From NCBI GenBank assembly GCA_003193925.1, contig PSPG01000004.1, positions 51,720 through 115,719 of the forward strand: a stretch of 64,000 nucleotides of DNA. The letters run 5' to 3'. The notes beneath the pieces were generated by a model that ran no database searches, had not been told where the DNA came from, and saw only the letters and a program-made list of their open reading frames with translations. The stretch comes from Candidatus Thalassarchaeum betae. Its GTDB lineage: Archaea > Thermoplasmatota > Poseidoniia > Poseidoniales > Thalassarchaeaceae. Shown piece by piece: positions 1 through 64,000 of the stretch. The translations under genes and the position numbers were made by a program. How positions within the stretch are numbered: the stretch's first letter is position 1; every line of letters begins with the position of its first letter.

Positions 1-204
1 AACAAGTTTCTCGGCGATCAAACCTGGAAGCTCGAAGTCATCAGGTTCTCCGCTGATAAGATGGGTTTCACGGAGAACAGGATCTCTGATTACTTCGATA
101 ACGAAGTGAGAAATTCATTAGACGGAGACGCAGTCATGGGACTGGAGTTGTTTCTCTCTGAAGTATGCGGTATGGAAAAAAAGCCATCTTGGGTCGAGCT
201 CTGA
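1..204 (+). CDS. Partial CDS, C-terminal 67 codons of a protein that starts upstream of the window (…DGDAVMGLELFLSEVCGMEKKPSWVEL*)
   Basis: Frame 1 is open from base 1 to a TGA at 202-204. Composition is protein-like and it is convergent with the MqnD-like gene. It is not in the ORF track because it is truncated. Confidence 0.3.
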   Translation, partial: NKFLGDQTWKLEVIRFSADKMGFTENRISDYFDNEVRNSLDGDAVMGLELFLSEVCGMEKKPSWVEL

Positions 205-1065
205 TTACCCCTTTGAACCTATGAATCTCAGAGTTTCGACATCCATATCTCCTCGCACTAATCCTATCCTCTGGCCCTCCGACAGGAACAGGCGTATCCC
301 CTCCCGCCCGTCCGCACCGTAATCGATAGTCCTCTGATTGACGTACATGCCGACGAATTCCCTGTTGGTATCGTCGTCTATTCCGCGACCCCATGCCTTA
401 GAGAATTCTAGTGCAGCGTCTGGATCTTCCAGTGAATGCATGATGCTCTCTCTGACATCAGAGGTCAGTTGAACGCACAATTCTTCCCCCAGATCCTTCC
501 GGACCACATTCCCCCCCAGGGGCAGAGGAAGGCCCGTAGTCTCGTTCCACCAAACTCCTAGATCCAGCACCAGATGGACACCGTCTTTAGCCCAAGTCAG
601 TTGCCTCTCGTGAATGATCAATCCGACCTCATACTCGCCTTTCAACACCCGGGGTAGTATCTCATCAAAGGGGACGACCTTGACTCTAACATCGCCCCAG
701 GCCAACCTCAAAGCTAGGTATGCACTGGTACCCAATCCGGGAATTGCGATTTTCTTCCGCTTTGCCTCGTCCTCATTAAGCACGGTCTTTGAGATCAGAA
801 TAGGACCATATCCCTCTCCCATCGAAGCACCACAGTTCATGAGGTGATATCGATCTGAAATTCTGGGGAATGAATGTATGCTGACCGCGGAAATTTCGTA
901 CCTGCCCTCAAGTGCATGTCGATTCAGTGTCTCGATATCCAGAAGCACGTGCTCGTAACTCCTTCCGGGTGTCTCGAGCGAGCCTGAGGTCAAAGCGTGG
1001 AACATGAATGCATCATCGGGATCAGGAGAGTGCCCAACGCGAATTCTCCTGCTCTCGTCCTGCAC
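205..1065 (-). CDS. Menaquinone (futalosine pathway) biosynthesis protein, MqnA/MqnD family (1,4-dihydroxy-6-naphthoate synthase-like)
   Basis: 286-aa ORF. The N-terminal 'RVGHSPDPDDAFMFHAL' resembles the MqnD signature SPCPNDTFxFxAL, and the length fits family PF02621. A matching MqnC/E radical SAM gene lies at 53172..54359. Confidence 0.6.
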   Translation of the reverse strand: MQDESRRIRVGHSPDPDDAFMFHALTSGSLETPGRSYEHVLLDIETLNRHALEGRYEISAVSIHSFPRISDRYHLMNCGASMGEGYGPILISKTVLNEDEAKRKKIAIPGLGTSAYLALRLAWGDVRVKVVPFDEILPRVLKGEYEVGLIIHERQLTWAKDGVHLVLDLGVWWNETTGLPLPLGGNVVRKDLGEELCVQLTSDVRESIMHSLEDPDAALEFSKAWGRGIDDDTNREFVGMYVNQRTIDYGADGREGIRLFLSEGQRIGLVRGDMDVETLRFIGSKG

Positions 1066-1389
1066 GCGTCAGCGAACGGAGATCAGTTGAAAACGGCTCC
1101 GAGAGGGAATCCACAGTTAGGCAACAGTCAATAGATACCAGTTCTCGCATTCGTCCATGCCAGATGCCTCAAAACTATCTACAGCTACAGGTCAATTGGG
1201 GCCGGTTTGCGCATTTACTGGAAAAGCACTCACATTCGCGGAGGCTATAGTGCTCGATAACCAATTCGTATGCTGGGAGGCCTATATCGAACTGACTGGA
1301 GCGAAACCGGCCACAGAAGGCAGGGAAATCGTGCAACTCGACCTCGATTGACTCCACATGTTCATTTGCCGTGCCATAATCGGGTATGT

Positions 1390-2601
1390 ATGGTCGAGGG
1401 TTGGAGCCGTTTCGCACTCCGTTTCGCTGAATATTACCAATCCCTTGCGGTTGAAGACCTGTGGGGGCCTCCCCGGTTCCGTTCTCGTGAATGGATGTTC
1501 ATCCCATGGGGCAGCAGGCCACCGGACAGACATCGCGGATTTTCCGACAAGAGGGAGTTGTTGCGCTACCTTCATCAGAAAGCCCCCCATTCTTGCTTCC
1601 ACAGTACAGCATATTACAACGACCCCTCTGATAGGAATATGGCTGACAAGGGTTGGCTGGGAGCCGACCTGATATTCGATTTGGATGGAGATCACCTTCC
1701 GGGCGTATCTGACAGCGACTTTCCACAAATGATCGACTTGGTGCAAGAGCAGGCTTGGCGGTTGTGGTCGGAATTCTTAGAACCTGAATTTGGATTCAGC
1801 GAGGATCACGCGCAGTTCACATTCTCCGGCCACAGAGGGTTCCACATTCATGTGCGCGAGCCGAAATATCTTCAATTGGACTCCAATGCCAGGAGGCAGT
1901 TGGTCAACTACATCAGAGGGCAAGGAGTTAACGTCCAAGATGTGATGTCCGGTAGCGAATCGGGGTGGAAGTCTAGAGTGGAGTCAGGAATCGAAGGCGT
2001 GCTTCTCAAACTTCGAGCTATATCAGATGACTCTCCCGAGAAGTCCAAGCTGCTTACCGAGCAACATGAGATAATGTCCCAGAGGATACGCCACCCCGAT
2101 TGCTCGGTGAAATCATGCAGTAAGACCAAGCTCCGAGAGTTGGCTGAACAGGCTCAGGATGAGGACAGGATACAGCGTCTGAGGAATGATTTCAGCCTCA
2201 GGGTCTTCCCAGGCAACAACACGGCGATTTTTTGGGAATTAGTCAAAGGCGACTCTTCTGTCGTACTAGGGAATGCTGGTGAGACCGATGAGAATGTCAC
2301 AGTTGATATCAAGAGAGTCATCAGATGGATGGGAAGCCTTCATGGCAAGAGTGGTCTGCGCGTCACTGAAATACCGTTAAACAGACTCGATCCAGATGCC
2401 TCAGATGCCTTTGATCCACTCCGTGAGGCTGTGGTTTTCCGCGGCAACGGTTCCATGAAGGTAGAATTAACGATGGATGATGTCACCGCACGTATCTCGG
2501 ATACAGAGGTAGAAGGCGGCACCGGGGATATTTTCGTTGTACCAGAGTCCATGGCCACGTTCCTCTCGTTAAAGGGCTGGGGCAGAGTGCTAAGCACCTG
2601 A
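1390..2601 (+). CDS. priS: DNA primase small (catalytic) subunit PriS
   Basis: 'SREWMFIPWG…RHRGFS…RELLRYL' matches the PriS N-terminal REF(A/G)F motif. 'ADLIFDLDGDH' is the catalytic DxD and 'FSGHRGFHIHV' matches the SGRRG(V/F)H motif. The ORF opens at 1270; I place the start at the ATG at 1390. Confidence 0.75.
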   Translation: MVEGWSRFALRFAEYYQSLAVEDLWGPPRFRSREWMFIPWGSRPPDRHRGFSDKRELLRYLHQKAPHSCFHSTAYYNDPSDRNMADKGWLGADLIFDLDGDHLPGVSDSDFPQMIDLVQEQAWRLWSEFLEPEFGFSEDHAQFTFSGHRGFHIHVREPKYLQLDSNARRQLVNYIRGQGVNVQDVMSGSESGWKSRVESGIEGVLLKLRAISDDSPEKSKLLTEQHEIMSQRIRHPDCSVKSCSKTKLRELAEQAQDEDRIQRLRNDFSLRVFPGNNTAIFWELVKGDSSVVLGNAGETDENVTVDIKRVIRWMGSLHGKSGLRVTEIPLNRLDPDASDAFDPLREAVVFRGNGSMKVELTMDDVTARISDTEVEGGTGDIFVVPESMATFLSLKGWGRVLST

Positions 2602-2635
2602 CTCCGATATCTTAGGCTCCCTCAATCACAGAATA

Positions 2636-3421
2636 TTGAATAGTGTAGAGGTTCGGAATCGTATTGTGGGGATTATGCCAGACGAAGAGGACAACGATCA
2701 GGACGTCGGTAATCTCCCCCTTCCTCCCCTCCCGCCTGGCATCACACTGCCCCCTCCTCCGCCGCCTCCGAGGATGGGACTTGGTGATGATTCGATAATT
2801 GATGAAGCCATGGACGAACTGCCATCAATACCGCTCCCAGACGATGAAGAAAGTACCCCCCCATCGGACTTCCAGACTCAATGGGAGAAGCGTAGAGCCG
2901 CCGACCCCTCCCTCGCTCTCGAGAACAACGATAGCATGTACGGCCACATCGATAGGATAGCTAAAGGAGAAATTGGAACGCTTCTCGACCGTTTCTCTGA
3001 CCGTTTTGGCTCAGAATTGGACAGGGAGATTATCGTTCTGAGAAAGAAGCAGCAGCAGGATGTTCGCTCAGTGAAACCCCATGTTGAACTGATTCACCCT
3101 CCTGCTGGATCCGAAGATTTGATTTCGCAGGATGACACAGAGTCTGAAACAGACGAATTCTCAGAATTCTTCGATGTCGTGAATAACCTGCTGGGCGATA
3201 TGCCGGAGGACTTCATAGATTCCTTCGTCCAGTCCGATTCATTCGCTCTCTTCCAGTCTGTCGGTGCCGACCCTTCCGCTACCGACGAAGATGCTCGCAG
3301 GGAGTTCTTTCTCATGATAAACGCCGAACTTGGCGATTTGCCAGAGGATAAGATAAACGAGTTCGTGGAGTCCCCCGGCTTCAAATTATTCACCAGAATG
3401 GGTGAAATGTACGGAGAGTGA
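2636..3421 (+). CDS. Hypothetical acidic protein with an N-terminal poly-Pro tract and a tandem ~45-aa C-terminal repeat
   Basis: 261-aa ORF. 'LPPPPPPPR' sits near the N-terminus. 'GDMPEDFIDSFVQSDSFALFQSVG' and 'GDLPEDKINEFVESPGFKLFTRMG' form a clear internal duplication. No family recognised. Confidence 0.45.
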   Translation: MNSVEVRNRIVGIMPDEEDNDQDVGNLPLPPLPPGITLPPPPPPPRMGLGDDSIIDEAMDELPSIPLPDDEESTPPSDFQTQWEKRRAADPSLALENNDSMYGHIDRIAKGEIGTLLDRFSDRFGSELDREIIVLRKKQQQDVRSVKPHVELIHPPAGSEDLISQDDTESETDEFSEFFDVVNNLLGDMPEDFIDSFVQSDSFALFQSVGADPSATDEDARREFFLMINAELGDLPEDKINEFVESPGFKLFTRMGEMYGE

Positions 3422-4220
3422 ATGCGTGGGACTACTCGAGAAGGCAGGCAAGATTCAGAGTGAGGATGAGGCAGTTCCTGCTGCCGAGGACGACGCTCCA
3501 GCCACTGTGGTCCTACCGGATCCCAAACCCGTCAAAGAGAAGTCTGCTAAGAAGTCCAGGTTGCGCAGGGAGAAGAAGCCGAAGAAAGCGACGAAGGAGA
3601 AGAAGGTCCGAACGCCTAGAGTCATGCCCGATGGTTTCGATGCGGCCACTAGAGGTCAAGCAGTTCTCCGTCGATTCGTCGATTTCCTAGTCAGCTATGG
3701 ATGGTCAGTCCCCTTGATTGCGATAACGGCATGGGGATCATATTTCAATCCGACACCGATCGTCATTCTTGGTCTCGCACTAATGTTCCTCAATCTAGTG
3801 GTTGTGCCCAGAAACAGCGGTAGGACCATTGGGAATTGGGTCAGCCGAACCAGTTACGTCAATACTCGCGGAAACTCTCCTTTCTATGCCTATCCCGCGC
3901 TGAAGGGCCTGACTTTCATCTTCGTGATGCTAGGCCTTTTCACCGTTTTCTCTTTCACTTCGCAAGGTATGCCGGAGTCGGATCTCGGGAAGGTCGGTAC
4001 CATCGGTGGAATGCTGGTTCTCTTACCACCACTAGTCGATTGGCTGATGAATAGATTTGGCTCTTCGGATCAAGGTCTGTGGGAAACCCTGTTTGGAGGG
4101 GTCTGGCTCGTTCGAACTACCAAATCTGACGATGCCAAAGGTTTCTGGAAGCGCCTCGAATCCATCGCCGACTACACTGAATCGAAGGGTTTACTCGAGG
4201 ACGAATCGGGCACTGAATGA
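3402..4220 (+). CDS. Membrane protein, RDD-family-like, with a Lys-rich cytoplasmic N-terminus
   Basis: 272-aa ORF. A K/R-rich region (KEKSAKKSRLRREKKPKK) is followed by several predicted TM helices and a 'GRTIGNWVSR' motif resembling the RDD family G.T.GK…G.R. It overlaps the upstream ORF by 20 nt, so the start is uncertain. Confidence 0.5.
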   Translation: MKCTESECVGLLEKAGKIQSEDEAVPAAEDDAPATVVLPDPKPVKEKSAKKSRLRREKKPKKATKEKKVRTPRVMPDGFDAATRGQAVLRRFVDFLVSYGWSVPLIAITAWGSYFNPTPIVILGLALMFLNLVVVPRNSGRTIGNWVSRTSYVNTRGNSPFYAYPALKGLTFIFVMLGLFTVFSFTSQGMPESDLGKVGTIGGMLVLLPPLVDWLMNRFGSSDQGLWETLFGGVWLVRTTKSDDAKGFWKRLESIADYTESKGLLEDESGTE

Positions 4221-5279
4221 TTACTCTGACTCAGAATCCTCATACCGCTGCTTGGCTAACGCCCTCATGTCCTCGTGGTGGAACCCGTTATCAATCGCCT
4301 CTTGATCAGATTCGTCTACAATCTCCACTCCCAGCAGCGTTTCTATAACGTCCTCCATAGTAATCAATCCAACGGTTCCTCCAAAGTCGTCGTTGACGAT
4401 GAGTAACTGTACCTTATTCTCTAACAGCACATCCAGGGCCTTATCCACCGAGTCATCGTGCCTGCAATGAAAGACCTGACGAGAAATGCTCTCCATAGAA
4501 CTGGAGTGGTCATCGACGGCAGCTCTACGAAGAATCTCGTTTCGGAGAACCATTCCTCGCACGTCATCGATGCTTTCCCCGATTAGGGGCATGCGTCCAT
4601 AGATCATTATTGGCATCCTCTCTAACACATCAGAGACGCTCTCCTGCTGGGAGACGGTCGTCATGACGACCCTAGGGGTCATTACGTCACTGACCATAAT
4701 CTCACGAAGACGCAGCAAGTTCTGTATGACGGTCTCTTCATCTTCGTCTATCACGTGAGTCTCCTCAGCTATATCAGCAAGAACAGCCAATTCGGTTCTG
4801 GTCATGGTCTCGCTCTGGGCGGCGGGCAACAATGAGCGGAGAATTTCGATCGGCCGGACAATGGGCCAAAGTGCGATTATCAATATTCGGAGCACCGTAG
4901 CCGATGGCACCGTGAGTCTCCTCCAATACAACGCGCCGATGGTTTTAGGCAGGATCTCACTTAACAGTAGAATCGCGATAGTCAGTATCGCTGAGGCTAC
5001 AGCCACACTGTATTCTGGGTACACTTTCTGAACTTCGTATCCGACACCGAGTGCTCCGACGGTATGGGCCGTGGTGTTCAGAGTAAGTATGGCCGTGAGA
5101 GGGCGCTCGGGATCATCCTTGTAGCTAATCCATAATTCGCTGATTTTCGTATGGGTATCTTCCAGAGCCAAAATGTGGCTCCGCGTAGTAGACAAAAGGA
5201 CTGCTTCCAATATACTACAGAGGAACGAGGCTCCCAATGCAAGCACTACATAGGAGATTATCAGCGTAAAGTCACCCAA
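4221..5279 (-). CDS. CNNM/CorC/HlyC-family divalent-cation transporter (DUF21 membrane domain, CBS pair, CorC_HlyC domain)
   Basis: 352 aa. The N-terminal TM region (DUF21-like), a central CBS-pair region and the C-terminal transporter-associated domain are the typical architecture. Confidence 0.8.
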   Translation of the reverse strand: MGDFTLIISYVVLALGASFLCSILEAVLLSTTRSHILALEDTHTKISELWISYKDDPERPLTAILTLNTTAHTVGALGVGYEVQKVYPEYSVAVASAILTIAILLLSEILPKTIGALYWRRLTVPSATVLRILIIALWPIVRPIEILRSLLPAAQSETMTRTELAVLADIAEETHVIDEDEETVIQNLLRLREIMVSDVMTPRVVMTTVSQQESVSDVLERMPIMIYGRMPLIGESIDDVRGMVLRNEILRRAAVDDHSSSMESISRQVFHCRHDDSVDKALDVLLENKVQLLIVNDDFGGTVGLITMEDVIETLLGVEIVDESDQEAIDNGFHHEDMRALAKQRYEDSESE

Positions 5280-5375
5280 TTCTATTGCCTCTTAGAGTCC
5301 ATCGAGTAGATTTGGACGATAACCACCGGCATACACATTGTGCGGCTCCGATGGCGGGGCGGGGCGATGATGACA

Positions 5376-5383
5376 TAAATATG
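5376..5383 (+). promoter_or_regulatory. TATA-box-like element (ATAAATAT) upstream of metG
   Basis: An AT-rich octamer about 32-39 nt upstream of the MetRS ATG in an otherwise GC-rich intergenic region. This spacing fits an archaeal promoter with a short or leaderless 5' UTR. Confidence 0.35.
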
Positions 5384-5414
5384 TGGCTCTGCGACATCCA
5401 ACTAGACCCAGTGG

Positions 5415-7634
5415 GTGTCAACCGTGGACTATGTAGCGATATTTATGGCATGGCCATATGCTAACGGCCCCCTTCATCTGGGTCATGTTGCTGGAAACTG
5501 CCTCCCAGCAGACATCCAATTCAGGTACGAACGAGCCAGAGGGCGGCGGGTACTAATGTGCAGTGGCTCGGATGAGCATGGCACCCCTATCACCCTGACA
5601 GCCGAGGAGGAGGGCACGGAACCTCAGGACATAGTCGATCATTTCCACCAAATCAACAAGAAGGCCCTCATTGACATGGGTTGCTCGTGGGTCATGGATG
5701 TAGATCCCCGTGGTCCTGAGTACGGAGGGGCCCTGTACAACAGGACCTCGGATCCTCGACACAAGGAGCTGGTTAGAGATCTATTCACCTTAATGTTGGA
5801 AGCGAAGATGCTTGAGAGGAAAACGATGCAACAGTATTGCTCGGTCTCCAAGGACGGCTCAATTCGCTTCCTACCAGACAGGTACGTCGAGGGAGATTGT
5901 CCTGTCTGCTCCTTCTCCGGTGCGAGAGGCGACCAATGCGATGACTGTGGAGCGACATACGAAACTCACGAACTCATGAATCCCATCTCCAAACTCGATG
6001 CAGATGCTAATATTGAAGTTCGTAATACAGACCACCTTTTCTTCAGACTCGATTTGTTCCAGGATTCACTGAATTCGCATTACTTGGAACGAAAGGAGGT
6101 CTGGAAGCCCAATGTCCGCTCTATGACCAAGAACTGGCTAGACATGGGTCTCAGGCCCCGTGCGGTAACCCGAGACATCGATTGGGGGATTGAACTTCCT
6201 CTGTCAGGATCTGAATGGGATTCCAAAAGGGTCTACGTCTGGTTCGAAGCCGTTCAGGGGTATTACACATGCGCGCGCATCTGGGCAGAAAGGTTCGCTG
6301 ATGAGGCAGGCCATCCAGATGGAGTAGACGCATGGAGGAATTGGTGGACCGTCTCCGAGGATGGTTACGTACCCAAGCACCTGTACTTCATGGGAAAGGA
6401 CAACATCCCGTTCCACACTATCATATGGCCTGCCATACTGATGGGGATTAACTCTGCCCAGTCCGGCAACCCAGTCTCCCACACCCCTTTGCCCAATGAT
6501 TTGGTCTTGGAAGCCAATGTCCCGGCCAATGAGTATCTGATGTTGCAAGGCGGCCAATTCAGCAAGAGCAGGAAGCATGCTGTCTGGTTGCCGTCTTTCC
6601 TAGAGAGGTTCGACCCCGACACTTTGCGATATTACCTATCGATCAACATGCCCGAGGGACATGACACTGATTTCAGATGGGACGAATTCGTGGATCGTGT
6701 CAACAATGAACTCATTGGTACCTACGCCAACTTCGTACATCGGGTGATGACTCTATCCCACAGGCTATCCAATGATGGTTCGAACCCACTCTCTGACTTC
6801 GATTCACCCGACGAACATACAGAAGCACAGTCAATCATCTCCAGACACCTCGAGGATGCCATCCAATCGATGGAACGCCAGAGGTTCAAAGAAGCACTAC
6901 GCAGCATCATGAACATCGCTCAATTAGGCAATTCAATACTACAAGAAGCCGCTCCTTGGAAGCACTTGGATGGTGATGATACCCCGGAGACGCGGAAATC
7001 GCTTTCCTCTCTGGCATTCACTTGGAGAATGTGTCGTGGTCTCGCAGTCACACTGCGCCCCTTCATTCCCTACCAATCAGATAGACTGTGGGCGATGCTA
7101 AATGAACCATCAGACATCGATAGCATCCTATGGGATGATGCCTTTTCCTATGATTCTCGCCTCGAGTGGAATGTTGATGAACCCGCACCCCTCTTCGAGA
7201 AGTTAGATCTCGAGGAGATCATTTCCACTGAACAATCATTGGCAGAAATGGAGTCGGACAGCAAGGTCAATGACGTAAGCCGCCCCCACAATCAACCAGA
7301 GAGTGATTACATCGAGTTCGAAGACTTCCTCAAGGTCGAGATGAAGACAGGTAAGATTGTCTCAGTTGAAGACCACCCTGATGCCGATACTCTCTATGTG
7401 ATTATTATCGAAGACGGACCTGATTCGACTAGGACGCTATGTGCCGGATTGAAGGGGATCTACGAGCCCTCGGAACTTGAGGGATTGAATGTCGTGTACG
7501 TAGCTAATCTGAAGCCCCGAAAACTCAGGGGGGTGCTCTCTGAGGGAATGCTTCTGGCCGCAGATGATGGTAAAGGCGGGGTTTCCGTCCTGACATTGGA
7601 CGGTGACATGCCACCCGGATCAGTCGTCCGTTGA
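5415..7634 (+). CDS. metG: Methionyl-tRNA synthetase with a C-terminal tRNA-binding (EMAP/Trbp111-like) domain
   Basis: 739 aa. The class I 'PYANGPLHLGH' (HIGH) motif, CxxC…CxxC zinc knuckles, a 'KMSKS'-type region and a C-terminal OB-fold tRNA-binding domain (…GKIVSVEDHPDADTLYV…) are present. The start may be the ATG at 5445. Confidence 0.9.
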   Translation: MSTVDYVAIFMAWPYANGPLHLGHVAGNCLPADIQFRYERARGRRVLMCSGSDEHGTPITLTAEEEGTEPQDIVDHFHQINKKALIDMGCSWVMDVDPRGPEYGGALYNRTSDPRHKELVRDLFTLMLEAKMLERKTMQQYCSVSKDGSIRFLPDRYVEGDCPVCSFSGARGDQCDDCGATYETHELMNPISKLDADANIEVRNTDHLFFRLDLFQDSLNSHYLERKEVWKPNVRSMTKNWLDMGLRPRAVTRDIDWGIELPLSGSEWDSKRVYVWFEAVQGYYTCARIWAERFADEAGHPDGVDAWRNWWTVSEDGYVPKHLYFMGKDNIPFHTIIWPAILMGINSAQSGNPVSHTPLPNDLVLEANVPANEYLMLQGGQFSKSRKHAVWLPSFLERFDPDTLRYYLSINMPEGHDTDFRWDEFVDRVNNELIGTYANFVHRVMTLSHRLSNDGSNPLSDFDSPDEHTEAQSIISRHLEDAIQSMERQRFKEALRSIMNIAQLGNSILQEAAPWKHLDGDDTPETRKSLSSLAFTWRMCRGLAVTLRPFIPYQSDRLWAMLNEPSDIDSILWDDAFSYDSRLEWNVDEPAPLFEKLDLEEIISTEQSLAEMESDSKVNDVSRPHNQPESDYIEFEDFLKVEMKTGKIVSVEDHPDADTLYVIIIEDGPDSTRTLCAGLKGIYEPSELEGLNVVYVANLKPRKLRGVLSEGMLLAADDGKGGVSVLTLDGDMPPGSVVR

Positions 7635-8192
7635 ATCGGGCATGTCGAAGAATTCCCATTGTATCTGGGACAATTCTGAATTTGTCTGTGCTAGGCTGTA
7701 TGCTTTGAGTGGTTCGTGATTCAGACTGAGAAACTGATTTCCAAAACCGAATGGTCGAATTATGGATCTAGCTTGCTCCCATCGACCAAGTAGAATTAGC
7801 GATACGCATAGCGCTTCTGCTGTGGATAGCCTACCCGGCTTGCCCCATGACACTGGATTAGCAGCGAGCACTATCGGCAGAGTCCGATGGTTCAGGCTGG
7901 TAATCCAGGAAATCTCGCTAAGTGATTCATTGAGTTGCTTCCAAGAGCAGTCAAGTGCCACTATTGCCGCACCGCGCTCCATTAGCGCTCTATCATCAGG
8001 ACCTAGTAGGACCCCCGAATTGGGATTCAATAGAACCCCCCGCTTGGGGGAGTATTTGGCATCGTAGTGTAAAATGGCGTGCCCTCTACGTTCCAGTGCC
8101 CTTGCCGTACACTTCCTAGCATCGTCCTGATTGAGATGTATGACATGCAAGGGAACGTCAATCATCGGAGCCCTCCCCAGATAGAAATTCAT
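7620..8192 (-). CDS. Tsr3-family rRNA aminocarboxypropyltransferase (DUF367/DTW-like ribosome biogenesis protein)
   Basis: 'HVIHLNQDDARKCTARAL…' and 'RLSTAEALCVSLILLG' match the archaeal Tsr3 signature (h.h..DDPKKCTG.KL … KLSTVEALAAAL). Its 3' end overlaps metG by 15 nt, convergently. Confidence 0.6.
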   Translation of the reverse strand: MNFYLGRAPMIDVPLHVIHLNQDDARKCTARALERRGHAILHYDAKYSPKRGVLLNPNSGVLLGPDDRALMERGAAIVALDCSWKQLNESLSEISWITSLNHRTLPIVLAANPVSWGKPGRLSTAEALCVSLILLGRWEQARSIIRPFGFGNQFLSLNHEPLKAYSLAQTNSELSQIQWEFFDMPDSTDD

Positions 8193-8688
8193 CTAGGGCA
8201 TCAGCGATTGTGACATTTCTACTCGGTCCACGGCTTACAGCAGTATCGTACTTACCCCTTGGTTTACCGAATAATTCTATGTCCAGCATCTTCTCTATCT
8301 TGGTGAGTAGAGCATCGGTTGGCCTAGAGCCGTTCTCGACTTTCTGCACAGCATTGAGTCTCTCGTTCATGTGCATTGCGAATTGCTTCTGATCCCAACC
8401 TCTTGAATCTCGAGCTTCGCGGATTCGGACATGGAAATCCGGCATCAGTTCCTTCGACTCACTACGCATTATGTCACCTCGTGTCGGAGGCCTCCTAGGG
8501 GTACTGGTCCACCCCCCTCCTGTAGGAGTGACTCGACTCTTTTTGTAAGGGGATTCATACAAGGAGAGATCCATACGCTCTATGCATCTGTTGCATGCAT
8601 CAACATTGACCTTGGAGACTATGGCTTGACGCGTCGAAACGTTGTCGGTACCGCATAACTCGCAGGTGCCCATGGCAACCGATTCCAC
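8158..8688 (-). CDS. Archaeal MBF1-type regulator (N-terminal C4 zinc ribbon, C-terminal XRE-family HTH)
   Basis: The N-terminal 'CELCG…CNRC' zinc ribbon and the C-terminal HTH_3-like helix 'DQKQFAMHMNERLNAVQKVENGSRPTDALLTKIEKML' give the architecture of aMBF1. Confidence 0.6.
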   Translation of the reverse strand: MESVAMGTCELCGTDNVSTRQAIVSKVNVDACNRCIERMDLSLYESPYKKSRVTPTGGGWTSTPRRPPTRGDIMRSESKELMPDFHVRIREARDSRGWDQKQFAMHMNERLNAVQKVENGSRPTDALLTKIEKMLDIELFGKPRGKYDTAVSRGPSRNVTIADALDEFLSGEGSDD

Positions 8689-8746
8689 TCATACGAATTG
8701 ATTCTTCCGTGGGAACCGTCAAAAGCAGGCATCGACAGTTAATGTC

Positions 8747-9985
8747 GTGGCGAGCGAAGTGGATGCTCCTCCATTGGACAAGGAAAATACGAAAATCCCC
8801 TCATACCAGAGCCCGAAAAGATCCATCGACAAACTTCAAGTTGAGATGAAAGAGCTTTCCGAGAAGGCTCAGCAATTGCTCACGGAGAAGCTCTTCCTTG
8901 AGAATGAATGCGCCCAGTTGAAAAAACGTGCCAATAGGCTTGATGAAGAACTCAGGAACCTCAGAACTCCCCCTTACGTAATCGGGTTCATCCAAGACAG
9001 AGTTGGGGACAATGCAGTTGTTAGAAACTCAAATGGAACTGTCTTCCTAGTAAGTGTGAATCGGCGCTTGGACGAGTCTTTGCTGATTCCCGGTGCCAGA
9101 GTCGCATTGAATCAGGACTCTCTGTCGATAATCGAAGTGCTGGATAATTCCTGGGATCCGTTAGTATCCGGAACTGAAATCATAGAAAAACCTTTGACGA
9201 CGTTTTCTGATATAGGAGGATTAGACGAACAGATCAAGCAAATCAGGCAGGCCATCGAGTTACCCTTTGAGAGACCCGAAGCCTTCAGGGAATTCGGCAT
9301 AGAACCCCCTAAGGGTGTTCTCATTACCGGACCGCCAGGGACCGGGAAGACCATGCTAGCCAAGGCTGTTGCAAATTCTACTGAAGCCACCTTCTTGGGA
9401 TTGGTAGGTTCCGAATTGGCCCAGAAGTACATCGGCGAGGGTGGACGCATGGTCAGGGAACTGTTTGACCTTGCACGCAAGCGTGCTCCTGCCATCATTT
9501 TCATAGACGAAATTGATGCTATAGGCTCCAAGAGGCTCGATATGGCTACTTCTGGTGACCGCGAGGTACAGAGGACTCTCATGCAATTACTGGCTGAGTT
9601 GGACGGTTTCGAAACTTTGGATGATGTGAAGGTTATTGCGGCGACGAATAGGCCCGAACTGCTCGATGTAGCCCTACTCAGACCCGGAAGATTCGATCGG
9701 ATCATCGATATCGAACTACCGAACTCCGAGGGCAGACAGCATATATTCGAGGTACATTGCAACAACGTGCCCCTAGACAAACAAGTGAACATCAGGAAGA
9801 TGGCAATCGCTACTGAGGGCTACAGTGGTGCAGAGATCAAATCTATTATAATTGAAGCAGGCATGAGTGCGATCGCCGATTACAGAAATCGGTGCTCGGC
9901 CAAGGATTTCTCTTCAGCACTGACAATCATGGACCGAAAGCGCAAGGACAGCCTGCACAATGGTCCTGATTCCCTATACAGCTGA
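8747..9985 (+). CDS. pan: Proteasome-activating nucleotidase (PAN), AAA+ ATPase
   Basis: 412 aa. An N-terminal coiled coil is followed by an OB domain and an AAA module with Walker A 'GPPGTGKT', Walker B 'IIFIDEIDA' and second region of homology. Confidence 0.9.
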   Translation: MASEVDAPPLDKENTKIPSYQSPKRSIDKLQVEMKELSEKAQQLLTEKLFLENECAQLKKRANRLDEELRNLRTPPYVIGFIQDRVGDNAVVRNSNGTVFLVSVNRRLDESLLIPGARVALNQDSLSIIEVLDNSWDPLVSGTEIIEKPLTTFSDIGGLDEQIKQIRQAIELPFERPEAFREFGIEPPKGVLITGPPGTGKTMLAKAVANSTEATFLGLVGSELAQKYIGEGGRMVRELFDLARKRAPAIIFIDEIDAIGSKRLDMATSGDREVQRTLMQLLAELDGFETLDDVKVIAATNRPELLDVALLRPGRFDRIIDIELPNSEGRQHIFEVHCNNVPLDKQVNIRKMAIATEGYSGAEIKSIIIEAGMSAIADYRNRCSAKDFSSALTIMDRKRKDSLHNGPDSLYS

Positions 9986-10005
9986 TTAGCAATCCTCATC
10001 ACTCC

Positions 10006-11067
10006 ATGCCGCGACCCCGTATCGTGTCAGACCGTTGGATCGAGTGCGTCCCGAACATCAGCGAAGGCAGGGACGAAGAAGTCATCGAGGAGATTGTGGA
10101 CTCTGCAAGGGGGTTCCACGGATCGGCTGTACTCAGTGCTGAACCCGATGCGGACTACAATAGAACGGTCATCACAATCGCAGGTCAGGCCGAACCAGTT
10201 ACGCAGGCGGTGATATCACTGATTAGGAAATCTGCTGAACTAATAGACATGAGGCTGCACTCTGGTTCCCATCCTCGAATGGGGGCTGTAGATGTATGCC
10301 CATTCGTGCCCCTCGCCGAAGGTACACATGGCGATTGCATGGCTTCAGCAACGTCAGTTATGGAAGCTGTTGGAGATGATATCCCTGTGTACTTGTACGG
10401 AGACGCAGCGACATCTCAACCGCGGGCGCAATTGGCTAAACTCCGAAGAGGTCAGTATGAAGCCCTTGAGGCGAGGCTATCAGGAGGTGTATGGGATGAT
10501 GAAGATACCAGATTTCCGGATCGCTGGTCTGGCTCGTGGGGTGAGTCCGAGAAGAGGTTCGGGGCAATGGCGGTTGGGGTCAGACCGGTATTGGTCGCAT
10601 TCAACGTGAATGTTGACGAATCAGAGCCCCTCGTGTCGAAAGCTGCGGCACAGCTGATTAGGACCTCGGGTAGGCTAATCAAAGGCACTGATGGGAAAAA
10701 GATGAGAATTCCCGGGATGCTCCAGAACGTACAGGGAATGGGAGTCGGCCTGCCCACGAAAGGGATTTGCCAGGTTTCTATGAACCTACAGGATGTGTCC
10801 ATCACACCCTTGCACATGGCATTCGAGGCAGTCAATTCAATCGCCGCAGATCATGGTGTATCCACATGTGGGAGCGAATTGATCGGACTAGTGCCGTTGT
10901 CAGCAGTACTCGAAAGCGGCAGATGGTATCATGAAGATCCTGGCTCAGCGAATGCAGAGGAGTTAGTTGATGCTGCCGTTATGGGGCTGGGATTGGACCA
11001 ACTCGAGCCATTCGATGCCCACAACAGCATCATAGAGTGGTCTTTAGCAAGGAATCTCGGTGATTAG
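10006..11067 (+). CDS. Glutamate formimidoyltransferase (FTCD N-terminal-type)
   Basis: 353 aa with the FTCD_N fold. It is adjacent to and overlaps the cyclodeaminase-domain gene, within a hutU-hutH-hutI neighbourhood. Confidence 0.75.
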   Translation: MPRPRIVSDRWIECVPNISEGRDEEVIEEIVDSARGFHGSAVLSAEPDADYNRTVITIAGQAEPVTQAVISLIRKSAELIDMRLHSGSHPRMGAVDVCPFVPLAEGTHGDCMASATSVMEAVGDDIPVYLYGDAATSQPRAQLAKLRRGQYEALEARLSGGVWDDEDTRFPDRWSGSWGESEKRFGAMAVGVRPVLVAFNVNVDESEPLVSKAAAQLIRTSGRLIKGTDGKKMRIPGMLQNVQGMGVGLPTKGICQVSMNLQDVSITPLHMAFEAVNSIAADHGVSTCGSELIGLVPLSAVLESGRWYHEDPGSANAEELVDAAVMGLGLDQLEPFDAHNSIIEWSLARNLGD

Positions 11068-11686
11068 CATGAATGGCGGGTACGAAGATGTTCTCCATCA
11101 TATAGCATCTGATTCACCCACCCCTGGCGGTGGTTCGGTAGCCGCACTCTCCCTCGCTCATGCCCACGCTCTTGCCTCTATGGTGGCAAGACTGACTCTA
11201 GGCAAGGAAATATGGCAATCAGGGCACGAATCCGCTAATCACGTGCTTTCCGAGTCATCCGTTGGTCAGCAGACAGCGCTAACCCTTGCACATCGCGATG
11301 CTGAATCTTTCCAAGCTGTCATGCAGGCTTACCGATTACCCAACTCCGGCGACCATGAAGTATCTACTCGCAAGGCCGCGATTATGGATGCTTACATAAT
11401 AGCTACATCAGTTCCCTTAGAGACCGCTCAGAATGGACTGGGACTTCTCCTATTACTGGATGAGATGGCCATGTCATGCAATGCTAATGCTATTACAGAT
11501 CTGGCGGCTTCCGCAGAGATGGCCAACACCGCCATCATTATTGCAGGATTGAACGTGAGAATTAATCTGCAGTCACTACCCGATGTTAATGCTGATGCGT
11601 TCTCCAATGAATTGGCTGATGTCAAGGAACAAGCCTCGTCGCTAATTGGAAAAATCAGAACCACCGTGGAAGACAGGATGAAATGA
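11060..11686 (+). CDS. Formiminotetrahydrofolate cyclodeaminase (FTCD C-terminal domain-type)
   Basis: 208 aa. 'SPTPGGGSVAALSLAHAHALASMVARLT' is typical of the cyclodeaminase/FTCD_C family. It overlaps the formimidoyltransferase gene by 8 nt. Confidence 0.7.
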   Translation: MISMNGGYEDVLHHIASDSPTPGGGSVAALSLAHAHALASMVARLTLGKEIWQSGHESANHVLSESSVGQQTALTLAHRDAESFQAVMQAYRLPNSGDHEVSTRKAAIMDAYIIATSVPLETAQNGLGLLLLLDEMAMSCNANAITDLAASAEMANTAIIIAGLNVRINLQSLPDVNADAFSNELADVKEQASSLIGKIRTTVEDRMK

Positions 11687-11687
11687 T

Positions 11688-13697
11688 ATGGAATTCCAAA
11701 ACGATGTGGTGCATGGGATTCCACAATACATGCCCGAAATTAGGGGGTTGGATGACACGGTTGATCACGCTCCTCGCCGGCCCAGCGTCCTGAATGCTTC
11801 TGAGAGTCGGGAAGCCCTGAGCAACGCCCTGAGGTACTTCCCCAAGGATTGGCATGGAGAGCTATCAGCAGAATTTGCTGACGAGTTAAACGCATACGGT
11901 CACATCTACATGCATAGGTTCCGACCCTCATATCCAATGCACGCACGTCCGATTTCCGAGTATCCAGCAAAGATCGGGCAGGCCTCCGCAATAATGATGA
12001 TGATTCAGAACAACCTAGACCCTGTATTAGCGCAATACCCGCATGAGTTAGTCACCTATGGAGGCAACGGCACTGTATTTCAGAACTGGATCCAGTATCG
12101 ACTGACGATGGCGTATCTGGCCAAGATGAATCAGGACCAAACTCTGGTCATGTACTCCGGGCACCCCCTCGGGCTGTTTCCATCCAGCTCAGGAGCACCC
12201 CGAGTAATTATCACTAATGGCATGGTGGTCCCTAACTACTCCTCCCAAGCCGAATACGAGCGCATGAGCGCCATGGGAGTCTCACAATACGGACAGATGA
12301 CTGCTGGCTCTTACATGTACATAGGCCCTCAGGGAATAGTCCACGGGACTACAATAACCATCCTGAATGCTGCTAGGATGTACCTTGGCCTGACTACCGA
12401 TGATGGACTTGGGGGCGTTATGTTCGTCACGTCGGGTTTGGGAGGCATGTCGGGAGCGCAGGCGAAAGCTGCTGTGATTACTGGGGCTGTAGCTGTTATT
12501 GCAGACTGCAATGAGTTCGCGGCCAAGAAGTGTTTCGAACAGGGCTGGCTATCCGAATTACACTACGACCTCGATGGAATCATTGACAGAGCCCTCGATG
12601 CCAAGCGGAACTGCGAGGCTGTGTCATTAGGTTACGTAGGCAATGTCGTAGACCTGTGGGAGGCTTTGTATGAACGGGGGGTTTGTCCTGAACTGGGGAG
12701 CGATCAAACCAGTCTGCATAATCCATGGTTAGGAGGGTATATGCCTGCGGGCCTCAGTTACGACGAAGGACTGGAACTGCTGGAGGCCGATCCCCCGAAA
12801 TTTAGGGAAGCCGTCGAGGCATCGCTTGTCCGCCATGCTGATGCTGTGAACAAACTGACTAAATCTGGTATGCACTTCTGGGATTATGGGAATGCATTCC
12901 TGCTCGAGGCTGGTAAAGCTGGTGCTGATGTGATGGCTCCTGATGGTGTTTCATTCCGCTATCCCTCTTATGTCGAGGACATTATGGGTCCGATGTGTTT
13001 TGATTTCGGATTCGGCCCTTTCCGATGGGTCTGCACATCCTGTTCTGATGAAGACTTGGCTGCAACTGACCGAATCGCAGCCGACATACTGCGCCGTCTC
13101 GCACATATTGCGCCGGCGGAGACCAGGCTCCAGTATCTGGATAACCTGAGATGGATAGAGCAGGCCAGAGAGCACGGGCTTGTAGTTGGCAGTAAAGCTA
13201 GGATCCTCTACGCCGACGAAATAGGTAGAAAGGCTATCGCCTCAGCTTTCAATCGAGCCATCTCAGAGGGAGTTGTTTCAGCGCCTATAGTCCTTGGAAG
13301 GGACCATCATGACGTGGGGGGGACGGATAGCCCTTATCGCGAGACTGCGAATATCAGGGATGGTTCGATGTTCACCGCCGATATGTCGATACAGAATTTC
13401 GTCGGTGATGCCTTTAGAGGTGCTACGTGGGTCAGCCTCCACAATGGTGGTGGTGTTGGCTGGGGCGAAGCCATCAATGGTGGCTTCGGACTAATCATCG
13501 ACGGTTCAGAGGATTCTGAGATGCGGATTCAGTCAGTGCTAGCGTGGGACGTCAATAACGGCATAGCAAGACGTGCATGGGCCCGCAATCCCGGTTCAAT
13601 AGCAACGATCGAACAGGCAATGGGCAGAGAGCCTCTACTCGATGTTACCATGCCAAATTCAGTAGATTCAGAGATACTCAACTCACATTTCAATTAG
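11688..13697 (+). CDS. hutU: Urocanate hydratase (urocanase), long form with a ~90-aa N-terminal extension
   Basis: 669 aa. The conserved core runs 'NNLDP…YGGNGTVFQNW', through the NAD-binding 'GLGGMSGAQ' motif, to the C-terminus. The N-terminal 'LRYFPKDWHGELSAEFADELNAYGHIYMHRFRP' precedes the point where typical ~560-aa bacterial HutU begins. Confidence 0.9.
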   Translation: MEFQNDVVHGIPQYMPEIRGLDDTVDHAPRRPSVLNASESREALSNALRYFPKDWHGELSAEFADELNAYGHIYMHRFRPSYPMHARPISEYPAKIGQASAIMMMIQNNLDPVLAQYPHELVTYGGNGTVFQNWIQYRLTMAYLAKMNQDQTLVMYSGHPLGLFPSSSGAPRVIITNGMVVPNYSSQAEYERMSAMGVSQYGQMTAGSYMYIGPQGIVHGTTITILNAARMYLGLTTDDGLGGVMFVTSGLGGMSGAQAKAAVITGAVAVIADCNEFAAKKCFEQGWLSELHYDLDGIIDRALDAKRNCEAVSLGYVGNVVDLWEALYERGVCPELGSDQTSLHNPWLGGYMPAGLSYDEGLELLEADPPKFREAVEASLVRHADAVNKLTKSGMHFWDYGNAFLLEAGKAGADVMAPDGVSFRYPSYVEDIMGPMCFDFGFGPFRWVCTSCSDEDLAATDRIAADILRRLAHIAPAETRLQYLDNLRWIEQAREHGLVVGSKARILYADEIGRKAIASAFNRAISEGVVSAPIVLGRDHHDVGGTDSPYRETANIRDGSMFTADMSIQNFVGDAFRGATWVSLHNGGGVGWGEAINGGFGLIIDGSEDSEMRIQSVLAWDVNNGIARRAWARNPGSIATIEQAMGREPLLDVTMPNSVDSEILNSHFN

Positions 13698-13710
13698 CGC
13701 GATGTTCTAA

Positions 13711-15270
13711 TTGGCGCATGCCCTGCGACGTTTGATGCCTTTGCGCGTGATAGAGCTGGATGGCTCCTCCCTAGTAGTTGAAGATGTCATAGACGCAGGA
13801 CGTGGTCTGGCTACAGTTTGTATCAGCGACTCGTCTAAAATCACGATGCAAGCTTCCAGAGAAGCCGTATTGAGGATACTCGATAGCGATAGGGTAGTCT
13901 ATGGCATTAACACTGGCTTCGGGGCGTTGTCATCTGTTACGATCGACCCGACTCAACTGGAAGAGCTGCAACGCAATCTAATCCGAAGTCATGCTTGTGG
14001 GGTCGGCGAACGCATGCACCCGGAACACGTGTTGATGATGATGGTCATTCGAGCCAATGCCATAGCCAAGGGCAACTCTGGCGCCAGAGTCGAACTGACA
14101 GAGTTACTGGCGTCGATGGTCAATCACAGAATCGCCCCCGTGATCCCCCGTATAGGCTCCCTGGGTGCTTCGGGAGATCTCGCTCCTCTGTCCCATCTGA
14201 CACTCGGGTTAATCGGCGAGGGAGAATGTAACATCATAGGGGACAACGGCTCCTGGGAAGTTGTCCAATCCGACTCCGCACTTCGCAGCGTCAGACTGGA
14301 GCCTTTAGTGCTCCAAGCCAAGGAAGGGCTGACTCTGATTAACGGGACTAGCCAGATGTGCACATATCTAGCGTTATGCGTGTCTAATCTTGACCATCTT
14401 CTTCTTGCAGCAGATGCTGCAATCTCTTGCTCGCTGGAGGCGATACGGGGTTCACACTCTCCCTTCGATCATCGAATCCACGAAGCACGCCCCCAAGTCG
14501 GTCAATCGATATCGGCAGCCCGAATCAGCGCTCTCCTCGCTGATTCCAGAATCAATGATTCACATGCTGATTGCGATCGCGTCCAAGACGCATATTCGTT
14601 TAGGTGCTCACCACAGGTACACGGCCCGGTGATAGAACTGTTGCGGGAAACTCGCAGGATGCTCGAAATTGAACTGAATAGCGCTACAGACAACCCGCTC
14701 GTCTTCACCGATGGTAAGATGGATGATGTCATCAGCGGTGGCAACTTCCATGGTCAAAACCTTGCTCTTGCAAGCGATTATCTGGCCATCGCATGTCATG
14801 AATTGGCTAGCATCTCCGAGCGGAGGATCAATCAGGTTCTAGACCCTCAGTGGAGCGGTCACAACGCTTTCTTGGCAAACCATGAAGGTTTGGAAAGTGG
14901 CTTGATGATCATCCAGTATGTGGCTGCTGCACTAGTCGCTGAACTTCATTTGATGGCTCAGCCAGCTACTACGAGCAACGTACCTGTCAGTTTAGGAAAG
15001 GAAGACCACGCATCGATGGGCGCCACGGGTACATACAGAACATTCAGAGCCACAGAGTTCCTCTCCCAGGTAATCGCAAATGAGATGATTTGCTCCGCAG
15101 AAGCACTCGACAGAATAGTTGAGAGACCCGGCAAAGGGGTTGCTTGCGTGGCCGATTGGATTAGGTCACATGTCCCTCCTCTCGAAGCAGACAGGGGGAT
15201 GACTGCGGACTGCGAGCGTCTTTCATCAGCCCTGTTGAAGGGAGAGTTGTCCTCCGCTTTGGGGGATTAG
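13711..15270 (+). CDS. hutH: Histidine ammonia-lyase
   Basis: 519 aa. The MIO-forming 'GSLGASGDLAPLSHL' (ASG) motif and overall PAL/HAL fold are present. Confidence 0.9.
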   Translation: MAHALRRLMPLRVIELDGSSLVVEDVIDAGRGLATVCISDSSKITMQASREAVLRILDSDRVVYGINTGFGALSSVTIDPTQLEELQRNLIRSHACGVGERMHPEHVLMMMVIRANAIAKGNSGARVELTELLASMVNHRIAPVIPRIGSLGASGDLAPLSHLTLGLIGEGECNIIGDNGSWEVVQSDSALRSVRLEPLVLQAKEGLTLINGTSQMCTYLALCVSNLDHLLLAADAAISCSLEAIRGSHSPFDHRIHEARPQVGQSISAARISALLADSRINDSHADCDRVQDAYSFRCSPQVHGPVIELLRETRRMLEIELNSATDNPLVFTDGKMDDVISGGNFHGQNLALASDYLAIACHELASISERRINQVLDPQWSGHNAFLANHEGLESGLMIIQYVAAALVAELHLMAQPATTSNVPVSLGKEDHASMGATGTYRTFRATEFLSQVIANEMICSAEALDRIVERPGKGVACVADWIRSHVPPLEADRGMTADCERLSSALLKGELSSALGD

Positions 15271-16002
15271 ATGCAAGAAAGGCTGCACATGTCCCATCAT
15301 CCCGGGACCGATCCACCCCCCTTCGAGGCCTCGGTAATCGACGTAACAGACGATTCGCTGATTCTGTCTCAATCGTACTGTTACCCCCGTGGAGGCGGTC
15401 AACCCGGTGATACAGGGTTATTCATTCATGACGGGATTGGAAGGGGGTTCTCCGAGACCCTCGGTGGAGAGTTTATCCGCCACCCAGTCGATGAGATTAC
15501 TGATTTCTCAGTGGGGGACGAAGTCAGGTGCGTGATTGACGGTGAGCGGCGGAACAGACATGCCAAGATGCACACCGCCCAGCACATCATCTCAGCTTTG
15601 GCTGATGACTTATGGGGTGCGGAGACGGTTGGTAATCAAATCAGCACAGAATACACCAGAATCGACTTCCTGTTCCCGAACAGGGACGAATACGACTCCG
15701 AAACCCTGGCTGATGCTGTGAATTCGGTCATAGGCTCCGGAACCCTCGTTAGCGTACATGAATGGCCTAGAGATGCCGTGAGGGAGCACGAGCATATGCG
15801 GCACACGAATTTCATGGAGAGGATTCCCTCCTTCATCACGGAACTGAGAGTCGTTGAGATAGAGGGGATCGACCTTTGTCCGTGCGCAGGTACCCATGTT
15901 GGCTCAACTAATGATATAGAGCCCATCGTCATAACCAATGTCAAATCTAAGGGCGCTGGAAAATTCAGGATCACCTATCAGTTTGAAAATGAAACATTAT
16001 AG
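15271..16002 (+). CDS. alaX: Alanyl-tRNA editing protein AlaX-M (AlaRS/ThrRS second additional domain)
   Basis: 243 aa. 'HTAQHII' (HxxxH) and 'CPCAGTHV' (CxxxH) are the zinc-binding editing-site motifs. The gene starts immediately after the hutH stop. Confidence 0.8.
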   Translation: MQERLHMSHHPGTDPPPFEASVIDVTDDSLILSQSYCYPRGGGQPGDTGLFIHDGIGRGFSETLGGEFIRHPVDEITDFSVGDEVRCVIDGERRNRHAKMHTAQHIISALADDLWGAETVGNQISTEYTRIDFLFPNRDEYDSETLADAVNSVIGSGTLVSVHEWPRDAVREHEHMRHTNFMERIPSFITELRVVEIEGIDLCPCAGTHVGSTNDIEPIVITNVKSKGAGKFRITYQFENETL

Positions 16003-16017
16003 GTACCTAACTATTAG

Positions 16018-16090
16018 TGGGCTCGGCAGGAATTGAACCTGCGATCTTCGCCATGTCAAGGCGACGTCATAACCCCTAGACCACGAGCCC
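16018..16090 (-). tRNA. tRNA-Val (anticodon GAC)
   Basis: Minus-strand sequence GGGCTCG TG GTC…GAC G TCGCC TTGACAT GGCGA AGATC GCAGG TTCAATT CCTGC CGAGCCC A. It has a 7-bp acceptor stem, 5-bp anticodon and T stems, the T-loop TTCAATT, anticodon GAC and no encoded CCA. Coordinates are ±1. Confidence 0.85.
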
Positions 16091-16564
16091 TAGAGAATTC
16101 GACCTAGGAGGGAGTTGCAAATGAAGCATTCTCTAGATGCAATTAACCGACAATCTTCGAAATTCTCCCATCACATCCGTAATTGGAACAGCTACCAGAC
16201 AAACGAGTTCGGCCATTGCTCATGACTATCTTCTTCGCATTCAATATACGGCAGTAGGTCTTGCACTTGAGGCAGAAACCCATTTCCTGGCCGTCCACGA
16301 ACGTGGATCTGTGATTTCGTATTCAATGCATCTCCGAGGGGGGATTCAAAGTATAATATTCAATGATATACTCAAATCGATGTACTACGACTCTGTTATC
16401 AACATTTTTCAGGATAAGTTTTCCGATAAGTGCTCTTATCGGTCACATGACACACGGTAAGATACACTGTCACGAGATAAACAGACTGGATTCGCTACGC
16501 AGATGTTGAAAAATTATCTTCATAGTACTTATTAACTGTAAAAATGAGAATAGGTTTGTAGTCA

Positions 16565-17848
16565 TTAGGGAGAATTTACAATAAAGCCGTCGATAATGGA
16601 ATGCGATATCGGATTCTCCCCCGGAGTCTGACACCAACCATCGACCGATTCGGACCACAGAATGTTCAGATCAGCCCGTGAGCCCACAGCGAGGGTGCCA
16701 CTGACATCGGAACCTCGCAGTGTGGTGGCTGGGTTCCTAGTCACACTGACCAGTGCTGCGAGTGGATCGATCCCCATGCGATTGGAAGCTAGGTTGCCGA
16801 TGAATGGGATGGAGAGGATACGACAATTGGGATTGAAGTCTGTTGCGAGGGAGAATGCCCACCCTTCCTCCATGCAAGTCTGAACAGGCAGGTCCAGAGA
16901 CGCTCCCATGACGTAGGGAGTTCCCGGAAGGAAGGTCTGCATAGTGCCACTGTCCGAAGCGGCCTTACGTGCATCGAGCCCGGATTTTGCGACGTGGTCT
17001 GCACTGACTGCTCCAATGTCAGCAGCAAGTGCCAGTCCACCTGAGTCCTCAAACTCGTCCACGTGTAGCCTGGCGGGTAATCCAAGTTCCTTGGAAGCCA
17101 GGACGATCGCCTCTGTCTCATCCGTGCTGAACCATCCGGGCTCACAGAACACATCGGCCCAAAGTGCGATACCTTGATCCATGACGCTTGGCAGTTGCTC
17201 AGATATCAATTGATCGAGATACTCTGACCTGGTGCAATCAGAGGGGAAATCGTGACCACCTAGCCAAGTGGGGAACAGATTCACCCTAGTGTGTCTGCTT
17301 AACTCATCTACAGCCTCCAGAAGCCTCAGTTCAGATTCCACACTGAGTCCATATCCGCTCTTGACCTCCATCGAGGTGGTTCCCAGTGAAGATGCATAAT
17401 CCAACCTGCTCATGCCCACTGAAAGCAAATCCTCGATTGACATGGATCGCGTGCTTGCCACGGTCTTCGCTATACCGCCACCGAGTTCTGCTATCTGACG
17501 ATAAGTCAGTCCGGACTGTCTGAGTCTCATTTCCGAGGAACGATCCCCGCCCCATAGCAAGTGAGTATGCGAGTCGACGAAACCGGGAACGATTGCACGA
17601 CCACCAGCATCAACCACGGACAGTTCGGCAGAAATGTCTCTTTGCCCGTCCCAGCCCGGTGCGTATTCCGCGATCAGAGATTGAGAGTCTGTAATCTGGA
17701 CGATAATGCCTCTTTCGATCAAAATACCCTGTCCGGGAGGATATATGTTGTTACTGCGGTCTGACATGTCATCCCCGGTAAGCGGTTCACGGACGTCTCC
17801 CAGGCAGAGATGGGCTAGCTCACCGGAGTTCACAATAAGCGTCCGCAT
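16565..17848 (-). CDS. hutI: Imidazolonepropionase
   Basis: Amidohydrolase fold with 'GFVDSHTHL' metal-binding histidines and overall HutI similarity. The ORF opens at 17929; I place the start at the internal Met at 17848. Confidence 0.85.
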   Translation of the reverse strand: MRTLIVNSGELAHLCLGDVREPLTGDDMSDRSNNIYPPGQGILIERGIIVQITDSQSLIAEYAPGWDGQRDISAELSVVDAGGRAIVPGFVDSHTHLLWGGDRSSEMRLRQSGLTYRQIAELGGGIAKTVASTRSMSIEDLLSVGMSRLDYASSLGTTSMEVKSGYGLSVESELRLLEAVDELSRHTRVNLFPTWLGGHDFPSDCTRSEYLDQLISEQLPSVMDQGIALWADVFCEPGWFSTDETEAIVLASKELGLPARLHVDEFEDSGGLALAADIGAVSADHVAKSGLDARKAASDSGTMQTFLPGTPYVMGASLDLPVQTCMEEGWAFSLATDFNPNCRILSIPFIGNLASNRMGIDPLAALVSVTRNPATTLRGSDVSGTLAVGSRADLNILWSESVDGWCQTPGENPISHSIIDGFIVNSP

Positions 17849-17897
17849 GAGCCGCGACAGCCATGATGCTTGAAAGGACTGTCTGCCTCGAAGGCAC

Positions 17898-18908
17898 ATG
17901 AGCGCGGTGATACTGGGCATCGAGAGCACGGCCCATACCCTTTCCTTTGGATTTGTTGACGTGGAAGGTGTTGCCTATCCCTCCGAATCTGCCGTATTCA
18001 AGCCTGAAGAGGGCGGTATCCACCCCAGAGAGGCTGCTGATCATCATTCCAAAGTCGCTGGTGAATTACTGAAGAGGTTCATGGAGACCCACGAATTGTC
18101 ACGGAGGGATATCGATGCAGTCGCTTTTAGCCAAGGCCCGGGATTGGGCCCGTGCCTGAGAGTAGGGGCTTCCATCGCAAGATCCCTCTCTCATTCTTGG
18201 AATATCCCCCTAGTAGGCGTGAACCACTGTGTCGCCCATATTGAGATCGGCAGGAGTCAGACTGGCTGTGATGACCCTGTATTGCTGTATGTGAGCGGTG
18301 GTAACACCCAAGTGATCGCGCGTGCTAACGAAAGGTACCGCGTACTCGGCGAAACCCTCGACATCGGTATTGGCAACATGCTGGACAAGTTCGCCCGCGC
18401 TCAAGGAATCCCGTTTCCGGGCGGACCAGAAATTGAGCGACTCGCAGCTGCTTGGACCGCTGACACGCCCGGTGCTGAATTAAGCGGCGTATCCCTCCCA
18501 TACGGAGTCCAGGGGATGGATCTCACATTCTCGGGAATTCTGACTGCAGCACAGCAGAAGACATTGGACGGTAATCCACTGAGAGAGGTGTGCTGGTCCT
18601 TGCAAGAGCATTCCTTCGCCGCTTGTGTAGAAGTTGCAGAAAGGGCCATGGCCCACACCGGTAAGGAGGAGTTGTTACTGGGTGGGGGGGTTGCATGCAA
18701 CGAGAGATTGAGGGAGATGTCGCAAATTATGTGCGGAGAGAGAGGAGGAGAATCGTTCTGGCCTGCAAGGCCCTTCTGTGTTGACAACGGAACCATGATT
18801 GCCGAGCTCGGTCGGCGTATGATTGACTCCGGAACGATAACTTCACTCACGAACAGCGCGGTGTCACCCGGACTGCGCACGGATCACACCATCGTCACAT
18901 GGGATTGA
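17898..18908 (+). CDS. kae1: tRNA N6-adenosine threonylcarbamoyltransferase Kae1 (KEOPS catalytic subunit)
   Basis: 336 aa. 'ILGIESTAHT' and 'HCVAHIEIG' (metal-binding HxxH) belong to the ASKHA fold typical of Kae1/TsaD. Confidence 0.9.
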   Translation: MSAVILGIESTAHTLSFGFVDVEGVAYPSESAVFKPEEGGIHPREAADHHSKVAGELLKRFMETHELSRRDIDAVAFSQGPGLGPCLRVGASIARSLSHSWNIPLVGVNHCVAHIEIGRSQTGCDDPVLLYVSGGNTQVIARANERYRVLGETLDIGIGNMLDKFARAQGIPFPGGPEIERLAAAWTADTPGAELSGVSLPYGVQGMDLTFSGILTAAQQKTLDGNPLREVCWSLQEHSFAACVEVAERAMAHTGKEELLLGGGVACNERLREMSQIMCGERGGESFWPARPFCVDNGTMIAELGRRMIDSGTITSLTNSAVSPGLRTDHTIVTWD

Positions 18909-18973
18909 TACCGGCCAACCGAGAACACTTATGAGAGTCTGTTGCTCGCCATGGGACGGAGTCTGATTATCTA

Positions 18974-19738
18974 GTGCAGAGGCGACGTCGACCTAAGGCC
19001 GCTGGTTCACAGACCAAGCCGGCAAAGAAAGAGGAACCCAAGCCGCGGAAGACGCAATCCAGTGCCCCGGGGCCCGTGCCCGGACCGCCTCCCGCTATTG
19101 GTATCAAACCAGAACCCGGCTCTATTCCTGACGAGGCAGGACAAGCACCTCAGGAAGTATCGCCCGAACCTATACCCACTGAAGACGAAGAGTCTGTGGT
19201 TCAGAGTCAGATTCTTGGCGGTCCGAAGAGGAAATCCATCGGATTGCAGCCGATCACGGATGCAAGGCCCACCGAAACCCAAGTTCAATCCATCAGCCCC
19301 AAAGCACAGGAGCTGATTGAGGAGAGCAGGCATAAAGCAAGCCAATCTGAGGAAGAGTCTGACGGAGAGTCCGATGAGACTGAAGAAGAGAATGAAAAGC
19401 CTGTTGTCGTTATACCGAGGCCCGTAACCCCGGTGGTAGTAGTCACTAGGAAGTTCAGACGTCGCAGACGCATCTTCCAGGCTGCAAATCGTGCCAAGCG
19501 CCTCGATAGGAGCAGACACATGGAGTACAAATACGAAGTTCGTGGACTGATGGATGAGATTGGGATCCTCGACGAACACCGTTCCAACATACTCGGCTCA
19601 ATCTGGGCCAAGGGTGAGAGGCAGACCGTTTCGGATGCCAAGGAATACCTCGAGGGAAAGTTATCGGAGGGGATAATCACCGAAGACCAACTGTCGAGAC
19701 TTTGCGCGGTCATCGATGACTACACCATCAGGAGGTGA
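18974..19738 (+). CDS. Hypothetical protein: disordered Pro/Glu/Lys-rich N-terminal ~165 aa plus a conserved-looking ~90-aa C-terminal domain
   Basis: 254-aa ORF directly downstream of kae1 on the same strand. The C-terminal segment '…HMEYKYEVRGLMDEIGILDEHRSNILGSIWAKGE…GIITEDQLSRLCAVIDDYT' looks globular. No kinase (Bud32) motifs are present. Confidence 0.45.
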   Translation: MQRRRRPKAAGSQTKPAKKEEPKPRKTQSSAPGPVPGPPPAIGIKPEPGSIPDEAGQAPQEVSPEPIPTEDEESVVQSQILGGPKRKSIGLQPITDARPTETQVQSISPKAQELIEESRHKASQSEEESDGESDETEEENEKPVVVIPRPVTPVVVVTRKFRRRRRIFQAANRAKRLDRSRHMEYKYEVRGLMDEIGILDEHRSNILGSIWAKGERQTVSDAKEYLEGKLSEGIITEDQLSRLCAVIDDYTIRR

Positions 19739-20231
19739 TAGAGTGGCAATAGTTGAGCGGGATGTCGTAGTTACCGTGCATTACACAGGAACCTTCGCTG
19801 ACTCTAACGAGGTGTTTGATACCAGTGATGGCAGACAGCCTCTCGGCTTCCTAGTCGGTCACGGTAACATGATTGAAGGATTCGAACGGGAGCTCATCGG
19901 GGCTGCCGTCGGGGAGACTAGGGAGTTTACACTGACACCAGACAAAGCGTATGGGGAGCGTGACGAGGACGCAATCCAGTCGGTTCCACGCGGACAGTTT
20001 CCCCCGGACCTACCTTTGAAGGTCGGTGAGGTTGTGGGGGCGCAGAGTGATCACGGGCCCGTCCAGTTCACTGTGACGGCCATTGACGACGACAACGTAA
20101 CTATTGATTTGAATCATCAAATGGCTGGGATGACCCTCAGATTCAGCGTCGAAGTCATTTCAATCCGACCAGCCCATCCAGAGGAGCTCGCTCACGGCCA
20201 CGCACATGGACCCGGGCAGCACCATCACTAG
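19716..20231 (+). CDS. FKBP-type peptidyl-prolyl cis-trans isomerase, SlyD-like, with a His-rich tail
   Basis: An FKBP domain (VTVHYTGTF…G…FDTS) carries an inserted flap and a C-terminal 'HGHAHGPGQHHH' metal-binding tail. Confidence 0.8.
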   Translation: MTTPSGGDRVAIVERDVVVTVHYTGTFADSNEVFDTSDGRQPLGFLVGHGNMIEGFERELIGAAVGETREFTLTPDKAYGERDEDAIQSVPRGQFPPDLPLKVGEVVGAQSDHGPVQFTVTAIDDDNVTIDLNHQMAGMTLRFSVEVISIRPAHPEELAHGHAHGPGQHHH

Positions 20232-20272
20232 CACATTGTTCATGGGCGAATCCCACCTCCCAAGAGCGAACG

Positions 20273-21868
20273 ATGCGCGAGAGTAGATCGAAAACTATGA
20301 GTGGGCTGCCAAGATCCGACGTGCCGACGTCTGATGGAGCCTTATCAGCGGGACATCCTGAGGAAGGGCACCCTCTGCCGGGTCAACCACCTTACACGCG
20401 GGGCATTCACGCTGAGATGTACAAGAGGAAACTCTGGACCATGCGCCAATACGCTGGCTACTCCACTGCTCAGGAGACGAACGAGAGATTCAGAATGCTC
20501 CTCGATGAGGGACAGACCGGGCTCTCGGTGGCATTTGACTTACCGACTCAATTGGGACTGGACTCCGACCACCTCAATTCACTAGGTGAAGTCGGAAAGG
20601 TCGGTGTTGCAATAGACACCATTGAAGACATGCGGGCGTTGTTCGATTCGATTGACCTAAGCGCGGTGTCCACCTCCATGACAATCAATGCACCTGCAAC
20701 CACTCTTCTCGCGATGTACGTGGCAGTTGCCGATGATCAGGGGGTGGAAAGGTCCGCGATCAGAGGCACCGTTCAGAATGACATCCTAAAGGAGTACATC
20801 GCACGAGGGCTGTACATTTATCCCCCGAGTCACTCAATGAGGCTGACAACCGATCTTATGGAATGGTGCAAGGACAATGCACCCAATTGGAACACTATCT
20901 CAGTTAGTGGTTATCATATGAGGGAAGCTGGATGCACTGCTGTTGAAGAAGTGGGGCTCACACTGTCAAATGCCCTGCAATATGCCCGAACGGCGATAGA
21001 TGCAGGTCTATTCATCGATGACTTCGCCCCCAGGATGTCCTTCTTCTTCAGTTCACATAACGACCTACTCGAGGAGGTGGCCAAGTTTCGAGCTGCTAGA
21101 GGTTTGTGGCACGAACTGGTTAATCGGGAGTTCAATCCCGAACACTCGAGATCCAGCCAATTAAGATTCCACACACAGACGGCTGGAGTCACCCTCACAG
21201 CCCAGCAACCCCTCAACAATGCTGTGAGAGTAGCATATCAGGCACTCGCAGCGGTGCTTGGTGGAACCCAGTCCCTGCACACCAACAGTTTCGACGAAGC
21301 TATCGGCCTGCCTACAGCAGAATCTGTTAAGATAGCTCTCCGCACACAACAGATCATCGCTGATGAGACCGGAGTCGCCGATTCTGTCGACCCCTTGGCG
21401 GGTTCGTATCTCGTTGAAGAGATGACCTCTAAGATTTTCTCCGAGGCAAGAATCCTGGTTGACGAAATCGACTCTCGCGGAGGTGCGTTGGAATGTGTGA
21501 AATCTGGGTATCAGCAGAAGATAATCCATGAGAGCGCGTGGACCCACTTGCAGGAGCTGGAGAGTGGGGGGCTCTCTGTGATAGGTATCAATGCCCATGT
21601 TGAGGAAGATAATGTTTCAAGCACTCATGGGCAGAAACTCGACACTGATGCTGTCAGAGAGCAACTGGAGTCATTGCAATCACTGAAGGACTCTAGGGAT
21701 ACCGAAAGCGTTCTCAAAGCTCTAGAACGCCTTAGGGAGGCATGCGAGGGAATGCAGAATGTCATGGACCCCCTGATTCATGCTGTGAAGGAAGGAGCGA
21801 CTGTCGGCGAGGTCAATGGGGTGATGAGAGAGGTTTTCGGGACATGGATGGCACCTAGTGGGGTGTGA
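20273..21868 (+). CDS. mcmA: Methylmalonyl-CoA mutase, large (catalytic, N-terminal domain) subunit
   Basis: 531 aa with strong similarity across the MCM TIM-barrel substrate-binding domain. It has no B12-binding domain, which is the typical archaeal split arrangement. Confidence 0.85.
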   Translation: MRESRSKTMSGLPRSDVPTSDGALSAGHPEEGHPLPGQPPYTRGIHAEMYKRKLWTMRQYAGYSTAQETNERFRMLLDEGQTGLSVAFDLPTQLGLDSDHLNSLGEVGKVGVAIDTIEDMRALFDSIDLSAVSTSMTINAPATTLLAMYVAVADDQGVERSAIRGTVQNDILKEYIARGLYIYPPSHSMRLTTDLMEWCKDNAPNWNTISVSGYHMREAGCTAVEEVGLTLSNALQYARTAIDAGLFIDDFAPRMSFFFSSHNDLLEEVAKFRAARGLWHELVNREFNPEHSRSSQLRFHTQTAGVTLTAQQPLNNAVRVAYQALAAVLGGTQSLHTNSFDEAIGLPTAESVKIALRTQQIIADETGVADSVDPLAGSYLVEEMTSKIFSEARILVDEIDSRGGALECVKSGYQQKIIHESAWTHLQELESGGLSVIGINAHVEEDNVSSTHGQKLDTDAVREQLESLQSLKDSRDTESVLKALERLREACEGMQNVMDPLIHAVKEGATVGEVNGVMREVFGTWMAPSGV

Positions 21869-22290
21869 TGATGAACGATATCACCATCGATCACGTCGGT
21901 ATTGCCACCAGCTCTCTGAGCAAGGCCTCTGGATTCTGGGAGATGCTGGGGTTCATCCGTAGCGGAGACCAACTAAATGAAAATCAAGGCGTTAGGATTC
22001 GGATGTTCGACTCGCCGCGAATTGACGCGAATAATACCAGCATAGAGCTGCTCGAGCCCATTGGTCCGGACTCGCCGATAGGGAGGTTCATCGCAAACAG
22101 GGGAGAGGGTATTCAGCAACTAGCGGTGCGAGTTCCTGACATCCGTGCGATGATTTCCAAACTCTCCGACTCGGGTGTGAGAATGATTAACGAGGAGCCT
22201 GTTCCAGGTGCTTCTGGATCAATAATCGCCTTCGTGCACCCATCTTCCACCGGGGGTGTACTCGTAGAACTCGTCGAACGCCCTGATTGA
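21865..22290 (+). CDS. Methylmalonyl-CoA epimerase (VOC/glyoxalase-fold)
   Basis: 141 aa. 'HVGIAT' and 'FVHPSSTGGVLVELVE' are typical of MCE. Its start overlaps the mutase stop. Confidence 0.8.
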   Translation: MMMNDITIDHVGIATSSLSKASGFWEMLGFIRSGDQLNENQGVRIRMFDSPRIDANNTSIELLEPIGPDSPIGRFIANRGEGIQQLAVRVPDIRAMISKLSDSGVRMINEEPVPGASGSIIAFVHPSSTGGVLVELVERPD

Positions 22291-22324
22291 CAAGCATCAA
22301 AAAGGGGACTGATTTCGGCGTGTC

Positions 22325-22627
22325 ATGCAAAGTTCACTCGAACGCCTCAATCAGGATGGGATTCTGACTTCCAAAGCGGTTTCACAAGAGGTCCGGTTCC
22401 TGTCTGAGACACTGGAGACTCTACTGGACTCGGGTGAGATTTCCACTGATGCCTATCTCGACGCGGGTACCATTCAGGGGGGGCTGTCAGTCTTGGCAAA
22501 CTTGATTGCTCAGGGCGTATCCGCTGAAGAAGCTCGTATCCAACTCCAACAACTGAGAGTCAGGGCCGAGAACATCAACTCGAATTACCCTGAACTCGAT
22601 GGCAAGATCGAGGGAATTCGTCATTAG
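22325..22627 (+). CDS. Hypothetical 100-aa protein
   Basis: ORF with protein-like composition and no recognisable family. Confidence 0.35.
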   Translation: MQSSLERLNQDGILTSKAVSQEVRFLSETLETLLDSGEISTDAYLDAGTIQGGLSVLANLIAQGVSAEEARIQLQQLRVRAENINSNYPELDGKIEGIRH

Positions 22628-22684
22628 TATTACCCCAGTAATACTTAGCGAATACTTATCAATAACGTCACCGGCCGCATATGC

Positions 22685-22867
22685 GTGCCTAAGGTCAGTT
22701 TTGACATACCCAACGAATTGCTCGAAGACCTGCGCCTCCACGTCGGCGATGACAAGAAGTTCGTGTCGCTGGCCGACGCAGTTAGAACCGCTTGCAGGAA
22801 GCTCCTCGATCAACTGGATGCGATCGATGAGATGCATGGCAGAATTCGGAGGAAATCTGATGAGTGA
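22685..22867 (+). CDS. Small ribbon-helix-helix (CopG/Arc/MetJ-like) DNA-binding protein
   Basis: 60 aa. 'PKVSFDIPNELLEDLRLHV…FVSLADAVRTACRKLL' fits the RHH beta-alpha-alpha pattern. Its stop overlaps the folE start by 8 nt. Confidence 0.5.
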   Translation: MPKVSFDIPNELLEDLRLHVGDDKKFVSLADAVRTACRKLLDQLDAIDEMHGRIRRKSDE

Positions 22868-23447
22868 TGCTCCAAGCAGGGAACAGGCCGTTTCGGCCGT
22901 TGACACCCTGGTCAGGTACATCGAGTCTGCAAACGGTGAACTGAGGGAAGGGCTTGCTAGTACCCCGGAGAGAGTCATCGAGTCGTTCGATGAAATCTAC
23001 TCGGGTTATTCTGGCGATGCCAAATCGATACTCGATGCCACATTCAACTCCGAGGGCTATGATGGAATCGTCCTACTGAGGGACATCGAGTTCCATTCGG
23101 TTTGCGAACACCACCTGCTACCATTCACAGGCAAGGCCCACATAGCCTACATCCCAACAGACAGGATTGTCGGAATCAGTAAACTTGCACGGCTGCTCGA
23201 CTTGCATTCCAGCAAGTTGCAGAATCAGGAAAGGCTGACCAAGGGCATCGCGGATGACATCGAGTCGATACTGGCCCCCCTTGGATGCGCGGTGATACTC
23301 GAGGCTACCCATAATTGCATGCAATGCAGGGGAGTCTCTAAGCAGAATGCTGTGATGATTACCAGCGCGATCCGCGGTGCATTCTTTGACAAGCAAGAGG
23401 CTCGAGGTGAACTGCTGCAACTCATCAACATCCAGTCGGACAAGTGA
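22860..23447 (+). CDS. folE: GTP cyclohydrolase I (FolE)
   Basis: 'FHSVCEHHLLPFTGKAHIAYIP' is the zinc-binding CEHH motif region of GCH1. Start placed at the ATG at 22860, which has a GGAGG 7 nt upstream. Confidence 0.85.
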   Translation: MSDAPSREQAVSAVDTLVRYIESANGELREGLASTPERVIESFDEIYSGYSGDAKSILDATFNSEGYDGIVLLRDIEFHSVCEHHLLPFTGKAHIAYIPTDRIVGISKLARLLDLHSSKLQNQERLTKGIADDIESILAPLGCAVILEATHNCMQCRGVSKQNAVMITSAIRGAFFDKQEARGELLQLINIQSDK

Positions 23448-23451
23448 TTCG

Positions 23452-24081
23452 ATGGTACTACTGCCCACCGGTTCTGACCTCGAACAGGTCTTCCCGATAG
23501 TGGAGATCTTTCACAGCATACAGGGAGAGGGTCACAACACCGGGATGTCCTCGGTGTTCATCCGATTCGGTAGGTGCAACCTCAGGTGCCCTTGGTGCGA
23601 TACCGAGTTCGACGAGTGGGAGGACATGACGCTGGGCCAGATCATCAACGAGATCAGCAAGTTCGATTGCGACAGGATCATCCTGACCGGAGGCGAGCCG
23701 GCTCTGCAGGATCTACCAACCCTGTGCGGAGCCCTGGGGGGCATTGGCTACTACATCAGCATCGAGACAAACGGGACTGTCGCGCTGCCCAGCGGCATCA
23801 TCGACTGGATATGCGTCAGCCCGAAGGACCAGGAATACCCGGATGTGGCCATCAGGCAGAGGACCGGGAACGAGTTGAAGGTCGTTAACCTCGGTCAAGA
23901 CCTGTCTATGTACGACGACCTCAAAGGAGGCTTCGACCACCTATATCTGCAGCCCTGCTATGACGAGGGGCAAAGTGTGGAGTGGAACGGGCTCAACTTC
24001 CACGATACTTTCGAGCAGGTACGATCGAGGCCCGAGTGGAGGCTCTCGCTCCAGTCTCACAAATGGATGTGCGTGGAATGA
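23452..24081 (+). CDS. queE: 7-carboxy-7-deazaguanine synthase (QueE, radical SAM)
   Basis: 'VFIRFGRCNLRCPWCDT' is the QueE-type Cx14CxxC cluster motif. Start placed at the ATG at 23452, 4 nt after the folE stop. Confidence 0.8.
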   Translation: MVLLPTGSDLEQVFPIVEIFHSIQGEGHNTGMSSVFIRFGRCNLRCPWCDTEFDEWEDMTLGQIINEISKFDCDRIILTGGEPALQDLPTLCGALGGIGYYISIETNGTVALPSGIIDWICVSPKDQEYPDVAIRQRTGNELKVVNLGQDLSMYDDLKGGFDHLYLQPCYDEGQSVEWNGLNFHDTFEQVRSRPEWRLSLQSHKWMCVE

Positions 24082-24860
24082 GCAGGGTGGTAATGGCGTT
24101 CAGCGGAGGCATGGACTCGACAGCTCTTCTACTGAGGATGCTGGCAAGAAGGAGTGAAGTCACCTGCATCTCGTACGACTACGGGCAGAAGCACATATTG
24201 GAGTTGCAGAGGGCGGCTGCGAACATCGAATACCTACAATCCAAGGGTTACGAGGTCGAGCACCACGTTGCTGACCTATCCAGCGCCATGGCGCTGTTCG
24301 ACTCGGCCCTCACTGACTCTCAAATCTCCGTGCCTGAAGGCCATTACGAGGAAGAGCAGATGAAGCAGACCGTGGTGCCCAACAGAAATGCCATCTTCTC
24401 CTCGATCCTCTACGGCTACGCGCTCTCTGTCTCATCGAAGGAGGACGTGGATGTCTCCGTGGCTCTAGGGGTGCACTCCGGGGACCACGCAATCTACCCT
24501 GACTGCAGGCCGGAGTTCTACGATGCCCTGATGCAGGCTTTCAAGGCTGGAAACTGGGACTCTCATAGAGTGACGATGGATCTGCCATATGTGGATGGGG
24601 ACAAGGAGAGTATCCTCAGAGATGCGATGGTTTCGTGCGATAGTCTCGGAGTTGACTTCGACACCGTCTTCCGGAACACCAACACCTCTTACAGCCCGGA
24701 TCAATTGGGGCGCAGCTCGGGCAGAACTGGGGCCGATGTGGAGAGGATACTGGCATTCCATGCCATAGGCCGCAAAGACCCCGTCGAATATGTAGTGGAC
24801 TGGAGTACGGTGCTTGAGCGCGCGCTAGCCATAGAGAAGGAATACGAGGCGGCAATATGA
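24078..24860 (+). CDS. queC: 7-cyano-7-deazaguanine synthase (QueC)
   Basis: 'VVMAFSGGMDSTALL' is the PP-loop SGGxDS motif and a C-terminal zinc-binding cysteine region is present. ATGA start/stop overlap with queE. Confidence 0.85.
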   Translation: MSRVVMAFSGGMDSTALLLRMLARRSEVTCISYDYGQKHILELQRAAANIEYLQSKGYEVEHHVADLSSAMALFDSALTDSQISVPEGHYEEEQMKQTVVPNRNAIFSSILYGYALSVSSKEDVDVSVALGVHSGDHAIYPDCRPEFYDALMQAFKAGNWDSHRVTMDLPYVDGDKESILRDAMVSCDSLGVDFDTVFRNTNTSYSPDQLGRSSGRTGADVERILAFHAIGRKDPVEYVVDWSTVLERALAIEKEYEAAI

Positions 24861-25276
24861 CGGGCTCCCGACCGAGATTCAACCACGACAGAGATCCTGT
24901 CTGGAGGTCTGACCTCACACAACTCCAGTACCACGTTACCAGGGAGGCAGGCACTGAGATGCCGAACTCGGGCATTTACAACATGGAGGAGAGGGACGGT
25001 TCCTACTACTGCATCTGCTGCGGACACATACTCTTCACTGCGGAGATGAAATACCACTCGGGGTGCGGCTGGCCCGCCTTCCACACCGAGCACGCTGACG
25101 CTGGCATACGCAGGATCGAGGACAATAGCCAGGGTAGGAAGCGGACAGAGGTCAGGTGCAGTTCATGCGACGCCCACCTCGGTCACGTGTTTAATGACGG
25201 GCCCAATCAGTTCGGCGGCGAGAGGTACTGCATCAACTCGGCCAGTATGGACTTCGTAGCGGAGGGAGGCGCATGA
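24857..25276 (+). CDS. msrB: Peptide methionine sulfoxide reductase MsrB
   Basis: Two CxxC zinc motifs, 'GCGWPAF', and the catalytic 'RTEVRCSSCDAHLGHVFNDGP' are present. ATGA overlap with the queC stop. Confidence 0.85.
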   Translation: MTGSRPRFNHDRDPVWRSDLTQLQYHVTREAGTEMPNSGIYNMEERDGSYYCICCGHILFTAEMKYHSGCGWPAFHTEHADAGIRRIEDNSQGRKRTEVRCSSCDAHLGHVFNDGPNQFGGERYCINSASMDFVAEGGA

Positions 25277-25722
25277 GTACATCAATCCGGAGGTGGGTAG
25301 AGACAGACACCGGCCACAGGGTTCCCAACCACAGGAGCAAGTGCCGGAACCTGCACGGCCACAGGTACAGATGGGAGGCAGAGCTCGAAGGGGAAGTGGT
25401 GACCCGGGAAGGCGTTTCCGAAGAGGGAATGCTGATCGACTTCGGAGACGTCTCGGAGATACTGGAGGAGCAGATCCACGATGTCGTCGATCACGCATTC
25501 ATCGTCTATGAGGGTGATGCCGAGGCCATGCAGGCGTTGTCAGTCATGGGCGATGACCACAAGACTCTGGTAGTGCCGTTCGTCCCTACGGCCGAGAACC
25601 TCGCCAAGTGGGCATTCTCAGTAGTCGAGTCGCACATCACAACTGCCTATGGCAATGATTTGAGGCTGGTAGCCTTCCACGTCAGGGAGACTCCCAAGTC
25701 CTGTGCCAGTTGGCGTCTCTAA
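25273..25722 (+). CDS. queD: 6-carboxy-5,6,7,8-tetrahydropterin synthase (QueD)
   Basis: 'CRNLHGHRY' is the C-x-x-H-G-H zinc/catalytic motif of QueD/PTPS. ATGA overlap with msrB. Confidence 0.8.
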   Translation: MSTSIRRWVETDTGHRVPNHRSKCRNLHGHRYRWEAELEGEVVTREGVSEEGMLIDFGDVSEILEEQIHDVVDHAFIVYEGDAEAMQALSVMGDDHKTLVVPFVPTAENLAKWAFSVVESHITTAYGNDLRLVAFHVRETPKSCASWRL

Positions 25723-25739
25723 TTCGCCAAACTCAGTCC

Positions 25740-26489
25740 TTAGGGACTGTTCTGCTCGAAGGCAACGGTAGCAGCCGAGATGACCCCGAGGATCCTGTGG
25801 GCCTCGTCATCTGAAGGCAGGCCACGTAACATCACCCTAGACAGTGTCTCCTCGATGCCCTGGCGCCTGTGATCCCGGGTCGGCATGGTTCTGGCCAACT
25901 TGGAAATCTCCTCCTTCAGCCGCATACGCAGTTCGGGGCTCAGCAACGTGTGATCGGCTGGCTCTGAATCTGGGGCCTTGTACCACTCATAGCAGAGAAT
26001 TGCTACTGCATGGCTGAGATTGAGTATCGGGTACCCCTCCCACGTAGGCACTGACACCAGTAGATCGCAGATGTTCAGCTCCTCGTTCAACAGGCCCTTG
26101 CCCTCGGGGCCGAACACCAGGGCAATCCTAGAATCCGTATCCTTCACTCTGGAAGCAAGGTCTTCAGGATTCAAGAAGTGCCGGAAGGCCGTCTTGTCTC
26201 CGGATTCTCTCTTACCAGATGTCCCGACTACCAGTGAGCAGTCACTGGAGGCGTCCCCTATGGCATCGAACGAGGTTGCACCATCGAGGACCCATTGTGC
26301 GTGCTTCGCACGATTCCGGGTTTCCTCGGACCACTCAATGCCTCCGCCCACAACCCTGAGATCTGAGATTCCGAAGTTCGCCATAACTCTCGCTACCGCG
26401 CCGATGTTGCCGTCGTTCTCCGGCCTCACCAATACTACGCAGACGCGTTGGGATATACTTGGCAGGGGGGCTTCCTGATGATCTCCCAC
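25740..26489 (-). CDS. SpoU/TrmH-class (SPOUT) RNA 2'-O-methyltransferase
   Basis: 'VVLVRPENDGNIGAVARVMANFG' and the C-terminal SPOUT knot region are present. It lies downstream of the ribosomal-protein genes on the same strand. Confidence 0.75.
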   Translation of the reverse strand: MGDHQEAPLPSISQRVCVVLVRPENDGNIGAVARVMANFGISDLRVVGGGIEWSEETRNRAKHAQWVLDGATSFDAIGDASSDCSLVVGTSGKRESGDKTAFRHFLNPEDLASRVKDTDSRIALVFGPEGKGLLNEELNICDLLVSVPTWEGYPILNLSHAVAILCYEWYKAPDSEPADHTLLSPELRMRLKEEISKLARTMPTRDHRRQGIEETLSRVMLRGLPSDDEAHRILGVISAATVAFEQNSP

Positions 26490-26526
26490 GACTGTCGCAG
26501 GCAGTCATCTCACAAGAGCATGGCAG

Positions 26527-26739
26527 TCAGTCTGTCCGACGCTGCGTGTAGGTGGTGATGTAGCCTGCAATCCAGTTCCTCATCCTCTTGTTCTTCAGAT
26601 TTCCTTCCTCGTCAGCGAGGTCAGTGAATTGTTCGACCAACTTCTTGTTCGTATCGAAGTCATCAGTGAACATATCTGGATAGATTTCTACGAGCCGTAG
26701 GGCCCTAATTTTGATGAAGGAAGGACGTATGTTACCCAT
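26527..26739 (-). CDS. rps17e: 30S ribosomal protein S17e
   Basis: '[37 protein letters not shown]…NWIAGYIT' matches the S17e consensus closely. Confidence 0.85.
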
Positions 26740-26740
26740 T

Positions 26741-27004
26741 TCAGGCCTCCAGTAACTTTACTTCAATCGGGAATCCCTCTTCACGCGTGCAGACTACCTT
26801 GATTTTACGCGGCGGATGTTGCATGCCACGGGCCCAGATAGCGTGATTGATCGCCTCGTCGATCCACAGGTCCTCGTCATCACTCATCTTCATATGCCGG
26901 GCTACGTGCTTGCGTATCTCGGCCATGGCTCTGTTAGCCCTCCGAGTGCGAGGGACGGTCCATGCAGCACGCAATGGGATGGTCATCTCCTTCACCTCAG
27001 CCAT
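26741..27004 (-). CDS. rpl31e: 50S ribosomal protein L31e
   Basis: '[31 protein letters not shown]…[22 protein letters not shown]' matches the L31e consensus. Confidence 0.85.
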
Positions 27005-27008
27005 GCAA

Positions 27009-27164
27009 TCACCTCTGCAGTTTGGAACGGCGCCACATGTGACGCTTGGGGTGAGTATTCACTCTGCGGTTGGTGCGTAGCATCACCCAGACCGGGACAC
27101 GGCGGTTCTGCTTAGTGACCTTGAGAAGTCTCTGCTTCTTTGCGAACGGTTTGTTACTAGACAT
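27009..27164 (-). CDS. rpl39e: 50S ribosomal protein L39e
   Basis: Manual translation gives the 51-aa product [51 protein letters not shown], a clear L39e. It is absent from the ORF track because it is under 60 aa. A GGTGA Shine-Dalgarno-like sequence lies upstream and the gene is tightly packed between the S19e and L31e genes. Confidence 0.8.
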
Positions 27165-27173
27165 GCAATCACC

Positions 27174-27644
27174 TCAATATCCCGAGAGACCGGGATACCT
27201 CTCCTCGGCAGCATCACGGACTGAGTGAGCCATCTCGTCAAGCAGTGCCTGTCCAGATGGAGTCAGTACGCGTCCCAAGTTCACCGTACCTGCCAGATTG
27301 TACTTGCTTGAAATCAAGCCGCATTGGGAAAGCTGCCGTAGAATGGTCCTAGCGATGTTTCGAGAACCGGAGACAGCACGATTCTGCTTGACACCCCGAT
27401 CCTTCGACCCGCCGAACTGCTGTGCCATGTGATTGGCACCGATAGGCCCCATCAAAGCGACCTTTCTCAGGACCGCAGCGGAACGAACGTACCACCAGTC
27501 CTGCTGAACAGGGGGCCTCTCACGATGCGCTCCGGTCTTGGCGTAATCCGCCCAATCCGGTGGCGAGATGGTGTCCAGTGACTGCAGCCGGCCGGCAAGT
27601 CCGTGAATGAGCAAATCGGCAGGAACGTCGTGCAACGTGGTCAT
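27174..27644 (-). CDS. rps19e: 30S ribosomal protein S19e
   Basis: 'PPDWADYAKTGAHRERPP…WYVRSAAVLRKVALMGPIG…GGSKDRG' is the S19e consensus. Confidence 0.85.
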   Translation of the reverse strand: MTTLHDVPADLLIHGLAGRLQSLDTISPPDWADYAKTGAHRERPPVQQDWWYVRSAAVLRKVALMGPIGANHMAQQFGGSKDRGVKQNRAVSGSRNIARTILRQLSQCGLISSKYNLAGTVNLGRVLTPSGQALLDEMAHSVRDAAEERYPGLSGY

Positions 27645-27689
27645 GCGGTCACCAATACGGGCCGGTCGTCCTAGAGACCATATTTAATC

Positions 27690-28592
27690 GTGGTGACAGC
27701 ATTATTGCCACTATGTGGCAGGATCGAGTACAAGGGGGTTGCTACAAGAATTGAAAACTCCGTGGCCACTCGAGCGGTCATGAGAAAGTCCTTGTCCCGG
27801 AATCCCAACATGATGAGGACCATGATTGGAATCGGTCTGGTGCTGATACTCGTATTGTCGTATGCCGTCTACTCCAACACCCTGGACTCGGAATACTACG
27901 GGTACACCACTACTAATGAGGAGGTTGAGTTGGACATGCAGGAGACCGAGGAAGGGAGTGCTGAGTGGTACTCAACAACCATATCCGCAATCACTTGGAT
28001 CAATGTCTCAGTATCTGGGGCTCCTGAGGGCTCGTCCATCCAAGTTGAGGCATTTGGAACGGAATGGTACTATTCACCACTATTGGGCTCTCCCGGGGCT
28101 GAGAACTTTAACTGCAGGCATTCATTATCCGCAGACAGCGGACAAGTGTCAGAGTCATGCGAACTCGCGGTACTTCACGAGAAGATCTCGGAAGGTGGCG
28201 AGGACAGGATGTTGGGACTAGTACTGAACGAACTACCCATAGGCGGCCTTGGATACCTGCATAGCGACGATTCCACCTCGGCAGAGGTGCAGGCCCGGGA
28301 GTTGATAGAGAGGAGCGAGGTCATCGTCACGTGGAGAGTGAAGGTGCTTGAGGATGGAGAGCCTGTCGCTTCGGAAGGAGTCGAATTGAGTGTCAGCGTC
28401 GTGACTCACGAATTGGTTTCAGTCCACGAGTTCAAGCTAGACCCTGTTCAAGAATCGGTGTACAGTCTCGCTACATTGGTGGGTTGTTTCTCCCTGCTCC
28501 TCATCATCCCACTCACGGTTTACTTCTCAGTAGTATACAAGACCAAGAAAGACGAGCGCGTAAGGCTGGAGACGCCCGAAGTCAAAGGCTGA
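27690..28592 (+). CDS. Hypothetical membrane-anchored protein (N-terminal TM, acidic extracytoplasmic domain, C-terminal TM)
   Basis: 300-aa ORF with predicted TM segments near both ends and no recognised family. The true start may be the internal Met around 27780. Confidence 0.45.
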   Translation: MVTALLPLCGRIEYKGVATRIENSVATRAVMRKSLSRNPNMMRTMIGIGLVLILVLSYAVYSNTLDSEYYGYTTTNEEVELDMQETEEGSAEWYSTTISAITWINVSVSGAPEGSSIQVEAFGTEWYYSPLLGSPGAENFNCRHSLSADSGQVSESCELAVLHEKISEGGEDRMLGLVLNELPIGGLGYLHSDDSTSAEVQARELIERSEVIVTWRVKVLEDGEPVASEGVELSVSVVTHELVSVHEFKLDPVQESVYSLATLVGCFSLLLIIPLTVYFSVVYKTKKDERVRLETPEVKG

Positions 28593-29096
28593 TCACTCTT
28601 CTTCGGGATCCAACTCTAGTTTCTCATTCGGTGGCTCCAGAACTCCTGTCGGATCGAATCTAGCGGAGACGTTCCACTCATTGGATAGGGGGGACTGTCT
28701 GATGACAGCCAGTCCCAAGGAGTAGAATTTGGCTATCGAAGCACGGACCCTCTCCTCGACGGGTGCTATCCTCTCATGGAAAGTCGAATCCATCAGACTG
28801 CAGATCGTGGAGAAATCGTTGCTCCCATCCATCAACTCCCAAAGCATTGAGTTCATGTCATCCAACGGCCTCCTGAGCTCCTTCGGCCCCCTGAGAATAC
28901 TGGCCAAAATAGCTTCGAGGCCACTGAGTGTCTTGGGATGTCTGATAACGATCTGCTTACCGGTCACCCCCTTCACATCAGGGTGTGGACCGACTACCCC
29001 ACGCCGTCCCCACCACACCGGGACTCGTGTGGGAAAAACGTCGCCGGAGAAACGCATTAGAAGAACACCCAGAATACTAGTGTCACCATAGAGCAT
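28593..29096 (-). CDS. PqqD-like / RiPP-recognition-element (RRE)-like domain protein
   Basis: '…LDDMNSMLWELMDGSNDFSTICSLMDSTF…APVEERVRASIAKFYSLGLAV' fits the PqqD pattern LN.ta..IW.llDG..t..eI...l…y.v..e.a..dv..Fl..L...GL. No RiPP enzyme gene is adjacent. Confidence 0.4.
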   Translation of the reverse strand: MLYGDTSILGVLLMRFSGDVFPTRVPVWWGRRGVVGPHPDVKGVTGKQIVIRHPKTLSGLEAILASILRGPKELRRPLDDMNSMLWELMDGSNDFSTICSLMDSTFHERIAPVEERVRASIAKFYSLGLAVIRQSPLSNEWNVSARFDPTGVLEPPNEKLELDPEEE

Positions 29097-29233
29097 ACGC
29101 CGACGAACGCGGCCAACTTGGTCAAATCGGCCCTATCAGTGAAATTGCTCAGGTACCAGGTGGACAATCCCGCTATGGCACAGACCAGCAGCAATAGCTC
29201 ACTGCCTGCTGGCAATGTCTCCAACTGGATCCC

Positions 29234-29785
29234 TCAACGATTGCCTCGAAGGTACTCAGCAGTCTTGACGACGGAGGCAACGAGGTCGCGGACCCTCTGA
29301 TCCAACTTCTCGTCCATCAGATTTCCGTCATCGTCGAAGGCACTCTTCACGTTTCCCACCGCCACCTGCTCTGGAACAGCCCAGCCATGAATCCACCTGA
29401 CTGCAATGCGCATATGATTCAGGGTGTTGGAGTTAGACTGTCCGCCCAGCGTGCTCATCAGTCCGAAAGCCTTGTCTGTGGTCTGATCGAAAGAGAGGAA
29501 GTCCAAATGGTTCTTCATCACCCCACTCATGGTACCGTGATACTCCGGACTGGAGAGGATGAAAGCGTCCGAGGAGGATGCTAGTCCCGTATATTCCTCG
29601 ACAACAGGATGCGACCAGCAGCCATCCTCGCCGAGGAAGGGGAGCGTGTTCAAGGAATTGTCCCATAGTACGGTCTCAGCGCCTAGCTCCTCACAGTACC
29701 CCAACGCGATCTCCAACATGCGGCCATTGGCCGTATCGGGGCTATAGGTCCCGCATATCCCCATCACTCGTACAGGCTCCGCCAT
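29234..29785 (-). CDS. NAD(P)H-dependent FMN reductase (flavodoxin-like fold)
   Basis: 'VRVMGICGTYSP…' is followed by a flavodoxin-like region typical of SsuE/YieF/ArsH-type FMN reductases. Start placed at the internal Met (MAEPVRV…). Confidence 0.7.
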   Translation of the reverse strand: MAEPVRVMGICGTYSPDTANGRMLEIALGYCEELGAETVLWDNSLNTLPFLGEDGCWSHPVVEEYTGLASSSDAFILSSPEYHGTMSGVMKNHLDFLSFDQTTDKAFGLMSTLGGQSNSNTLNHMRIAVRWIHGWAVPEQVAVGNVKSAFDDDGNLMDEKLDQRVRDLVASVVKTAEYLRGNR

Positions 29786-29877
29786 GCTTACACGAAGGCG
29801 TGATTCGCCTTCAATACAGAGGTATAGCATCGGTCAAGTTCGGCGAATGCTTAACTTATGTGCACTAAGGCGATGGC

Positions 29878-31650
29878 GTGGTCGAAACACCGATATCAAA
29901 GGTGCTGGAAGAAGCCTCTTACAAGGCTAGAGCAGATGATATCCTCGGTGCTGTTGAATTATACCGCAAAGCCACCGAATTGGATGGCTCTAGCGCCTCC
30001 GCCTGGTATGGCCTAGCGGTGATGCAATCCAAGCGTGGAAACACTGCTGATGCAGTCTCCGCGTTCGAGCGGGCACACGATCTAAAACCCGACCATGCAC
30101 CAACCTCCGCTAATCTGGCCGTCTTACTGGAATCGAGGAATCCGGTCAGAGCCGCCAGCTTAGCGAAGTTGGCCCTGAAGACGTTGTCGGATGTCGAGGA
30201 ACTGACTAGGATCGCAGAGAGGCACCCTCCTGAGGAACCGCTGATCTTGCCGGCACGGATTGTAGAAAAGCAGGTGCAAGAAGTGATTCCACATCCACCT
30301 ATGCTCGACTCAAAGCCAGTCGATGAAGAGCCTCTCATGCTGGAAGCGACTCCGGTACTGGCTGACATTGCCGACGTCGCCGAACATGCCGCTGAACTAG
30401 CACGTGAAGGCGAGTTTCAAGAGTCTCTGAATCTAATTCAACCGAGACTGGAAAGTGATGCCTCCGGCAATTCCTCCCTGTGGGCCCTGTGCGGCGTCTG
30501 CCTGTCCCAGTTGGATCATGTCGAAGATGCCATCCAGGCTATCGAATACGCCATTTCCATTGGTGAGGATTCGGCAAAGGCTCACTTCAATCTGGCTCAG
30601 TTACTGAGAAAGTTAGGCCGAAACGATGCCGCAATGCAATCACTCGCTAATGCGCTGTTATCCGACCCTTCGCACATCAACAGTCTAGTTGCGAGAGGGG
30701 AGATTTTCCTAGAGAGGGGAGAAGATGATTTGGCTGTTCAAAATTGGGAGAGGGTCGTTGCAATGGAACCAGAGCATCCGATATCCATTGAGATTGAGAA
30801 TCTCAAACTGTCTGATGATGCAACCGATGACGATAGTGAAGAGGTGGTCAAGGACGAAGTTGAGAAACAATCTGCTGAGTCTGATGAGGATGCACCTATT
30901 CCCTTCGTTGAGACTCGTTCCTTCAAGATTGACAAGGCAAGGGAACTCACAGACTCTGGGGATCACGTCGGTGCTGTGAACGCTTGGAAAGACCTCCTGC
31001 TTGATGACAACAGCTCACCCGAGGTATGGCACGGGCTAGCCGACGCGCTTTCTGTCGCTGGCCACATCGACAGAGCGCACCAGTGCAGACAGAGGGCAAA
31101 TGCAATCGAAGAGGAAACTCAGAACGAAGAGAAGAGAAAGGAGGCCGTATCCGAAGCGGATCTGGTAGAAGCCGCCATTATGGCCGAGGGAAAGGCCAGC
31201 CATCTCCCCCCAAGTGAGGAGGAGAGCGTCAATGTGGCGATCGAATGGTACAACAATGGCCTCAACCTGTTGACCGAGGAGAACAGTCTTGAGGCACTGA
31301 ACTGCTTTGAGAAGGCGATTGGCGGAGCTCCAAGGGAGGAAAGGGAACTGCGTGTTCGCGCCCAGAATGGAAGGGGGCACGCGCTGTACCAATTACGCCG
31401 GTACCCTGAGAGCATACAGGCTTACCATGCTGCGATAACGATGGATCCCGCAGGTGTCACTGGCAGGGCACTGTACAATATGGGATCGTCGTACGCTGCA
31501 GTCGAGTTATACGCCGATGCCATCAAGTGCTTCGAGCAGGCACTAGGAAGGGGTTTGGATACCGAGGATGTAACTATCTGCAAGACTCAAATCAACCGTT
31601 GCAGATTGTTGCACAAGGAGCAGGAGAAACGGCGTAGGGCCACGGCCTAG
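29878..31650 (+). CDS. Tetratricopeptide-repeat protein
   Basis: 590 aa with multiple TPR-like 34-residue repeats (W-LG-Y…A…F…A…P motifs) at both ends and an acidic linker. Confidence 0.7.
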   Translation: MVETPISKVLEEASYKARADDILGAVELYRKATELDGSSASAWYGLAVMQSKRGNTADAVSAFERAHDLKPDHAPTSANLAVLLESRNPVRAASLAKLALKTLSDVEELTRIAERHPPEEPLILPARIVEKQVQEVIPHPPMLDSKPVDEEPLMLEATPVLADIADVAEHAAELAREGEFQESLNLIQPRLESDASGNSSLWALCGVCLSQLDHVEDAIQAIEYAISIGEDSAKAHFNLAQLLRKLGRNDAAMQSLANALLSDPSHINSLVARGEIFLERGEDDLAVQNWERVVAMEPEHPISIEIENLKLSDDATDDDSEEVVKDEVEKQSAESDEDAPIPFVETRSFKIDKARELTDSGDHVGAVNAWKDLLLDDNSSPEVWHGLADALSVAGHIDRAHQCRQRANAIEEETQNEEKRKEAVSEADLVEAAIMAEGKASHLPPSEEESVNVAIEWYNNGLNLLTEENSLEALNCFEKAIGGAPREERELRVRAQNGRGHALYQLRRYPESIQAYHAAITMDPAGVTGRALYNMGSSYAAVELYADAIKCFEQALGRGLDTEDVTICKTQINRCRLLHKEQEKRRRATA

Positions 31651-33929
31651 TCGGAACCTCGTATTGACACAACGACCGATTTGCTGGTCGGTGTATTGCT
31701 GCCTTCGGCCACGCTGTCTAGTGGGACCAGCACATTGGCCTCGGGAAAATAAGTGGCGATGTTGCCCTTTGGAATATCATATGGGACGAGGTACCAATTC
31801 GGTGCATGCCGTTCACTTCCTTCGAAATGAGATGTCAGGTCAACCAAGTCACCTTCGGACCAGCCGTTTTCATCAATGTCAGACTGATTCATCAGAACGA
31901 CTCTCCGGCCCTTGTTGATACCCCTATACCTATCATCCAGACCATACACCGTAGTATTATACTGGTCGTGTGAGCGTATTGTCATCATCAGGAACTGGCC
32001 TGTATCGGCTGTAGCGCCAGAAATGTCGTGAACCCGGAAGTTCGCGTACCCCGTATCGGTGTTGAACGTCCTGCTGTCCCTGGGTGCGTTGGGTAGATAG
32101 AAGCCACCGTCGGACCTAACTCTCTCGTTGTATCCCTCGAATCCCGGGATGCTGGCTTCAATCAGGCCCCTGACCATATCATAGTCCTTTGAGAGGTCCT
32201 GCCAGGCGATCCCACTTCTCCCGATTCTTGTATCCAAAGTACTCGCGATGCCGCAAATGATCGATGGCTCTGACCTCAGGAAAGGAGAGGCTGGCGTGGA
32301 AGAGCCCTTGGACGAGTGAACGATCCCCATGGAGTTCTCGACAGAGACGAACTGCTCGCCACGGTCAGTCAAGTCGGTTTCAGAGCGACCCAGACAAGGC
32401 AGTATCAATGCGGTCCGGCCGGTGATCAAATGTGATCGATTGGGTTTGGTTGAGACCTGAACCGTGAGAGAGCAGTTGCTGAGAGCCGAAGCGGTGGCTT
32501 TCGTATCCGACATCGCAGAGACGAAGTTACCGCCCATCGATAGGAACACCTTGGCAACGCCATCGCGCATCGACTTCACCGCGCGAACTGAATCCACCCC
32601 AGGCTTCGAGGGAGGGATGATGCCGGTGGAGTCGTGCAGGTCCGAGAGGAACTTGTCTGAAGGATTGTGATTGATGCCAACGGTACGATCACCTTGGACA
32701 TTCGAATGTCCGCGGACGGGACAGACACCCGCTCCAGGCCGACCGATGTGCCCCCCCAGCAATAGCAGGTTGGTTATCTCCTGAATAATGGCGACCGAAT
32801 TACGATGCTGAGTCAGGCCCATTGCCCAGCAGACAATTGTGGATTTAGACTTGGAGACGATTGCACCGAGATTGGAGATCACTTCTAGATTGACTCCAGA
32901 GCCCGATATGATAGACCCCCATGAAGTGGACTCCACGGTTCTCCGGTAATCAGCGAATCCACGGGTGTGAGTGGCGATGAATTCCTTGTCCAATGCCTCC
33001 CTCTGCAATACGGTTTTCGCAAGACCCCTGAACAAGGAAAAGTCGCCGTTGACCCTGACGGATATATGCTCGTCTGCAATCGAAGTACCGCTACCCAGCA
33101 GTTCCAGAGGAGCCTGTGGGTGCTTGAAGCGCTTCATGCCGGTTTCAAACAACGGGTTAATGCTGATTACCGAAGCGCCGGCACGCTTGGCGTCCCTCAG
33201 TGCTGTCAGCATTCTAGGGTGATTGGAGCCAGGATTCTGCCCGGCTACGATAATTAAATCGGCCTTGGTGAAGTCATCGAGGGTTACTGTGCCCTTGCTG
33301 ATGCCTATCGAGTCGTGCAAAGCGACGCTGGACGACTCGTGGCACATGTTCGAGCAGTCGGGCAGGTTGTTGGTTCCGAACCTACGGGCCAGCAACTGCC
33401 AGAGGAAGGCGGCCTCGTTGCTGGTCCTGCCCGAAGTGTAGAATATCGCTTGGTCCGGATCTTCTAGGCTTTGCAACTCATCAGATATGACGTCGAATGC
33501 CTCATCCCATGACAGTTTAGCGTAGTAATCGGAGCCCGATCTGAGGATCATAGGATGAGTGAGTCTACCTTGGGAGTTCAGCCACTGGTCTGACTTCCGA
33601 GACAATTCACCTACTGACCACTTGGACCAAAACTCGGGTGATGCCCTCTTTCTGGTGCCCTCGTCCGCGACAGCCTTAGCGCCATTCTCACAGAACTCCG
33701 CAACGGTCCTGTGCCCATCAGGGTCAGGCCACGCGCAACCAGGACAGTCAAAGCCATCGAACCTGTTGACAGAGGTGAAGTTTCTGAAGGACGCCAAGGA
33801 ACCCATTCTGCTGAGACCGTGAGACAGAGTAGAAATAACCGCAGGTATGCCGGCTGCGACTTCCTTCGGTTTGGACAGCCTAGGAGGTGATGGCTCGAGC
33901 GGTGTGAGACCTTCGACGTCCCTCCCCAT
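31647..33929 (-). CDS. Molybdopterin oxidoreductase alpha subunit, FdhF/YdeP-like formate-dehydrogenase-family enzyme
   Basis: 760 aa. An N-terminal Cys cluster (C-x2-C…'CPGCAWPDPD') and molybdopterin-binding domains similar to YdeP/FdhF-type proteins are present. fdhD lies just downstream. Confidence 0.7.
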   Translation of the reverse strand: MGRDVEGLTPLEPSPPRLSKPKEVAAGIPAVISTLSHGLSRMGSLASFRNFTSVNRFDGFDCPGCAWPDPDGHRTVAEFCENGAKAVADEGTRKRASPEFWSKWSVGELSRKSDQWLNSQGRLTHPMILRSGSDYYAKLSWDEAFDVISDELQSLEDPDQAIFYTSGRTSNEAAFLWQLLARRFGTNNLPDCSNMCHESSSVALHDSIGISKGTVTLDDFTKADLIIVAGQNPGSNHPRMLTALRDAKRAGASVISINPLFETGMKRFKHPQAPLELLGSGTSIADEHISVRVNGDFSLFRGLAKTVLQREALDKEFIATHTRGFADYRRTVESTSWGSIISGSGVNLEVISNLGAIVSKSKSTIVCWAMGLTQHRNSVAIIQEITNLLLLGGHIGRPGAGVCPVRGHSNVQGDRTVGINHNPSDKFLSDLHDSTGIIPPSKPGVDSVRAVKSMRDGVAKVFLSMGGNFVSAMSDTKATASALSNCSLTVQVSTKPNRSHLITGRTALILPCLGRSETDLTDRGEQFVSVENSMGIVHSSKGSSTPASPFLRSEPSIICGIASTLDTRIGRSGIAWQDLSKDYDMVRGLIEASIPGFEGYNERVRSDGGFYLPNAPRDSRTFNTDTGYANFRVHDISGATADTGQFLMMTIRSHDQYNTTVYGLDDRYRGINKGRRVVLMNQSDIDENGWSEGDLVDLTSHFEGSERHAPNWYLVPYDIPKGNIATYFPEANVLVPLDSVAEGSNTPTSKSVVVSIRGSD

Positions 33930-33974
33930 GCATCGTCAAAGGTGGTCGTGATACATCAGCGTCACGCAAGACGC

Positions 33975-34790
33975 CTATCCAGAACTGCCGTTGGCCACCC
34001 TTCGATTGCCGCTGAACACGGTCATCCTGTCGTCCCTGGCAAATCCGATTAACGTCATGCCATGCTCGTTTGCTAAATCAACGGCCAGGGTGCTGGGAGC
34101 GCCTACGGCGATGAAAATCGGGAAACCGGCCCTCAGTGCCTTCTGAACCAATTCGAATGAAGCCCTGCCTGAGACGACTACCATCTCATTGCAGATTGGC
34201 AACTGGTCGCTGCCCATGGCAGCTCCGACGAGCTTATCCATGGCGTTGTGGCGTCCGATGTCCTCGGAAATGTCAATGATCCCTCCAGAAGGGCTCACCC
34301 TGGCGCAGGCATGAGTACCGCCTGTGAGTTCGAATATCTTCTGATTGCTCCTGAGTCCGGATATCGCGAGAGAAACCTCGGATTGACCTACTACGATCTC
34401 CTCGCTGAGCGGGGGACCGTGGATGTGCAGGAGAGTGGAAATGGACTCTCTGCCACAGACCCCGCAAGATGAGGTAGTGGTCGTCCTCCTGATGTGTTCG
34501 GAAGGGGCGAATGAAGCACCTTCTGAGAGGTGGATTTCGATCGCGGCTGATGACTCCTCGACTCTCTCGACATCCGACATCGTGTCTATGATGCCCTCTG
34601 AGAGTAGCAGACCGAGCACCAGATTCTCATCCTGCCCCGGAGTTCGCATCGTGAGGCCGAGGGAGTGCGGCTCTGAATCGGGTGCGTGGACAGAGATAGA
34701 GAGAGCGGCTTCCACAGAAACCGCGTCTGGCTCGCGAGTGGTCTTCCCCCCCATTACCCTTGAGACAGGCCTCTGCTCGATGCCGTCCAT
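33975..34790 (-). CDS. fdhD: Formate dehydrogenase accessory sulfurtransferase FdhD
   Basis: 'SCGVCGRESI', 'DIGRHNAMDKLVGA' and the C-terminal 'VVVSGRASFELVQKALRAGFPIFIAVGAPSTLAVDLA' match FdhD. The ORF opens at 35297; I place the start at the Met at 34790, giving 272 aa. Confidence 0.8.
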   Translation of the reverse strand: MDGIEQRPVSRVMGGKTTREPDAVSVEAALSISVHAPDSEPHSLGLTMRTPGQDENLVLGLLLSEGIIDTMSDVERVEESSAAIEIHLSEGASFAPSEHIRRTTTTSSCGVCGRESISTLLHIHGPPLSEEIVVGQSEVSLAISGLRSNQKIFELTGGTHACARVSPSGGIIDISEDIGRHNAMDKLVGAAMGSDQLPICNEMVVVSGRASFELVQKALRAGFPIFIAVGAPSTLAVDLANEHGMTLIGFARDDRMTVFSGNRRVANGSSG

Positions 34791-34880
34791 GTCCCGCGTA
34801 GTGCATCCAGCGTATTGGGTTATGGCTGATGCAGCGAAGAATCTGCAACCGTTCAAATACCACTGCCTGAAGGGCATGGT

Positions 34881-35267
34881 GTGAGCATCCTTGGTGGAGA
34901 CGGTTTCACTCTCCCTATCCTGACTCCGGTCGAGGTCGTGAATGTCGAAATTGAATTCACTGACTCGGCGAAAGCGGCGATGATGAAGAACATGGACGGC
35001 GACGAAGGCTCTCATGTGCTGATTATCAGCGCCCAATCCGGCGGTTGCTCGGGATTCATGTATGACATGGCGATAGCAGATGACCCCGACGATCCCAATT
35101 TCCAGCGCATAGATGCCGATGGGATTACCGTGCTGGTGCACAACAAGGATAGTCCGCTCCTGAATGGCATTCGCGTCGACTTCAAGGACACCCTCATGGG
35201 AGGGGGCTTCCAGATTGACAACCCCAATGCAGACAGGTCCTGCGGATGCGGCCAGTCCTTTGGTTGA
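34881..35267 (+). CDS. A-type Fe-S cluster carrier (IscA/HesB/ErpA family)
   Basis: 'SGGCSGFMY' and the C-terminal 'CGCGQSF' are the three conserved cluster-ligating cysteines of the HesB/IscA family. Confidence 0.75.
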   Translation: MSILGGDGFTLPILTPVEVVNVEIEFTDSAKAAMMKNMDGDEGSHVLIISAQSGGCSGFMYDMAIADDPDDPNFQRIDADGITVLVHNKDSPLLNGIRVDFKDTLMGGGFQIDNPNADRSCGCGQSFG

Positions 35268-35273
35268 GGTCTC

Positions 35274-36188
35274 ATGTCCGGTGAGGGATTTCTCCACCCC
35301 CTAGCAGAGGTGTTCGTGGTACCATCTAGCATCAGCGTGGTAAAGGGAGCGGACGGCTTGGAGCACCTGAATCGGACCTTGACTGCCGACGTTTCAGGAT
35401 TGCGACTGCAAGGGAGGCAGGATGCACTGCTGTGCAATGCAAATGGCAGGATATTGGATCACCTGATTCTGTGCAACCTCGGAGAGCAGGTGATTCTGGT
35501 GGGGAACCATGGTACTGGCGACGAAACTCGTCAACAGTTGCTCCAAGGAGTGGCTTGGGACGAAGAAGTGACTGTCATGAACGCTGACGGAGCGATTGGG
35601 CACCTGAGGCTCCTAGGGAAGGCAGTCGACCGATGCCTAGTGGGATTGGGTATCGACCCGTCAGAAATCGATTCGCAATCTTGGACAGAATTCGGCAGTG
35701 CTCTGATATCTCGGACAGACGTCGGCGATTCAGCGATTACGGAGATCCTCGTCCCCTCAGTAGAGTTGGAATCACTGGTCGAATCACTGGTCGTCAACGG
35801 AGCAAAAACCATGGATTCAGCCAGATGGAGTGAGCTCCGCATCAGATTGGGCATTTTGGAACGCAGTGAGATGAATTCGTCCAACCTCCCCTTCGAACTC
35901 GGTCTGCACGAACTGATCGAACTTGACAAGGGATGCTACCCCGGACAGGAGATTCACGCTAGGATGGAAAGCAGAGGGAGAATCTCGAGGACGCTGGTGC
36001 GGCTTTTCTCCGATCTCCCCCTTCCCATAGGCAAGCACGTGTCCCCTAATGTTGGGAGGATCACTGTAACCTCATACGCCGAACACGAAGGAGGGGTCGT
36101 CGCCCTTGCCATCATACCCAATGAAGCAAGGGAATTGGAGGAACTGGTATTCGAAGATGGTTCCCTGGTGAAGGTGGAACTAATCTGA
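35274..36188 (+). CDS. YgfZ/GcvT-like folate-binding protein (Fe-S cluster assembly/repair factor)
   Basis: 'KGCYPGQE' is the YgfZ-family signature (KGC[YF]xGQE), within an aminomethyltransferase-like fold. It lies immediately downstream of the IscA-like gene. Confidence 0.7.
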   Translation: MSGEGFLHPLAEVFVVPSSISVVKGADGLEHLNRTLTADVSGLRLQGRQDALLCNANGRILDHLILCNLGEQVILVGNHGTGDETRQQLLQGVAWDEEVTVMNADGAIGHLRLLGKAVDRCLVGLGIDPSEIDSQSWTEFGSALISRTDVGDSAITEILVPSVELESLVESLVVNGAKTMDSARWSELRIRLGILERSEMNSSNLPFELGLHELIELDKGCYPGQEIHARMESRGRISRTLVRLFSDLPLPIGKHVSPNVGRITVTSYAEHEGGVVALAIIPNEARELEELVFEDGSLVKVELI

Positions 36189-37259
36189 AGTGTCATCGCT
36201 CTCAAACTCAAACACCTCCCCCCTCTCCAACCATTCTGACAGAGGCATCAGCGGGGAGATGCGAAGCGAGCCCAGGTTTCGAGTGAATAGGTACAAAGTC
36301 GGGTCGTAATACTCGACCATCTGGTTCTGGAACGCCCTGCGCACCGATGCGGCACGGGAGCGGAAGAAACCCAACTCCACTGTGACACCGATGATGGTGG
36401 CTGTATAGAGCACGAGAAGAACGCTGAGAGAGAATACCACCGGGTCCCCGAACAAGTCATCCGTGCGTAACTGGCTACCATACAGCAGTTGTCTGGATAG
36501 TAGGAACACGAGCCCGACACCGACCAACGGCCCCAACGCGTCTTCGACGAATGCGTCCATCGGAGTCAATCGTCTCGTGGTGGGATCTGCGAATACCAGT
36601 GCATTGGCGGTTGCTGCACGGACAACTGATGTGATTGAGACCAGTACGATGTATACGGCTCCACTGAGCAGGAGAATGCCTCTTGCGTCAAGGGGGAGAT
36701 ACAGTACGACGAGGTAGGCGAATAACCCCAGAAACACTGTGATAGGCAGCCTGTGTACAGAAATCAGTACGCGATCAAGCTCTTTGGCGCCATCGTCCAG
36801 TCTGGGGATGCCTATGATCTCCCATCTGGTGATGCCCTGGATTATCTTGGCGACCAGGGACAAGGCCCTCTTGTCAATCAATACCCACTCGATAGCCCTG
36901 AGTACGGGCATCAGGGGAATAGCGATAATCGCAGCGAAAAAACCGAGGACCGGCCAGACGATCAAACTCGGGAGCAGGATGAAGTGCTGCATCCTCAGAG
37001 GGTGCAGCAGATCGGATTCGATTCGAGCCTGCCGCTCTGGATCTATCAGGAACCTCCTCGCCTCGGCATCCAGTTCTGCTCTGTACCTCCTCAGCGGGAT
37101 GCCGGCGTCAAGCACCCTCCTGATCTTCTCTCTGTAGTGCTCGTGTTCCGGCTCGGTGCCAACCCACCAGCGCCAACCCAGAGACAGTGGCAAAGCTAGG
37201 AACAACGGCGATAGGAGTATCAATACTGAGGTGAGCAGCGCCTCAGGGGTTGCAACCAC
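36180..37259 (-). CDS. Hypothetical polytopic membrane protein
   Basis: 359 aa with multiple hydrophobic helices and no recognised family. Confidence 0.5.
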   Translation of the reverse strand: MVATPEALLTSVLILLSPLFLALPLSLGWRWWVGTEPEHEHYREKIRRVLDAGIPLRRYRAELDAEARRFLIDPERQARIESDLLHPLRMQHFILLPSLIVWPVLGFFAAIIAIPLMPVLRAIEWVLIDKRALSLVAKIIQGITRWEIIGIPRLDDGAKELDRVLISVHRLPITVFLGLFAYLVVLYLPLDARGILLLSGAVYIVLVSITSVVRAATANALVFADPTTRRLTPMDAFVEDALGPLVGVGLVFLLSRQLLYGSQLRTDDLFGDPVVFSLSVLLVLYTATIIGVTVELGFFRSRAASVRRAFQNQMVEYYDPTLYLFTRNLGSLRISPLMPLSEWLERGEVFEFESDDTSD

Positions 37260-37319
37260 GCTCTCTGGTCACTACTCCCCCCAATAATGAAACGGTGCGC
37301 GATGCGAGGCGGACTTGAA

Positions 37320-37913
37320 TCACTGACCATCGGCGTAGCGACGGGAGACCTCTTTCCAATCAACGACGTTCCACCACGCTTCGATGTAAGACGCCCTTCC
37401 CGGGCCGTATTTCTTGTAGTAGGCATGCTCCCAGACATCGATTCCGAGAATCGGGATGCAATATCCATCCATAAGCGGATTGTCCTGATTGGGAGAAGAG
37501 CAGACGCAGAGGCCGCTCTCACGAATCCCCAGCCATGCCCAACCACTGCCGAAGCGAGTCATTGCCGCCTTGTGAAAAGCGGTTTTGAACTCCTCAAACG
37601 AGCCGAATGATGCGTCTATTGCAGATGCTAGGGCCCCGCTCGGACTCCCACCACTCGAAGGAGACATGACCTCCCAGTACTGACAGTGATTCCAGTAACC
37701 ACCACCATTGTTCCTGACTGCATTATTATCACAGTGATTAGCAAGCAGATCCTCGATTGATTTACCGGACATATCCGTGCCTTCAATAGCCGCATTCAGA
37801 TTATTTGTGTAGGCATTGTGGTGCTTGGTATGATGTATCTCCATGGTCAGAGCGTCAATGTGGGGTTCCAGTGCGTCGTATGAATAGGGCAATTCAGGCA
37901 GTTCGAATGACAT
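37320..37913 (-). CDS. sod: Superoxide dismutase (Fe/Mn family)
   Basis: 'LPELPYSYDALEPHIDALTMEIHHTKHH' and the C-terminal 'DVWEHAYY' are SOD_Fe N- and C-terminal signatures. Start placed at the internal Met (MSFELPEL…). Confidence 0.85.
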   Translation of the reverse strand: MSFELPELPYSYDALEPHIDALTMEIHHTKHHNAYTNNLNAAIEGTDMSGKSIEDLLANHCDNNAVRNNGGGYWNHCQYWEVMSPSSGGSPSGALASAIDASFGSFEEFKTAFHKAAMTRFGSGWAWLGIRESGLCVCSSPNQDNPLMDGYCIPILGIDVWEHAYYKKYGPGRASYIEAWWNVVDWKEVSRRYADGQ

Positions 37914-38008
37914 AATCTCAAATTCCCCAGCGGGCAGGAGGATATCAATTCTCTCGCAACGGTCGAAAGTGCTGTGTGGGGAACCTTGATTGAAGACCGA
38001 CATAGCCA

Positions 38009-38992
38009 GTGACCGTGGGTAGAATCGCAGTCACCGATGGGATGTCCGAGGCTGCTGTGAAGGTTCTGGAGGCAGCAGGACACGAAGTAGTGTTGCAGCA
38101 CTACACCCCGGAGGAGTTACTGTCTGGAGCGTTGGCCGATTTCGACGCAGTGGTCGTCAGGAGTGCAACGAAGATGACCGATGAGGCCATCCGCGCATCC
38201 AGAACCGAATCGGAGGGGATAGGTTTCATCGGCCGGGCCGGGGTCGGTGTGGACAATATAGACATCACAACCGCAACCGAATGCGAAGTGGTTGTCTGCA
38301 ACACACCTGGAGCATCGACCCTGAGTGTCGTGGAACTGACTATCGGCCACCTCATTGCGTCTGCACGCCATATCCCAAAGGCCGACAGAACCCTCAGATC
38401 GGGAGAATGGGCCAAGAAGTCACTAAGGGGCACCGAGATCGGGGGGAAGCGACTCGGTCTAATTGGTTACGGAAGGATTGCCAGAGGCGTCGGCGAAGTC
38501 GCAAAAGCCATGGGAATGGTGCTTCACACCTTCGACCCGTACATCAGCCGCGACGTGACCGAGGCGTCTCAATGCACTCTCCACGACGATGTGGATGACT
38601 TGTTCAGGCTCTGCACCCACATCTCCATCCACTGCAACCTCTCGCCCGAGACGCATCACCTAGTCAACTCAGAGCGATTGTCGATGATGCCAGGGGTCGG
38701 TGCAGATGGGACCATCTGCGGCAATCACATCGTCAACTGCGCCAGAGGGGGCATCGTCGACGAAGCTGCAGTACTCGCCGCCCTGGAAACAGGGCAACTG
38801 TCTTCAGCGGCTCTAGACGTATACGAAATCGAACCGCCTGCTGGCAACCCCCTACTGGAACATGCTGACTTCCACGGTTCACCCCATATAGGCGCTGCGA
38901 CCTTAGAAGCACAGGCGAGGGTGGGCGAGGAGATGGTGGGCCTTCTGATTGACTACTTCAACGACGACAGACCCGTTTCAGCCATCAACTAG
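38009..38992 (+). CDS. D-isomer-specific 2-hydroxyacid dehydrogenase (D-3-phosphoglycerate dehydrogenase-like)
   Basis: The NAD-binding 'LGLIGYGRIARGV', the catalytic region and the overall SerA/GhrA-like organisation are present. Confidence 0.75.
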   Translation: MTVGRIAVTDGMSEAAVKVLEAAGHEVVLQHYTPEELLSGALADFDAVVVRSATKMTDEAIRASRTESEGIGFIGRAGVGVDNIDITTATECEVVVCNTPGASTLSVVELTIGHLIASARHIPKADRTLRSGEWAKKSLRGTEIGGKRLGLIGYGRIARGVGEVAKAMGMVLHTFDPYISRDVTEASQCTLHDDVDDLFRLCTHISIHCNLSPETHHLVNSERLSMMPGVGADGTICGNHIVNCARGGIVDEAAVLAALETGQLSSAALDVYEIEPPAGNPLLEHADFHGSPHIGAATLEAQARVGEEMVGLLIDYFNDDRPVSAIN

Positions 38993-39002
38993 AGGGGTAG
39001 TG

Positions 39003-39983
39003 ATGAGGGCCTTCGTGACTGGGGGGTCAGGACATGTCGGTGGAAACCTCGTTCGTGAACTGATTTCACGTGGCTACGGAGTTAAATGCCTCGTTCGCAA
39101 GGACACTAGGGCTCTTGACGGATTAGATGTAGAACTGGTGCGAGGCGACCTGAACGATTCCAGCGCCATGGGGGCCCACATGCAAGATGTCGACATGGTC
39201 TTCCACGCTGCAGCCTTCGTCGCGGTGGAGCGTGTGGACGAGGCACTGATGGAGCGCATCAACGTCGGAGGAACGCATGCCATGTGCGAGGCCGCTCTTA
39301 GTGCAAGCGTCGGGAGGTTCATCCACTTCTCCAGCGTCCACGCTTTCAGTCAAATGCCCACAGATCGGCCTCTGACAGAAGACAGGGCTCTCGTCAGTGA
39401 TCCCGATGCCGCCCCATATGACCGGACTAAGGCCGCAGCACAACGAGTGGTGATGGGAGCATGCAACAGTGGATTGAATGCCAGCATCATCCACCCTACT
39501 GGCATAATCGGGCCTAATGACTGGAAGCCCAGCAGGATGGGTGCTGTAATCCAGGATATCGCCACTGGACAGATGCCGATCATCCTGCGTACCGGATTCA
39601 ATTGGGTGGATGTCCGAGACGTCTGCAGGACTGCTGTGAATTGCGTGGGGATGGGCAGAAAGGGCCAGAACTACCTCGCACCTGGCTCATGGGGCTCGAT
39701 GAAGGACATCTCGGATGCTGCCTCGGAGGTAGTGGGTAAGAAGATCACATACCTTCAGCTGCCTCTGTGGAGCGCCTATCTCGCACTGCCCTTCGCCGGA
39801 ATCTCATCCGCTCTGACAGGTAACAGGTCGGGCCTTAACAAGGGCAGTTTACATGCACTTGATGTGCAATGCAGAGACATCCCGGGAGTCCTAGCCAAGG
39901 AAGAGCTGCGGCACACCTCTCGTCCGCTTGCAGAGACAGTCAGAGACACAATCCATTGGATGCGTTCGAACGACCGGCTGTAA
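39003..39983 (+). CDS. NAD-dependent epimerase/dehydratase (SDR extended family)
   Basis: 'MRAFVTGGSGHVGGNLVREL' is the Rossmann GxxGxxG motif and a YxxxK active site lies downstream. Start placed at the ATG at 39003. Confidence 0.75.
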   Translation: MRAFVTGGSGHVGGNLVRELISRGYGVKCLVRKDTRALDGLDVELVRGDLNDSSAMGAHMQDVDMVFHAAAFVAVERVDEALMERINVGGTHAMCEAALSASVGRFIHFSSVHAFSQMPTDRPLTEDRALVSDPDAAPYDRTKAAAQRVVMGACNSGLNASIIHPTGIIGPNDWKPSRMGAVIQDIATGQMPIILRTGFNWVDVRDVCRTAVNCVGMGRKGQNYLAPGSWGSMKDISDAASEVVGKKITYLQLPLWSAYLALPFAGISSALTGNRSGLNKGSLHALDVQCRDIPGVLAKEELRHTSRPLAETVRDTIHWMRSNDRL

Positions 39984-39986
39984 GCA

Positions 39987-42467
39987 TCATTCGATACTGT
40001 GCATTCGTACCAGCGACTGCTTCATCATCGACAGCTCAGGTGGGATCTCGACACCGGATATGGGAGACTTGAGGGACAATCCGGAGTCCTTCTTGAGCTT
40101 CCAGATCATGGAGTTGAACTCGGAAATCCCCGGAGTGAGTGCTCTCAGAACATCAATGTCGTCATCCACTGCTCCCGGAGGCAAGCGGGGGAAGGAACGG
40201 ACATCGACAGAGCTCTGGCTGTACAAGGTGTCTGATAGGTAGTGAGTAAAGAAAGGACATATCGGGGTCAATGCACTCAGTAGGTCTCGAACCACCCTGT
40301 GCAATGTCCACGCAGCCACGGCATCGTCATCATACAGCCTTGACTTGGTCATCTCCAACCAGTGGCTGGGGAAGATACCGGTGCCGAATCCCTTGATGGC
40401 CTGAGCCGCAGTATAGATGTCGATTCGCGACCACGCATCCTCGACGCGGGCCATCACGTGGTCGAACTCAGCGAGAATCCAGCGATCCTCGGGCGCCAAG
40501 TCCCGGGGAGGCTGTTCCAGGTCAGCAGGGACGTCGAACTGGCTGGCGAACCGTGCGACATTGAATATCTTTGTCAGGACTCCGAAGTACTTGGCCTCAA
40601 TCTCCTCCGGATTGATATGGAAGTCATCACCCACCTGAGCGTCGCAAGCCTTCCACAGTCGGAAGCATTCGCTGCCGATCTTGCCAGCCCTCAGCTGCAC
40701 CTGCTTACCGTCGGGGCCTTTGATGCTCCATGAGCCGGGCCTCCCACCTGCTCCACACTCCAGAACCGAATCAGCGTCAATCCCATTGCCAAGCGACTTT
40801 GACATCTTGCGGCCCCAAGGATCCATCCCGAGCCCATCGATCCAGATGTTTTGGAAGGCCGGCTTGTCGAACAACAGAGCGCTCTTGAGCAGGGTGTAGT
40901 ACAGCCACGTGCGGACTATATCCTTGCCCTGTGGTCTGATTGAAGTCGGGAATGCCCGCTCGAACAGTTCAGGGTCGCTGATGTAGCCTGAGACGTAGAG
41001 ATTCGAGTTGGAAGAGTCCATCCATGTGTCGAATACCCTCTCCTCCCCCTCCAACTCGCCCAAACTCGAAGAGAGATCGACGAAGGAGCCCAGTATTTTA
41101 CGGGTGTCGCGGTCAAGCACCTCGGAGTCCGGAGGGGGTGACTCGCGCCATGGCTGAACGTAGGAGCCGGAGGGGGGGACGACGACTCTCGAGCCGTCTT
41201 CCGAATACCAGATTGGGACTTCGGTGTGGTACCATCTGCGACGGCTGATTGGCCAGTCGATCGAGATACCTTCCATCCAATCATGGAGGAACTGGCGGTT
41301 CCTCTCGGGAATGAATACGCTCTGGTCCGAAAGTTTAGTGAGTCTATCGAGGATATGGGTCTGCCTGACATACCACTCCTTCAGCAGGATAATCTCGACG
41401 GGATTTCGCCCCCTCTCACTCACTGGAACCTCCTGCATGTGCTCCTCAGCAGCGACGAGTCGTTCGGAATCGCGGAGAATGTCGATGGCTGCTGCGCGGG
41501 CCTCCTCTGCGGGCATGCCTGCCAGAGGGCCGCCTACGGATGTCATCCGTCCCTCGAGGTCCACCGCGACGAATGGACGAAGAGCGAATTCACGGAACAC
41601 AACGACATCATTCTGGTCTCCGAAGGAGCAGATCATCAGGACCCCACTGCCAAAATCCATCTTCACGGAGGGATGCGTGCGGATCTCGACGGTCGGGTCC
41701 CTGTCTGCCACGAGGATTGGCAAGTGAATTCGCTTGCCGATGAGATGCGAATACCTGTCGTCATCGGGATGGACCACTACCACCCCACATGCGCAGATCA
41801 TCTCGGGACGAGTGGTCGAGATTACGACATCCTCCCCATCCTCAGTGGTCCAGCGGACATCACATAGCAGAGTCTTACGGGTGATCCTCTGGACCTCGGC
41901 TTCTGCGATGGTGGTACCCTCTACTGGATCGTAGATGTTGGGCCTCAGGTCCTCGATGATATCGCCTCGCTTGAACAGGTCGACGAAGATGGACTGCGTG
42001 ACAGCCCTGTAATCGGGAGCGTCTGTGAGGTACTCATTGTCGTAGTCACATGACAATCCGACTCGTTTAGCAGTGTCCCTCATTGCCTGGGTATATGGCT
42101 CGATGGTTTCGGCGCACAGGTCAAGGAACTCTCCGCGTTCGTAGGTTCGCATCTTACGCCCGTACTTCTTCTCGACGGTGAACTCGATGTTGATCCCGTT
42201 GCGATCCACCCCCCAAGGGAAACAGACTTCCTTGCCAAGCAGCCTCTGACTGCGAGCTATCACGTCGATCATGCTGTACTGAGCGACAGCCCCTATGTGC
42301 CATGTTCCGCTGGGATAAGGCGGTGGGGTGTCGATGATGAATATCTCACGCTCGCTCTTGGGGTCGAACGAATACCTCTTCGAGTATGATTCGTCGAAGA
42401 GACTCTCCTGGATCCTCTTCTCAAGGTCTATGTTCCATCTCTTCTCGGGGATTCTCGGAGCACTCAC
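39987..42467 (-). CDS. valS: Valyl-tRNA synthetase (class I; archaeal-type)
   Basis: 826 aa. 'IDTPPPYPSGTWHIGAV' (HIGH region), 'KMSKSLGNGID' (KMSKS) and an editing-domain insertion are present. The length and 'WGVDRNGI' fit ValRS better than LeuRS or IleRS. Confidence 0.7.
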   Translation of the reverse strand: MSAPRIPEKRWNIDLEKRIQESLFDESYSKRYSFDPKSEREIFIIDTPPPYPSGTWHIGAVAQYSMIDVIARSQRLLGKEVCFPWGVDRNGINIEFTVEKKYGRKMRTYERGEFLDLCAETIEPYTQAMRDTAKRVGLSCDYDNEYLTDAPDYRAVTQSIFVDLFKRGDIIEDLRPNIYDPVEGTTIAEAEVQRITRKTLLCDVRWTTEDGEDVVISTTRPEMICACGVVVVHPDDDRYSHLIGKRIHLPILVADRDPTVEIRTHPSVKMDFGSGVLMICSFGDQNDVVVFREFALRPFVAVDLEGRMTSVGGPLAGMPAEEARAAAIDILRDSERLVAAEEHMQEVPVSERGRNPVEIILLKEWYVRQTHILDRLTKLSDQSVFIPERNRQFLHDWMEGISIDWPISRRRWYHTEVPIWYSEDGSRVVVPPSGSYVQPWRESPPPDSEVLDRDTRKILGSFVDLSSSLGELEGEERVFDTWMDSSNSNLYVSGYISDPELFERAFPTSIRPQGKDIVRTWLYYTLLKSALLFDKPAFQNIWIDGLGMDPWGRKMSKSLGNGIDADSVLECGAGGRPGSWSIKGPDGKQVQLRAGKIGSECFRLWKACDAQVGDDFHINPEEIEAKYFGVLTKIFNVARFASQFDVPADLEQPPRDLAPEDRWILAEFDHVMARVEDAWSRIDIYTAAQAIKGFGTGIFPSHWLEMTKSRLYDDDAVAAWTLHRVVRDLLSALTPICPFFTHYLSDTLYSQSSVDVRSFPRLPPGAVDDDIDVLRALTPGISEFNSMIWKLKKDSGLSLKSPISGVEIPPELSMMKQSLVRMHSIE

Positions 42468-42563
42468 AGGACCACCTCACGTCTGACGCGGCCCCTCCTG
42501 AGTAACTCCATTCTTGACCATTCCCGCACCTGCAGGTCACCGTGATATCGAACGTGAGTCGAA

Positions 42564-45554
42564 TTGCGATTGCGAGGGGTTGAAGTCCCGTCTTCTTACA
42601 GATTGGATTTGAGCGGTGCCATGAGCGATAGCAAGGGCAAGGGTTTCGGCCCGAGAAACGTGGTACAACGGGCCAAGTCGGAGGCTGCCTCCAAAGTCGC
42701 TAGTGGAAAGAAAGCGATGGGGCAGATTGATGCTGATTTCGTCAAAGGAGCTGTCAGAAGGGCCCCCAACACCCTGCGCAGGGCCCTAGCGGACTCAACA
42801 GCGACTGGGATACTGACGAAAGTGCCTGTCGTGACGGTGGTGCTGTGCCTTCTTGTAACAGGCTTCTTCACCCTGCACTCGGGTATCTTTGACTGTCGAG
42901 AAGGCTTCGAGTACGAGTTCTGTAGCGAAGAGGCAGCATTGAACGTCAACGGAGACCTCGAGGTATACCTACCCCAAGGCTCCGATGTCAGCGTGATGAT
43001 AGCCGTTGTCCAGGAGGACTGGACGACCAATGTCATGGTGATCTACGTCGAGTCGGAGGACACGAATGTCACCACGATCAATATCCTGAATGAGATTGAT
43101 GCAGTCGAGAGGGAGTTGAACTTCGTGCGCAATGACGATGGAGTCAATGACAACATCATCTACGTCCTGTCAATTTCCACTGTGATCAAGGAAGTGAACT
43201 CAAGTGCAGGCAGAGTGGCCAAGGCATTCTTCTCGGGACTGGCTGAGGCCACGGGGAACGAAGACCTCTCCGAGCAGTTCAACGACACCATAGACGAGCA
43301 GGAGGACATCATCGGCAGTTACTCGATTCCCGAGGAGCAGGAGCGAGTCGACCGGATCCTCAGGGAGATGCCGCGGAACGCCCTAGACAAGCTGGTCAGG
43401 GATGTCGGCAAGGACCTGGACGGGGACGGGGACAAGGATGTCTTCCGCGTGAATTACTGGAACCGTGCAGTCATCATCATCGGGATCTCCGACAATCTGA
43501 CAGGGGTCGAAGATATCTCGGAGTTGATTGAGGAAACTCAGAATACCATCAACCGTATCGCAGAAGCCAACAACTGGACAGAAGACAACCTGACGATGAC
43601 CCTGACTGGGCCTGTTCCAATCACTAACGCAGTCACCGAGGAGTCGTTCAAACTGTTCTGGAAGGTGTTCCCCCTCGGCGTACTTGCCGTCGCCATCGGC
43701 CTGTTCCTCTTCCATTGTGACCTGCTGCAGACTGGTCGGATTAGATTCGTCCAGGGACTGAAGGTGGTCATTATCGCGGGGCTTCCAACCTTATGTTCGG
43801 TATGGATCACACTGGGAATCATCGGTTTCACTGACTATGAGGTCACGATGACGGTCATCATCGTAGGGCCGATCATACTTGCCCTAGGGGTTTCCTATGG
43901 GCTCCACATTACCAATCGGTACGCCGAGTCAAAGGGGACGCCCAGAGAGAAGATGGCCATAGCTCTCAACTCGACGGGGCGAGCCGTCTTCCTCTCAGCA
44001 GTCACGACTATCATCGGCTTCATCTCACTGACCTTTACTCCAATGAAACCGATACAGACCGTGGGATGGTCTCTGGCCGGGGGCATAGTCGTGGTCTACA
44101 TCATGACGATGGTCATGGTTCCCAATCTGACGATGATGCTCGACCTGAAGAAACCGTCTCACCCGGCCCCGAAGCTGTTCGTGCAAGCCGTGGGTGTCCC
44201 TTTGAAATGGACTCGCCTCACCTTGGTCCTATTCCTTGCAGCGATGCTGATGTCTGCAGGGATCTCCAGAGACAACGTCGAGGAGAACATCAACCTGCTC
44301 GAGATGGCGCCTCAGAACGTGGAGTCCGTTCAGAAGATGGCGGTATACTCGGATGAGTTCGAAGCAGGCCAGCCCGGATTCCTCCTCGTGGAAGGGAATC
44401 TGGCGGCCAGTCCAAACTTATTCTCGCCGGTGTTAGACGACCCGTATGAGAATCTGAAGGGAATCGAAGCTCTGGAACAGAACTGCAATCGAGTGAACAG
44501 AACCACTGCAGTTTCCATAGTCTTCCTGATGAAAGCCGTGGCCGTAGGCGTGAACGTCTCGGGGCAACCGATAGCCGACCAAGTGGATCAGTGGCCGCTG
44601 CCCGATCAGATCAAGGACGTTGTGGGCTTCATCTTCGGCAGGGAAGTTGCCGGGAACGGCTCGTTCTGGGAGACTCTGGCGGCCTTGGACGGCTCTCCCT
44701 CCGGCGATGACCAAGCCCACAACTTCCTGATTTACGTATTCTACAACAGCATGACTGACGAGATGCGTGAATTATTCATCTCATCCAACTACAGGCGCAG
44801 CCTCATCTATATCGATATGCCATTCATGGATGTCCAGGACACCAATGAGGCTGTCAACGGCAAGGGTGGCATCAACTACTGGGCCGAGAACACCCCTGGC
44901 GTGGAGTCGTCGGCTCTGGTCGGGGTCGCATCGGTGACTATCGAGGTCAACAATCTGATTGTGGACTCCCAATGGACCTCGTTGGGATTCGCTCTGCTGT
45001 TCTCGGTGCTCACCCTCGGCTTGGTCTTCCGAGACCTCAGGTTCGCCTTATTGACGACGATACCAGTCGGCTTCACCGTGGGGATGCAATGGCTGGCGAT
45101 GGATGCCCTCGGAGTCCCCCTATCACTAGTCACGGTGATGGTCGGATCGATACTGGTCGGCGTCGGAATCGACTTCTCCATTCACATCGCCAATCGCGTC
45201 AAAGAGCAAGGTGGGACGATGGAAGCCGTTAGGGTGGCTTGTGCCAGCACCGGAATGAGCCTGTTTGAGGCGACGGTGGTAACAGCTGCCGGCCTAACTT
45301 GCGCTTACCGGATTCCCATAGTAGCAATCCACCCATTCGTGACCGTCATCATCATCCTACTGATTGTCGCGGCATTGTCTGCGCTTCTCCTGTTGCCGGC
45401 CATCTTCGCACTGCTGATTAAGTCCGGCATCGGATTGACCGGTGGCGTAGAGACTATGGTCAAGACCGCAGGATTACGCAGGGCAATCGCTCGGGACGAG
45501 GCTGACGTGATAGATGCCTCGCTGCTCATCGGCTCGTCCGACGATGCGTGGTGA
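42564..45554 (+). CDS. MMPL/RND-superfamily membrane transporter
   Basis: 996 aa with two 6-TM bundles, each preceded by a large extracytoplasmic domain; this is the RND/MMPL exporter topology. Confidence 0.7.
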   Translation: MRLRGVEVPSSYRLDLSGAMSDSKGKGFGPRNVVQRAKSEAASKVASGKKAMGQIDADFVKGAVRRAPNTLRRALADSTATGILTKVPVVTVVLCLLVTGFFTLHSGIFDCREGFEYEFCSEEAALNVNGDLEVYLPQGSDVSVMIAVVQEDWTTNVMVIYVESEDTNVTTINILNEIDAVERELNFVRNDDGVNDNIIYVLSISTVIKEVNSSAGRVAKAFFSGLAEATGNEDLSEQFNDTIDEQEDIIGSYSIPEEQERVDRILREMPRNALDKLVRDVGKDLDGDGDKDVFRVNYWNRAVIIIGISDNLTGVEDISELIEETQNTINRIAEANNWTEDNLTMTLTGPVPITNAVTEESFKLFWKVFPLGVLAVAIGLFLFHCDLLQTGRIRFVQGLKVVIIAGLPTLCSVWITLGIIGFTDYEVTMTVIIVGPIILALGVSYGLHITNRYAESKGTPREKMAIALNSTGRAVFLSAVTTIIGFISLTFTPMKPIQTVGWSLAGGIVVVYIMTMVMVPNLTMMLDLKKPSHPAPKLFVQAVGVPLKWTRLTLVLFLAAMLMSAGISRDNVEENINLLEMAPQNVESVQKMAVYSDEFEAGQPGFLLVEGNLAASPNLFSPVLDDPYENLKGIEALEQNCNRVNRTTAVSIVFLMKAVAVGVNVSGQPIADQVDQWPLPDQIKDVVGFIFGREVAGNGSFWETLAALDGSPSGDDQAHNFLIYVFYNSMTDEMRELFISSNYRRSLIYIDMPFMDVQDTNEAVNGKGGINYWAENTPGVESSALVGVASVTIEVNNLIVDSQWTSLGFALLFSVLTLGLVFRDLRFALLTTIPVGFTVGMQWLAMDALGVPLSLVTVMVGSILVGVGIDFSIHIANRVKEQGGTMEAVRVACASTGMSLFEATVVTAAGLTCAYRIPIVAIHPFVTVIIILLIVAALSALLLLPAIFALLIKSGIGLTGGVETMVKTAGLRRAIARDEADVIDASLLIGSSDDAW

Positions 45555-45592
45555 TGCATCAGATTCATTCGCTTGACTCCAGTGGAGCGCGC

Positions 45593-46066
45593 ATGACCCG
45601 GTACTGGCTGATGAAGAGCGAGCCACACGTCTATCCGTGGGAGCTGCTGGTTGAGGACGGTTCGACTCACTGGGACGGGGTGAGGAACTACCAAGCGAGG
45701 AACCTGATGAGGGATGAGATGAAGATTGGGGACCTCGCTCTGTTTTATCACTCCAACTGCAAGCCACCACATGTCGCTGGAGTCGTTAGGGTCTGCAGAG
45801 AGGGCTACCCCGACCACACGGCCCAAGACCCTGAATCGAACTACTTCGATCCCAAAGCCACCCCGGAGAACCCCCGTTGGATTATGGTTGACATAGAACC
45901 AGTGACGGAACTCGATACCGTCGAGCTGTCCGAGTTGAGGGCGAATCCAAAACTCGAAGGGATGCCGTTGCTCAGAAGGGGCCAGAGACTCTCAGTCCAG
46001 CCTGTTCCCAAAGAGCATTTCGAGATCGTGTGCCGGATGGGTGGCCTTGTGGGAATGCCCGGTTAG
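45593..46066 (+). CDS. EVE (PUA-like) domain protein
   Basis: 'MTRYWLMKSEPHVYPWELL…WDGVRNYQARNLMRDEMKIGDLALFYHS' is a typical EVE-domain N-terminus. The ORF opens at 45548; the start is probably the Met at 45593. Confidence 0.7.
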   Translation: MTRYWLMKSEPHVYPWELLVEDGSTHWDGVRNYQARNLMRDEMKIGDLALFYHSNCKPPHVAGVVRVCREGYPDHTAQDPESNYFDPKATPENPRWIMVDIEPVTELDTVELSELRANPKLEGMPLLRRGQRLSVQPVPKEHFEIVCRMGGLVGMPG

Positions 46067-46074
46067 GTGGGCGC

Positions 46075-46370
46075 GTCCTCGGTGGACGCTCGTCACCAGA
46101 GGTGCAAGTTCACCGATCTCCTCCGCCCCGCTATCCCAAGGCATCCAGCATCCCCGGTCGGGCTGCTCGCTTCCGCGCCTGACCTGGTTCCCGGGCGTGA
46201 GACGGTCCTCGCTTCCCTCCGGAAGCGGCTTCCGCCAACCTGGATCTCTTGGGGGCGAGGCATCGACGTCAACCGGTGGAACACCAATGGCTCGTCTGCG
46301 CCGCCCTCGGACTTCGGGTCTCCATTTTCGACGATTTGAGAACAACAGAGCACGTCAACTCTCCCCCTAG
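46075..46370 (-). ncRNA. ffs: Signal recognition particle RNA (7S/SRP RNA)
   Basis: On the minus strand, 'CCAGGUCAGGCGCGGAAGCGAGCAGCC' (plus ~46161..46187) matches the universally conserved SRP RNA helix-8 motif. It has a GGAA tetraloop flanked by the GUCAGG/AGCAGC asymmetric loop; compare E. coli 4.5S CCAGGUCAGGUCCGGAAGGAAGCAGCC. The gene sits in a GC-rich, highly self-complementary 368-bp gap between convergent protein genes. End coordinates are approximate. Confidence 0.6.
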
Positions 46371-46434
46371 CCCGATTATGGCGGGAAATCGCCCCATATC
46401 AACGAATCCCTGACCCGAAATGTGGGATAAGGCG

Positions 46435-46818
46435 CTATTCCGAGTATTTCGAAGGGCAACCTGTCTGAATCTCATGTGCCTTAAGCAGCCAACCTTCACT
46501 GCTGTCCATCAGGTTTCCCTTGACAGCTATTGTATGGCCCTCTTCGAAACCGTCGGGGATGGCAACCCCAGAGAAGTCAATGTGGAGCGTGTGCGACGTC
46601 CCTGCGAGGTCAAACGAGGATGAGGCGGAATCGAGCGAGCCGGCGACTACTTGACCACGCAGATGCACATTGCCCTCATGTGACTGAGGCGAGGCCATGA
46701 CCTCGTCTACAGAATACTGGGTCTCGGGCTTGACGCTAAGGAACATCAGCGCAACAAGCCCAGCTAGGGCGAGGCCGACTACGATCAGACGCGAAGCCCG
46801 GGTCCCCGCCATGCTCAC
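46435..46818 (-). CDS. ccmE: Cytochrome c maturation heme chaperone CcmE, archaeal-type (CxxxY instead of HxxxY)
   Basis: 127 aa. An N-terminal membrane anchor, an OB-fold region 'VHLRGQVVAGSL…FDL…VKGNL' and the C-terminal 'GCPSKY' correspond to CcmE; the heme-binding His is replaced by Cys as in archaeal-type CcmE. Confidence 0.65.
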   Translation of the reverse strand: MSMAGTRASRLIVVGLALAGLVALMFLSVKPETQYSVDEVMASPQSHEGNVHLRGQVVAGSLDSASSSFDLAGTSHTLHIDFSGVAIPDGFEEGHTIAVKGNLMDSSEGWLLKAHEIQTGCPSKYSE

Positions 46819-46857
46819 ACCTCGATTCGGGTGTTGATGAGGGTTTTCACTGGCGAG

Positions 46858-47991
46858 TCAGCGATTGCCATAGCCAACTACCTCTTCGATGCTCAGGAAA
46901 CCGTTGTCCCTCATCCTCCTGCTGAGTCCCTTGACTATGAGAGACACTACGGACGGGCCCTTGAACACCATAGCCGAGTACAACTGCAACAGAGATGCTC
47001 CCGATGTCATCGCCTCCCAAGCAGAGTCCGCCGAGTCGATCCCACCGACTCCGATTATCGGTACCTCGGAGCCGGCCTCCTCGTAGAGGAGTCTAATCAC
47101 TTCGGCCGAACGCGATTGGAGTGGCCTTCCGGAGAGGCCCCCACGCTCGGCGAAGACGCTCCGCGACTTGGTATTGGAGGGAACGGGGCGGTGGAGGGTC
47201 GTGTTGGTGGCGACGAAACCGTCGATACCCCGCCTCATCGCCATTTGGGCTGATGCGAGCAGCTCGTCGTCCGTGCTATCTGGGGACAGTTTCAGCAACA
47301 GAGGTTTTCCCCCACCCCTCCTCTCACTGATTCTGCCGCACTCGGATAGAATCGAGGACAAGTGGTCGACCTCCTGCAGCTCCCTTAGGTCGGGGGTATT
47401 CGGTGAAGAGACATTGAGGACGAACATGTCAGCGTGATTCCACAGGATGTCCAATGTCTGCGAGTAGTCGCTGGGTGCGCTCTCGTTCGGGGTCTTCGTG
47501 GAACGGCCTATGTTGGCCGCGATGGGAACCTTGGGCCACTTGCCCGAAGCCCGGCGAGAAATCAGCCTGTCCCTCACAGCCGAGGCTCCGGGATTGTTGA
47601 AACCCATCCGATTCACCAAAGCGTGCTCCGACTCGGCCCTGAACATCCGGGGTTTGGGGTTGCCATCTTGGGGAAATCTGGTCACTCCGCCGTACTCGAC
47701 CCATGAGAAGCCCAACGCTGGCCATGCAGAAAGCGCCTCTGCACCCTTGTCAAAGCCTGCTGCCAACCCCAATGGATGGTGAAAAAGGCGTCCAAGAACG
47801 TGAATTGGCAGTTCTGGGGCGTGATACATGGCACTGAGAGCTCGCTGGCCACCCGAACTCTGTCCGAATGACGACAGCCCCTGAATGACGAGGTCATGAG
47901 CCTTCTCGGAGTCGGCGAAGCGAAGGATTGGTCGCACGAAGAAGGAATACGGTAATCCCATTGCTGCAGCCTGCCGAACGATATTCTTCAA
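46858..47991 (-). CDS. pyrD: Dihydroorotate dehydrogenase (quinone), class 2
   Basis: 377 aa. An N-terminal membrane-association segment, the FMN-binding TIM barrel ('GLSNPGA'-type motifs as 'GFNNPGA', catalytic Ser region) and 'IIGVGGI' are present. Confidence 0.85.
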   Translation of the reverse strand: MKNIVRQAAAMGLPYSFFVRPILRFADSEKAHDLVIQGLSSFGQSSGGQRALSAMYHAPELPIHVLGRLFHHPLGLAAGFDKGAEALSAWPALGFSWVEYGGVTRFPQDGNPKPRMFRAESEHALVNRMGFNNPGASAVRDRLISRRASGKWPKVPIAANIGRSTKTPNESAPSDYSQTLDILWNHADMFVLNVSSPNTPDLRELQEVDHLSSILSECGRISERRGGGKPLLLKLSPDSTDDELLASAQMAMRRGIDGFVATNTTLHRPVPSNTKSRSVFAERGGLSGRPLQSRSAEVIRLLYEEAGSEVPIIGVGGIDSADSAWEAMTSGASLLQLYSAMVFKGPSVVSLIVKGLSRRMRDNGFLSIEEVVGYGNR

Positions 47992-48014
47992 GCGTTGCGC
48001 AGCATCGCGGGTTC

Positions 48015-48425
48015 ATGAGCGCATCAAAGCAGGGTGCTGCTATCAGCGAACTCGCCCGCAGGACCCTCAGGTCCGGAGGGGTTACGGTTCGTACAAAGGA
48101 TGCCGGACGGCTCAGTGTCGAGTCCCTCTCGGTTTTGATTTCTGATCTCGCGCCGTCTGTCATATCTGGGGCTGATGCCGTAGAGTCGGATGAAGAGGGC
48201 ATCGAAATCGTGCTCGATGGCGAACCTGGAGGACTCATCGGTGGCCCCGAGCCGCGTACCCTGGAATGTGTTTGGATACCGGGGGTTCCAGATGACCTCT
48301 GGAGGAAGTACAGAAATTCCGTCTTGGATCTGGCTGCCGCTGGATACCCCGGCTGCATTGGTTGCGCCGGTCCGGCTGCTGAATTGCCATGGGATGAAGA
48401 GGGCTCGAGAGTGGTTCTGAGATAA
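48015..48425 (+). CDS. Hypothetical acidic protein
   Basis: The plus-strand ORF has protein-like composition. The overlapping antisense ORF 47894..48358 is Ser/Pro-rich, which is typical of a non-coding frame. The start is uncertain because the ORF opens inside pyrD. Confidence 0.3.
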   Translation: MSASKQGAAISELARRTLRSGGVTVRTKDAGRLSVESLSVLISDLAPSVISGADAVESDEEGIEIVLDGEPGGLIGGPEPRTLECVWIPGVPDDLWRKYRNSVLDLAAAGYPGCIGCAGPAAELPWDEEGSRVVLR

Positions 48426-48565
48426 CCCGCCTCGCGCGCCCCCCCGCTCGCGCACGCGTTGGAGAGTAATCGACCTGCTCATGTTTATACAGGGTCCATC
48501 CGGGCACACCAAAACGAGGTCAGCTAGTCTTTCTCGACAGACAGTGCTGGCAAAGGGGTGGAACT

Positions 48566-50824
48566 GTGAAGTTGATGATTCTCGAATCCGGAGCCAAAGC
48601 CCGCACCGTCAAGAAGTACCTTGGCAAGGACTGGATTGTCAATGCGTGCAAAGGGCATGTCCAGGACCTGCCCCCCTCCAAGGCGATGTGGGCCTCAGAG
48701 GATGGAAAGCTGCCAGAACCGCCCTGGGATTGGACAGAAGGGGCGGAGAGAGTCGTTGCTGGGATTCGCAGAAAGGCGGAAGACTCCGACGTTGAGGAGA
48801 TCTATATCGCCACCGACCCCGATCGTGAGGGCGAATTCATCGCATGGCGTCTCAGCATACTGTTCTCTGACTTTCCCGAAGTGAAGCGTGTCACCTTCAA
48901 TGAGATAACCAAGTCGGCTGTGAATGAGGCTATCGATAACTGCACGGACATCGACATGGACCTCGTCGATGCTGCGAAGGTTCGCCGGTTCACGGATAGA
49001 CTGGTTGGCTTCCGTTGCTCTAAATTCAGCAAGTCGTGGAGGCTTCCCTCGATGGGGCGAGTCCAGACCCCGACGCTGGGATTCATCGTTCAGAGGGAGC
49101 TCGAGAGGGAGGCCCATGTTCCAATAGAGTACCACAGCGTCCATGCTGAATCAGACGGAGTCAGGTTCAACGTCAGGTTCCACGAGAAGGATGACTCCGA
49201 TGCCTGGAAGGACGATTCTGGAAAGCACCGTGCTGACAGAACCTCTGACGGAGACCTTGCTGAGCATGCATTCCAAGCACTGCTGAAGGCTGGAGAGATG
49301 ACCATCACCTCAGTGAAAGAAGGCAAGACGAATCGTAACCCTCAACCGCCATTCACCACAGACACGCTGCTCCAAGCAGCTAACTCCACCTTAAAGTGGT
49401 CCGTTTCCAAGACCGCCAGAGTCGCTCAATCACTGTATCAGTCTGGGCACATAACATACATCCGCACGGATTCGACCCGGACCAATGCCGAAGCCCGAAA
49501 CAAGGTCAGGGAGCACATCAAGGAGAAGTATGGGAAGGATCACCTCGGACCGGGAATGCTGGGATCCGATGTCAAAAAGGGTGCTTCAAATGTTCAAGAC
49601 GCACACGAGGCAATTAGGCCTACTAGGCCCGAGAGCACCTCGATTACGACGGATAGGGCTGATGGGAAGAAGCTGTACGGCTTGATTTGGGCCCGCTTCG
49701 CAGCCAGTCAGATGTCCCAATCAGTCAGGGAGAGAAGGGACTTACAAGCCGGCTTGGATGAGTTGGATATACCTCTGAATGGGAGTGCTTCCTGGAGGAT
49801 CCATGCTGGTTGGGAGGCCGTTTTCTCACAATATCTTGGTGATGTTAGAACCACTTCACCTGACTCCCCTCTCATCATTGGAGCGGTATGGTCCATAGAC
49901 GCATCAGACGACAATCCACACATGACGACGGATGAGACCAAGCCTCCAAGGAGATTCTCGGAGAGCTCGATCGTCCAAGAGATGAAGAGGGCCGGGATAG
50001 GCAGACCGTCGACCTATGTCTCGACCGTATCCAAATTGGGGGCCAGAGGCTATGTCGAGCTTGAGGGCAACTCGCTGATCCCAACCGATGATGGGCGGAC
50101 GATGTGGCTTCAAGTAGTGCCATTCTACAATGCGCAGGATAAGGCAGAAGGACTGTTCACTCCGGAGTTCACCGCCAAGATGGAGAAGGATCTGGATCGC
50201 GTTGAGCATGCCCAGACTAGTGGAGCGAGTGTTTGGGCCAGCTTCTTGGATGTATTCAGGGCGATGCACAACAGCGCTCTGGAGGATAGGCGGAAAGTGC
50301 CGACTCCTCGTCAGCTGGCCCTGCTGGAGAGCCGTCTGACTGTCCTCGATGAGGCCTATCGGGAAGAGTTGCTTGCCGGGAAGGCCATAGGAGATCTCAG
50401 CGGTGAAGAGGCCAGAGGACTCATCGGGACCCTAATGGAGGCGAATGGGCGCAATGGCCCCCTTCCGGCAAGCGAGAAGCAGACAGCACTCATAGTGAAG
50501 CTCTCTGACCGGATTGGCATTGGCCTGACAAAGGCCTTGGGGCTGGTGGATTCGACAGACATCAGTGAGCTTACCGGAGGCAGAGACGGATCAGCCAGCG
50601 CGCTGATCTCGACTCTGATTGAGCAGAGCGGGGCAATGCCGGCGACTCCAGCTCAGGTGGACCTGGTCAACAAACTGGCTGAGCAACACGAGGTTTCGCT
50701 CGATCGGGTTCTGGCCATCGCCGGACTGAAGGAAATTGATGAGATGTCAAAGACCGATGCTAGCGACATCATCGGCGAGATGAAGAAACGGCGCGGAACT
50801 AGAAGGCGCCGGGGTAAAGCATAA
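48566..50824 (+). CDS. topA: DNA topoisomerase, type IA (Topo I/III)
   Basis: 752 aa. The Toprim start 'LMILESGAKARTVKKYLG…GHVQDLP', the DxD(E) acidic cluster, the catalytic-Tyr region '…GHITYIRTDS' and C-terminal repeats are present. Confidence 0.85.
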   Translation: MKLMILESGAKARTVKKYLGKDWIVNACKGHVQDLPPSKAMWASEDGKLPEPPWDWTEGAERVVAGIRRKAEDSDVEEIYIATDPDREGEFIAWRLSILFSDFPEVKRVTFNEITKSAVNEAIDNCTDIDMDLVDAAKVRRFTDRLVGFRCSKFSKSWRLPSMGRVQTPTLGFIVQRELEREAHVPIEYHSVHAESDGVRFNVRFHEKDDSDAWKDDSGKHRADRTSDGDLAEHAFQALLKAGEMTITSVKEGKTNRNPQPPFTTDTLLQAANSTLKWSVSKTARVAQSLYQSGHITYIRTDSTRTNAEARNKVREHIKEKYGKDHLGPGMLGSDVKKGASNVQDAHEAIRPTRPESTSITTDRADGKKLYGLIWARFAASQMSQSVRERRDLQAGLDELDIPLNGSASWRIHAGWEAVFSQYLGDVRTTSPDSPLIIGAVWSIDASDDNPHMTTDETKPPRRFSESSIVQEMKRAGIGRPSTYVSTVSKLGARGYVELEGNSLIPTDDGRTMWLQVVPFYNAQDKAEGLFTPEFTAKMEKDLDRVEHAQTSGASVWASFLDVFRAMHNSALEDRRKVPTPRQLALLESRLTVLDEAYREELLAGKAIGDLSGEEARGLIGTLMEANGRNGPLPASEKQTALIVKLSDRIGIGLTKALGLVDSTDISELTGGRDGSASALISTLIEQSGAMPATPAQVDLVNKLAEQHEVSLDRVLAIAGLKEIDEMSKTDASDIIGEMKKRRGTRRRRGKA

Positions 50825-50836
50825 CACGGCCACTTC

Positions 50837-52084
50837 GTGACAGCACTCAAGAACAAGCGCCCTGCAAGAGGTGACGTGGGAGTGTCCGAGTACGATGCTG
50901 TCGTCGTGGGTGCTGGGCCGATTGGTGGATATCTCGCCGCCGGGCTGGCAGAAGGAGGAGTCAGTGTTCTTCTTCTCGAAGAGCATTCAGAGATAGGGCG
51001 GCCATTCCAGTGCGCTGGTCTGGTTAATCCCCATGTCATGAATCTCACAGGCTTGCATCACACCGTTCTTTCACCAATCTGGGGCGCTAGGATACACAGC
51101 CCTTCGGGGACTCCAGTTGTGATTGGTGATGAGGGTCGCATCCGCACATGGTCCGTATGCCGCAAACTCTTCGATGAGGGGATCGTCAGGCAGGCAATAG
51201 AGAAAGGCGCTCACATCTGGCTATCCAGCAAACCAATTTCGGCTGTAATTGAGGAAGGATCTGTCAATCTCCGCATACGCACCCCGAAAGGAGTCAAGGA
51301 TGTCCGATGCCGTCTACTATGCGGTGCAGATGGAGCCCACTCGTGGGTCCGACGTCATTTCAAGATGGGGCGGCCAAAGGAACTTATGATCGGATTCCAA
51401 GTCGAGGTCACCGGATATCGGGGGCAAGAGGGTCGGCTGGACATGTACACCGGATCGCGCATAGCACCCGGCTTCTTTGCATGGGCGATACCCTCTGGGG
51501 AGACTACTAGGATAGGGACATGGAGCAAACCAGGCCTCATGGGTGGCGAATCTTGCGAGCAGTTGCTGGATAGGTTACGAGAGGAACCGCTCTGGAGGAA
51601 TCGGTTCTCGGGATGCAAGGAGATAGGCAGATTCTGTGGACCTATACCCAGTGGCATGGTGAAGCGTCCGATGATAGGCAGAGTTGCGTTGTTCGGGGAC
51701 GCTGCAGGGCTATGCAAGCCCACTACTGGGGGAGGAATAGGACCGGGCTTCGCTCAGGTTGACCTAGTGACGCCCCACCTCTTAGATGCGCTCAAGTGCG
51801 ATGACCTGTCAGACGGCAGGATGAGTGAAATTGCTGGCTTCATGGGGCCGATGAGGAGGAGTCAGAGGAGGTCAAAGGCGTTACGCGACGCATTCCTCAC
51901 AGAATCCACAGACTCCGAGTTGGACGATATTTTCGCAGTATGGGCACGTCCCGAGGTCATCGAGTTAATCAACGATATAGGAGAAATCGAGCATCCCATC
52001 CCGCTGGGAATCAAGATGCTCAGGGAGATTCCCGAATTCCGCTCGCTGACTAAGCGGGCGGTCAAGGCCATCCTCTTGGGGTGA
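50837..52084 (+). CDS. Geranylgeranyl reductase-family FAD-dependent oxidoreductase
   Basis: 'YDAVVVGAGPIGGYLA' is the FAD-binding GxGxxG motif, followed by a 'GDAAG' motif. It is GGR/ChlP-like. Confidence 0.8.
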   Translation: MTALKNKRPARGDVGVSEYDAVVVGAGPIGGYLAAGLAEGGVSVLLLEEHSEIGRPFQCAGLVNPHVMNLTGLHHTVLSPIWGARIHSPSGTPVVIGDEGRIRTWSVCRKLFDEGIVRQAIEKGAHIWLSSKPISAVIEEGSVNLRIRTPKGVKDVRCRLLCGADGAHSWVRRHFKMGRPKELMIGFQVEVTGYRGQEGRLDMYTGSRIAPGFFAWAIPSGETTRIGTWSKPGLMGGESCEQLLDRLREEPLWRNRFSGCKEIGRFCGPIPSGMVKRPMIGRVALFGDAAGLCKPTTGGGIGPGFAQVDLVTPHLLDALKCDDLSDGRMSEIAGFMGPMRRSQRRSKALRDAFLTESTDSELDDIFAVWARPEVIELINDIGEIEHPIPLGIKMLREIPEFRSLTKRAVKAILLG

Positions 52085-52088
52085 TCCA

Positions 52089-53171
52089 GTGCACAAGTCA
52101 GTTCAGCGAATCAGATATCCCCCCTTCGAGTACTCACACATGAATGCAGGAGGGGTGCCGTTGGTCGAAGTGGTGATGGAATCCGATAATCCTCCTCCGC
52201 CATCATTCAGGATCGGCATGGACGAAGATTGGATGGTGGAATGGAGGCGTTGCAAGGATGATGACCCGGAATGGCCGGTCATACAATCCGATGTCTCCAC
52301 TGACCCATTTCCCTTCCTGATGAGTACGAGGAATGGTTGGTACATCGAACCCGACCCATTGCACTCCCTAGCAAGGAGGCTGATCCCTCCGACGGCGTCC
52401 ATCCTGATCCTCACGTTGTTGATTCACACGATGGAGCCAGGTCTTGTGAATATCGGGGTGCTCTCGGAGGCGATTGCAGGATCCTACAGAATCGGCCCTT
52501 TGGACTACCCCAAGCTACTGGTAGTGGCCTTACCGATATTCCTGCTGCCCATCGTTTCGAGGATGGTTGCCAACCTGCGTGACATACGAAGGCAGAACGC
52601 GTACATCGCATCGCCTCTGGACTCTCCGGAAATCTCTCTGGCGAACGAGGGAAATGGAATCAAGATCGTCAGGCTGGTAATGCCGTTAGAGGTGATGGCT
52701 CGCCGAGCTCGGATTCAGGTCGGCATCGCCGTTCCCGAGAGGAGCAAGGTGCTAGAGGCGCTGTCGAGGGACGAGGGCGGGCAGCCAGCACCGGGAATGT
52801 CCACACAACTGCCTGAGCGCAGAATCACCACTGGGGAAGAACTCGGTACCGGGGTCGGCGAGGCAACTCCAATGCCTATCGCCCATCCTAGGGTGCTGCT
52901 GCTAGAGCCGATGAGGGTCCGAGAGGCTGGCGAGTGGGTCGATTTCAAGGGTGGCGAGACCAGCTATTACCTCAAAGGTCCGGAGGACTTGTGGCCCGGC
53001 TCAATCTACTCAGCTGTAATAGCAGTTCACTGGGAGCTCGTGATCGAAGCGATTAGGGACGATGGGACGAAGATGAAGTGGGTGAGGCCGCTGAAGATGC
53101 CTCCACGAGAGGGGCTGGAGCATATCCCGACGTTGCCCGTAAGGAGCGGTAGGACCGAACTGTCGACTTGA
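52089..53171 (+). CDS. Hypothetical protein with a central pair of TM helices
   Basis: 360-aa ORF starting 5 nt after the GGR stop. No family recognised. Confidence 0.45.
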   Translation: MHKSVQRIRYPPFEYSHMNAGGVPLVEVVMESDNPPPPSFRIGMDEDWMVEWRRCKDDDPEWPVIQSDVSTDPFPFLMSTRNGWYIEPDPLHSLARRLIPPTASILILTLLIHTMEPGLVNIGVLSEAIAGSYRIGPLDYPKLLVVALPIFLLPIVSRMVANLRDIRRQNAYIASPLDSPEISLANEGNGIKIVRLVMPLEVMARRARIQVGIAVPERSKVLEALSRDEGGQPAPGMSTQLPERRITTGEELGTGVGEATPMPIAHPRVLLLEPMRVREAGEWVDFKGGETSYYLKGPEDLWPGSIYSAVIAVHWELVIEAIRDDGTKMKWVRPLKMPPREGLEHIPTLPVRSGRTELST

Positions 53172-54359
53172 TCAGGCCGGCTGCAGCGGTACTGGTGCTA
53201 CCAGAATCTCGTCTTCAATGACTGTGTCCAGGGAGACGTAGTCGGAATCGCGCTTGCGCGGTCGGAACCCGGCTCGGAGTATCATTCTCTGCAGTTCATG
53301 CTCCGCTGCTTCGGTCTTGGTGGTTCCAGATGCTGAGACGACGTTTTCCTCCATCATGGTGGAGCCGGCGTCATCGGCCCCAGCGAGTAATGCCATCTGA
53401 GCGACGCCGACGCCCATTGTGGGCCAAGAAGCCTGAATGTGGTCGACGTTGTCGAAGAACAAGCGCGAGACAGCGACATGCCGGAGGTACTCCGTTGGAC
53501 CTGCGCCCAACTCAATTCTGTTGTGACCCCTGTTCCTCGACCCAAAGCTGTTGTTCTCTAACATCACCGGCCATGCGATGAACGAAGTGAATCCCGTCCT
53601 ACCTGAAGCATGCGCCTCGTCCTGCATTGCCCTTATGCTGTCCATGTGCAGGATTCGGTGTCTGGGCGTCTCCCCGAATCCGAAGACGTTGGTCGCAGAG
53701 GTCGTCAGCCCCAGACTCTGAGCCTCCCCCATCACCCTGAGCCAATTGTCCGCAGAGCCCTTCTTCGGAGAGATGTCCAGTCTGACATCGTCCACCAGCA
53801 TTTCTGCGCCGCCCCCCGGAAGGCCATGCATGCCCACTTCTTGCAATTCACGGAGGACCTCGAGGGTAGTCATCCCGCATACTTCGGCGATACCCTCGAT
53901 TTCAATGGGGGAGAAGCAGTCCAACGAAATTGAAGGGTGCCTTCTTCTCAAATCCCTGAGCAGGTCGAGGTACCAATCGAGGAGGAGTTCGGGGTGGACC
54001 CCTCCTTGCATCAGGACGCGTGAGCCTCCGATAGCCTCCAATTCGGCGATCCTCTCACTAATTTGGTCAACCGATTGGGTGTACGTCTCGGGATGATCGG
54101 GAGGGCGATAGAAAGAGCAGAACTGGCAGTTGATGGTGCAGACGTTGGTGTAGTTCACATTCCTGTCAATCAGATAAGTGACCTCATTACCGGGAACCTG
54201 CAGCCTTCTGCGCATCATGGCGGCGTGCATCAGGTCGTTGAGATCCGCGGACTCGTAGAGCGTGACCGCGTCCTCGATGGTCAGCCTCTGGCAATCGGAT
54301 GACATCTGAGATGCCAGTATGACTCTCCAGTCTGACAGAATATCACCTATCACTTCCAA
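53172..54359 (-). CDS. Radical SAM enzyme of the MqnC/MqnE (futalosine-pathway menaquinone) / CofH family
   Basis: 'CTINCQFCSFYR' is the CxxxCxxC motif, followed by 'VLMQGGVHPEL' and a C-terminal domain typical of MqnC/MqnE/CofGH. I favour Mqn because of the MqnD-like gene at 205..1065. Confidence 0.65.
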   Translation of the reverse strand: MEVIGDILSDWRVILASQMSSDCQRLTIEDAVTLYESADLNDLMHAAMMRRRLQVPGNEVTYLIDRNVNYTNVCTINCQFCSFYRPPDHPETYTQSVDQISERIAELEAIGGSRVLMQGGVHPELLLDWYLDLLRDLRRRHPSISLDCFSPIEIEGIAEVCGMTTLEVLRELQEVGMHGLPGGGAEMLVDDVRLDISPKKGSADNWLRVMGEAQSLGLTTSATNVFGFGETPRHRILHMDSIRAMQDEAHASGRTGFTSFIAWPVMLENNSFGSRNRGHNRIELGAGPTEYLRHVAVSRLFFDNVDHIQASWPTMGVGVAQMALLAGADDAGSTMMEENVVSASGTTKTEAAEHELQRMILRAGFRPRKRDSDYVSLDTVIEDEILVAPVPLQPA

Positions 54360-55773
54360 TGAGTGCTTCTATTTCATCAATTGTCTTCGGACAATCCGAG
54401 GTCAGCACTACTGGACCGCCCTCGGTGATGAGTACGTCATCCTCTATACGCACCCCTATTCCGGAGTACCTCTCGGGAATCTCGACGTCCGTCCTCCAAC
54501 TGCCGAAGTATAATCCCGGCTCGACGGTTAGGACCATGCCGGGCCCGAGGTCGCGCCCGGGCCCATCATCGCCTTGTCGGCCACCTCCGACATCGTGGAC
54601 ATCAAGTCCCAGCAAGTGCCCCGTACCGTGCATGAAGTAGTTCCTGTAGGGTCCGTCGAAGTCCTCCCCCAGAGCATCCTCTAGTGAGTAGTCTAGGATG
54701 CCGAGGTCAATCAATCCCTGAGCGAGTACGTTAGAAGTCGCATGGTGCATCGCGCTCCACGGTGAGCCTGCTTGGCATGCCTCAATTCCAGCCATTTGCG
54801 CCCTGAGGACGAGTTCGTAAATCTCTCGCTGTGCATCACTGAACCGCCCGTTCACCGGCCAGGTTCTCGTAATGTCGGATGCATATCCCTCGACCTCTGA
54901 TCCGGCATCGACAAGGACGAGATCGCCGCCGGCGATAACAGCATTATTGGCATTGTAGTGGAGGATTGTGGCGTTATCACCGCCGCCAACTATTGTTGGG
55001 TAACTCCAACGGCTCTTGCTCGCGGTGAAATGTCTCTCGATGACGGCTTGTACCTGCCACTCTCCAATATCAGCATAAGCCGCTCGCATCGTCGCAACAT
55101 GGGCCGCAGAGGCGATGTCTGCCGACTCCTGCATCAACTGGATCTCTCGATCGGACTTGCGTACCCGCATCTCATCGAGTATCGAGGATGGGTCAGAAAG
55201 GCTCGTCGGGCCGATGTACTTGGTGTTGCTGTCACGCGACTTGGAGTTCACTGCGCTGTTCACCATCTCATCCAATATCGGATTGAGGCCTGGGATTAGG
55301 TGAATCTGCTTGCAAGCCTCGAAGTGCTCTGCTACCGTTTTCTCCAGATCTTCCAGAGAATGAGCCTCATCGATGGGCCACCCGGAGGCAGCGCCCTCTG
55401 TGCCAACCCTTCGACCCTCCCATATCTCGGTCTTGGTGTCTCGAGGTTGGACGAATAGCGAGGTCGTCCACGCGCCTGAGTCGTAATGAGACATCAGAAC
55501 GGCTCCGGGCTCATTCCACCCACACAGATAGAGCATGTACGAACTGGCACGAAACGGGTAATGGACGTCATTGGAGCGATTCGCGTGGGGATTGGTGGGA
55601 ATCAGCACCAAGCTGTCGGACGGAATCTGCCCTAGGAATTCAGACTGGCGCCCGCGATACTCGGCCTCGGAGAATGCAAGCTCAGCCATACGTCTCGCCG
55701 GGCTGTCGACTAGAGGCCCGTTCTTAGGGGTGTGGGAAGTCGAAGACGTCAGTTTTCGTTGCCGGACTTCCAT
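54343..55773 (-). CDS. pepP: Xaa-Pro aminopeptidase (M24B family)
   Basis: 'HGTGHLLGLDVHDVGG' and the upstream metal-ligand residues form the pita-bread fold. An N-terminal creatinase-like domain is present. Confidence 0.85.
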   Translation of the reverse strand: MEVRQRKLTSSTSHTPKNGPLVDSPARRMAELAFSEAEYRGRQSEFLGQIPSDSLVLIPTNPHANRSNDVHYPFRASSYMLYLCGWNEPGAVLMSHYDSGAWTTSLFVQPRDTKTEIWEGRRVGTEGAASGWPIDEAHSLEDLEKTVAEHFEACKQIHLIPGLNPILDEMVNSAVNSKSRDSNTKYIGPTSLSDPSSILDEMRVRKSDREIQLMQESADIASAAHVATMRAAYADIGEWQVQAVIERHFTASKSRWSYPTIVGGGDNATILHYNANNAVIAGGDLVLVDAGSEVEGYASDITRTWPVNGRFSDAQREIYELVLRAQMAGIEACQAGSPWSAMHHATSNVLAQGLIDLGILDYSLEDALGEDFDGPYRNYFMHGTGHLLGLDVHDVGGGRQGDDGPGRDLGPGMVLTVEPGLYFGSWRTDVEIPERYSGIGVRIEDDVLITEGGPVVLTSDCPKTIDEIEALIGSDR

Positions 55774-57311
55774 TTCGGAATGGACGCGGAATCGTCCGAA
55801 GAACGGTACCTCAGCAATATGGCCGAGACCATGAAGATGGCTGAAATCGCAAGGGCGATTAGCGGGTAGGGCAGGGGCTCGCTCACGTCGGGGTTGACCA
55901 ATTGTACAGAGACGGTGCCGTACTCATCATCATCGTCGATGACGTCCAAAGTGAGAATTAGTTCGTCTCCGGCGCCCGAAGGCCAGGAAAGAGTTCTCTG
56001 GCAGCCCTCATACATTGGAGCGTAATCAATCTTCCAAACGCACCTCAACCCGGCTTGATCGTTAGCTGAGTCGACCGAGGCGGAAGCGTCCAAAGCCCAT
56101 TCGCCGCCTGGGCTCAACTTGATGCTGTCACCATCTGAGACAGGACTGCCATCCACATACATCTTGGCCGTGGGTATGACGTTCTCCACAGTGAATGTCT
56201 TGACTGATGTGCTTGAAACCCCACCGGCGTCCATCACGCGCAGAGTCAGAGTGTATTCGCCGGAGGTCTCGCTGCCCATAGAGTAAGTGCCGAGGCCGTC
56301 CCCCATGACGATGTCGAGCGGTGTCGAACCAGTGTGTGAGGGCCTTCTCAGCACCCACATGTAATGCATGTCCTCCCTGCCCCATACCGGGTCGTTGGAG
56401 GCACTGCCGTCGAACAACAGATCGCCACTGCCCTCCAGCACGCTGTCTGGCCCCGCCAGTGTGATTGCCGGAGCAAGATTGTTGACCCGGATGGGCACGC
56501 AGGTCTGAGCGAAGGTAACCCCGGAGGGATCGTAGTTCTCGGCGTAGAAGGAGTGCCATCCATCATAGAGCCCCGAAATGTCGATCCTGTTCGAGAAAGA
56601 GCCATCTGGAATAATCACCAATAGATGTGAACTGAAATCGGAATCGGCCTCGATCATGCACACATCTGCCGCGTTGGAAGCCGACTTCGCGAAGAATCGG
56701 AGCTCCGGAGAAGTCCATACCATAGGGTGCGAACTCCAGCCTGAAGCGGTGAGTGAGTTGGAAACCCAATCCCCCGAGGCCGGAGAGTGGAGCATGATTG
56801 CTGACTTAGCCGTATCTCCGAGGAACAAAACTTGTCGGGCCTGCGATGTCTCCCCGGAAGCGGACTCCACTGTGACTGTGAGGTAGCAGGTGCATGGGGA
56901 GTACTCTGCCACATCGAGTTCCAGCGACCAGATCCAGATGGGCCTTGAACCCGATGAGTCGGCTTCCTCCAAAGTCGTCGACAGATCCCCGCTGCCGAGC
57001 TCTGCCTCCTCGCCAATGCTCCATGTCACGTGAGGGGGCCTCTCTTCGTCCTCGACGAAACCTGTGATTACAGTAGTTTCGTTCGTGGTGAAGCCATTCT
57101 CGAAATCGAATCCGATGAGAGGAACATCGTCGGAATCCTCCGCGCTGACAGGGGTAAGAGTGGGGGACCACGCCGCTATAAGCAGCAAGACGACGAACAA
57201 CCTAGGGGACTTCACAGCGTATGGCCGGACCAATTCCGTAATGAATCTCATGCCTAAATGATGATTGTTCCAATCATCTGTCTGAAATCTGTAATTGCCA
57301 CGCCAGCTCAT
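55749..57311 (-). CDS. Hypothetical cell-surface protein (signal peptide, beta-rich PKD/Ig-like repeats, C-terminal TM anchor)
   Basis: 520 aa with an N-terminal hydrophobic signal, repetitive beta-strand-like segments and a C-terminal 'PLIALAISAIFMVSAILL' anchor followed by a charged tail. Confidence 0.5.
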   Translation of the reverse strand: MSWRGNYRFQTDDWNNHHLGMRFITELVRPYAVKSPRLFVVLLLIAAWSPTLTPVSAEDSDDVPLIGFDFENGFTTNETTVITGFVEDEERPPHVTWSIGEEAELGSGDLSTTLEEADSSGSRPIWIWSLELDVAEYSPCTCYLTVTVESASGETSQARQVLFLGDTAKSAIMLHSPASGDWVSNSLTASGWSSHPMVWTSPELRFFAKSASNAADVCMIEADSDFSSHLLVIIPDGSFSNRIDISGLYDGWHSFYAENYDPSGVTFAQTCVPIRVNNLAPAITLAGPDSVLEGSGDLLFDGSASNDPVWGREDMHYMWVLRRPSHTGSTPLDIVMGDGLGTYSMGSETSGEYTLTLRVMDAGGVSSTSVKTFTVENVIPTAKMYVDGSPVSDGDSIKLSPGGEWALDASASVDSANDQAGLRCVWKIDYAPMYEGCQRTLSWPSGAGDELILTLDVIDDDDEYGTVSVQLVNPDVSEPLPYPLIALAISAIFMVSAILLRYRSSDDSASIPKWKSGNEN

Positions 57312-58332
57312 CCAGCCAAATGCCTAGAGTGGTACGGTTGACGAACTCATGGCTGGCCTCGGCAGACAGCACGCATTCGCAGGCTGCGGCGGCCAGAGTG
57401 GCAGCATCGGCCATAGAATGTCCGTTGCCAAGCGCGGCCGCCAGAGCGGTGGCGGCTGCGTCGTGGAGGCCAATCTGCTGAAGAGGGGCGTCAGTGGAGC
57501 AAGGCAGGTGCATCGGCTCGCCATCCGCTTGGTAGAGAGTGACTCCGTGGACGCCGCCAAGCACTAGCATGGCCCCCCAGTCGTAAGTTTTGATCAGGCT
57601 CCTGGCAGCCTCTGCTTGGTCCGATGCAGTCAACCGGCGGCGAAGCAGGTCGAGTCCTCGAATCTCGAACAAGACGGCGTCGGCCCCCCTGCTCCTGTCG
57701 AGTCCGGTCAACTTGGGATCCATTATCACCGGAACGCCCGCACCGCTGGCCACCTTAATGAGAGATTGCGCACCATCTGTGGTCAGAACCCCCCTATCAT
57801 AGTCGGAGAGCACGATGGCGCAGCTGTCCGATAGGGAAGACAGTGCCGAGGCCGTCAACGAAGCACTGACGCCTTCAGGTAGATCGTCACGTGGGCCACG
57901 GTCGGCCTGCAGGAGAATCTGACTCTTGTCCAGAAGGCTCTCGCGGCTCCCATAGAAGCGAATCTTGGTCAGAGTGCTCCGGCCTGGGACGATATCTATC
58001 CCAGATGTCCCTATGCCATCTGCAGACAGCTTCTCGATGATGACCCGGCCCTCCCTGTCGTCTCCGACGCAGCAGTGAAGGCTTACGGAAAGGCCGAGGG
58101 AATTGAGCCCCATCGCGATGTGCGCGGCAGCACCGGGTGTCTCCTCGGAACTCAGAATCTTGAGCACTGGGACGGGGGCTGTCGAATCCAAGTTGTTGGC
58201 AAATCCGTGATGGTACCTGTCCAGCATGACGTCACCGATCAGCGTGACCTTAGAGGAACCCATGCTCTCAAGCAGAGACCTGAGTCTCTTGAGAGCCTCA
58301 GCGCGCTCATGAACGTCGCCTTCGTCGGTCAT
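57274..58332 (-). CDS. PfkB-family carbohydrate kinase, HldE/RfaE domain-I-like (heptose-7-phosphate kinase-like)
   Basis: 'VTLIGDVMLDRYHHG' resembles HldE 'VGDVMLDRYWYG'. A ribokinase-fold GG motif and the C-terminal 'DVTGAGD'-like region (DAAATALAAA) are present. Confidence 0.65.
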   Translation of the reverse strand: MTDEGDVHERAEALKRLRSLLESMGSSKVTLIGDVMLDRYHHGFANNLDSTAPVPVLKILSSEETPGAAAHIAMGLNSLGLSVSLHCCVGDDREGRVIIEKLSADGIGTSGIDIVPGRSTLTKIRFYGSRESLLDKSQILLQADRGPRDDLPEGVSASLTASALSSLSDSCAIVLSDYDRGVLTTDGAQSLIKVASGAGVPVIMDPKLTGLDRSRGADAVLFEIRGLDLLRRRLTASDQAEAARSLIKTYDWGAMLVLGGVHGVTLYQADGEPMHLPCSTDAPLQQIGLHDAAATALAAALGNGHSMADAATLAAAACECVLSAEASHEFVNRTTLGIWLDELAWQLQISDR

Positions 58333-58333
58333 C

Positions 58334-59434
58334 GTGTCTGCGTGGCAGGCTCGACGGATGATGTTTACGAGACCGGCGAACTCAAAGCAGGAACCTTCTC
58401 GTCGGGGTGTGGTTCAGCACGACGAAGGCTGGTTCTACCAAGGTCAAGCGGCCCACAGGCTGTGGAACAAGTCGGCCATCGGGAGGTTGGTTGGAAGCGA
58501 GGGGCTACTACTCAGTTCCTCCGAAGTCATCTTCTGCCACGAGCACAGACACCTCGAGTGGCCGTTCGACTCATGGCTCTCCGAGCAACTGGGTGACAGA
58601 CCCCGGCTGCTCGAAGAGGCAGCGATTCTCGAGGCTCTCAGAGTCCCGGGCAACAGGATTGTTGTGCATTCAAACTTCGAAGCCATGGGATTGTCCTCAG
58701 CGGCTGCGAGTTGGGGACTGAGATGGCCTTCAGAGGAACACCCGAGTACGAGCGAAGCGACATATGAGGTAAGATGGTACCATGCGAGTGAGGAGCTGGA
58801 CATTGAGGATCTGTTTGAATGGTCGGAGCAAGTCCGAGAAGGCGGCAGGATGGCCGAGGTGCTGGTGGTGGACGACGAGCACGCGGTGGTGACCTACAGG
58901 GTCGGCGCTGTTGAGCCTGAAGGGGAGATGGGTGCTGTTCCAGATGATGACTTCGTGACTATCAGCGAACTAGGAGAGAGTTCCGGACTAGACAATGGAG
59001 GCAGTTTCATCCACTTCGAAGGAGATTGGCCAAATGACAGGGTCGGAATCCCATATCCCAGCGGCAGGATCATGGATCAACAGGCCTCGGAATTGGTCGA
59101 GGCCATGGCTAACGGATCTGCTGGCAGTTTATCGATTGGGGCTAGCATCCTCGGTGACCTGCTGAACAGAGGGCTGCATCCGCGTCCCGGATTCAAGTAC
59201 GGGACGAGATGGAGGTGCTACGACCGCCCGATGGGCGAGGACCACGCACCTTGGCTGGTCGTCCATCCCGCTGAAGGCCCTGTCGATTGGGAGGGTGCTT
59301 GCTTGGCCTCAAGACTCGCATCTGGGGTCAACAAGACCTGGTTGCATCCCCTGTTGGTGGAATCCGAATGGAGGTACCTATCGATTACGAGGCCACCAGC
59401 TGACTCTCGCTGGAACAACCCTCACAGAAGGTGA
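58334..59434 (+). CDS. endA: tRNA-splicing (intron) endonuclease, long two-repeat form
   Basis: The C-terminal 'RGLHPRPGFKYGTRWRCYDRPMGEDHAPWLVV' matches the catalytic-domain signature of archaeal EndA (GFVVKTGFKFGSEFRVY…HSEYLV). At 366 aa, with an N-terminal repeat, it resembles the homodimeric duplicated type. Confidence 0.65.
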   Translation: MSAWQARRMMFTRPANSKQEPSRRGVVQHDEGWFYQGQAAHRLWNKSAIGRLVGSEGLLLSSSEVIFCHEHRHLEWPFDSWLSEQLGDRPRLLEEAAILEALRVPGNRIVVHSNFEAMGLSSAAASWGLRWPSEEHPSTSEATYEVRWYHASEELDIEDLFEWSEQVREGGRMAEVLVVDDEHAVVTYRVGAVEPEGEMGAVPDDDFVTISELGESSGLDNGGSFIHFEGDWPNDRVGIPYPSGRIMDQQASELVEAMANGSAGSLSIGASILGDLLNRGLHPRPGFKYGTRWRCYDRPMGEDHAPWLVVHPAEGPVDWEGACLASRLASGVNKTWLHPLLVESEWRYLSITRPPADSRWNNPHRR

Positions 59435-61420
59435 CTATTCGGACGGAGGCGGTTTGAGAACGTCTGTTCGTCCGCCGCCCGCTATCGAAATTGCGACAAG
59501 CACGGAAATGACCAGCAGGCCATTTGATGGCTGTGCTAGCCAAGCCAGCCAGCCATCCCCCGAGAACGGCGATTCAGCCTCGAGGAGCAACGGGATGCGC
59601 TGCTCTATGCCGCTGCTGTCTAACAAGACGAGTTCCCCGCGAGCGAGCATCCCCGGCTCGAGCAACCCTGCTGGATCTATGTCGAGAGTTATCGAGTCGC
59701 CTGCGGACAAGGTTCCTTGCGTGGCGGCCGTGGCGATTCTCTCGGCAGCTCCTTCCACAGCTATCGAGTAGGTGCGCTCACCATCCCCCTCGTATTCAGG
59801 GGTGACTTGGACGGTGGAGGGAGAGTCCCAAGCGACGATGATCTCGAGCTGTGAGGTGGAAAGGCGATGGCCGACTCGGAACCAATCGAGGTCTATGTCC
59901 GTCAGAGCCTCGCCCTCGCATCCTATGGTGCCTCGCAGGTTGCCATGATCGCTGGGGCCGTCCGGGCTATACAGAATCACTATCTCGTACTCGCCTGAGG
60001 GAATCTCAATGTAATCGGGCTGAATCTGCCCTCCGCTCTGCGTCCACGATAGCGACACCTCCAATGTACATGGCTGAGAGGCTGTCACCTGAGCGTAGGA
60101 TGACTCACCCGGAATGAGTTGGATGGGGTTGTGGGGAGTCAGGACATCGACGCTTGACTGCCCCGAGGGCTGGATGGCCACAGTGGCACTGTCATCACCC
60201 AATGACTCGACTGTAGCAGTCCACTGAACCATTCTACCGCGGTTGTCCCGGATAATCATCCCACTATCTCCGAAAACTCCCCCCTCTGAGAACACGTCCC
60301 CTGGACTGCCGGTGTCCCTGCCTCTCTCGAGGGCTGCATCACCGTCGGCCTCGATGATCTTCACCCAAGCAGTGTCGGGGTCTGTGTTGACGAGGTTATC
60401 GAAGGAATTTCCGTTGTTCTCGTCCTGATGCTCGACTAGTATCCCGTGTCCCGGAAGGGCGGCATCGAACCCGGCATCCCCACGGAAGGTGACCCACAGG
60501 GTCTCTCCGGGAGCGAGTTCGATCGATAGGGGCCGACCACCGGCAGAAATCGGTGACATCTCAAAACTGCCCCCGACGAGGGGGTCGACTGCGGTGGAAC
60601 GGTGAGCGCCTATCAGTTCGAGAGTGGCCGAACCGGGCAAAGCGGGAATGTTTCCGTTGCCGTTCCAGTTGCCGCTGGCCATTATGTCCCAGTCGCCCAG
60701 TCCGTTCCAATTGGAGGATGGCAGAACGCTGTGCACGTCGTAGAGGTCGAGCGCTCCCATCTGGTGGAGCATCTCGTGGACCACCGTACCGATGCCCGAG
60801 TCCAAAGATGCAATGGTGTAATGGTTCACCGACCAGTCATCGAAGGACAGAGGCTCATCCAGCCAAGACATGTGGCTCCAGAGTGTATTGGCACCTCCTC
60901 CGGTCTCCTGAGCCCTTCCTGAATGGAGGATCAGCAGCCTGTCTATCGCACCGTCCCCGTTGAAGTCCCACTTGGAGAGGTCTTGGCCCTCCAGCATCGC
61001 CTTGCAGGCCTCCTCGACGAGTGCGGTAGCTCCTATGTCACGCTCGTCGGAGCTGTCCGCACCCCAATGCCCCTCTGATTGGGGCGCGGTCCACACGTCA
61101 CCGTACATGGTGACCATGAGGGTAGATGCTCCGCCGCTCATCTGCTCGATGTAGCTAGTCGCTGAGCCCTCGCCTAAGAGGATCGATTCAGCCTTGTTCT
61201 GGGAAAACGCCCTGTCAGGGAACTGGACCATGAGAACCAACCACTGCTCATCGCTCTGCAACTCAACCAGATCGAACGATTCGTCCGTCGGTTCGGCTAT
61301 CTCAGCCTCTATCCAATCGTCTATCACATCCGGATTGAGATTGGCCCAGACGCCCATCATCAGCACGGCTGCTACGATGGCTGCGCGTGCCGCGTTCATG
61401 GACCCACGTCCATGAATCAC
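59435..61420 (-). CDS. Secreted/membrane-anchored zinc metallopeptidase, M6 (immune inhibitor A)-like
   Basis: 661 aa with an N-terminal signal/TM and a C-terminal TM anchor. 'VHEMLHQMGALDLYD' resembles the M6 motif HEXXHxxGxxDxY. Confidence 0.6.
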   Translation of the reverse strand: MIHGRGSMNAARAAIVAAVLMMGVWANLNPDVIDDWIEAEIAEPTDESFDLVELQSDEQWLVLMVQFPDRAFSQNKAESILLGEGSATSYIEQMSGGASTLMVTMYGDVWTAPQSEGHWGADSSDERDIGATALVEEACKAMLEGQDLSKWDFNGDGAIDRLLILHSGRAQETGGGANTLWSHMSWLDEPLSFDDWSVNHYTIASLDSGIGTVVHEMLHQMGALDLYDVHSVLPSSNWNGLGDWDIMASGNWNGNGNIPALPGSATLELIGAHRSTAVDPLVGGSFEMSPISAGGRPLSIELAPGETLWVTFRGDAGFDAALPGHGILVEHQDENNGNSFDNLVNTDPDTAWVKIIEADGDAALERGRDTGSPGDVFSEGGVFGDSGMIIRDNRGRMVQWTATVESLGDDSATVAIQPSGQSSVDVLTPHNPIQLIPGESSYAQVTASQPCTLEVSLSWTQSGGQIQPDYIEIPSGEYEIVILYSPDGPSDHGNLRGTIGCEGEALTDIDLDWFRVGHRLSTSQLEIIVAWDSPSTVQVTPEYEGDGERTYSIAVEGAAERIATAATQGTLSAGDSITLDIDPAGLLEPGMLARGELVLLDSSGIEQRIPLLLEAESPFSGDGWLAWLAQPSNGLLVISVLVAISIAGGGRTDVLKPPPSE

Positions 61421-61424
61421 TCTT

Positions 61425-62642
61425 TCAATCCAATGCCGACAAGATTGGCTGATGCATCAAATCGCGGATGGAAGAGGCACGCCATGCCTCGTCAGAAGAT
61501 TCTGGAGCGTCCAGCCAGCCCAATCCGCCATATTCGCAGCCCATGGAATCAAGCGAGGACCTGAGAGATGGAGGGAGGGGAGTCGCGTCGCATCCTGCGA
61601 TGATAACATCCGAGAGTCTCTGATGCAGGACCAAGTCGGCCAACGCATCCTGCTCCGTCGGCTCTAGACAGAGGGCCGAGCACCTGGGCGCGGCCACGCC
61701 CTCGTGAACGGTGCCTGATGGAAATCGTGGGCAAGCACCCTCGCAACCGCAGTCGATGAAGGCGACCCTGTGCACAGAGCCATCCGAGGCGATCATGTCC
61801 TCGACATCGAACCTCCTGCGACCGAGCGGGGCTTCTGGCAAGGTGCGGGAGATTGCGTCAGCCACCGCCATGGATATGGCGGCGACTAGCAGCCTCAGGC
61901 CCTCGTACTCGACTGGGAGAGTGAGCAGCAAGAGTCCTCCGAAGATCAGCAGTATACGCACCCTGAGCCTCGCCTCACCGTGCTCCACGAGACCCAGCAA
62001 GCGAGCCATAGACAGAGAGAGGGTGGCGAGCATGACGGTTACGAGTAGCCAGGAGAACCCCAGAGCCAGTCTGAACAGAGCGCTGGCGTCGTATCTGGCT
62101 CCAACCCCCTCCAGAGCGTCAGCAGCCTCAGTTGCCTCGATGAACAGGGGAAGCAGGTAACCCCATGTCGCTAGGATCACCGCCGGGACCATGACCATAC
62201 TCAGGCAAAGCAGGACTGAGAGCCAAGTGCGCTCACGGGGAAGCAGCCCTGGACGAGCGAATCGCTGCAACTGGAAAGACAGTACCGGCATCACAGTTAG
62301 GAGGGCGAGTAAGATGGCCAAGGACCAGCGTATCTCCAACCACTCGAAGGGAGAGTACACAGACAGGTCGAGCGAGGCGGCGCCCAATGGAAGCGAGTTC
62401 AGCCACGCTCGCATCAGCGAGTCGGTGCCATACGCCCATGCGATTGCTGCGATGGCAATCAGTATGGCGGATTTGCGTATTGAGCGATGCAACTCAGACA
62501 GATGCTCGGACAAGGGCCTACGCCTGTCGGAGGATACTGCGAGTGTCATATCAGAGGATGTCCTTGACCTGTGGCTCAGCTCTGGCTGCCAACACCGTCC
62601 TGTAGACGCCGTAAGCCGCCCAGACGCTGATGAAGAAGGCAC
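61425..62642 (-). CDS. tatC: Sec-independent translocase TatC with a ~150-aa cysteine-rich C-terminal cytoplasmic extension
   Basis: 'PLSEHLSELHRSIRKSAILIAIAAIAWAY' is the TatC N-terminal signature and six TM helices follow. The C-terminal tail contains 'IDCGCEGACPRFPSG…CSALC…AGCDATP…MGCEYGG'. The start is probably the Met at 62549. Confidence 0.7.
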   Translation of the reverse strand: MPSSSASGRLTASTGRCWQPELSHRSRTSSDMTLAVSSDRRRPLSEHLSELHRSIRKSAILIAIAAIAWAYGTDSLMRAWLNSLPLGAASLDLSVYSPFEWLEIRWSLAILLALLTVMPVLSFQLQRFARPGLLPRERTWLSVLLCLSMVMVPAVILATWGYLLPLFIEATEAADALEGVGARYDASALFRLALGFSWLLVTVMLATLSLSMARLLGLVEHGEARLRVRILLIFGGLLLLTLPVEYEGLRLLVAAISMAVADAISRTLPEAPLGRRRFDVEDMIASDGSVHRVAFIDCGCEGACPRFPSGTVHEGVAAPRCSALCLEPTEQDALADLVLHQRLSDVIIAGCDATPLPPSLRSSLDSMGCEYGGLGWLDAPESSDEAWRASSIRDLMHQPILSALD

Positions 62643-63660
62643 AACCGATTGCGAACCCGGTAATGTCGGAGGTCCTAGTCCCCTCCTCGACGATAGTGGC
62701 CGGAGGGAATGCTATGGAAACATCGGAGGCCATCCAGCGGACCCCGATGGCGAATGCTGCAATGCAGAGCAAGCCTCTTCGGATGGCCTGGGGATAAGCA
62801 AGTTCGTTTGCCAGGAACTCAGGACCGTCGTCGTAGCGTCGGTCGAGGATCTCCTTCTGCACCACAGCTCCGACTATCAGAGCCACAAGACTGGTCCAGT
62901 ATAGCAGGTTGCCCTGCTCGAATATCCTCAGTGACAGCGCCGCTTGGCGGTCTGCCTCCTTCTGGGCGTCGGACTCCTCGATCAAGAACAGGGTGTCGTA
63001 GTCACCTACGGAGATGGTCCTAGTTTCGAGTGTTGCCGCATCGTCACCGGAAACTATGGATCCGGGCGGGCTGACAGTGAATGAGAGTAGGTTCCAGTAG
63101 TCGTTCTCGTCAGGCACCCCGGAGCCGTCAACTGAGTTGCCTGCCAACCAAAAGTTAACTCCGCCGACATCTTCAGCGGGCGCGGTCCAGTTCAGGAACC
63201 AGATGCCATCGGAGTCGATGCCGGACTGCGATATGTCATCAAGGGCATCATCTACCTCGCGAATGTCCTGATCATTGGCCCAAGTAAAGACCCCCATGCC
63301 CTCCGAAGAGAGAAGGAAACCTGCCTTTGTGTTGCCACTGCCGCCCGAAAGCGTCAGCGAGTCTGCAACGGTGATGGTGTACTGATAAGTCTCGTCGAGC
63401 CCATACATCACAGGGATGCCGGTGATCATTACCACCGATCTGTCCGAAGGGGCGCCGTTGTTGTGACAGGTGCAACCATACTTGACAGTCGGATCTCCGT
63501 TGTTGTTCTCGACAGGCGGTCCACCGGACATTGCCATGACGGGCAGGGCTAGCAATCCCAGCAGCACCAGGCAGATGGCCGCTTTATCCACAATCGACCG
63601 CATCATGTCACCCGTACCTCTGTCAGATGCCGGAGTCTCATAACCGTTGCTCGGTCGCAT
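62551..63660 (-). CDS. Hypothetical secreted protein with C-terminal TM helices
   Basis: 369 aa. An N-terminal signal-like hydrophobic segment is followed by a beta-rich extracytoplasmic domain containing 'KYGCTCHNNG' and then 2-3 TM helices. It lies directly upstream of tatC on the same strand. Confidence 0.5.
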   Translation of the reverse strand: MRPSNGYETPASDRGTGDMMRSIVDKAAICLVLLGLLALPVMAMSGGPPVENNNGDPTVKYGCTCHNNGAPSDRSVVMITGIPVMYGLDETYQYTITVADSLTLSGGSGNTKAGFLLSSEGMGVFTWANDQDIREVDDALDDISQSGIDSDGIWFLNWTAPAEDVGGVNFWLAGNSVDGSGVPDENDYWNLLSFTVSPPGSIVSGDDAATLETRTISVGDYDTLFLIEESDAQKEADRQAALSLRIFEQGNLLYWTSLVALIVGAVVQKEILDRRYDDGPEFLANELAYPQAIRRGLLCIAAFAIGVRWMASDVSIAFPPATIVEEGTRTSDITGFAIGCAFFISVWAAYGVYRTVLAARAEPQVKDIL

Positions 63661-63685
63661 CCCCTAGAAAGGGGATGCGGCATCC

Positions 63686-64000
63686 TCACAGCTCCTTGAT
63701 GGCCGAGTTGAGTTCGTTCATCATCTTCTTGCCGTCGCCGAACAGCATCATCGTCTTCTCCATGTAGAACAAGTCGTTGTCAACTCCAGCGTACCCCACG
63801 GACAGGCTTCGCTTGATAATCACTACCACCCTGGCCTTGTCTACGTCCAATATGGGCATCCCCGCCAGAGGGCCCTCACCCGTGCGAGCCACGGGATTCG
63901 TGGTGTCGTTGGCACCAATGACCAAGGCGACGTCGCAGTCAGTGAACTCCGAGTTGATGTCATCCATCTCGATCAGTTGCTCGTACGGGACGTTCGCCTC
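63686..64000 (-). CDS. pntB: NAD(P) transhydrogenase subunit beta (PntB), C-terminal portion (gene continues beyond the window)
   Basis: 'DVALVIGANDTTNP…GMPILDVDKARVVVIIKRSLSVGYAGVDNDLFY…MLFGDGKK' is the conserved NADP(H)-binding dIII C-terminus of PntB. Confidence 0.7.
   Translation of the reverse strand, partial: EANVPYEQLIEMDDINSEFTDCDVALVIGANDTTNPVARTGEGPLAGMPILDVDKARVVVIIKRSLSVGYAGVDNDLFYMEKTMMLFGDGKKMMNELNSAIKEL

What the first reader, a model, noticed from the sequence alone, without database searches (positions are those of the whole stretch)
10006..17929. Complete folate-dependent (eukaryote-type) histidine degradation cluster with long-form urocanase and co-transcribed alaX
Formimidoyltransferase, cyclodeaminase-domain protein, HutU, HutH and AlaX-M are adjacent on the plus strand with short or overlapping junctions. 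The tRNA-Val gene follows and hutI is encoded divergently on the minus strand (16565..17848). FTCD is split into two genes whose ends overlap by 8 nt. This is the formiminoglutamate/tetrahydrofolate route used by animals, not the HutG or HutF routes common in bacteria. The urocanase has a ~90-aa N-terminal extension (…ALRYFPKDWHGELSAEFADELNAYGHIYMHRFRP…) that is absent from typical ~560-aa bacterial HutU. From memory, it resembles the N-terminus of long eukaryotic urocanases. The adjacent alanyl-tRNA editing protein AlaX starts directly after the hutH stop, which is an unexpected association.
Basis: partly seen in the sequence, partly recalled or inferred. Interest (0 to 1): 0.55.

Follow-up and report, generated by a model that had tools for sequence, protein, structure and literature searches.

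The report
Archaeal folate-linked histidine breakdown gene cluster
This is an ordinary, intact gene cluster for breaking down histidine through the folate branch in a marine Group II archaeon; its "animal-like" features are shared with many bacteria, and the neighbouring tRNA-proofreading gene is most likely just a co-transcribed passenger.

Summary
The described genes are real and intact: glutamate formimidoyltransferase (FT), a cyclodeaminase-family protein (CD), a 669-aa urocanase (HutU), histidine ammonia-lyase (HutH) and an AlaX-M-like editing protein on the plus strand. tRNA-Val(GAC), a small DUF5679 ORF and imidazolonepropionase (HutI) lie on the minus strand. The host is a Marine Group II archaeon (Poseidoniales).

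The urocanase N-terminal extension of about 90 aa is coding and homologous to that of eukaryotic urocanases (T. cruzi 6UEK, vertebrate UROC1). The same long form is also abundant in Bacteroidota and occurs in Acidobacteriota, Fibrobacteraceae and all MGII relatives examined. In a simple tree the MGII enzymes sit among the bacterial ones, not with eukaryotes.

Separate FT and CD genes, and the order FT-CD-hutU-hutH, match the Bacteroidales operon. This is therefore the prokaryotic folate-dependent Hut variant, not a eukaryote-type cluster.

The hutH-alaX junction (0-5 nt) is conserved in seven further MGII lineages besides the window. The whole ~20-kb housekeeping neighbourhood is conserved there too. 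alaX is absent from three other MGII hut loci and from all 79 bacterial loci.

Verdict: observation confirmed, interpretation partly supported, low novelty.

The parts
10006..11067 (+). Glutamate formimidoyltransferase (FT, ftcD). It transfers the formimino group of N-formimino-L-glutamate to tetrahydrofolate, releasing glutamate.
   Evidence: PF07837 plus PF02971. TIGR02024 scores 262.6 bits against a cutoff of 221. It aligns to residues 3-325 of rat and pig FTCD (1tt9, 1qd1). The start lies 20 nt after the PAN stop.
11069..11686 (+). Cyclodeaminase-family protein (CD, FTCD_C). Inferred to be formimino-THF cyclodeaminase, producing 5,10-methenyl-THF and NH3. An alternative GTG start at 11060 would overlap FT by 8 nt.
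   Evidence: PF04961, E = 1.4e-46. It matches residues 345-536 of FTCD (1tt9) and T. maritima cyclodeaminase 1o5h, but scores best against the methenyl-THF cyclohydrolase 7vg4. The FchA model NF045657 scores 124 bits, below its cutoff of 275. The start was chosen by homology with MN[ED]GY in relatives.
11688..13697 (+). Long-form urocanate hydratase (HutU, 669 aa). It converts urocanate to 4-imidazolone-5-propionate using tightly bound NAD+.
   Evidence: Three urocanase Pfam domains. TIGR01228 scores 408 bits against a cutoff of 375. It has the GLGGMSGAQ NAD motif. It is 56% identical to T. cruzi 6UEK over aa 8-667.
11688..11972 (+). N-terminal extension of HutU (aa 1 to about 95), absent from short urocanases of about 550 aa.
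   Evidence: Conserved within MGII (alignment A2). Conserved across archaea, bacteria and eukaryotes, with invariant HAP, NxLRY, EFxxEL and GxIxMxRxxP (alignment A1). Used alone as a query it hits 591 protein clusters, including Acidobacteriota and vertebrate UROC1.
13735..15270 (+). Histidine ammonia-lyase (HutH). It converts histidine to urocanate and NH3. The longest ORF starts at TTG 13711.
   Evidence: PF00221, E = 1e-162. TIGR01225 scores 565 bits against a cutoff of 539. The Ala-Ser-Gly triad that forms the MIO cofactor is present at aa 153 of the long ORF.
15271..16002 (+). AlaX-M-like free-standing alanyl-tRNA editing protein. Its ATG directly follows the hutH stop.
   Evidence: PF07973 plus the C-terminal part of PF01411. 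NF040865 (AlaXM) scores 173 bits, below its cutoff of 300. It aligns to the P. horikoshii AlaRS editing domain (2zze) and to AlaX-M (2e1b). The GGGQP, HTAQH (HxxxH) and CAGTH (CxxxH) motifs are intact.
16017..16090 (-). tRNA-Val (anticodon GAC), convergent with alaX.
   Evidence: Found by ARAGORN and by Rfam RF00005 at 67.9 bits. Conserved at this position in five MGII loci examined and in L068, which lacks alaX.
16143..16298 (-). Small 51-aa zinc-ribbon ORF (DUF5679-like), lying between hutI and tRNA-Val.
   Evidence: PF18930, E = 3.4e-5, 24.3 bits, just below the gathering cutoff of 27. tblastn finds it at 47-68% identity at the same position in 15 MGII loci, including L068.
16565..17848 (-). 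Imidazolonepropionase (HutI). It converts 4-imidazolone-5-propionate to N-formimino-L-glutamate. The longest ORF extends to 17929 and overlaps the kae1 start.
   Evidence: TIGR01224 scores 304.6 bits against a cutoff of 298. The HxH metal motif (DSHTHL) is present. Homologues are 417-431 aa.

Best explanation
This is a complete, prokaryote-style, folate-dependent histidine-utilisation (Hut) cluster in a Marine Group II archaeon.

The inferred pathway runs as follows:
1. HutH deaminates histidine to urocanate.
2. The long-form, NAD+-containing HutU hydrates urocanate to 4-imidazolone-5-propionate.
3. HutI opens the ring to give N-formimino-L-glutamate.
4. FT passes the formimino group to tetrahydrofolate, releasing glutamate.
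5. The CD protein deaminates 5-formimino-THF to 5,10-methenyl-THF and NH3.

The organism thereby gains glutamate, two ammonia molecules and a one-carbon unit. This fits the peptide- and amino-acid-scavenging lifestyle inferred for MGII.

FT-CD-hutU-hutH-alaX is a tightly packed same-strand array and is probably one transcript. It may also include the upstream PAN gene. hutI, DUF5679 and tRNA-Val form a convergent unit.

The urocanase belongs to a long-form clade with an N-terminal extension of about 90 aa. That clade is shared by eukaryotes, Bacteroidota, Acidobacteriota and MGII.

alaX is most likely the organism's ordinary Ser/Gly-tRNA(Ala) deacylase, sitting in the operon as a passenger.

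Shown here: gene identities, intact motifs, homology of the extension, and synteny. Inferred: enzyme activities, the cofactor (THF), co-transcription, and the passenger status of alaX.
For: Family models pass their curated cut-offs for FT, HutU, HutH and HutI. Catalytic or cofactor motifs are intact.

FT and CD align to the two halves of mammalian FTCD. The folate branch with separate FT and CD genes is documented in bacteria (PMC12288474; S. pyogenes gene list in PMC3364286).

Twenty-three bacterial loci have FT upstream of hutU, usually followed by hutH and hutI. They are almost all Bacteroidales. CD was detected in eight of them, between FT and hutU.

The long HutU gave at least 599 confirmed prokaryotic matches. 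The window enzyme is 57-64% identical to the bacterial long forms, 56-58% to the eukaryotic ones, and 38% to short forms. MGII nests among the bacteria in a neighbour-joining tree.

Besides the window, seven MGII lineages show the array PAN-FT-CD-HutU-HutH-AlaX-(tRNA-Val, DUF5679, HutI on the minus strand)-Kae1. In two of them only the FT-to-MM-CoA-mutase part was fetched, so PAN was not seen. Where longer flanks were fetched, MetRS, MM-CoA mutase and FolE are syntenic as well.

alaX is absent from 79 bacterial long-HutU loci and from MGII loci L029, L068 and L086.

MGII are described as proteolytic, with many amino-acid degradation genes (PMC6461757).
Against: - No expression or biochemical data exist for any of these proteins.
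- The CD protein scores higher against a methenyl-THF cyclohydrolase structure (7vg4, 89 bits) than against cyclodeaminases. Its exact reaction therefore rests on its position next to FT.
- Use of THF rather than another pterin carrier in this archaeon is assumed.
- The hutH-alaX junction is unusually tight (0-5 nt) in every lineage that has it. This would also fit functional coupling.
- The tree is neighbour-joining with only two eukaryotes, and its deep nodes are weak (the MGII clade has 63% bootstrap).
Confidence: 0.85

Rival explanations
1. The AlaX-like protein is functionally coupled to histidine catabolism. It would be co-expressed to remove mischarged tRNA, for example Ser- or Gly-tRNA(Ala), when the folate branch of the pathway loads the one-carbon, serine and glycine pools. 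Alternatively it could act on another mis-acylated tRNA that arises during growth on histidine.
For: The alaX ATG lies 0-5 nt from the hutH stop in all eight MGII lineages that have it. alaX sits inside the cluster, between hutH and hutI. All five AlaX orthologues sampled from the AlaX side (50-60% identity) are embedded in hut clusters. There is a precedent: the free-standing editing factor CtdA is encoded next to the canavanine degradation operon (PMC10018355).
Against: The linkage is seen only in one MGII clade, where about 20 kb of unrelated housekeeping genes is equally syntenic. PAN is almost as tightly joined to FT, at 8-38 nt. alaX is absent from 79 bacterial long-HutU loci and from three MGII hut loci, where a DUF835 gene follows hutH in two. 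The protein has the canonical AlaX/AlaRS editing motifs and nothing unusual. No histidine-pathway intermediate is an obvious AlaRS mis-substrate.
Confidence: 0.08
2. The cluster, or at least the urocanase, reflects a specific evolutionary link with eukaryotes. That link would be either transfer between eukaryotes and MGII or an archaeal origin of eukaryotic UROC1. This is the strong form of the 'eukaryote-type' reading.
For: The best PDB hit is T. cruzi urocanase, aligned end to end including the extension. The N-terminal 95 aa hit vertebrate UROC1.
Against: Bacterial long forms are as similar or more similar (57-64% against 56-58%). Eukaryotes form their own branch (84% bootstrap), while MGII groups among Bacteroidota, Fibrobacteraceae and Acidobacteriota. 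FT and CD are unfused, unlike eukaryotic FTCD. The operon order matches Bacteroidales.
Confidence: 0.04
3. The second gene is a methenyl-THF cyclohydrolase (FchA-like), not a cyclodeaminase. Alternatively, the HutU/HutH pair acts on a histidine analogue such as thiourocanate from ergothioneine. In either case the pathway would differ from classical Hut.
For: The CD protein's best solved relative is a methenyl-THF cyclohydrolase (7vg4, E = 2.9e-24). HutU also hits the thiourocanate hydratase models.
Against: NF045657 (FchA) scores 124 bits against a cutoff of 275. The thiourocanate models score 282-335 bits against cutoffs of 880-930. The HutU and HutH equivalog models pass their cutoffs. The gene sits immediately after FT, as in the two-domain FTCD, and it aligns to the FTCD CD domain.
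Confidence: 0.06

Closest known systems
Bacterial folate-dependent Hut operon (ftcD-fchA/CD-hutU-hutH-hutI), as in Bacteroidales, Fusobacterium nucleatum and Streptococcus pyogenes
   Same: It has the same five enzymes, separate FT and CD genes, and a long-form HutU. The order FT-CD-hutU-hutH is the same (pathway described in PMC12288474).
   Different: In the window hutI is inverted. It is separated from hutH by alaX, tRNA-Val and a DUF5679 ORF. The host is an archaeon. FT, HutH and HutI are only 31-42% identical to the Bacteroidales proteins.
Eukaryotic urocanase UROC1 / T. cruzi urocanate hydratase (PDB 6UEK)
   Same: Same length class (669 aa against 681 aa) and a homologous N-terminal extension. 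Identity is 56-58% over the whole protein.
   Different: It is not specifically related, because bacterial long forms are equally close or closer. T. cruzi pairs its enzyme with formiminoglutamase, not FT/CD (PMC12203737).
Mammalian bifunctional FTCD (PDB 1tt9, 2pfd, 1qd1)
   Same: The window FT aligns to FTCD residues 3-325. The window CD aligns to residues 345-536.
   Different: Here the two domains are separate genes, with no linker and no fusion.
Short-form bacterial HutU (P. putida 1uwk, Geobacillus 1x87, B. subtilis 2fkn)
   Same: Same three-domain core and the same NAD-binding motif.
   Different: Identity is only about 38%. These proteins lack the first 90 or so residues.
AlaX-M trans-editing protein (P. 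horikoshii PH0108, PDB 2e1b)
   Same: Same two-domain layout, with an N-terminal GGGQP domain and an editing domain carrying the HxxxH and CxxxH zinc motifs.
   Different: It scores below the NCBIfam AlaXM equivalog cutoff (173 bits against 300). Its position inside a hut operon is not reported for characterised AlaX proteins.
CtdA, the canavanyl-tRNA(Arg) deacylase encoded beside the canavanine degradation operon (PMC10018355)
   Same: It is a free-standing tRNA editing protein co-located with an amino-acid catabolic operon.
   Different: It has a different fold (B3/B4 domain). A toxic analogue provides a clear rationale there, and no such rationale is evident for histidine.

Membership tests
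Histidine ammonia-lyase (HutH) | Equivalog model score above cutoff, and the Ala-Ser-Gly triad that forms the MIO cofactor | tested here: met
   TIGR01225 scores 565 bits against a cutoff of 539. GSLGASGDLAPLSH is present.
Urocanate hydratase (HutU) | Three urocanase domains, equivalog score above cutoff, and a glycine-rich NAD+ motif | tested here: met
   PF17391, PF01175 and PF17392 all match. TIGR01228 scores 408 bits against a cutoff of 375. GLGGMSGAQ is present.
Long-form (UROC1-type) urocanase | A homologous N-terminal extension of about 90 aa preceding the Urocanase_N domain | tested here: met
   Aligns from aa 8 to 6UEK. Motifs are invariant across eukaryotes, bacteria and MGII. The N-terminus alone hits vertebrate UROC1 and Acidobacteriota proteins.
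Imidazolonepropionase (HutI) | Equivalog score above cutoff and the amidohydrolase HxH metal motif | tested here: met
   TIGR01224 scores 304.6 bits against a cutoff of 298.15. DSHTHL is present.
Glutamate formimidoyltransferase (FtcD) | FTCD_N plus FTCD domains, with equivalog score above cutoff | tested here: met
   TIGR02024 scores 262.6 bits against a cutoff of 221.25. Full-length alignment to the FT domain of 1tt9 and 1qd1.
Formimino-THF cyclodeaminase | FTCD_C fold | tested here: met
   PF04961 scores 158.9 bits against a cutoff of 24.5.
Formimino-THF cyclodeaminase | Cyclodeaminase rather than methenyl-THF cyclohydrolase activity | tested here: inconclusive
   The best PDB hit is the cyclohydrolase 7vg4 (89 bits), followed by the FTCD CD domain (65.7 bits) and 1o5h (52.4 bits). 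The FchA equivalog scores below its cutoff. The activity can be settled only by assay.
Eukaryotic bifunctional FTCD | FT and CD domains fused in one polypeptide | tested here: not met
   There are two ORFs separated by a stop codon at 11065-11067.
AlaX-M trans-editing protein | NCBIfam equivalog NF040865 score above cutoff | tested here: not met
   Scores 173.1 bits against a cutoff of 300. It is therefore filed as AlaX-M-like.
AlaX-M trans-editing protein | N-terminal GGGQP domain, plus an editing domain with HxxxH and CxxxH zinc ligands, and no aminoacylation domain | tested here: met
   YPRGGGQPGDTG, MHTAQH and CAGTH are present. The protein is 243 aa.
AlaX-M trans-editing protein | Deacylation of Ser- or Gly-tRNA(Ala) | not testable with these tools
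   This requires a biochemical assay.

The most novel reading that the evidence does not exclude
In one large clade of Marine Group II archaea, an AlaX-type tRNA-editing protein has been recruited into the folate-dependent histidine catabolic operon. There it would act as a pathway-coupled quality-control factor, analogous to CtdA in canavanine degraders. It would protect translation when histidine breakdown perturbs the one-carbon, serine and glycine pools.
Probability: 0.08. Interest if true: 0.55.

Novelty: new member of a known kind. Interest (0 to 1): 0.2.

Why it matters
The cluster documents that abundant surface-ocean MGII archaea carry a complete route from histidine to glutamate, two ammonia molecules and a folate-bound one-carbon unit. 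This fits their inferred protein-scavenging lifestyle.

The work also clarifies that the "long" urocanase is not a eukaryotic peculiarity. It is a widespread clade spanning Bacteroidota, Acidobacteriota, MGII archaea and eukaryotes, which is useful for annotation and for thinking about the origin of UROC1.

None of this changes current understanding. The only open curiosity is the conserved hutH-alaX operon junction.

Tried and rejected
1. AlphaFold2 prediction of HutU, using an MGII-only alignment (A2). It gave mean pLDDT 55.6 and pTM 0.50, too poor to analyse the extension. The only usable result is two predicted helices at aa 37-48 and 53-70, with pLDDT of about 72-82. No fold search was run.
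2. A search of the 1.84-billion-protein representative library with the N-terminal 95 aa. It returned mostly short metagenomic fragments. It was useful only after cluster look-up of the few long hits.
3. The sigma-70 promoter and terminator scan. It found fewer sites than in shuffled sequence (2 against 7.9, and 3 against 5.6), and it does not apply to archaeal promoters.
4. Literature searches. 'Marine Group II' plus 'urocanate' found nothing, and '6UEK' found nothing relevant. The Boreiko 2020 structure paper is not in the library.
5. The idea that long HutU always travels with the FT/CD branch. Rejected: ten bacterial loci (mainly Flavobacteriales and Cytophagales) and T. cruzi have long HutU without FT (PMC12203737).
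6. Compositional evidence for recent transfer. None was found: GC is 0.52 across the cluster against 0.50-0.55 in the flanks.
7. Rfam scan. It found no riboswitch or other RNA element in the cluster apart from the tRNA.

Full report
**What is there**

The window is a chromosomal segment of a Marine Group II archaeon (Poseidoniales).
- The flanking genes are archaeal housekeeping genes: small primase subunit, MetRS, Tsr3-like, MBF1-like, PAN, Kae1, ribosomal protein S19e, tRNA-splicing endonuclease and SRP RNA.
- The best named relatives of HutU and AlaX are labelled 'Marine Group II euryarchaeote MED-G38', 'Candidatus Thalassarchaeaceae' and 'Candidatus Poseidoniales'.

Between 10006 and 17848 lie the following genes:

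| Gene | Coordinates | Strand |
|---|---|---|
| FT | 10006-11067 | + |
| CD | 11069-11686 | + |
| HutU | 11688-13697 | + |
| HutH | 13735-15270 | + |
| AlaX-M-like | 15271-16002 | + |
| tRNA-Val(GAC) | 16017-16090 | - |
| DUF5679-like ORF (51 aa) | 16143-16298 | - |
| HutI | 16565-17848 | - |

- FT, HutU, HutH and HutI each exceed the curated cutoff of their NCBIfam equivalog.
- CD is a clear FTCD_C family member.
- Key motifs are intact: the MIO triad in HutH, GLGGMSGAQ in HutU, HxH in HutI, and GGGQP, HxxxH and CxxxH in AlaX.

- The tRNA is on the minus strand.
- hutI is convergent with the plus-strand array.
- Homologues show that the CD start corresponds to ATG 11069, 1 nt after the FT stop, rather than to GTG 11060 with an 8-nt overlap. 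In several sister lineages an ATG does overlap the FT stop by 8 nt, in the motif ATGAATGA.

**The urocanase**

- The first 95 or so codons are conserved at the protein level among 22 MGII homologues.
- The protein aligns from residue 8 to residue 667 with the experimentally characterised T. cruzi urocanase (6UEK, 681 aa, E = 6e-242). Short bacterial urocanases align only from residue 93-98.
- The N-terminal 95 residues alone retrieve 591 clusters from 1.84 billion representatives. These include Acidobacteriota (680 aa) and vertebrate UROC1 from narwhal and a fish.
- An eight-sequence alignment across the three domains has invariant HAP, NxLRY, EFxxEL and GxIxMxRxxP motifs.

The resemblance to eukaryotic long urocanases is therefore real, but it is not special to eukaryotes.
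There were 600 matched stretches, 599 of them confirmed.
- The best 80 were overwhelmingly Bacteroidota (Bacteroidales, Flavobacteriales, Cytophagales, Saprospiraceae). The rest were Fibrobacteraceae, Oscillospiraceae-labelled and Comamonadaceae-labelled MAGs, and three MGII loci.

In a bootstrapped neighbour-joining tree:
- The long forms are one clade, far from the short forms (38% identity).
- The two eukaryotes group together (84% bootstrap), apart from the prokaryotes.
- MGII forms a clade among the bacterial long forms (63% bootstrap). The alaX-bearing subclade has 97% support.
- The window enzyme is 56% identical to T. cruzi, 58% to narwhal, and 57-64% to the bacterial long forms.

The long form is also not tied to the folate branch.
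- T. cruzi uses formiminoglutamase (PMC12203737).
- Ten bacterial loci, mainly Flavobacteriales and Cytophagales, have long HutU with HutH and mostly HutI but no FT within 10 kb.

**The pathway type**

Degradation of formiminoglutamate through FT and a separate cyclodeaminase is a recognised third Hut branch 'in mammals and some bacteria'. In F. nucleatum it is described gene by gene (PMC12288474). S. pyogenes also lists hutU, a cyclodeaminase gene and hutH together (PMC3364286).
- Among the 80 genome loci, 26 have FT upstream of HutU, and 23 of these are bacterial.
- The bacterial loci, almost all Bacteroidales, show FT, then hutU, usually followed by hutH and hutI, all on one strand. CD was detected in eight of them, between FT and hutU.
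- The window has the same order for its first four genes.
- FT and CD align to residues 3-325 and 345-536 of mammalian FTCD, but here they are two genes.

The cluster is therefore the prokaryotic version of the folate route, not a eukaryote-type one.

One caveat applies. The CD protein's closest solved relative is a methenyl-THF cyclohydrolase (7vg4). Its assignment as a cyclodeaminase therefore rests on its position next to FT.

**The alaX linkage**

- From the HutU side, two MGII lineages carry the arrangement. From the AlaX side, five more orthologues at 50-60% identity do so.
- All seven have the order FT-CD-HutU-HutH-AlaX-(tRNA-Val, DUF5679, HutI on the minus strand)-Kae1. PAN lies upstream of FT in the five where that flank was fetched.
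- The alaX start (MQEK[LM]HM) lies 0-5 nt after the hutH stop in every case. Co-transcription is therefore likely, and the linkage is conserved.
- The same loci also conserve MetRS, Tsr3, MBF1, PAN, Kae1, FKBP, methylmalonyl-CoA mutase and FolE around the cluster. PAN ends only 8-38 nt before FT.
- Conservation of the alaX adjacency therefore cannot be distinguished from general synteny.
- alaX is absent from all 79 bacterial long-HutU loci.
- It is also absent from three other MGII hut loci (L029, L068, L086). In two of these a convergent DUF835 gene follows hutH, while the tRNA-Val, DUF5679 and hutI block is retained in L068.
- The protein itself is a canonical AlaX/AlaRS-editing homologue. 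It scores below the NCBIfam AlaXM equivalog cutoff.
- I conclude that alaX is most likely a housekeeping passenger. I give a small probability (about 0.08) that it is a pathway-coupled editing factor, for which CtdA in canavanine degraders is a precedent (PMC10018355).

**Mechanism**

The steps are inferred from the well-established Hut and FTCD enzymology:
1. Histidine is converted to urocanate and NH3 by HutH.
2. Urocanate is converted to 4-imidazolone-5-propionate by HutU.
3. That is converted to N-formimino-L-glutamate by HutI.
4. FT yields glutamate and 5-formimino-THF.
5. CD yields 5,10-methenyl-THF and NH3.

Gene identities, motifs and synteny are shown here. Activities, the folate cofactor and the transcript structure are inferred. 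A GCV_T folate-binding-domain protein elsewhere in the window (35274-36188) is weak support for folate use.

**Novelty and score**

These genes are already named correctly by automatic annotation in public MAGs. MGII are known to encode many amino-acid degradation genes (PMC6461757). I found no paper that specifically describes the MGII hut cluster.

I classify this as a new member of a known kind, with low interest (0.2). The residual curiosities are the conserved hutH-alaX junction and the apparent in-situ replacement of FT within MGII.

Noticed in passing
window 16143-16298 (-): A 51-aa zinc-ribbon ORF (DUF5679-like; Pfam E = 3.4e-5, just below the gathering score) lies between hutI and tRNA-Val. 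It is conserved at 47-68% identity at the same position in 15 MGII loci, including one that lacks alaX.
   Followed up: partly
window 10006-11067; loci L001, L005, L029, L068, L086, L092, L094, L096: The FT protein of MGII falls into two deeply diverged types. The window, L005, L029 and L068 form one; L001, L086, L092, L094 and L096 form the other. Identity between the window FT and the second-type proteins checked (L001, L086) is only 36-41%, about the same as to Bacteroidales FT. The split disagrees with the HutU and HutH trees. This suggests in-situ replacement of FT by a xenologue at the same genomic position.
   Followed up: partly
window 9983-10008: PAN ends only 20 nt before the FT start (8-38 nt in relatives), so the hut genes may be co-transcribed with PAN. 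The codons for the PAN C-terminal Leu-Tyr (CTATAC), about 30 nt upstream of the FT ATG, could double as a TATA-like element for a leaderless transcript. This is pure speculation and was not tested.
   Followed up: no
L068 9935-12003: In the Poseidoniales MAG FRAM18_bin109, HutU is split into two overlapping ORFs (220 aa and 469 aa). This is either a frameshift (pseudogene) or an assembly error. In this locus the PAN-FT-CD segment is inverted and lies about 6 kb from hutU.
   Followed up: no
L035 and L076 (genome contigs): Contigs binned as Comamonadaceae and Oscillospiraceae carry long HutU that clusters tightly with Flavobacteriales (100% bootstrap) and Bacteroides respectively. This is likely mis-binning or recent transfer.
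   Followed up: no
window 22599-25722 (+): A block of genes for 7-deazaguanine (preQ0/archaeosine) synthesis: GTP cyclohydrolase I (22599-23447), QueC (23982-24860) and a PTPS/QueD-like gene (25273-25722). An MsrB (SelR) gene is inserted between QueC and QueD. Relatives have a radical-SAM gene (QueE-like) after FolE.
   Followed up: no
window 31647-35297 (-); L068 5547-8681: A molybdopterin oxidoreductase gene paired with FdhD lies about 14 kb from the hut cluster in the window. The same pair sits directly between the FT/CD genes and hutU in L068.
   Followed up: no
window 46065-46377 (-): Archaeal SRP RNA (Rfam RF01857, 123 bits), lying next to an EVE-domain protein gene (45548-46066).
   Followed up: yes
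L009 (Acidobacteriota) and L010/L011 (marine Bacteroidota-like): Here the long-form HutU is solitary, with no other hut gene within 10 kb. The long urocanase is therefore often encoded away from its pathway partners.
   Followed up: partly

What the first reader, a model, noticed from the sequence alone, without database searches (positions are those of the whole stretch)
22685..25722. preQ0/archaeosine operon folE-queE-queC-msrB-queD with embedded msrB and an overlapping upstream RHH gene
Five genes are translationally coupled. Four junctions show ATGA-style overlaps and the RHH stop overlaps the folE ATG. FolE, QueD, QueE and QueC make preQ0, which is the precursor of archaeosine (G15 of archaeal tRNA). 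Methionine sulfoxide reductase B is inserted between queC and queD with overlaps on both sides, so it must be co-expressed. This suggests an oxidative-stress link to tRNA modification, or protection of the radical-SAM or zinc enzymes. The small CopG-like RHH protein encoded immediately upstream is a candidate dedicated regulator.
Basis: partly seen in the sequence, partly recalled or inferred. Interest (0 to 1): 0.55.

Follow-up and report, generated by a model that had tools for sequence, protein, structure and literature searches.

The report
Regulated archaeal preQ0 operon carrying MsrB
A marine group II archaeon has a compact operon for the tRNA-modification precursor preQ0, preceded by a small DNA-binding-type protein and a conserved triple-repeat operator; the protein-repair enzyme MsrB sits next to QueC here, and in about half of related species the two are fused into one protein, a link nobody seems to have described.

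Summary
On the + strand at 22685-25722 lie RHH-like (60 aa), FolE, QueE, QueC, MsrB and QueD. Three junctions are ATGA overlaps. RHH/folE overlap by 8 nt. folE/queE have a 4-nt gap, not an overlap.

The window is from a marine group II archaeon (Poseidoniales). In 64 related Poseidoniales loci traced, the order RHH-folE-queE-queC-(msrB)-queD is conserved.
- msrB is present in 54 of these.
- In 33 of them QueC and MsrB form one ORF.
- All MsrB catalytic and zinc residues are invariant.
- The fused protein occurs in more than 120 protein clusters from independent assemblies.
- At 50% clustering there is only one fused representative, so the fusion is confined to this lineage.

Upstream of the RHH gene are three palindromic heptamers (GTAWTAC) spaced 11 bp apart, abutting a TATA-like box about 30 nt before the start codon.
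- The tandem motif is unique in the 64-kb window.
- It sits at a fixed position in 48 of 57 relatives.

Best reading: a leaderless preQ0 operon, probably autoregulated by the RHH-like protein, with MsrB obligatorily co-produced with QueC. Why MsrB is linked is unresolved. The tRNA archaeosine fate of preQ0 was not tested. Full-text searches found no prior description.

The parts
22627..22633 (.). Operator-like heptamer 1 (GTATTAC), a palindromic GTAWTAC unit
   Evidence: The tandem GTAWTAC-N4-GTAWTAC motif is unique in the window (2 overlapping hits against 0.09 expected). It is conserved in 48 of 57 related loci.
22638..22644 (.). Operator-like heptamer 2 (GTAATAC), 11 bp after unit 1 and 47 nt before the RHH start
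   Evidence: In relatives this unit starts 45-49 nt before the RHH start in 38 of the 49 loci that carry the motif (window included), and at 46 nt in 23 of them.
22649..22655 (.). Operator-like heptamer 3, degenerate (CGAATAC), 11 bp after unit 2 and directly abutting the TATA-like box
   Evidence: 2-mismatch hit at 22638-22655. The consensus across 49 loci is AGTAaTACTctAgtAATACTtata.
22656..22663 (+). TATA-like box (TTATCAAT; consensus TTATA in relatives), 22-29 nt before the RHH start codon, implying a leaderless or nearly leaderless mRNA
   Evidence: Direct reading. That it acts as an archaeal promoter is an inference from its position, not a measurement.
22685..22867 (+). 60-aa ribbon-helix-helix-like protein (GTG start), candidate autoregulator of the operon
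   Evidence: It is 63-90% identical in all related loci and sits just upstream of folE. It has 1083 homologues, which sources name 'Arc/MetJ-type RHH' or 'CopG family'. The AF2 model has an extended N-terminus and two helices. There is a weak in-register hhalign match to the NikR RHH domain. No Pfam hit and no specific fold-search hit.
22860..23447 (+). GTP cyclohydrolase I (FolE, type IA), first step toward preQ0. Its start overlaps the RHH stop by 8 nt, and a GGAGGA Shine-Dalgarno-like motif lies upstream.
   Evidence: Pfam PF01227, E=7.7e-61. NCBIfam NF006825, 214.8 bits against a cut-off of 174. Junction and Shine-Dalgarno-like motif.
23452..24081 (+). QueE, the radical-SAM 7-carboxy-7-deazaguanine synthase, with a CNLRCPWC cluster motif. 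A 4-nt gap follows folE.
   Evidence: Pfam Radical_SAM, E=2.5e-9. The five best NCBIfam hits are all QueE models, but all are below their equivalog cut-offs (126.6 bits against 240).
24078..24860 (+). QueC (7-cyano-7-deazaguanine synthase) of a cysteine-poor subfamily. It has the PP-loop SGGMDS but no Cys4 zinc motif in its C-terminal part. ATGA overlap with queE.
   Evidence: Pfam PF06508, E=1.1e-39. TIGR00364 gives 126.4 bits against a cut-off of 150.3 and covers profile positions 2-187 of 201. Solved QueC structures align only to residues 1-168. The C-terminal motif NTxTSYxPDxxGRSxGxxGxDxERILAF is shared with Pirellulaceae QueC.
24857..25276 (+). MsrB (methionine-R-sulfoxide reductase). It keeps both CxxC zinc motifs, GCGWPAF, HLGHVF and the catalytic RYCINS. 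ATGA overlaps on both sides.
   Evidence: Pfam SelR, E=5.5e-46. TIGR00357 gives 161.8 bits against a cut-off of 113. All catalytic and zinc residues are invariant in 52 operon-encoded MsrB sequences. It is fused in frame to QueC in 33 related loci.
25273..25722 (+). QueD (6-carboxytetrahydropterin synthase) with a CRNLHGH motif. It is the last gene of the unit and is preceded by a GGAGGGAGG Shine-Dalgarno-like motif.
   Evidence: Pfam PTPS, E=1.8e-26. TIGR03367 gives 81 bits against a cut-off of 89.25.

Best explanation
**What it is.** This is the preQ0 (7-cyano-7-deazaguanine) biosynthesis operon of a marine group II archaeon (order Poseidoniales, on the Thalassarchaeaceae/MGIIb side).

**Transcription (inferred).** Transcription probably starts at or next to the GTG of a 60-aa RHH-like gene, from a TATA-like box about 25-30 nt upstream. 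It then runs through folE, queE, queC, msrB and queD as one tightly packed message. The internal genes carry Shine-Dalgarno-like motifs or stop/start overlaps.

**Regulation (inferred).** Three palindromic GTAWTAC heptamers, spaced one helical turn (11 bp) apart, lie immediately upstream of the TATA-like box. The last one abuts it. The most likely mechanism is that dimers of the RHH-like protein bind cooperatively to these repeats. That would block promoter access, so the protein represses its own synthesis and that of the whole pathway. The signal it responds to is unknown.

**Pathway.** FolE, QueD, QueE and QueC convert GTP to preQ0. In Archaea preQ0 is normally inserted into tRNA and matured to archaeosine. 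That is established knowledge and was not tested here.

**MsrB.** MsrB is a catalytically intact methionine-R-sulfoxide reductase. It was captured beside queC before the two Poseidoniales families diverged. Since then it has been kept either translationally coupled to QueC or fused to it. It is therefore produced together with QueC, and at exactly 1:1 in the fused forms.

**Why MsrB is linked.** I think selection for joint production or physical association with QueC is somewhat more likely than pure hitch-hiking. The biochemical reason is not shown.
For: **Gene identities and junctions:**

**Organism:** QueC homologues are named marine group II/III euryarchaeote. Related loci come from Poseidoniales MAGs.

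**Conservation:** the same gene order is present in about 60 species-level loci. It is followed by a convergent trmJ-like gene and by the S17e, L31e and S19e genes.

**msrB linkage:**
- Of 64 loci, 33 are fused, 21 are separate (mostly a 4-nt overlap) and 10 lack msrB.
- There are two fusion architectures, of 362 aa and 380-387 aa.
- All 120 best hits to a fused protein are QueC+SelR proteins from NCBI, JGI, ENA, Tara and Logan, on contigs up to 1.78 Mb.
- Only one full-length fused representative exists at 50% clustering among 1.84 billion proteins.
- Both CxxC motifs, CGWP.F, HLGH.F and G.RYCINS are invariant in 52 MsrB sequences.
- On a tree built from six other linked genes, at least 8 changes among fused, separate and absent states are needed. 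MsrB is present in both major clades.
- The AF2 model of a fused protein has pLDDT 82 and pTM 0.81, with one continuous helix (residues 256-274) across the junction. Its halves match solved MsrB and QueC structures.

**Operator:**
- The tandem motif is unique in the 64-kb window (2 overlapping hits against 0.09 expected).
- It is found upstream of the RHH gene at a fixed position in 48 of 57 loci, against 5 hits in 726 kb elsewhere.
- The consensus was derived from 49 loci.
- The RHH gene stays with the que genes even where 2-4 kb separate it from the upstream MCM-epimerase block.

**No RNA switch:** no Rfam family, and so no preQ1 riboswitch, was found in 21800-26600.
Against: - Nothing here measures transcription, DNA binding or enzyme activity.
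- QueC, QueE and QueD all score below the NCBIfam equivalog cut-offs. Their exact activities are therefore inferred from family membership and pathway context.
- Ten related loci lack msrB but keep the same QueC type. Pirellulaceae use the same QueC subfamily with no msrB nearby. QueC therefore does not need an adjacent MsrB.
- Unrelated genes have also been inserted into this operon in some lineages: a membrane protein in MGIII and a trypsin-like protease in L022. The operon tolerates passengers.
- No tRNA-guanine transglycosylase or archaeosine synthase was found among the ten long ORFs of the window that I tested.
Confidence: 0.6

Rival explanations
1. MsrB is a neutral passenger. A compact, steadily expressed housekeeping operon was simply a convenient place for msrB to land. 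In a streamlined genome with ATGA stop/start overlaps, small indels readily fuse or split neighbouring genes. On this view the QueC-MsrB fusions carry no functional meaning beyond shared expression.
For: - Other unrelated genes were inserted into the same operon in some lineages.
- msrB was lost at least three times without loss of the operon.
- The same QueC subfamily works without a neighbouring msrB in Pirellulaceae.
- No QueC residue was found that tracks the presence of MsrB.
- The MsrB residues conserved are simply those of any working MsrB.
Against: - Adjacency specifically to queC is kept in 54 of 64 loci across both families.
- It survives at least 8 changes of state among fused, separate and absent.
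- Fusions of two different architectures persist in 33 species-level loci and in more than 120 protein clusters.
- The fused model has a continuous junction helix and pTM 0.81, which suggests a fixed two-domain body rather than beads on a string.
- The other passengers are each confined to one small lineage.
Confidence: 0.35
2. The MsrB domain has a role inside the 7-deazaguanine pathway. For example, its nucleophilic cysteine might act on the nitrile of preQ0 or of preQ0-tRNA. Gat-QueC and QueF-like enzymes are known fusion or replacement solutions for archaeosine formation. On this view QueC-MsrB is a new bifunctional pathway enzyme.
For: - QueC fusions with a pathway partner have a precedent in Gat-QueC of Crenarchaeota (my knowledge of the literature, not tested here).
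- The fusion is widespread and structurally tight.
- No arcS or tgtA was seen in the parts of the window that I scanned.
Against: - Every residue of the standard Msr catalytic cycle is invariant, including the recycling cysteine in CGWP and both histidines. The domain is 40-50% identical to the best-matching solved MsrB enzymes. That fits unchanged Msr chemistry.
- Ten lineages lack the gene.
- There is no positive evidence of any kind for a new substrate.
Confidence: 0.04
3. The 60-aa protein is not the factor that reads the heptamer repeats. It could be a small accessory subunit or chaperone of the pathway, for example of FolE, to which it is translationally coupled. The repeats would then be bound by another regulator, or be part of an unusual promoter.
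For: - No RHH family model or solved RHH structure matches it significantly.
- It is as conserved as the enzymes (63-90% identity), which is high for a small regulator.
- Its C-terminal LDQLDxIDxRHGR segment has no known role.
Against: - The sequence pattern fits an RHH: a short N-terminal strand-like segment (KVSLDMP), then helix, G-D turn, helix.
- There is an in-register alignment to the NikR RHH domain.
- Independent annotation pipelines call it Arc/MetJ or CopG type.
- Tandem repeats at helical-turn spacing beside the gene's own promoter are the classic RHH autoregulation layout (established knowledge).
- In MGIII the gene is separated from folE by another gene yet keeps the repeats upstream.
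Confidence: 0.15
4. The cluster supplies preQ0 for something other than tRNA archaeosine, such as 7-deazaguanine modification of DNA or a deazapurine secondary metabolite.
For: - The end use was not tested.
- QueC, QueE and QueD are divergent, scoring below the equivalog cut-offs.
- The QueC domain of the fusion model also resembles Cap9, a QueC-like defence protein (rank 36).
Against: - The operon is a single-copy, syntenic, core-genome feature. It sits beside ribosomal protein genes and a TrmJ-type tRNA methyltransferase in about 60 species.
- No DpdA-like, transglycosylase, defence or mobile-element genes lie next to it.
- The close QueC relatives in Pirellulaceae are solitary housekeeping genes.
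Confidence: 0.05

Closest known systems
Bacterial queCDE(F) operons (for example B. subtilis ykvJKLM) and archaeal preQ0 gene clusters
   Same: They share the enzyme set that takes GTP to preQ0: GTP cyclohydrolase I, QueD, the radical-SAM QueE and the PP-loop QueC. The genes are clustered and co-directional.
   Different: - No preQ1 riboswitch or any other Rfam element is present. A small RHH-like protein gene and a triple-heptamer operator take that place.
- An msrB gene is embedded between queC and queD.
- QueC lacks the Cys4 zinc motif.
- QueC, QueE and QueD fall below the NCBIfam equivalog cut-offs.
Ribbon-helix-helix autoregulators (Arc, Mnt, CopG, MetJ, NikR N-terminal domain)
   Same: - It is a small protein with an N-terminal strand-like segment and two helices.
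- The gene lies directly behind tandem, short, palindromic repeats at helical-turn spacing that overlap its own promoter.
- There is a weak in-register alignment to the NikR RHH domain.
   Different: - No Pfam or PDB match by sequence or by fold search.
- It has a long second helix with a conserved LDQLDxIDxRHGR tail of unknown role.
- It is translationally coupled to a biosynthetic operon, and no ligand domain is evident.
Fused methionine sulfoxide reductases (MsrA-MsrB, PilB Trx-MsrA-MsrB)
   Same: The MsrB domain has the complete catalytic and zinc signature and is joined to another enzyme in one polypeptide.
   Different: The partner here is QueC, a nucleotide-modification enzyme with no role in sulfoxide repair. 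In the window itself the two are separate genes with a 4-nt overlap.
Gat-QueC fusions of Crenarchaeota (glutamine amidotransferase fused to QueC, an archaeosine synthase substitute)
   Same: QueC is fused to a second catalytic domain in an archaeal lineage.
   Different: The partner in Gat-QueC belongs to the same pathway. MsrB has no known pathway role. This comparison rests on my knowledge of the literature and was not tested here.

Membership tests
preQ0 pathway: GTP cyclohydrolase I (FolE, type IA) | Full-length match to the GTP_cyclohydroI/FolE models above the curated cut-off; conserved CEHH and H-x-C-M motifs | tested here: met
   PF01227, E=7.7e-61. NF006825 gives 214.8 bits against a cut-off of 174, and TIGR00063 gives 194.8 against 181.6. 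The CEHH and HNCMQCRG motifs are read directly in the translation.
preQ0 pathway: QueE (7-carboxy-7-deazaguanine synthase) | Radical-SAM cysteine triad and a match to a QueE equivalog model above its cut-off | tested here: inconclusive
   The CNLRCPWC (CX3CX2C) motif is present, and Pfam Radical_SAM is above its cut-off. The five best NCBIfam hits are all QueE models, but the best scores 126.6 bits against a cut-off of 240.
preQ0 pathway: QueC (7-cyano-7-deazaguanine synthase) | PP-loop SGGxDS ATP-binding motif and a match to the QueC family model | tested here: met
   The SGGMDS motif is present. PF06508 gives E=1.1e-39 and covers profile positions 2-208 of 210. TIGR00364 gives 126.4 bits, below its equivalog cut-off of 150.3.
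preQ0 pathway: QueC (7-cyano-7-deazaguanine synthase) | C-terminal four-cysteine zinc site of canonical QueC (known from the B. subtilis and Pectobacterium structures; established knowledge) | tested here: not met
   - The window QueC has only three Cys (C30, C143, C187). None lies in the segment NTNTSYSPDQLGRSSGRTGADVERILAF.
- The same holds for almost the whole subfamily (a few members have a single Cys in this segment), including Pirellulaceae.
- Solved QueC structures align only to residues 1-168.
preQ0 pathway: QueD (6-carboxytetrahydropterin synthase) | PTPS fold with the Cys-x3-His-Gly-His motif, and a match to the QueD equivalog model | tested here: inconclusive
   PF01242 gives E=1.8e-26. 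The CRNLHGH motif is present. TIGR03367 gives 81 bits, just below its cut-off of 89.25.
MsrB / SelR methionine-R-sulfoxide reductase | SelR domain above the cut-off; catalytic Cys in RYCINS; recycling Cys in GCGWP; HLGHVF histidines; two CxxC zinc motifs | tested here: met
   - PF01641, E=5.5e-46. TIGR00357 gives 161.8 bits against a cut-off of 113.
- All listed residues are invariant in 52 operon-encoded sequences.
- The fused model matches solved MsrB structures with target TM-score up to 0.75 and 46-50% identity.
- Enzyme activity itself was not measured.
Ribbon-helix-helix (Arc/MetJ/CopG) DNA-binding proteins | Significant match to an RHH family model or to a solved RHH structure | tested here: not met
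   - No Pfam family matched, even at E up to 10, that is an RHH family.
- NCBIfam YlcI/YnfO gives 17.2 bits against a cut-off of 30.
- The profile search of PDB sequences found nothing relevant.
- hhalign to NikR gave E=0.0047 but a probability of only 7.5%. hhalign to CopG gave nothing.
Ribbon-helix-helix (Arc/MetJ/CopG) DNA-binding proteins | Strand-helix-helix topology forming an intertwined dimer | tested here: inconclusive
   - The AF2 monomer model has residues 1-9 extended and helices at 10-20 and 23-59, with pLDDT 79.
- A dimer could not be modelled with these tools.
Ribbon-helix-helix (Arc/MetJ/CopG) DNA-binding proteins | Binds tandem or inverted short repeats, typically overlapping its own promoter | not testable with these tools
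   A suitable site exists: three GTAWTAC units at 11-bp spacing at a fixed distance from the start codon, conserved in 48 of 57 loci. Binding itself needs an experiment.
Archaeosine (G+15) tRNA modification system | Presence of archaeal tRNA-guanine transglycosylase (ArcTGT) and of an amidine-forming enzyme (ArcS/RaSEA, QueF-like or Gat-QueC) in the same genome | not tested
   Ten long ORFs of the window were scanned and none is a TGT or ArcS.
preQ1-riboswitch-controlled que operons | A preQ1-I, preQ1-II or preQ1-III riboswitch in the leader | tested here: not met
   No Rfam match at E up to 1 in 21800-26600 on either strand. There is also almost no leader, because the TATA-like box lies about 25-30 nt before the start codon.

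The most novel reading that the evidence does not exclude
QueC and MsrB form a real functional unit in Poseidoniales: a bifunctional enzyme or a fixed complex. In it, MsrB would keep the cysteine-poor, zinc-free QueC (or the pathway) active under the strong oxidative stress of sunlit surface water, or would make preQ0 synthesis redox-responsive. The whole unit would be under a previously unknown dedicated RHH repressor that reads a triple GTAWTAC operator. This would be the first protein regulator described for 7-deazaguanine synthesis in Archaea, and the first direct link between methionine-sulfoxide repair and tRNA modification.
Probability: 0.25. Interest if true: 0.7.

Novelty: new variant of a known kind. 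Interest (0 to 1): 0.55.

Why it matters
Poseidoniales are among the most abundant archaea in the surface ocean, and none has been cultured. Conserved genomic signatures are therefore the main route to their physiology.

The finding offers three things that can be tested.

1. **A regulator-operator pair for preQ0 synthesis in Archaea.** In bacteria this pathway is controlled by riboswitches. I know of no protein regulator, and my literature searches found none. Here the candidate regulator is 60 aa and its candidate operator is sharply defined and conserved, so a gel shift with a synthetic 45-bp DNA would settle the question.

2. **A QueC-MsrB fusion seen only in this lineage.** It is present in about half of the species, and annotation pipelines label it as only one of its two halves. 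By Rosetta-stone logic this predicts a functional link between protein methionine repair and 7-deazaguanine synthesis. That link is absent from the literature I could search.

3. **A QueC subfamily without the zinc-binding cysteines.** It is shared between these archaea and planctomycetes. This bears on what the zinc site in canonical QueC is for.

If MsrB turns out to be a mere passenger, the result is still a clean example of operon capture followed by repeated fusion and fission in a streamlined genome.

Tried and rejected
1. **MsrB as a replacement for QueC's lost zinc knuckle.** Rejected as the main idea. Lineages without msrB, and Pirellulaceae, have the same cysteine-free QueC C-terminus.

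2. **A methionine in QueC that tracks MsrB presence.** None was found. The PP-loop Met (SGGMDS) and the QMK Met are conserved whether or not msrB is present.

4. **Profile comparisons of the RHH-like protein.**
   - hhalign against NikR (also from memory) was in register but of low probability.
   - A Pfam scan of 21 family members at E up to 10 gave only noise.

5. **Sigma-70 promoter and intrinsic terminator scan of 22200-26000.** Counts were at chance level, and the scan is not designed for archaea.

6. **Rfam scan for a riboswitch.** Nothing found.

7. **Search for tgtA or arcS in the window.** Ten long ORFs were scanned with Pfam. They are MetRS, urocanase, histidine ammonia-lyase, a TPR protein, a molybdopterin oxidoreductase, an M6 peptidase, topoisomerase, aminopeptidase P, an amidohydrolase and one ORF with no hit.

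8. **Look-up of the window's exact QueC.** Only a 1.2-kb Logan contig was found, which was uninformative.

9. **Assembly or frameshift artefact as the source of the fusions.** Rejected. Fused proteins come from many independent sources and from long contigs. The 362-aa type carries an in-frame deletion rather than a frameshift.

10. **The heptamers as a general promoter element or as the terminator of the upstream gene.** Rejected. The tandem motif is unique in 64 kb. It keeps a fixed distance to the RHH start whatever gene lies upstream.

Full report
**1. What is in the sequence**

Between 22685 and 25722 the + strand carries six genes with almost no non-coding DNA.

| Gene | Coordinates | Note |
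|---|---|---|
| RHH-like, 60 aa | 22685-22867 | GTG start |
| FolE | 22860-23447 | |
| QueE | 23452-24081 | |
| QueC | 24078-24860 | |
| MsrB | 24857-25276 | |
| QueD | 25273-25722 | |

- The queE/queC, queC/msrB and msrB/queD junctions are ATGA overlaps.
- The RHH stop overlaps the folE start by 8 nt (ATGAGTGA).
- folE and queE are separated by 4 nt.
- Pfam and NCBIfam confirm all five enzymes.
- FolE and MsrB score above their curated equivalog cut-offs.
- QueE (126.6 bits against 240), QueC (126.4 against 150.3) and QueD (81 against 89.25) score below theirs. They are divergent members whose activity is inferred from family, motifs and pathway context. The motifs are CNLRCPWC in QueE, SGGMDS in QueC and CRNLHGH in QueD.
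- Shine-Dalgarno-like motifs precede folE (GGAGGA), queD (GGAGGGAGG) and msrB (GAGG). None precedes the RHH gene.
- Downstream, convergent after 17 nt, lie a TrmJ-type tRNA methyltransferase gene and the genes for ribosomal proteins S17e, L31e, L39e (assigned by eye from the ORF translation) and S19e.
- Upstream lie the genes for methylmalonyl-CoA mutase, its epimerase and a 100-aa protein with no family match.

**2. Whose genome it is**

- The closest QueC proteins are from marine group II/III euryarchaeota.
- A scan of one genome per species returned 80 loci. About 62 are from Poseidoniales MAGs: Poseidoniaceae, Thalassarchaeaceae and a few MGIII.
- The remaining 16 or so are from Pirellulaceae and other Planctomycetota.
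- On a tree of six linked genes the window groups with Thalassarchaeaceae-type loci.

**3. Conservation of the operon**

- tblastn with the window proteins against all loci shows the same order in essentially every archaeal locus: RHH, folE, queE, queC, (msrB), queD, then the convergent trmJ-like gene and the r-protein genes.
- The upstream MCM/epimerase/100-aa block is separated from the RHH gene by 2-4 kb in many loci.
- The RHH gene stays glued to folE, with junctions from -26 to +14 nt. The exception is MGIII, where a membrane protein gene has been inserted between them.
- The RHH gene therefore belongs to the que unit, not to its upstream neighbours.
It is not met.

**4. msrB: embedded, often fused**

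- Tracing ORFs through the tblastn hits shows three states among 64 loci. QueC and MsrB share one ORF in 33 loci. They are separate genes, mostly with the same 4-nt overlap as here, in 21. msrB is missing, with queC overlapping queD directly, in 10.
- There are two fusion architectures. One is a 362-aa form in which the last QueC helix is trimmed and runs straight into MsrB (...EGALKAQLRHYVMKENGTE...). The other is a 380-387-aa form that keeps the full QueC C-terminus.
- The fusions are not artefacts. Two fused clusters already appeared among the QueC homologues. A search with one of them returned 120 fused clusters at 72% identity or more, from NCBI, JGI, ENA, Tara and Logan, on contigs up to 1.78 Mb.
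- NCBI names these proteins only 'MsrB' and JGI only 'QueC'. The fusion has gone unnoticed by annotation.
- Among 1.84 billion representatives at 50% identity there is a single full-length fused representative. The fusion is therefore confined to this lineage.
- In 52 operon-encoded MsrB sequences, both CxxC zinc motifs, CGWP.F, HLGH.F and G.RYCINS are invariant. The domain is under selection as a working methionine-R-sulfoxide reductase.
- An AF2 model of a fused protein has pLDDT 82 and pTM 0.81, with a continuous helix (residues 256-274) across the junction. Its halves match solved MsrB structures (target TM-score 0.75) and QueC structures (target TM-score 0.71-0.75). A pTM this high for a two-domain chain hints at a fixed domain arrangement. 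I could not inspect the interface.
- On a neighbour-joining tree of six other linked genes, MsrB is present in both major clades. At least 8 changes among fused, separate and absent states are needed.
- On the QueC tree the 362-aa fusions form one group. On the linked-gene tree they are split between the two clades. This may mean that the fused gene moved between families. These are quick distance trees, so I treat the point as a lead.

**5. Why MsrB? What the data allow**

- QueC in this lineage has no cysteines where canonical QueC binds zinc. Solved QueC structures align only to residues 1-168.
- I tested the idea that MsrB, which is a zinc protein, compensates for this. It does not hold. 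The msrB-less Poseidoniales lineages and Pirellulaceae have the same cysteine-free C-terminus. In Pirellulaceae this QueC type is a solitary gene among housekeeping genes (ComM-like, a WYL regulator, RlmKL).
- No QueC residue, methionines included, tracks the presence of MsrB.
- The operon has also accepted other passengers in narrow lineages: a 279-aa membrane protein in MGIII and a trypsin-like protease in L022.
- Against pure hitch-hiking stand the order-wide persistence of the queC-msrB adjacency, the repeated fusions, and the compact fused model.
- I therefore rate selected coupling somewhat above neutral passenger, and a new pathway chemistry for MsrB as unlikely. None of these is shown.

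**6. The RHH-like protein and its operator**

- The 60-aa protein is 63-90% identical across the order. It has 1083 homologues, which JGI calls 'Arc/MetJ-type RHH' and NCBI 'CopG family'.
- It matches no Pfam model and no solved structure by sequence.
- The AF2 monomer model shows an extended N-terminus (KVSLDMP) and helices at 10-20 and 23-59.
- Fold searches were uninformative.
- An hhalign comparison with the NikR RHH domain is in register but weak.
- Family membership is therefore plausible, not proven.
- The stronger evidence is in the DNA. Directly upstream lie three palindromic heptamers 11 bp apart: GTATTAC (22627-22633), GTAATAC (22638-22644) and the degenerate CGAATAC (22649-22655). 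TTAT follows immediately.
- The tandem motif occurs nowhere else in the 64-kb window, against 0.09 expected.
- In the related loci it lies upstream of the RHH start in 48 of 57 cases, with the tandem hits concentrated at -57 and -46. Only 5 hits occur in 726 kb of other sequence.
- The consensus over 49 loci is aaTAtTAct..AGTAaTACTctAgtAATACTtata.
- The TTATA sits 24-28 nt before the start codon. That is where an archaeal TATA box would direct a leaderless transcript.
- Palindromic units one helical turn apart, with the last one abutting the TATA-like box of the regulator's own gene, are the textbook layout for cooperative RHH repression. That mechanism is my inference.
- No Rfam element is present, so there is no riboswitch control of the bacterial kind.

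**7. Comparison with what is known, and novelty**

- The enzymes are the known preQ0 pathway, and MsrB is an ordinary MsrB.
- Three things differ from every system I could find or recall. One is the protein regulator with its defined operator, where bacteria use riboswitches. The second is the order-wide embedding of msrB next to queC and its frequent fusion to it. The third is the zinc-site-free QueC subfamily shared with planctomycetes.
- Full-text searches found nothing on any of these. The term pairs were QueC+MsrB, Msr + 7-cyano-7-deazaguanine + fusion, Poseidoniales + archaeosine, RHH + preQ0, and Marine Group II + Msr.
- I class the finding as a new variant of a known kind.

**8. Limits**

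- There are no expression, binding or activity data.
- The tRNA archaeosine fate rests on general knowledge of Archaea. No tgtA or arcS was found among the ten long ORFs of the window that I scanned, and the rest of the genome was not available.
- The trees are quick distance trees.
- The fused-protein model was judged only by its summary scores.

Noticed in passing
window 24078-24860; loci L061, L063, L064, L067-L077, L080, L081: The cysteine-poor QueC subfamily, which lacks the Cys4 zinc motif, is shared at 57-61% identity between Poseidoniales archaea and Pirellulaceae/Planctomycetota. In the planctomycetes it is a solitary gene among housekeeping genes. This looks like an inter-domain transfer of queC.
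   Followed up: partly
proteins P0243, P0244, P0262, P0269, P0273: Several QueC homologues of 420-734 aa carry an intein (Pfam Intein_splicing/Hint) inserted after about residue 145-155 of QueC.
   Followed up: no
L049:4973-5812 (MGIII) and L022:5126-6391: Other genes have been inserted into the same operon in narrow lineages. In MGIII a 279-aa predicted membrane protein lies between the RHH gene and folE. In L022 a 421-aa trypsin-like serine protease with a membrane anchor lies between folE and queE. MGIII also uses a QueD only about 25% identical to the window's.
   Followed up: partly
L018 (contig NZFX01000056.1): The record title says 'Phycisphaerae bacterium isolate MED703', but the contig carries the archaeal operon together with genes for archaeal ribosomal proteins S17e, L31e and S19e. 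It is very likely a mis-binned Poseidoniales contig.
   Followed up: no
window 22325-22627 (+): This 100-aa ORF has no Pfam or NCBIfam match. It is conserved at 34-62% identity after the methylmalonyl-CoA mutase and epimerase genes in most related loci. Its stop codon touches the first operator heptamer in the window.
   Followed up: no
window 25740-27644 (-): A TrmJ/YjtD-type tRNA 2'-O-methyltransferase gene and genes for ribosomal proteins S17e, L31e, L39e and S19e lie convergent to the operon. This neighbourhood is conserved in nearly all related loci, so two tRNA-modification functions sit back to back.
   Followed up: partly
QueC tree versus linked-gene tree: The 362-aa QueC-MsrB fusions form one group on the QueC tree, but their host loci fall into both major Poseidoniales clades on a tree of six neighbouring genes. 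This suggests that the fused gene was exchanged between the two families, or that the quick trees are unreliable.
   Followed up: partly
window 55749-57311 (-): This 520-aa ORF has no Pfam family at E up to 1e-5. It lies beside an aminopeptidase P gene.
   Followed up: no
window 11688-15270 (+): Histidine utilisation genes (urocanase and histidine ammonia-lyase) are adjacent. A methionyl-tRNA synthetase gene lies at 5415-7634. Both fit a heterotrophic marine archaeon.
   Followed up: no

Follow-up and report, generated by a model that had tools for sequence, protein, structure and literature searches.

SRP RNA is a housekeeping RNA found universally. The closest described counterparts of the RNA reported here are the archaeal members (Rfam RF01857), such as the 7S RNAs of Archaeoglobus fulgidus and Methanocaldococcus jannaschii. 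Like it, these are about 300 nt long with a terminal helix 1, and they carry Alu helices 2-4 with a loop-loop pairing and a UGUNR turn, a long helix 5, a helix 6 with a GNAR loop, and a helix 8 with a GGAA tetraloop and SRP54-binding loops, with no helix 7. The definition of archaeal SRP RNA given in a review matches the features of our RNA (PMC2905702). SRP RNAs of the Thermoplasmatales, which belong to the same phylum (Thermoplasmatota), share this archaeal architecture with helices 6 and 8, and the four sequences reviewed for that group depart from GNAR, their helix 6 loop reading AAAG (PMC2905702). Compared with the bacterial families RF01854 and RF00169, our RNA has both a covarying helix 6 and an Alu domain, and the archaeal model outscores theirs. 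The large, Bacillus-type bacterial SRP RNA (RF01854) shares the Alu domain, helix 1, helix 5, and helix 8 and is not known to have a helix 6. The E. coli 4.5S RNA (RF00169), at about 114 nt, lacks both the Alu domain and helix 6, and its helix 8 core (ACCAGGUCAGG...GGAA...AGCAGCC) is nearly identical to that of our RNA. We know of no cultured member of the Poseidoniales, and a literature search on SRP RNA in this group found nothing relevant.

The locus lies in a window of 64 kb, by which we mean the whole stretch of DNA analyzed. An EVE-domain ORF (45548..46066, plus strand; PF01878, E 2e-57) and a CcmE ORF (46435..46818, minus strand; PF03100, E 2e-12) converge on an intergenic gap of 368 bp (46067..46434), which we assign, with a probability of roughly 0.97, to the minus-strand SRP (7S) RNA gene of an archaeon of the Poseidoniales (marine group II, MGIIb; Thalassarchaeaceae). 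The extent of this gap had been given exactly in an earlier note on this DNA, and its account of a GC-rich region carrying only short overlapping ORFs is likewise accurate: the ORFs measure 50-117 aa and occupy both strands, and the G+C content of the SRP RNA stretch is 64%, whereas 2-kb windows taken elsewhere along the 64 kb give 0.50-0.59. The surrounding gene context is archaeal and includes genes for a primase small subunit, a proteasome-activating ATPase, ribosomal protein S19e, and a tRNA intron endonuclease. No SRP54, SRP19, or FtsY gene was found among the 52 window ORFs scanned against Pfam across the 64 kb.

A covariance-model search with the Rfam SRP models, the check that the earlier note had proposed, returns RF01857 on the minus strand with 123.3 bits (E 1.5e-27) against a gathering score of 96.5 bits. 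The match spans model positions 1-317 of 317 without truncation and is unchanged at permissive thresholds. Within the SRP clan (CL00003), RF01857 scores best and the other models, the bacterial ones included, score lower; no second or weaker SRP-like copy was found in the 64-kb window, even at E <= 0.1. When the 132 model pairs are mapped onto the window sequence, 94 are canonical, 34 are non-canonical, and 4 involve deletions, so that 34 of the 128 scorable pairs are non-canonical. Many of these, however, are invariant tandem G.A pairs or fall in conserved internal loops, and they are no argument against the fit of the model. Together with covariation in 57 homologues, this match bears out the proposal of an SRP RNA gene on the minus strand, and nothing among the evidence examined contradicts the assignment. 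Recognized above threshold by the standard model, the feature is an ordinary representative of a curated RNA family that is already known.

With the EVE protein as query, we collected 80 species-representative loci, all of them from the Poseidoniales/marine group II, the best match (85% identical) being from Candidatus Thalassarchaeum betae. Searching these loci with the window RNA as nhmmer query places an SRP RNA homologue downstream of EVE, on the minus strand as in the window, in 65 of the 80; of these, 56 are complete, and the remaining 9 are truncated where the contig ends. The homologues are 76-96% identical to the window RNA, and all 17 relatives tested pass the RF01857 gathering score, at 110-145 bits. 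In about 11 loci whose 4-kb flank is complete, EVE has no SRP RNA beside it, so that linkage of the two genes is frequent without being universal. Among the 56 complete loci, 35 have the RNA abutting EVE, 0-74 nt away from where the protein match ends, and the other 21 have 0.88-1.15 kb inserted between the two. In one relative locus, L057, this insert is a 287-aa ORF on the plus strand (L057 4476..5339), and inserts are also seen in 20 other loci, for example L005, L002, and L055. The gene order MMPL, EVE, SRP RNA, CcmE, and dihydroorotate dehydrogenase (DHODH) recurs in L057. The features below are described on an alignment of 57 sequences (A1; 313 columns) in which the window row is ungapped, the window coordinate being 46378 minus the column number:

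46065..46377, minus strand: full extent of the RF01857 match, from the covariance-model search
46068..46373, minus strand: conserved core of 306 nt, from GGGC to GCCCA, from A1 (57 sequences)
46392..46403, minus strand: conserved upstream block gTTGATATGggg, at the same distance in all 57 loci
46370..46373, minus strand: helix 1, 5' strand GGGC, 4 pairs, invariant in 57 of 57
46069..46072, minus strand: helix 1, 3' strand GCCC, pairing with GGGC, invariant in 57 of 57
46316..46367, minus strand: small (Alu) domain, from the RF01857 match and compensatory changes
Columns 11-13/60-62, minus strand: helix 2, compensatory change at 12:61
Columns 14-20/25-31, minus strand: helix 3, loop UGAC, compensatory change at 18:27
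46347..46343 (A1 columns 31-35), minus strand: UGUNR turn, UGUUG, between helices 3 and 4
Columns 37-40/56-59, minus strand: helix 4, 15-nt loop, compensatory changes at 37:59 and 39:57
46239..46312 (columns 66-139), minus strand: helix 5, 5' strand, from covariation
46075..46150 (columns 228-303), minus strand: helix 5, 3' strand, from covariation, including the segment of a local hairpin
46201..46236 (columns 142-157/162-177), minus strand: helix 6, 11 of 18 pairs with compensatory changes
46220..46217, minus strand: helix 6 tetraloop GGAG (GNAR)
46153..46195 (columns 183-203/208-225), minus strand: helix 8, SRP54-binding domain, from the model match and loop conservation
46174..46171, minus strand: helix 8 tetraloop GGAA, in 57 of 57
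46181..46178 and 46167..46164, minus strand: helix 8 symmetric loop, CAGG (56 of 57) and AGCA (57 of 57)
One step further from the tetraloop than CAGG/AGCA: helix 8 asymmetric loop, AACCA and CGA

Covariation was counted in A1 on the Rfam-derived structure, with controls in which the 3' partners were slid by 1-3 columns. Paired cells amount to 73.9%, against 33-42% in the slid controls; 46 pairs show changes on both sides (compensatory), against 16-22; and the covariation score is 0.193, against 0.05-0.07. For four of the five measures, no shuffle out of 500 comes up to the observed value; for the fifth, the count of further pair types, a single one does. An independent consensus from RNAalifold recovers helices 1, 4, 5, 6, and 8 and contains 81 pairs, of which 33 show compensatory changes. 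Helices 2-6 and 8, which the earlier note had suggested looking for, are all maintained by compensatory substitutions across the 57 sequences; helix 1 is invariant, so covariation there is uninformative either way. The claim that the gap is highly self-complementary is weaker than it had been put, the effect being only marginal in energy: the minimum free energy comes to -138.9 kcal/mol, with a z-score of -1.67 and a stability equaled by 4 of 100 shuffles, and the predicted fold differs in part from the conserved one, the Rfam-derived structure limited to its 94 canonical model pairs coming to -98.3 kcal/mol. Thermodynamic folding as sole proof was accordingly set aside as not decisive, and the evidence beyond chance comes from the covariance model and the covariation.

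The pairing of the 5' and 3' ends in helix 1 is conserved over 4 bp in the Poseidoniales, compared with 9 bp in the model, whose outer 5 pairs are mostly unpaired in these sequences, and with about 7 in A. fulgidus (PMC2905702). In the small domain, the loops of helices 3 and 4 can pair with one another (U21-G25 with C45-G49), as they do in 100% of cells, against 0-68% when slid; this pairing is retained in all 57 sequences, with changes on one side only, and its central pair is A-U in the window RNA rather than the G-C of the Rfam archaeal consensus. A stretch at 46353..46338 on the minus strand, GUGCUCUGUUGUUCUC, had been likened to the 5' part of small SRP RNAs, whereas the RF01857 alignment puts it in the Alu domain, where it provides one strand each of helix 3 (3' side) and helix 4 (5' side), together with the UGUNR turn between them. 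The strict UGUNR motif occurs in just 6 of the 57 sequences. The window RNA is one of these; 44 of the 57 Poseidoniales sequences have UAU in place of the archaeal UGU, a lineage-wide deviation of the Alu-domain U-turn motif in Poseidoniales SRP RNAs. Deviations from UGUNR occur in several archaeal groups (PMC2905702).

The long helix 5 contains three invariant tandem G.A/A.G motifs (columns 70-71/298-299, 85-86/284-285, and 108-109/258-259) where the RF01857 model would lead one to expect Watson-Crick pairs, and helices 5-8 of the covariation table carry 27 pairs changed on both sides. The 5e hinge motif of archaeal SRP RNAs consists of four pairs that a 3-nt loop interrupts, with two symmetric G-C pairs. 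At the position given to it by the model, a 3-nt loop, AUA (columns 244-246), lies between a C-G and a G-C pair with an extra C (column 124) opposite, and the 123:247 pair at this position is broken in 15 relatives.

Helix 6 is the best-covarying helix. In archaeal SRP RNAs its GNAR tetraloop is the SRP19 site, with an adenosine in contact with the loop of helix 8, where the tetraloop is of the GRRA type, usually GGAA. The helix 6 loop is GGAG in 36 sequences, GAAG in 13, and GUAG in 8, so that the window RNA and all 56 relatives keep G-N-A-G, in contrast to the AAAG of the Thermoplasmatales. About 5 nt separate the end of helix 6 (column 177) from the start of helix 8 (column 183), and helix 7 is absent. 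The motif on which the SRP RNA proposal had first been based, CCAGGUCAGG-CGC-GGAA-GCG-AGCAGCC, occupies 46187..46161 of the minus strand; in degenerate form (GGNCAGGNNNGGAANNNAGCANCC) it occurs once in the 64-kb window and in none of 100 shuffles. CAGG/AGCA and AACCA/CGA are conserved in 55-57 of the 57 sequences, and the stem pairs of helix 8 are kept. In one respect the initial description of this domain needs correcting: it had called CAGG/AGCA the asymmetric loop, but in the standard description of helix 8, based on the E. coli 4.5S-Ffh structure reported by Batey et al. in 2000, this loop is the symmetric one, and AACCA/CGA is the asymmetric loop.

The ends of the gene are marked by a change in conservation. 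Columns 5-8 (GGGC) and 306-310 (GCCCA) of A1 are invariant, whereas columns 1-4 and 311-313 vary, leaving 4 nt before the core and 3 nt after it without conservation, and the mature RNA is likely to be 46068..46373. Upstream, a block (gTTcATAgGtGa) keeps the same spacing to the RNA, with no gaps, in every one of the 57 loci, amid upstream sequence that is otherwise unconserved. It includes a putative TATA box, TTGATATG, at 46402..46395 (minus strand), centered about 25-26 nt upstream of the conserved G 46373, as would be expected for a TATA box in archaea. We infer that the block is a putative archaeal promoter, from which transcription would start about 25 nt beyond the TATA-like box, in the vicinity of G 46373. 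A bacterial promoter scan gave one sigma-70-like site (TTGATA-16-CATAAT, 46402..46375); this site, whose first hexamer coincides with the conserved TATA-like box, was rejected as a candidate, the bacterial model not being applicable to an archaeon.

At the other end, the EVE stop codon (TAG, 46064..46066, plus strand) sits 1 nt away from the RNA's conserved 3' terminus (GCCCA, 46072..46068, minus strand), and the EVE and SRP RNA genes leave no room for terminators of their own. No run of at least 4 T follows the RNA within 113 nt downstream in the window; the first such run, 113 nt downstream, lies inside the EVE coding region in antisense, and the position of oligo-T after the RNA is inconsistent among relatives. 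Because no oligo-T terminator follows the RNA, its 3' end at about 46068 would probably arise by trimming back to helix 1. T-rich tracts directly follow the RNA in several of the loci that have an insert between it and EVE, for example L057, L005, and L055. A scan for bacterial terminators returned one terminator-like site, on the plus strand and inside the SRP RNA gene.

Among other explanations of the locus, the one that survives best, though it is highly improbable, is that the window holds a decayed or redundant second copy, a pseudogene, of an SRP RNA gene that functions elsewhere in the genome. The SRP RNA gene is normally single copy; the search for SRP RNAs covered 64 kb of that genome, and the roughly 11 related species without an SRP RNA beside EVE indicate that the gene can sit elsewhere. 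Yet every diagnostic loop of the window RNA is intact, its score of 123.3 bits is within the range of its relatives, and a conserved promoter-like block precedes it; moreover, 65 of 80 species share the locus, and its substitutions are compensatory rather than random.

Far less credible still is a structured spacer that acts as a bidirectional terminator for EVE and ccmE and resembles SRP RNA by chance. The region is G+C-rich, it separates convergent genes, and a hairpin adjoins the EVE stop codon, GCGUCC-ACCGA-GGACGC, in which the earlier note had seen a possible terminal helix or shared terminator. The sequence is indeed present (46089..46073), but the conserved pairing is that of helix 5: both strands of the hairpin pair instead with the helix 5 5' strand, and changes at columns 300 and 301 are compensated at columns 69 and 68 (helix 5) and not at 294 and 293 (hairpin). 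The outer pairs of the hairpin fail in 18 and 29 of the 57 sequences, its inner pairs go uncompensated when the 3' strand changes, and no T-run follows it on either strand. These counts, favoring helix 5, rule out the local hairpin as terminal helix or terminator, and an E value of 1.5e-27 over 317 model positions is not a matter of chance.

Equally negligible is the prospect that one of the overlapping ORFs, which reach 86-117 aa on both strands (e.g. 45992..46345, minus strand, 117 aa, or 46041..46370, plus strand, 109 aa), encodes a small protein, since long spurious ORFs are expected at 64% G+C, no frame on either strand is open across the 57 homologues (0-2 stop-free sequences per frame), and substitution entropy is flat over the codon phases (0.396, 0.424, and 0.424); with no conserved open frame and no codon periodicity, the coding reading was rejected.

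Returning to the SRP RNA gene itself, its tail-to-tail abutment with EVE invites the question of whether the arrangement is functional and not mere compaction, which we consider very unlikely. Antisense transcription from EVE might be needed to form the 3' end of the SRP RNA, or the SRP RNA might be a target of the EVE protein, whose PUA-like family reads modified bases in nucleic acids. The evidence for such a role is the linkage of the two genes; an insert separates them in 21 of 56 species, and in about 11 species they are unlinked.

Several further features of the window may be recorded here. The CcmE homologue (46435..46818, minus strand) ends in ...IQTGCPSKYSE, a CxxxY motif in place of the classical CcmE HxxxY, a variant described for archaeal System I cytochrome c maturation; no other ccm gene is adjacent, its neighbor being the dihydroorotate dehydrogenase gene. 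Between the latter and a topoisomerase gene, a stretch of about 570 bp (47992..48565) holds three mutually overlapping ORFs of 154-165 aa on both strands, none with a Pfam match. Nine long ORFs in the window (167-520 aa) match no Pfam family at E <= 1e-5; long ORFs of this kind lie at 2636..4220, 18974..19738, 27690..29096, 36180..37259, 52089..53171, 55749..57311, and 62551..63660. A cluster at 22599..24860 of GTP cyclohydrolase I, a radical-SAM protein, and QueC looks like a set for 7-deazaguanine (archaeosine precursor) biosynthesis. A histidine-utilization gene set occupies 10006..17929, interrupted by an AlaX-like editing-domain ORF and a tRNA-Val(GAC) gene (16017..16090, minus strand):

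10006..11686: formiminotransferase and cyclodeaminase
11688..13697: urocanase
13711..15270: histidine ammonia-lyase
16565..17929, minus strand: amidohydrolase

By homology with archaeal SRPs, the RNA from this locus would scaffold a ribonucleoprotein in which SRP54 binds helix 8 and SRP19 bridges the tetraloops of helices 6 and 8 (PMC2905702). SRP54 would capture hydrophobic signal sequences at the ribosome exit and then dock with FtsY in a GTP-controlled cycle, passing the nascent chain to the membrane translocon (PMC2905702). The long helix 5, with its putative hinge, would allow the particle to stretch between the exit tunnel and the elongation-factor site, the place of the Alu domain (PMC2905702).

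Beyond correct annotation the importance of this gene is limited; Rfam finds the SRP RNA above threshold here and in every related genome tested. The assignment does account for the 368-bp gap, within which the short ORFs should not be called genes, and it defines, for the Poseidoniales, a candidate promoter box as well as the likely ends of the gene, near 46373 and 46068.
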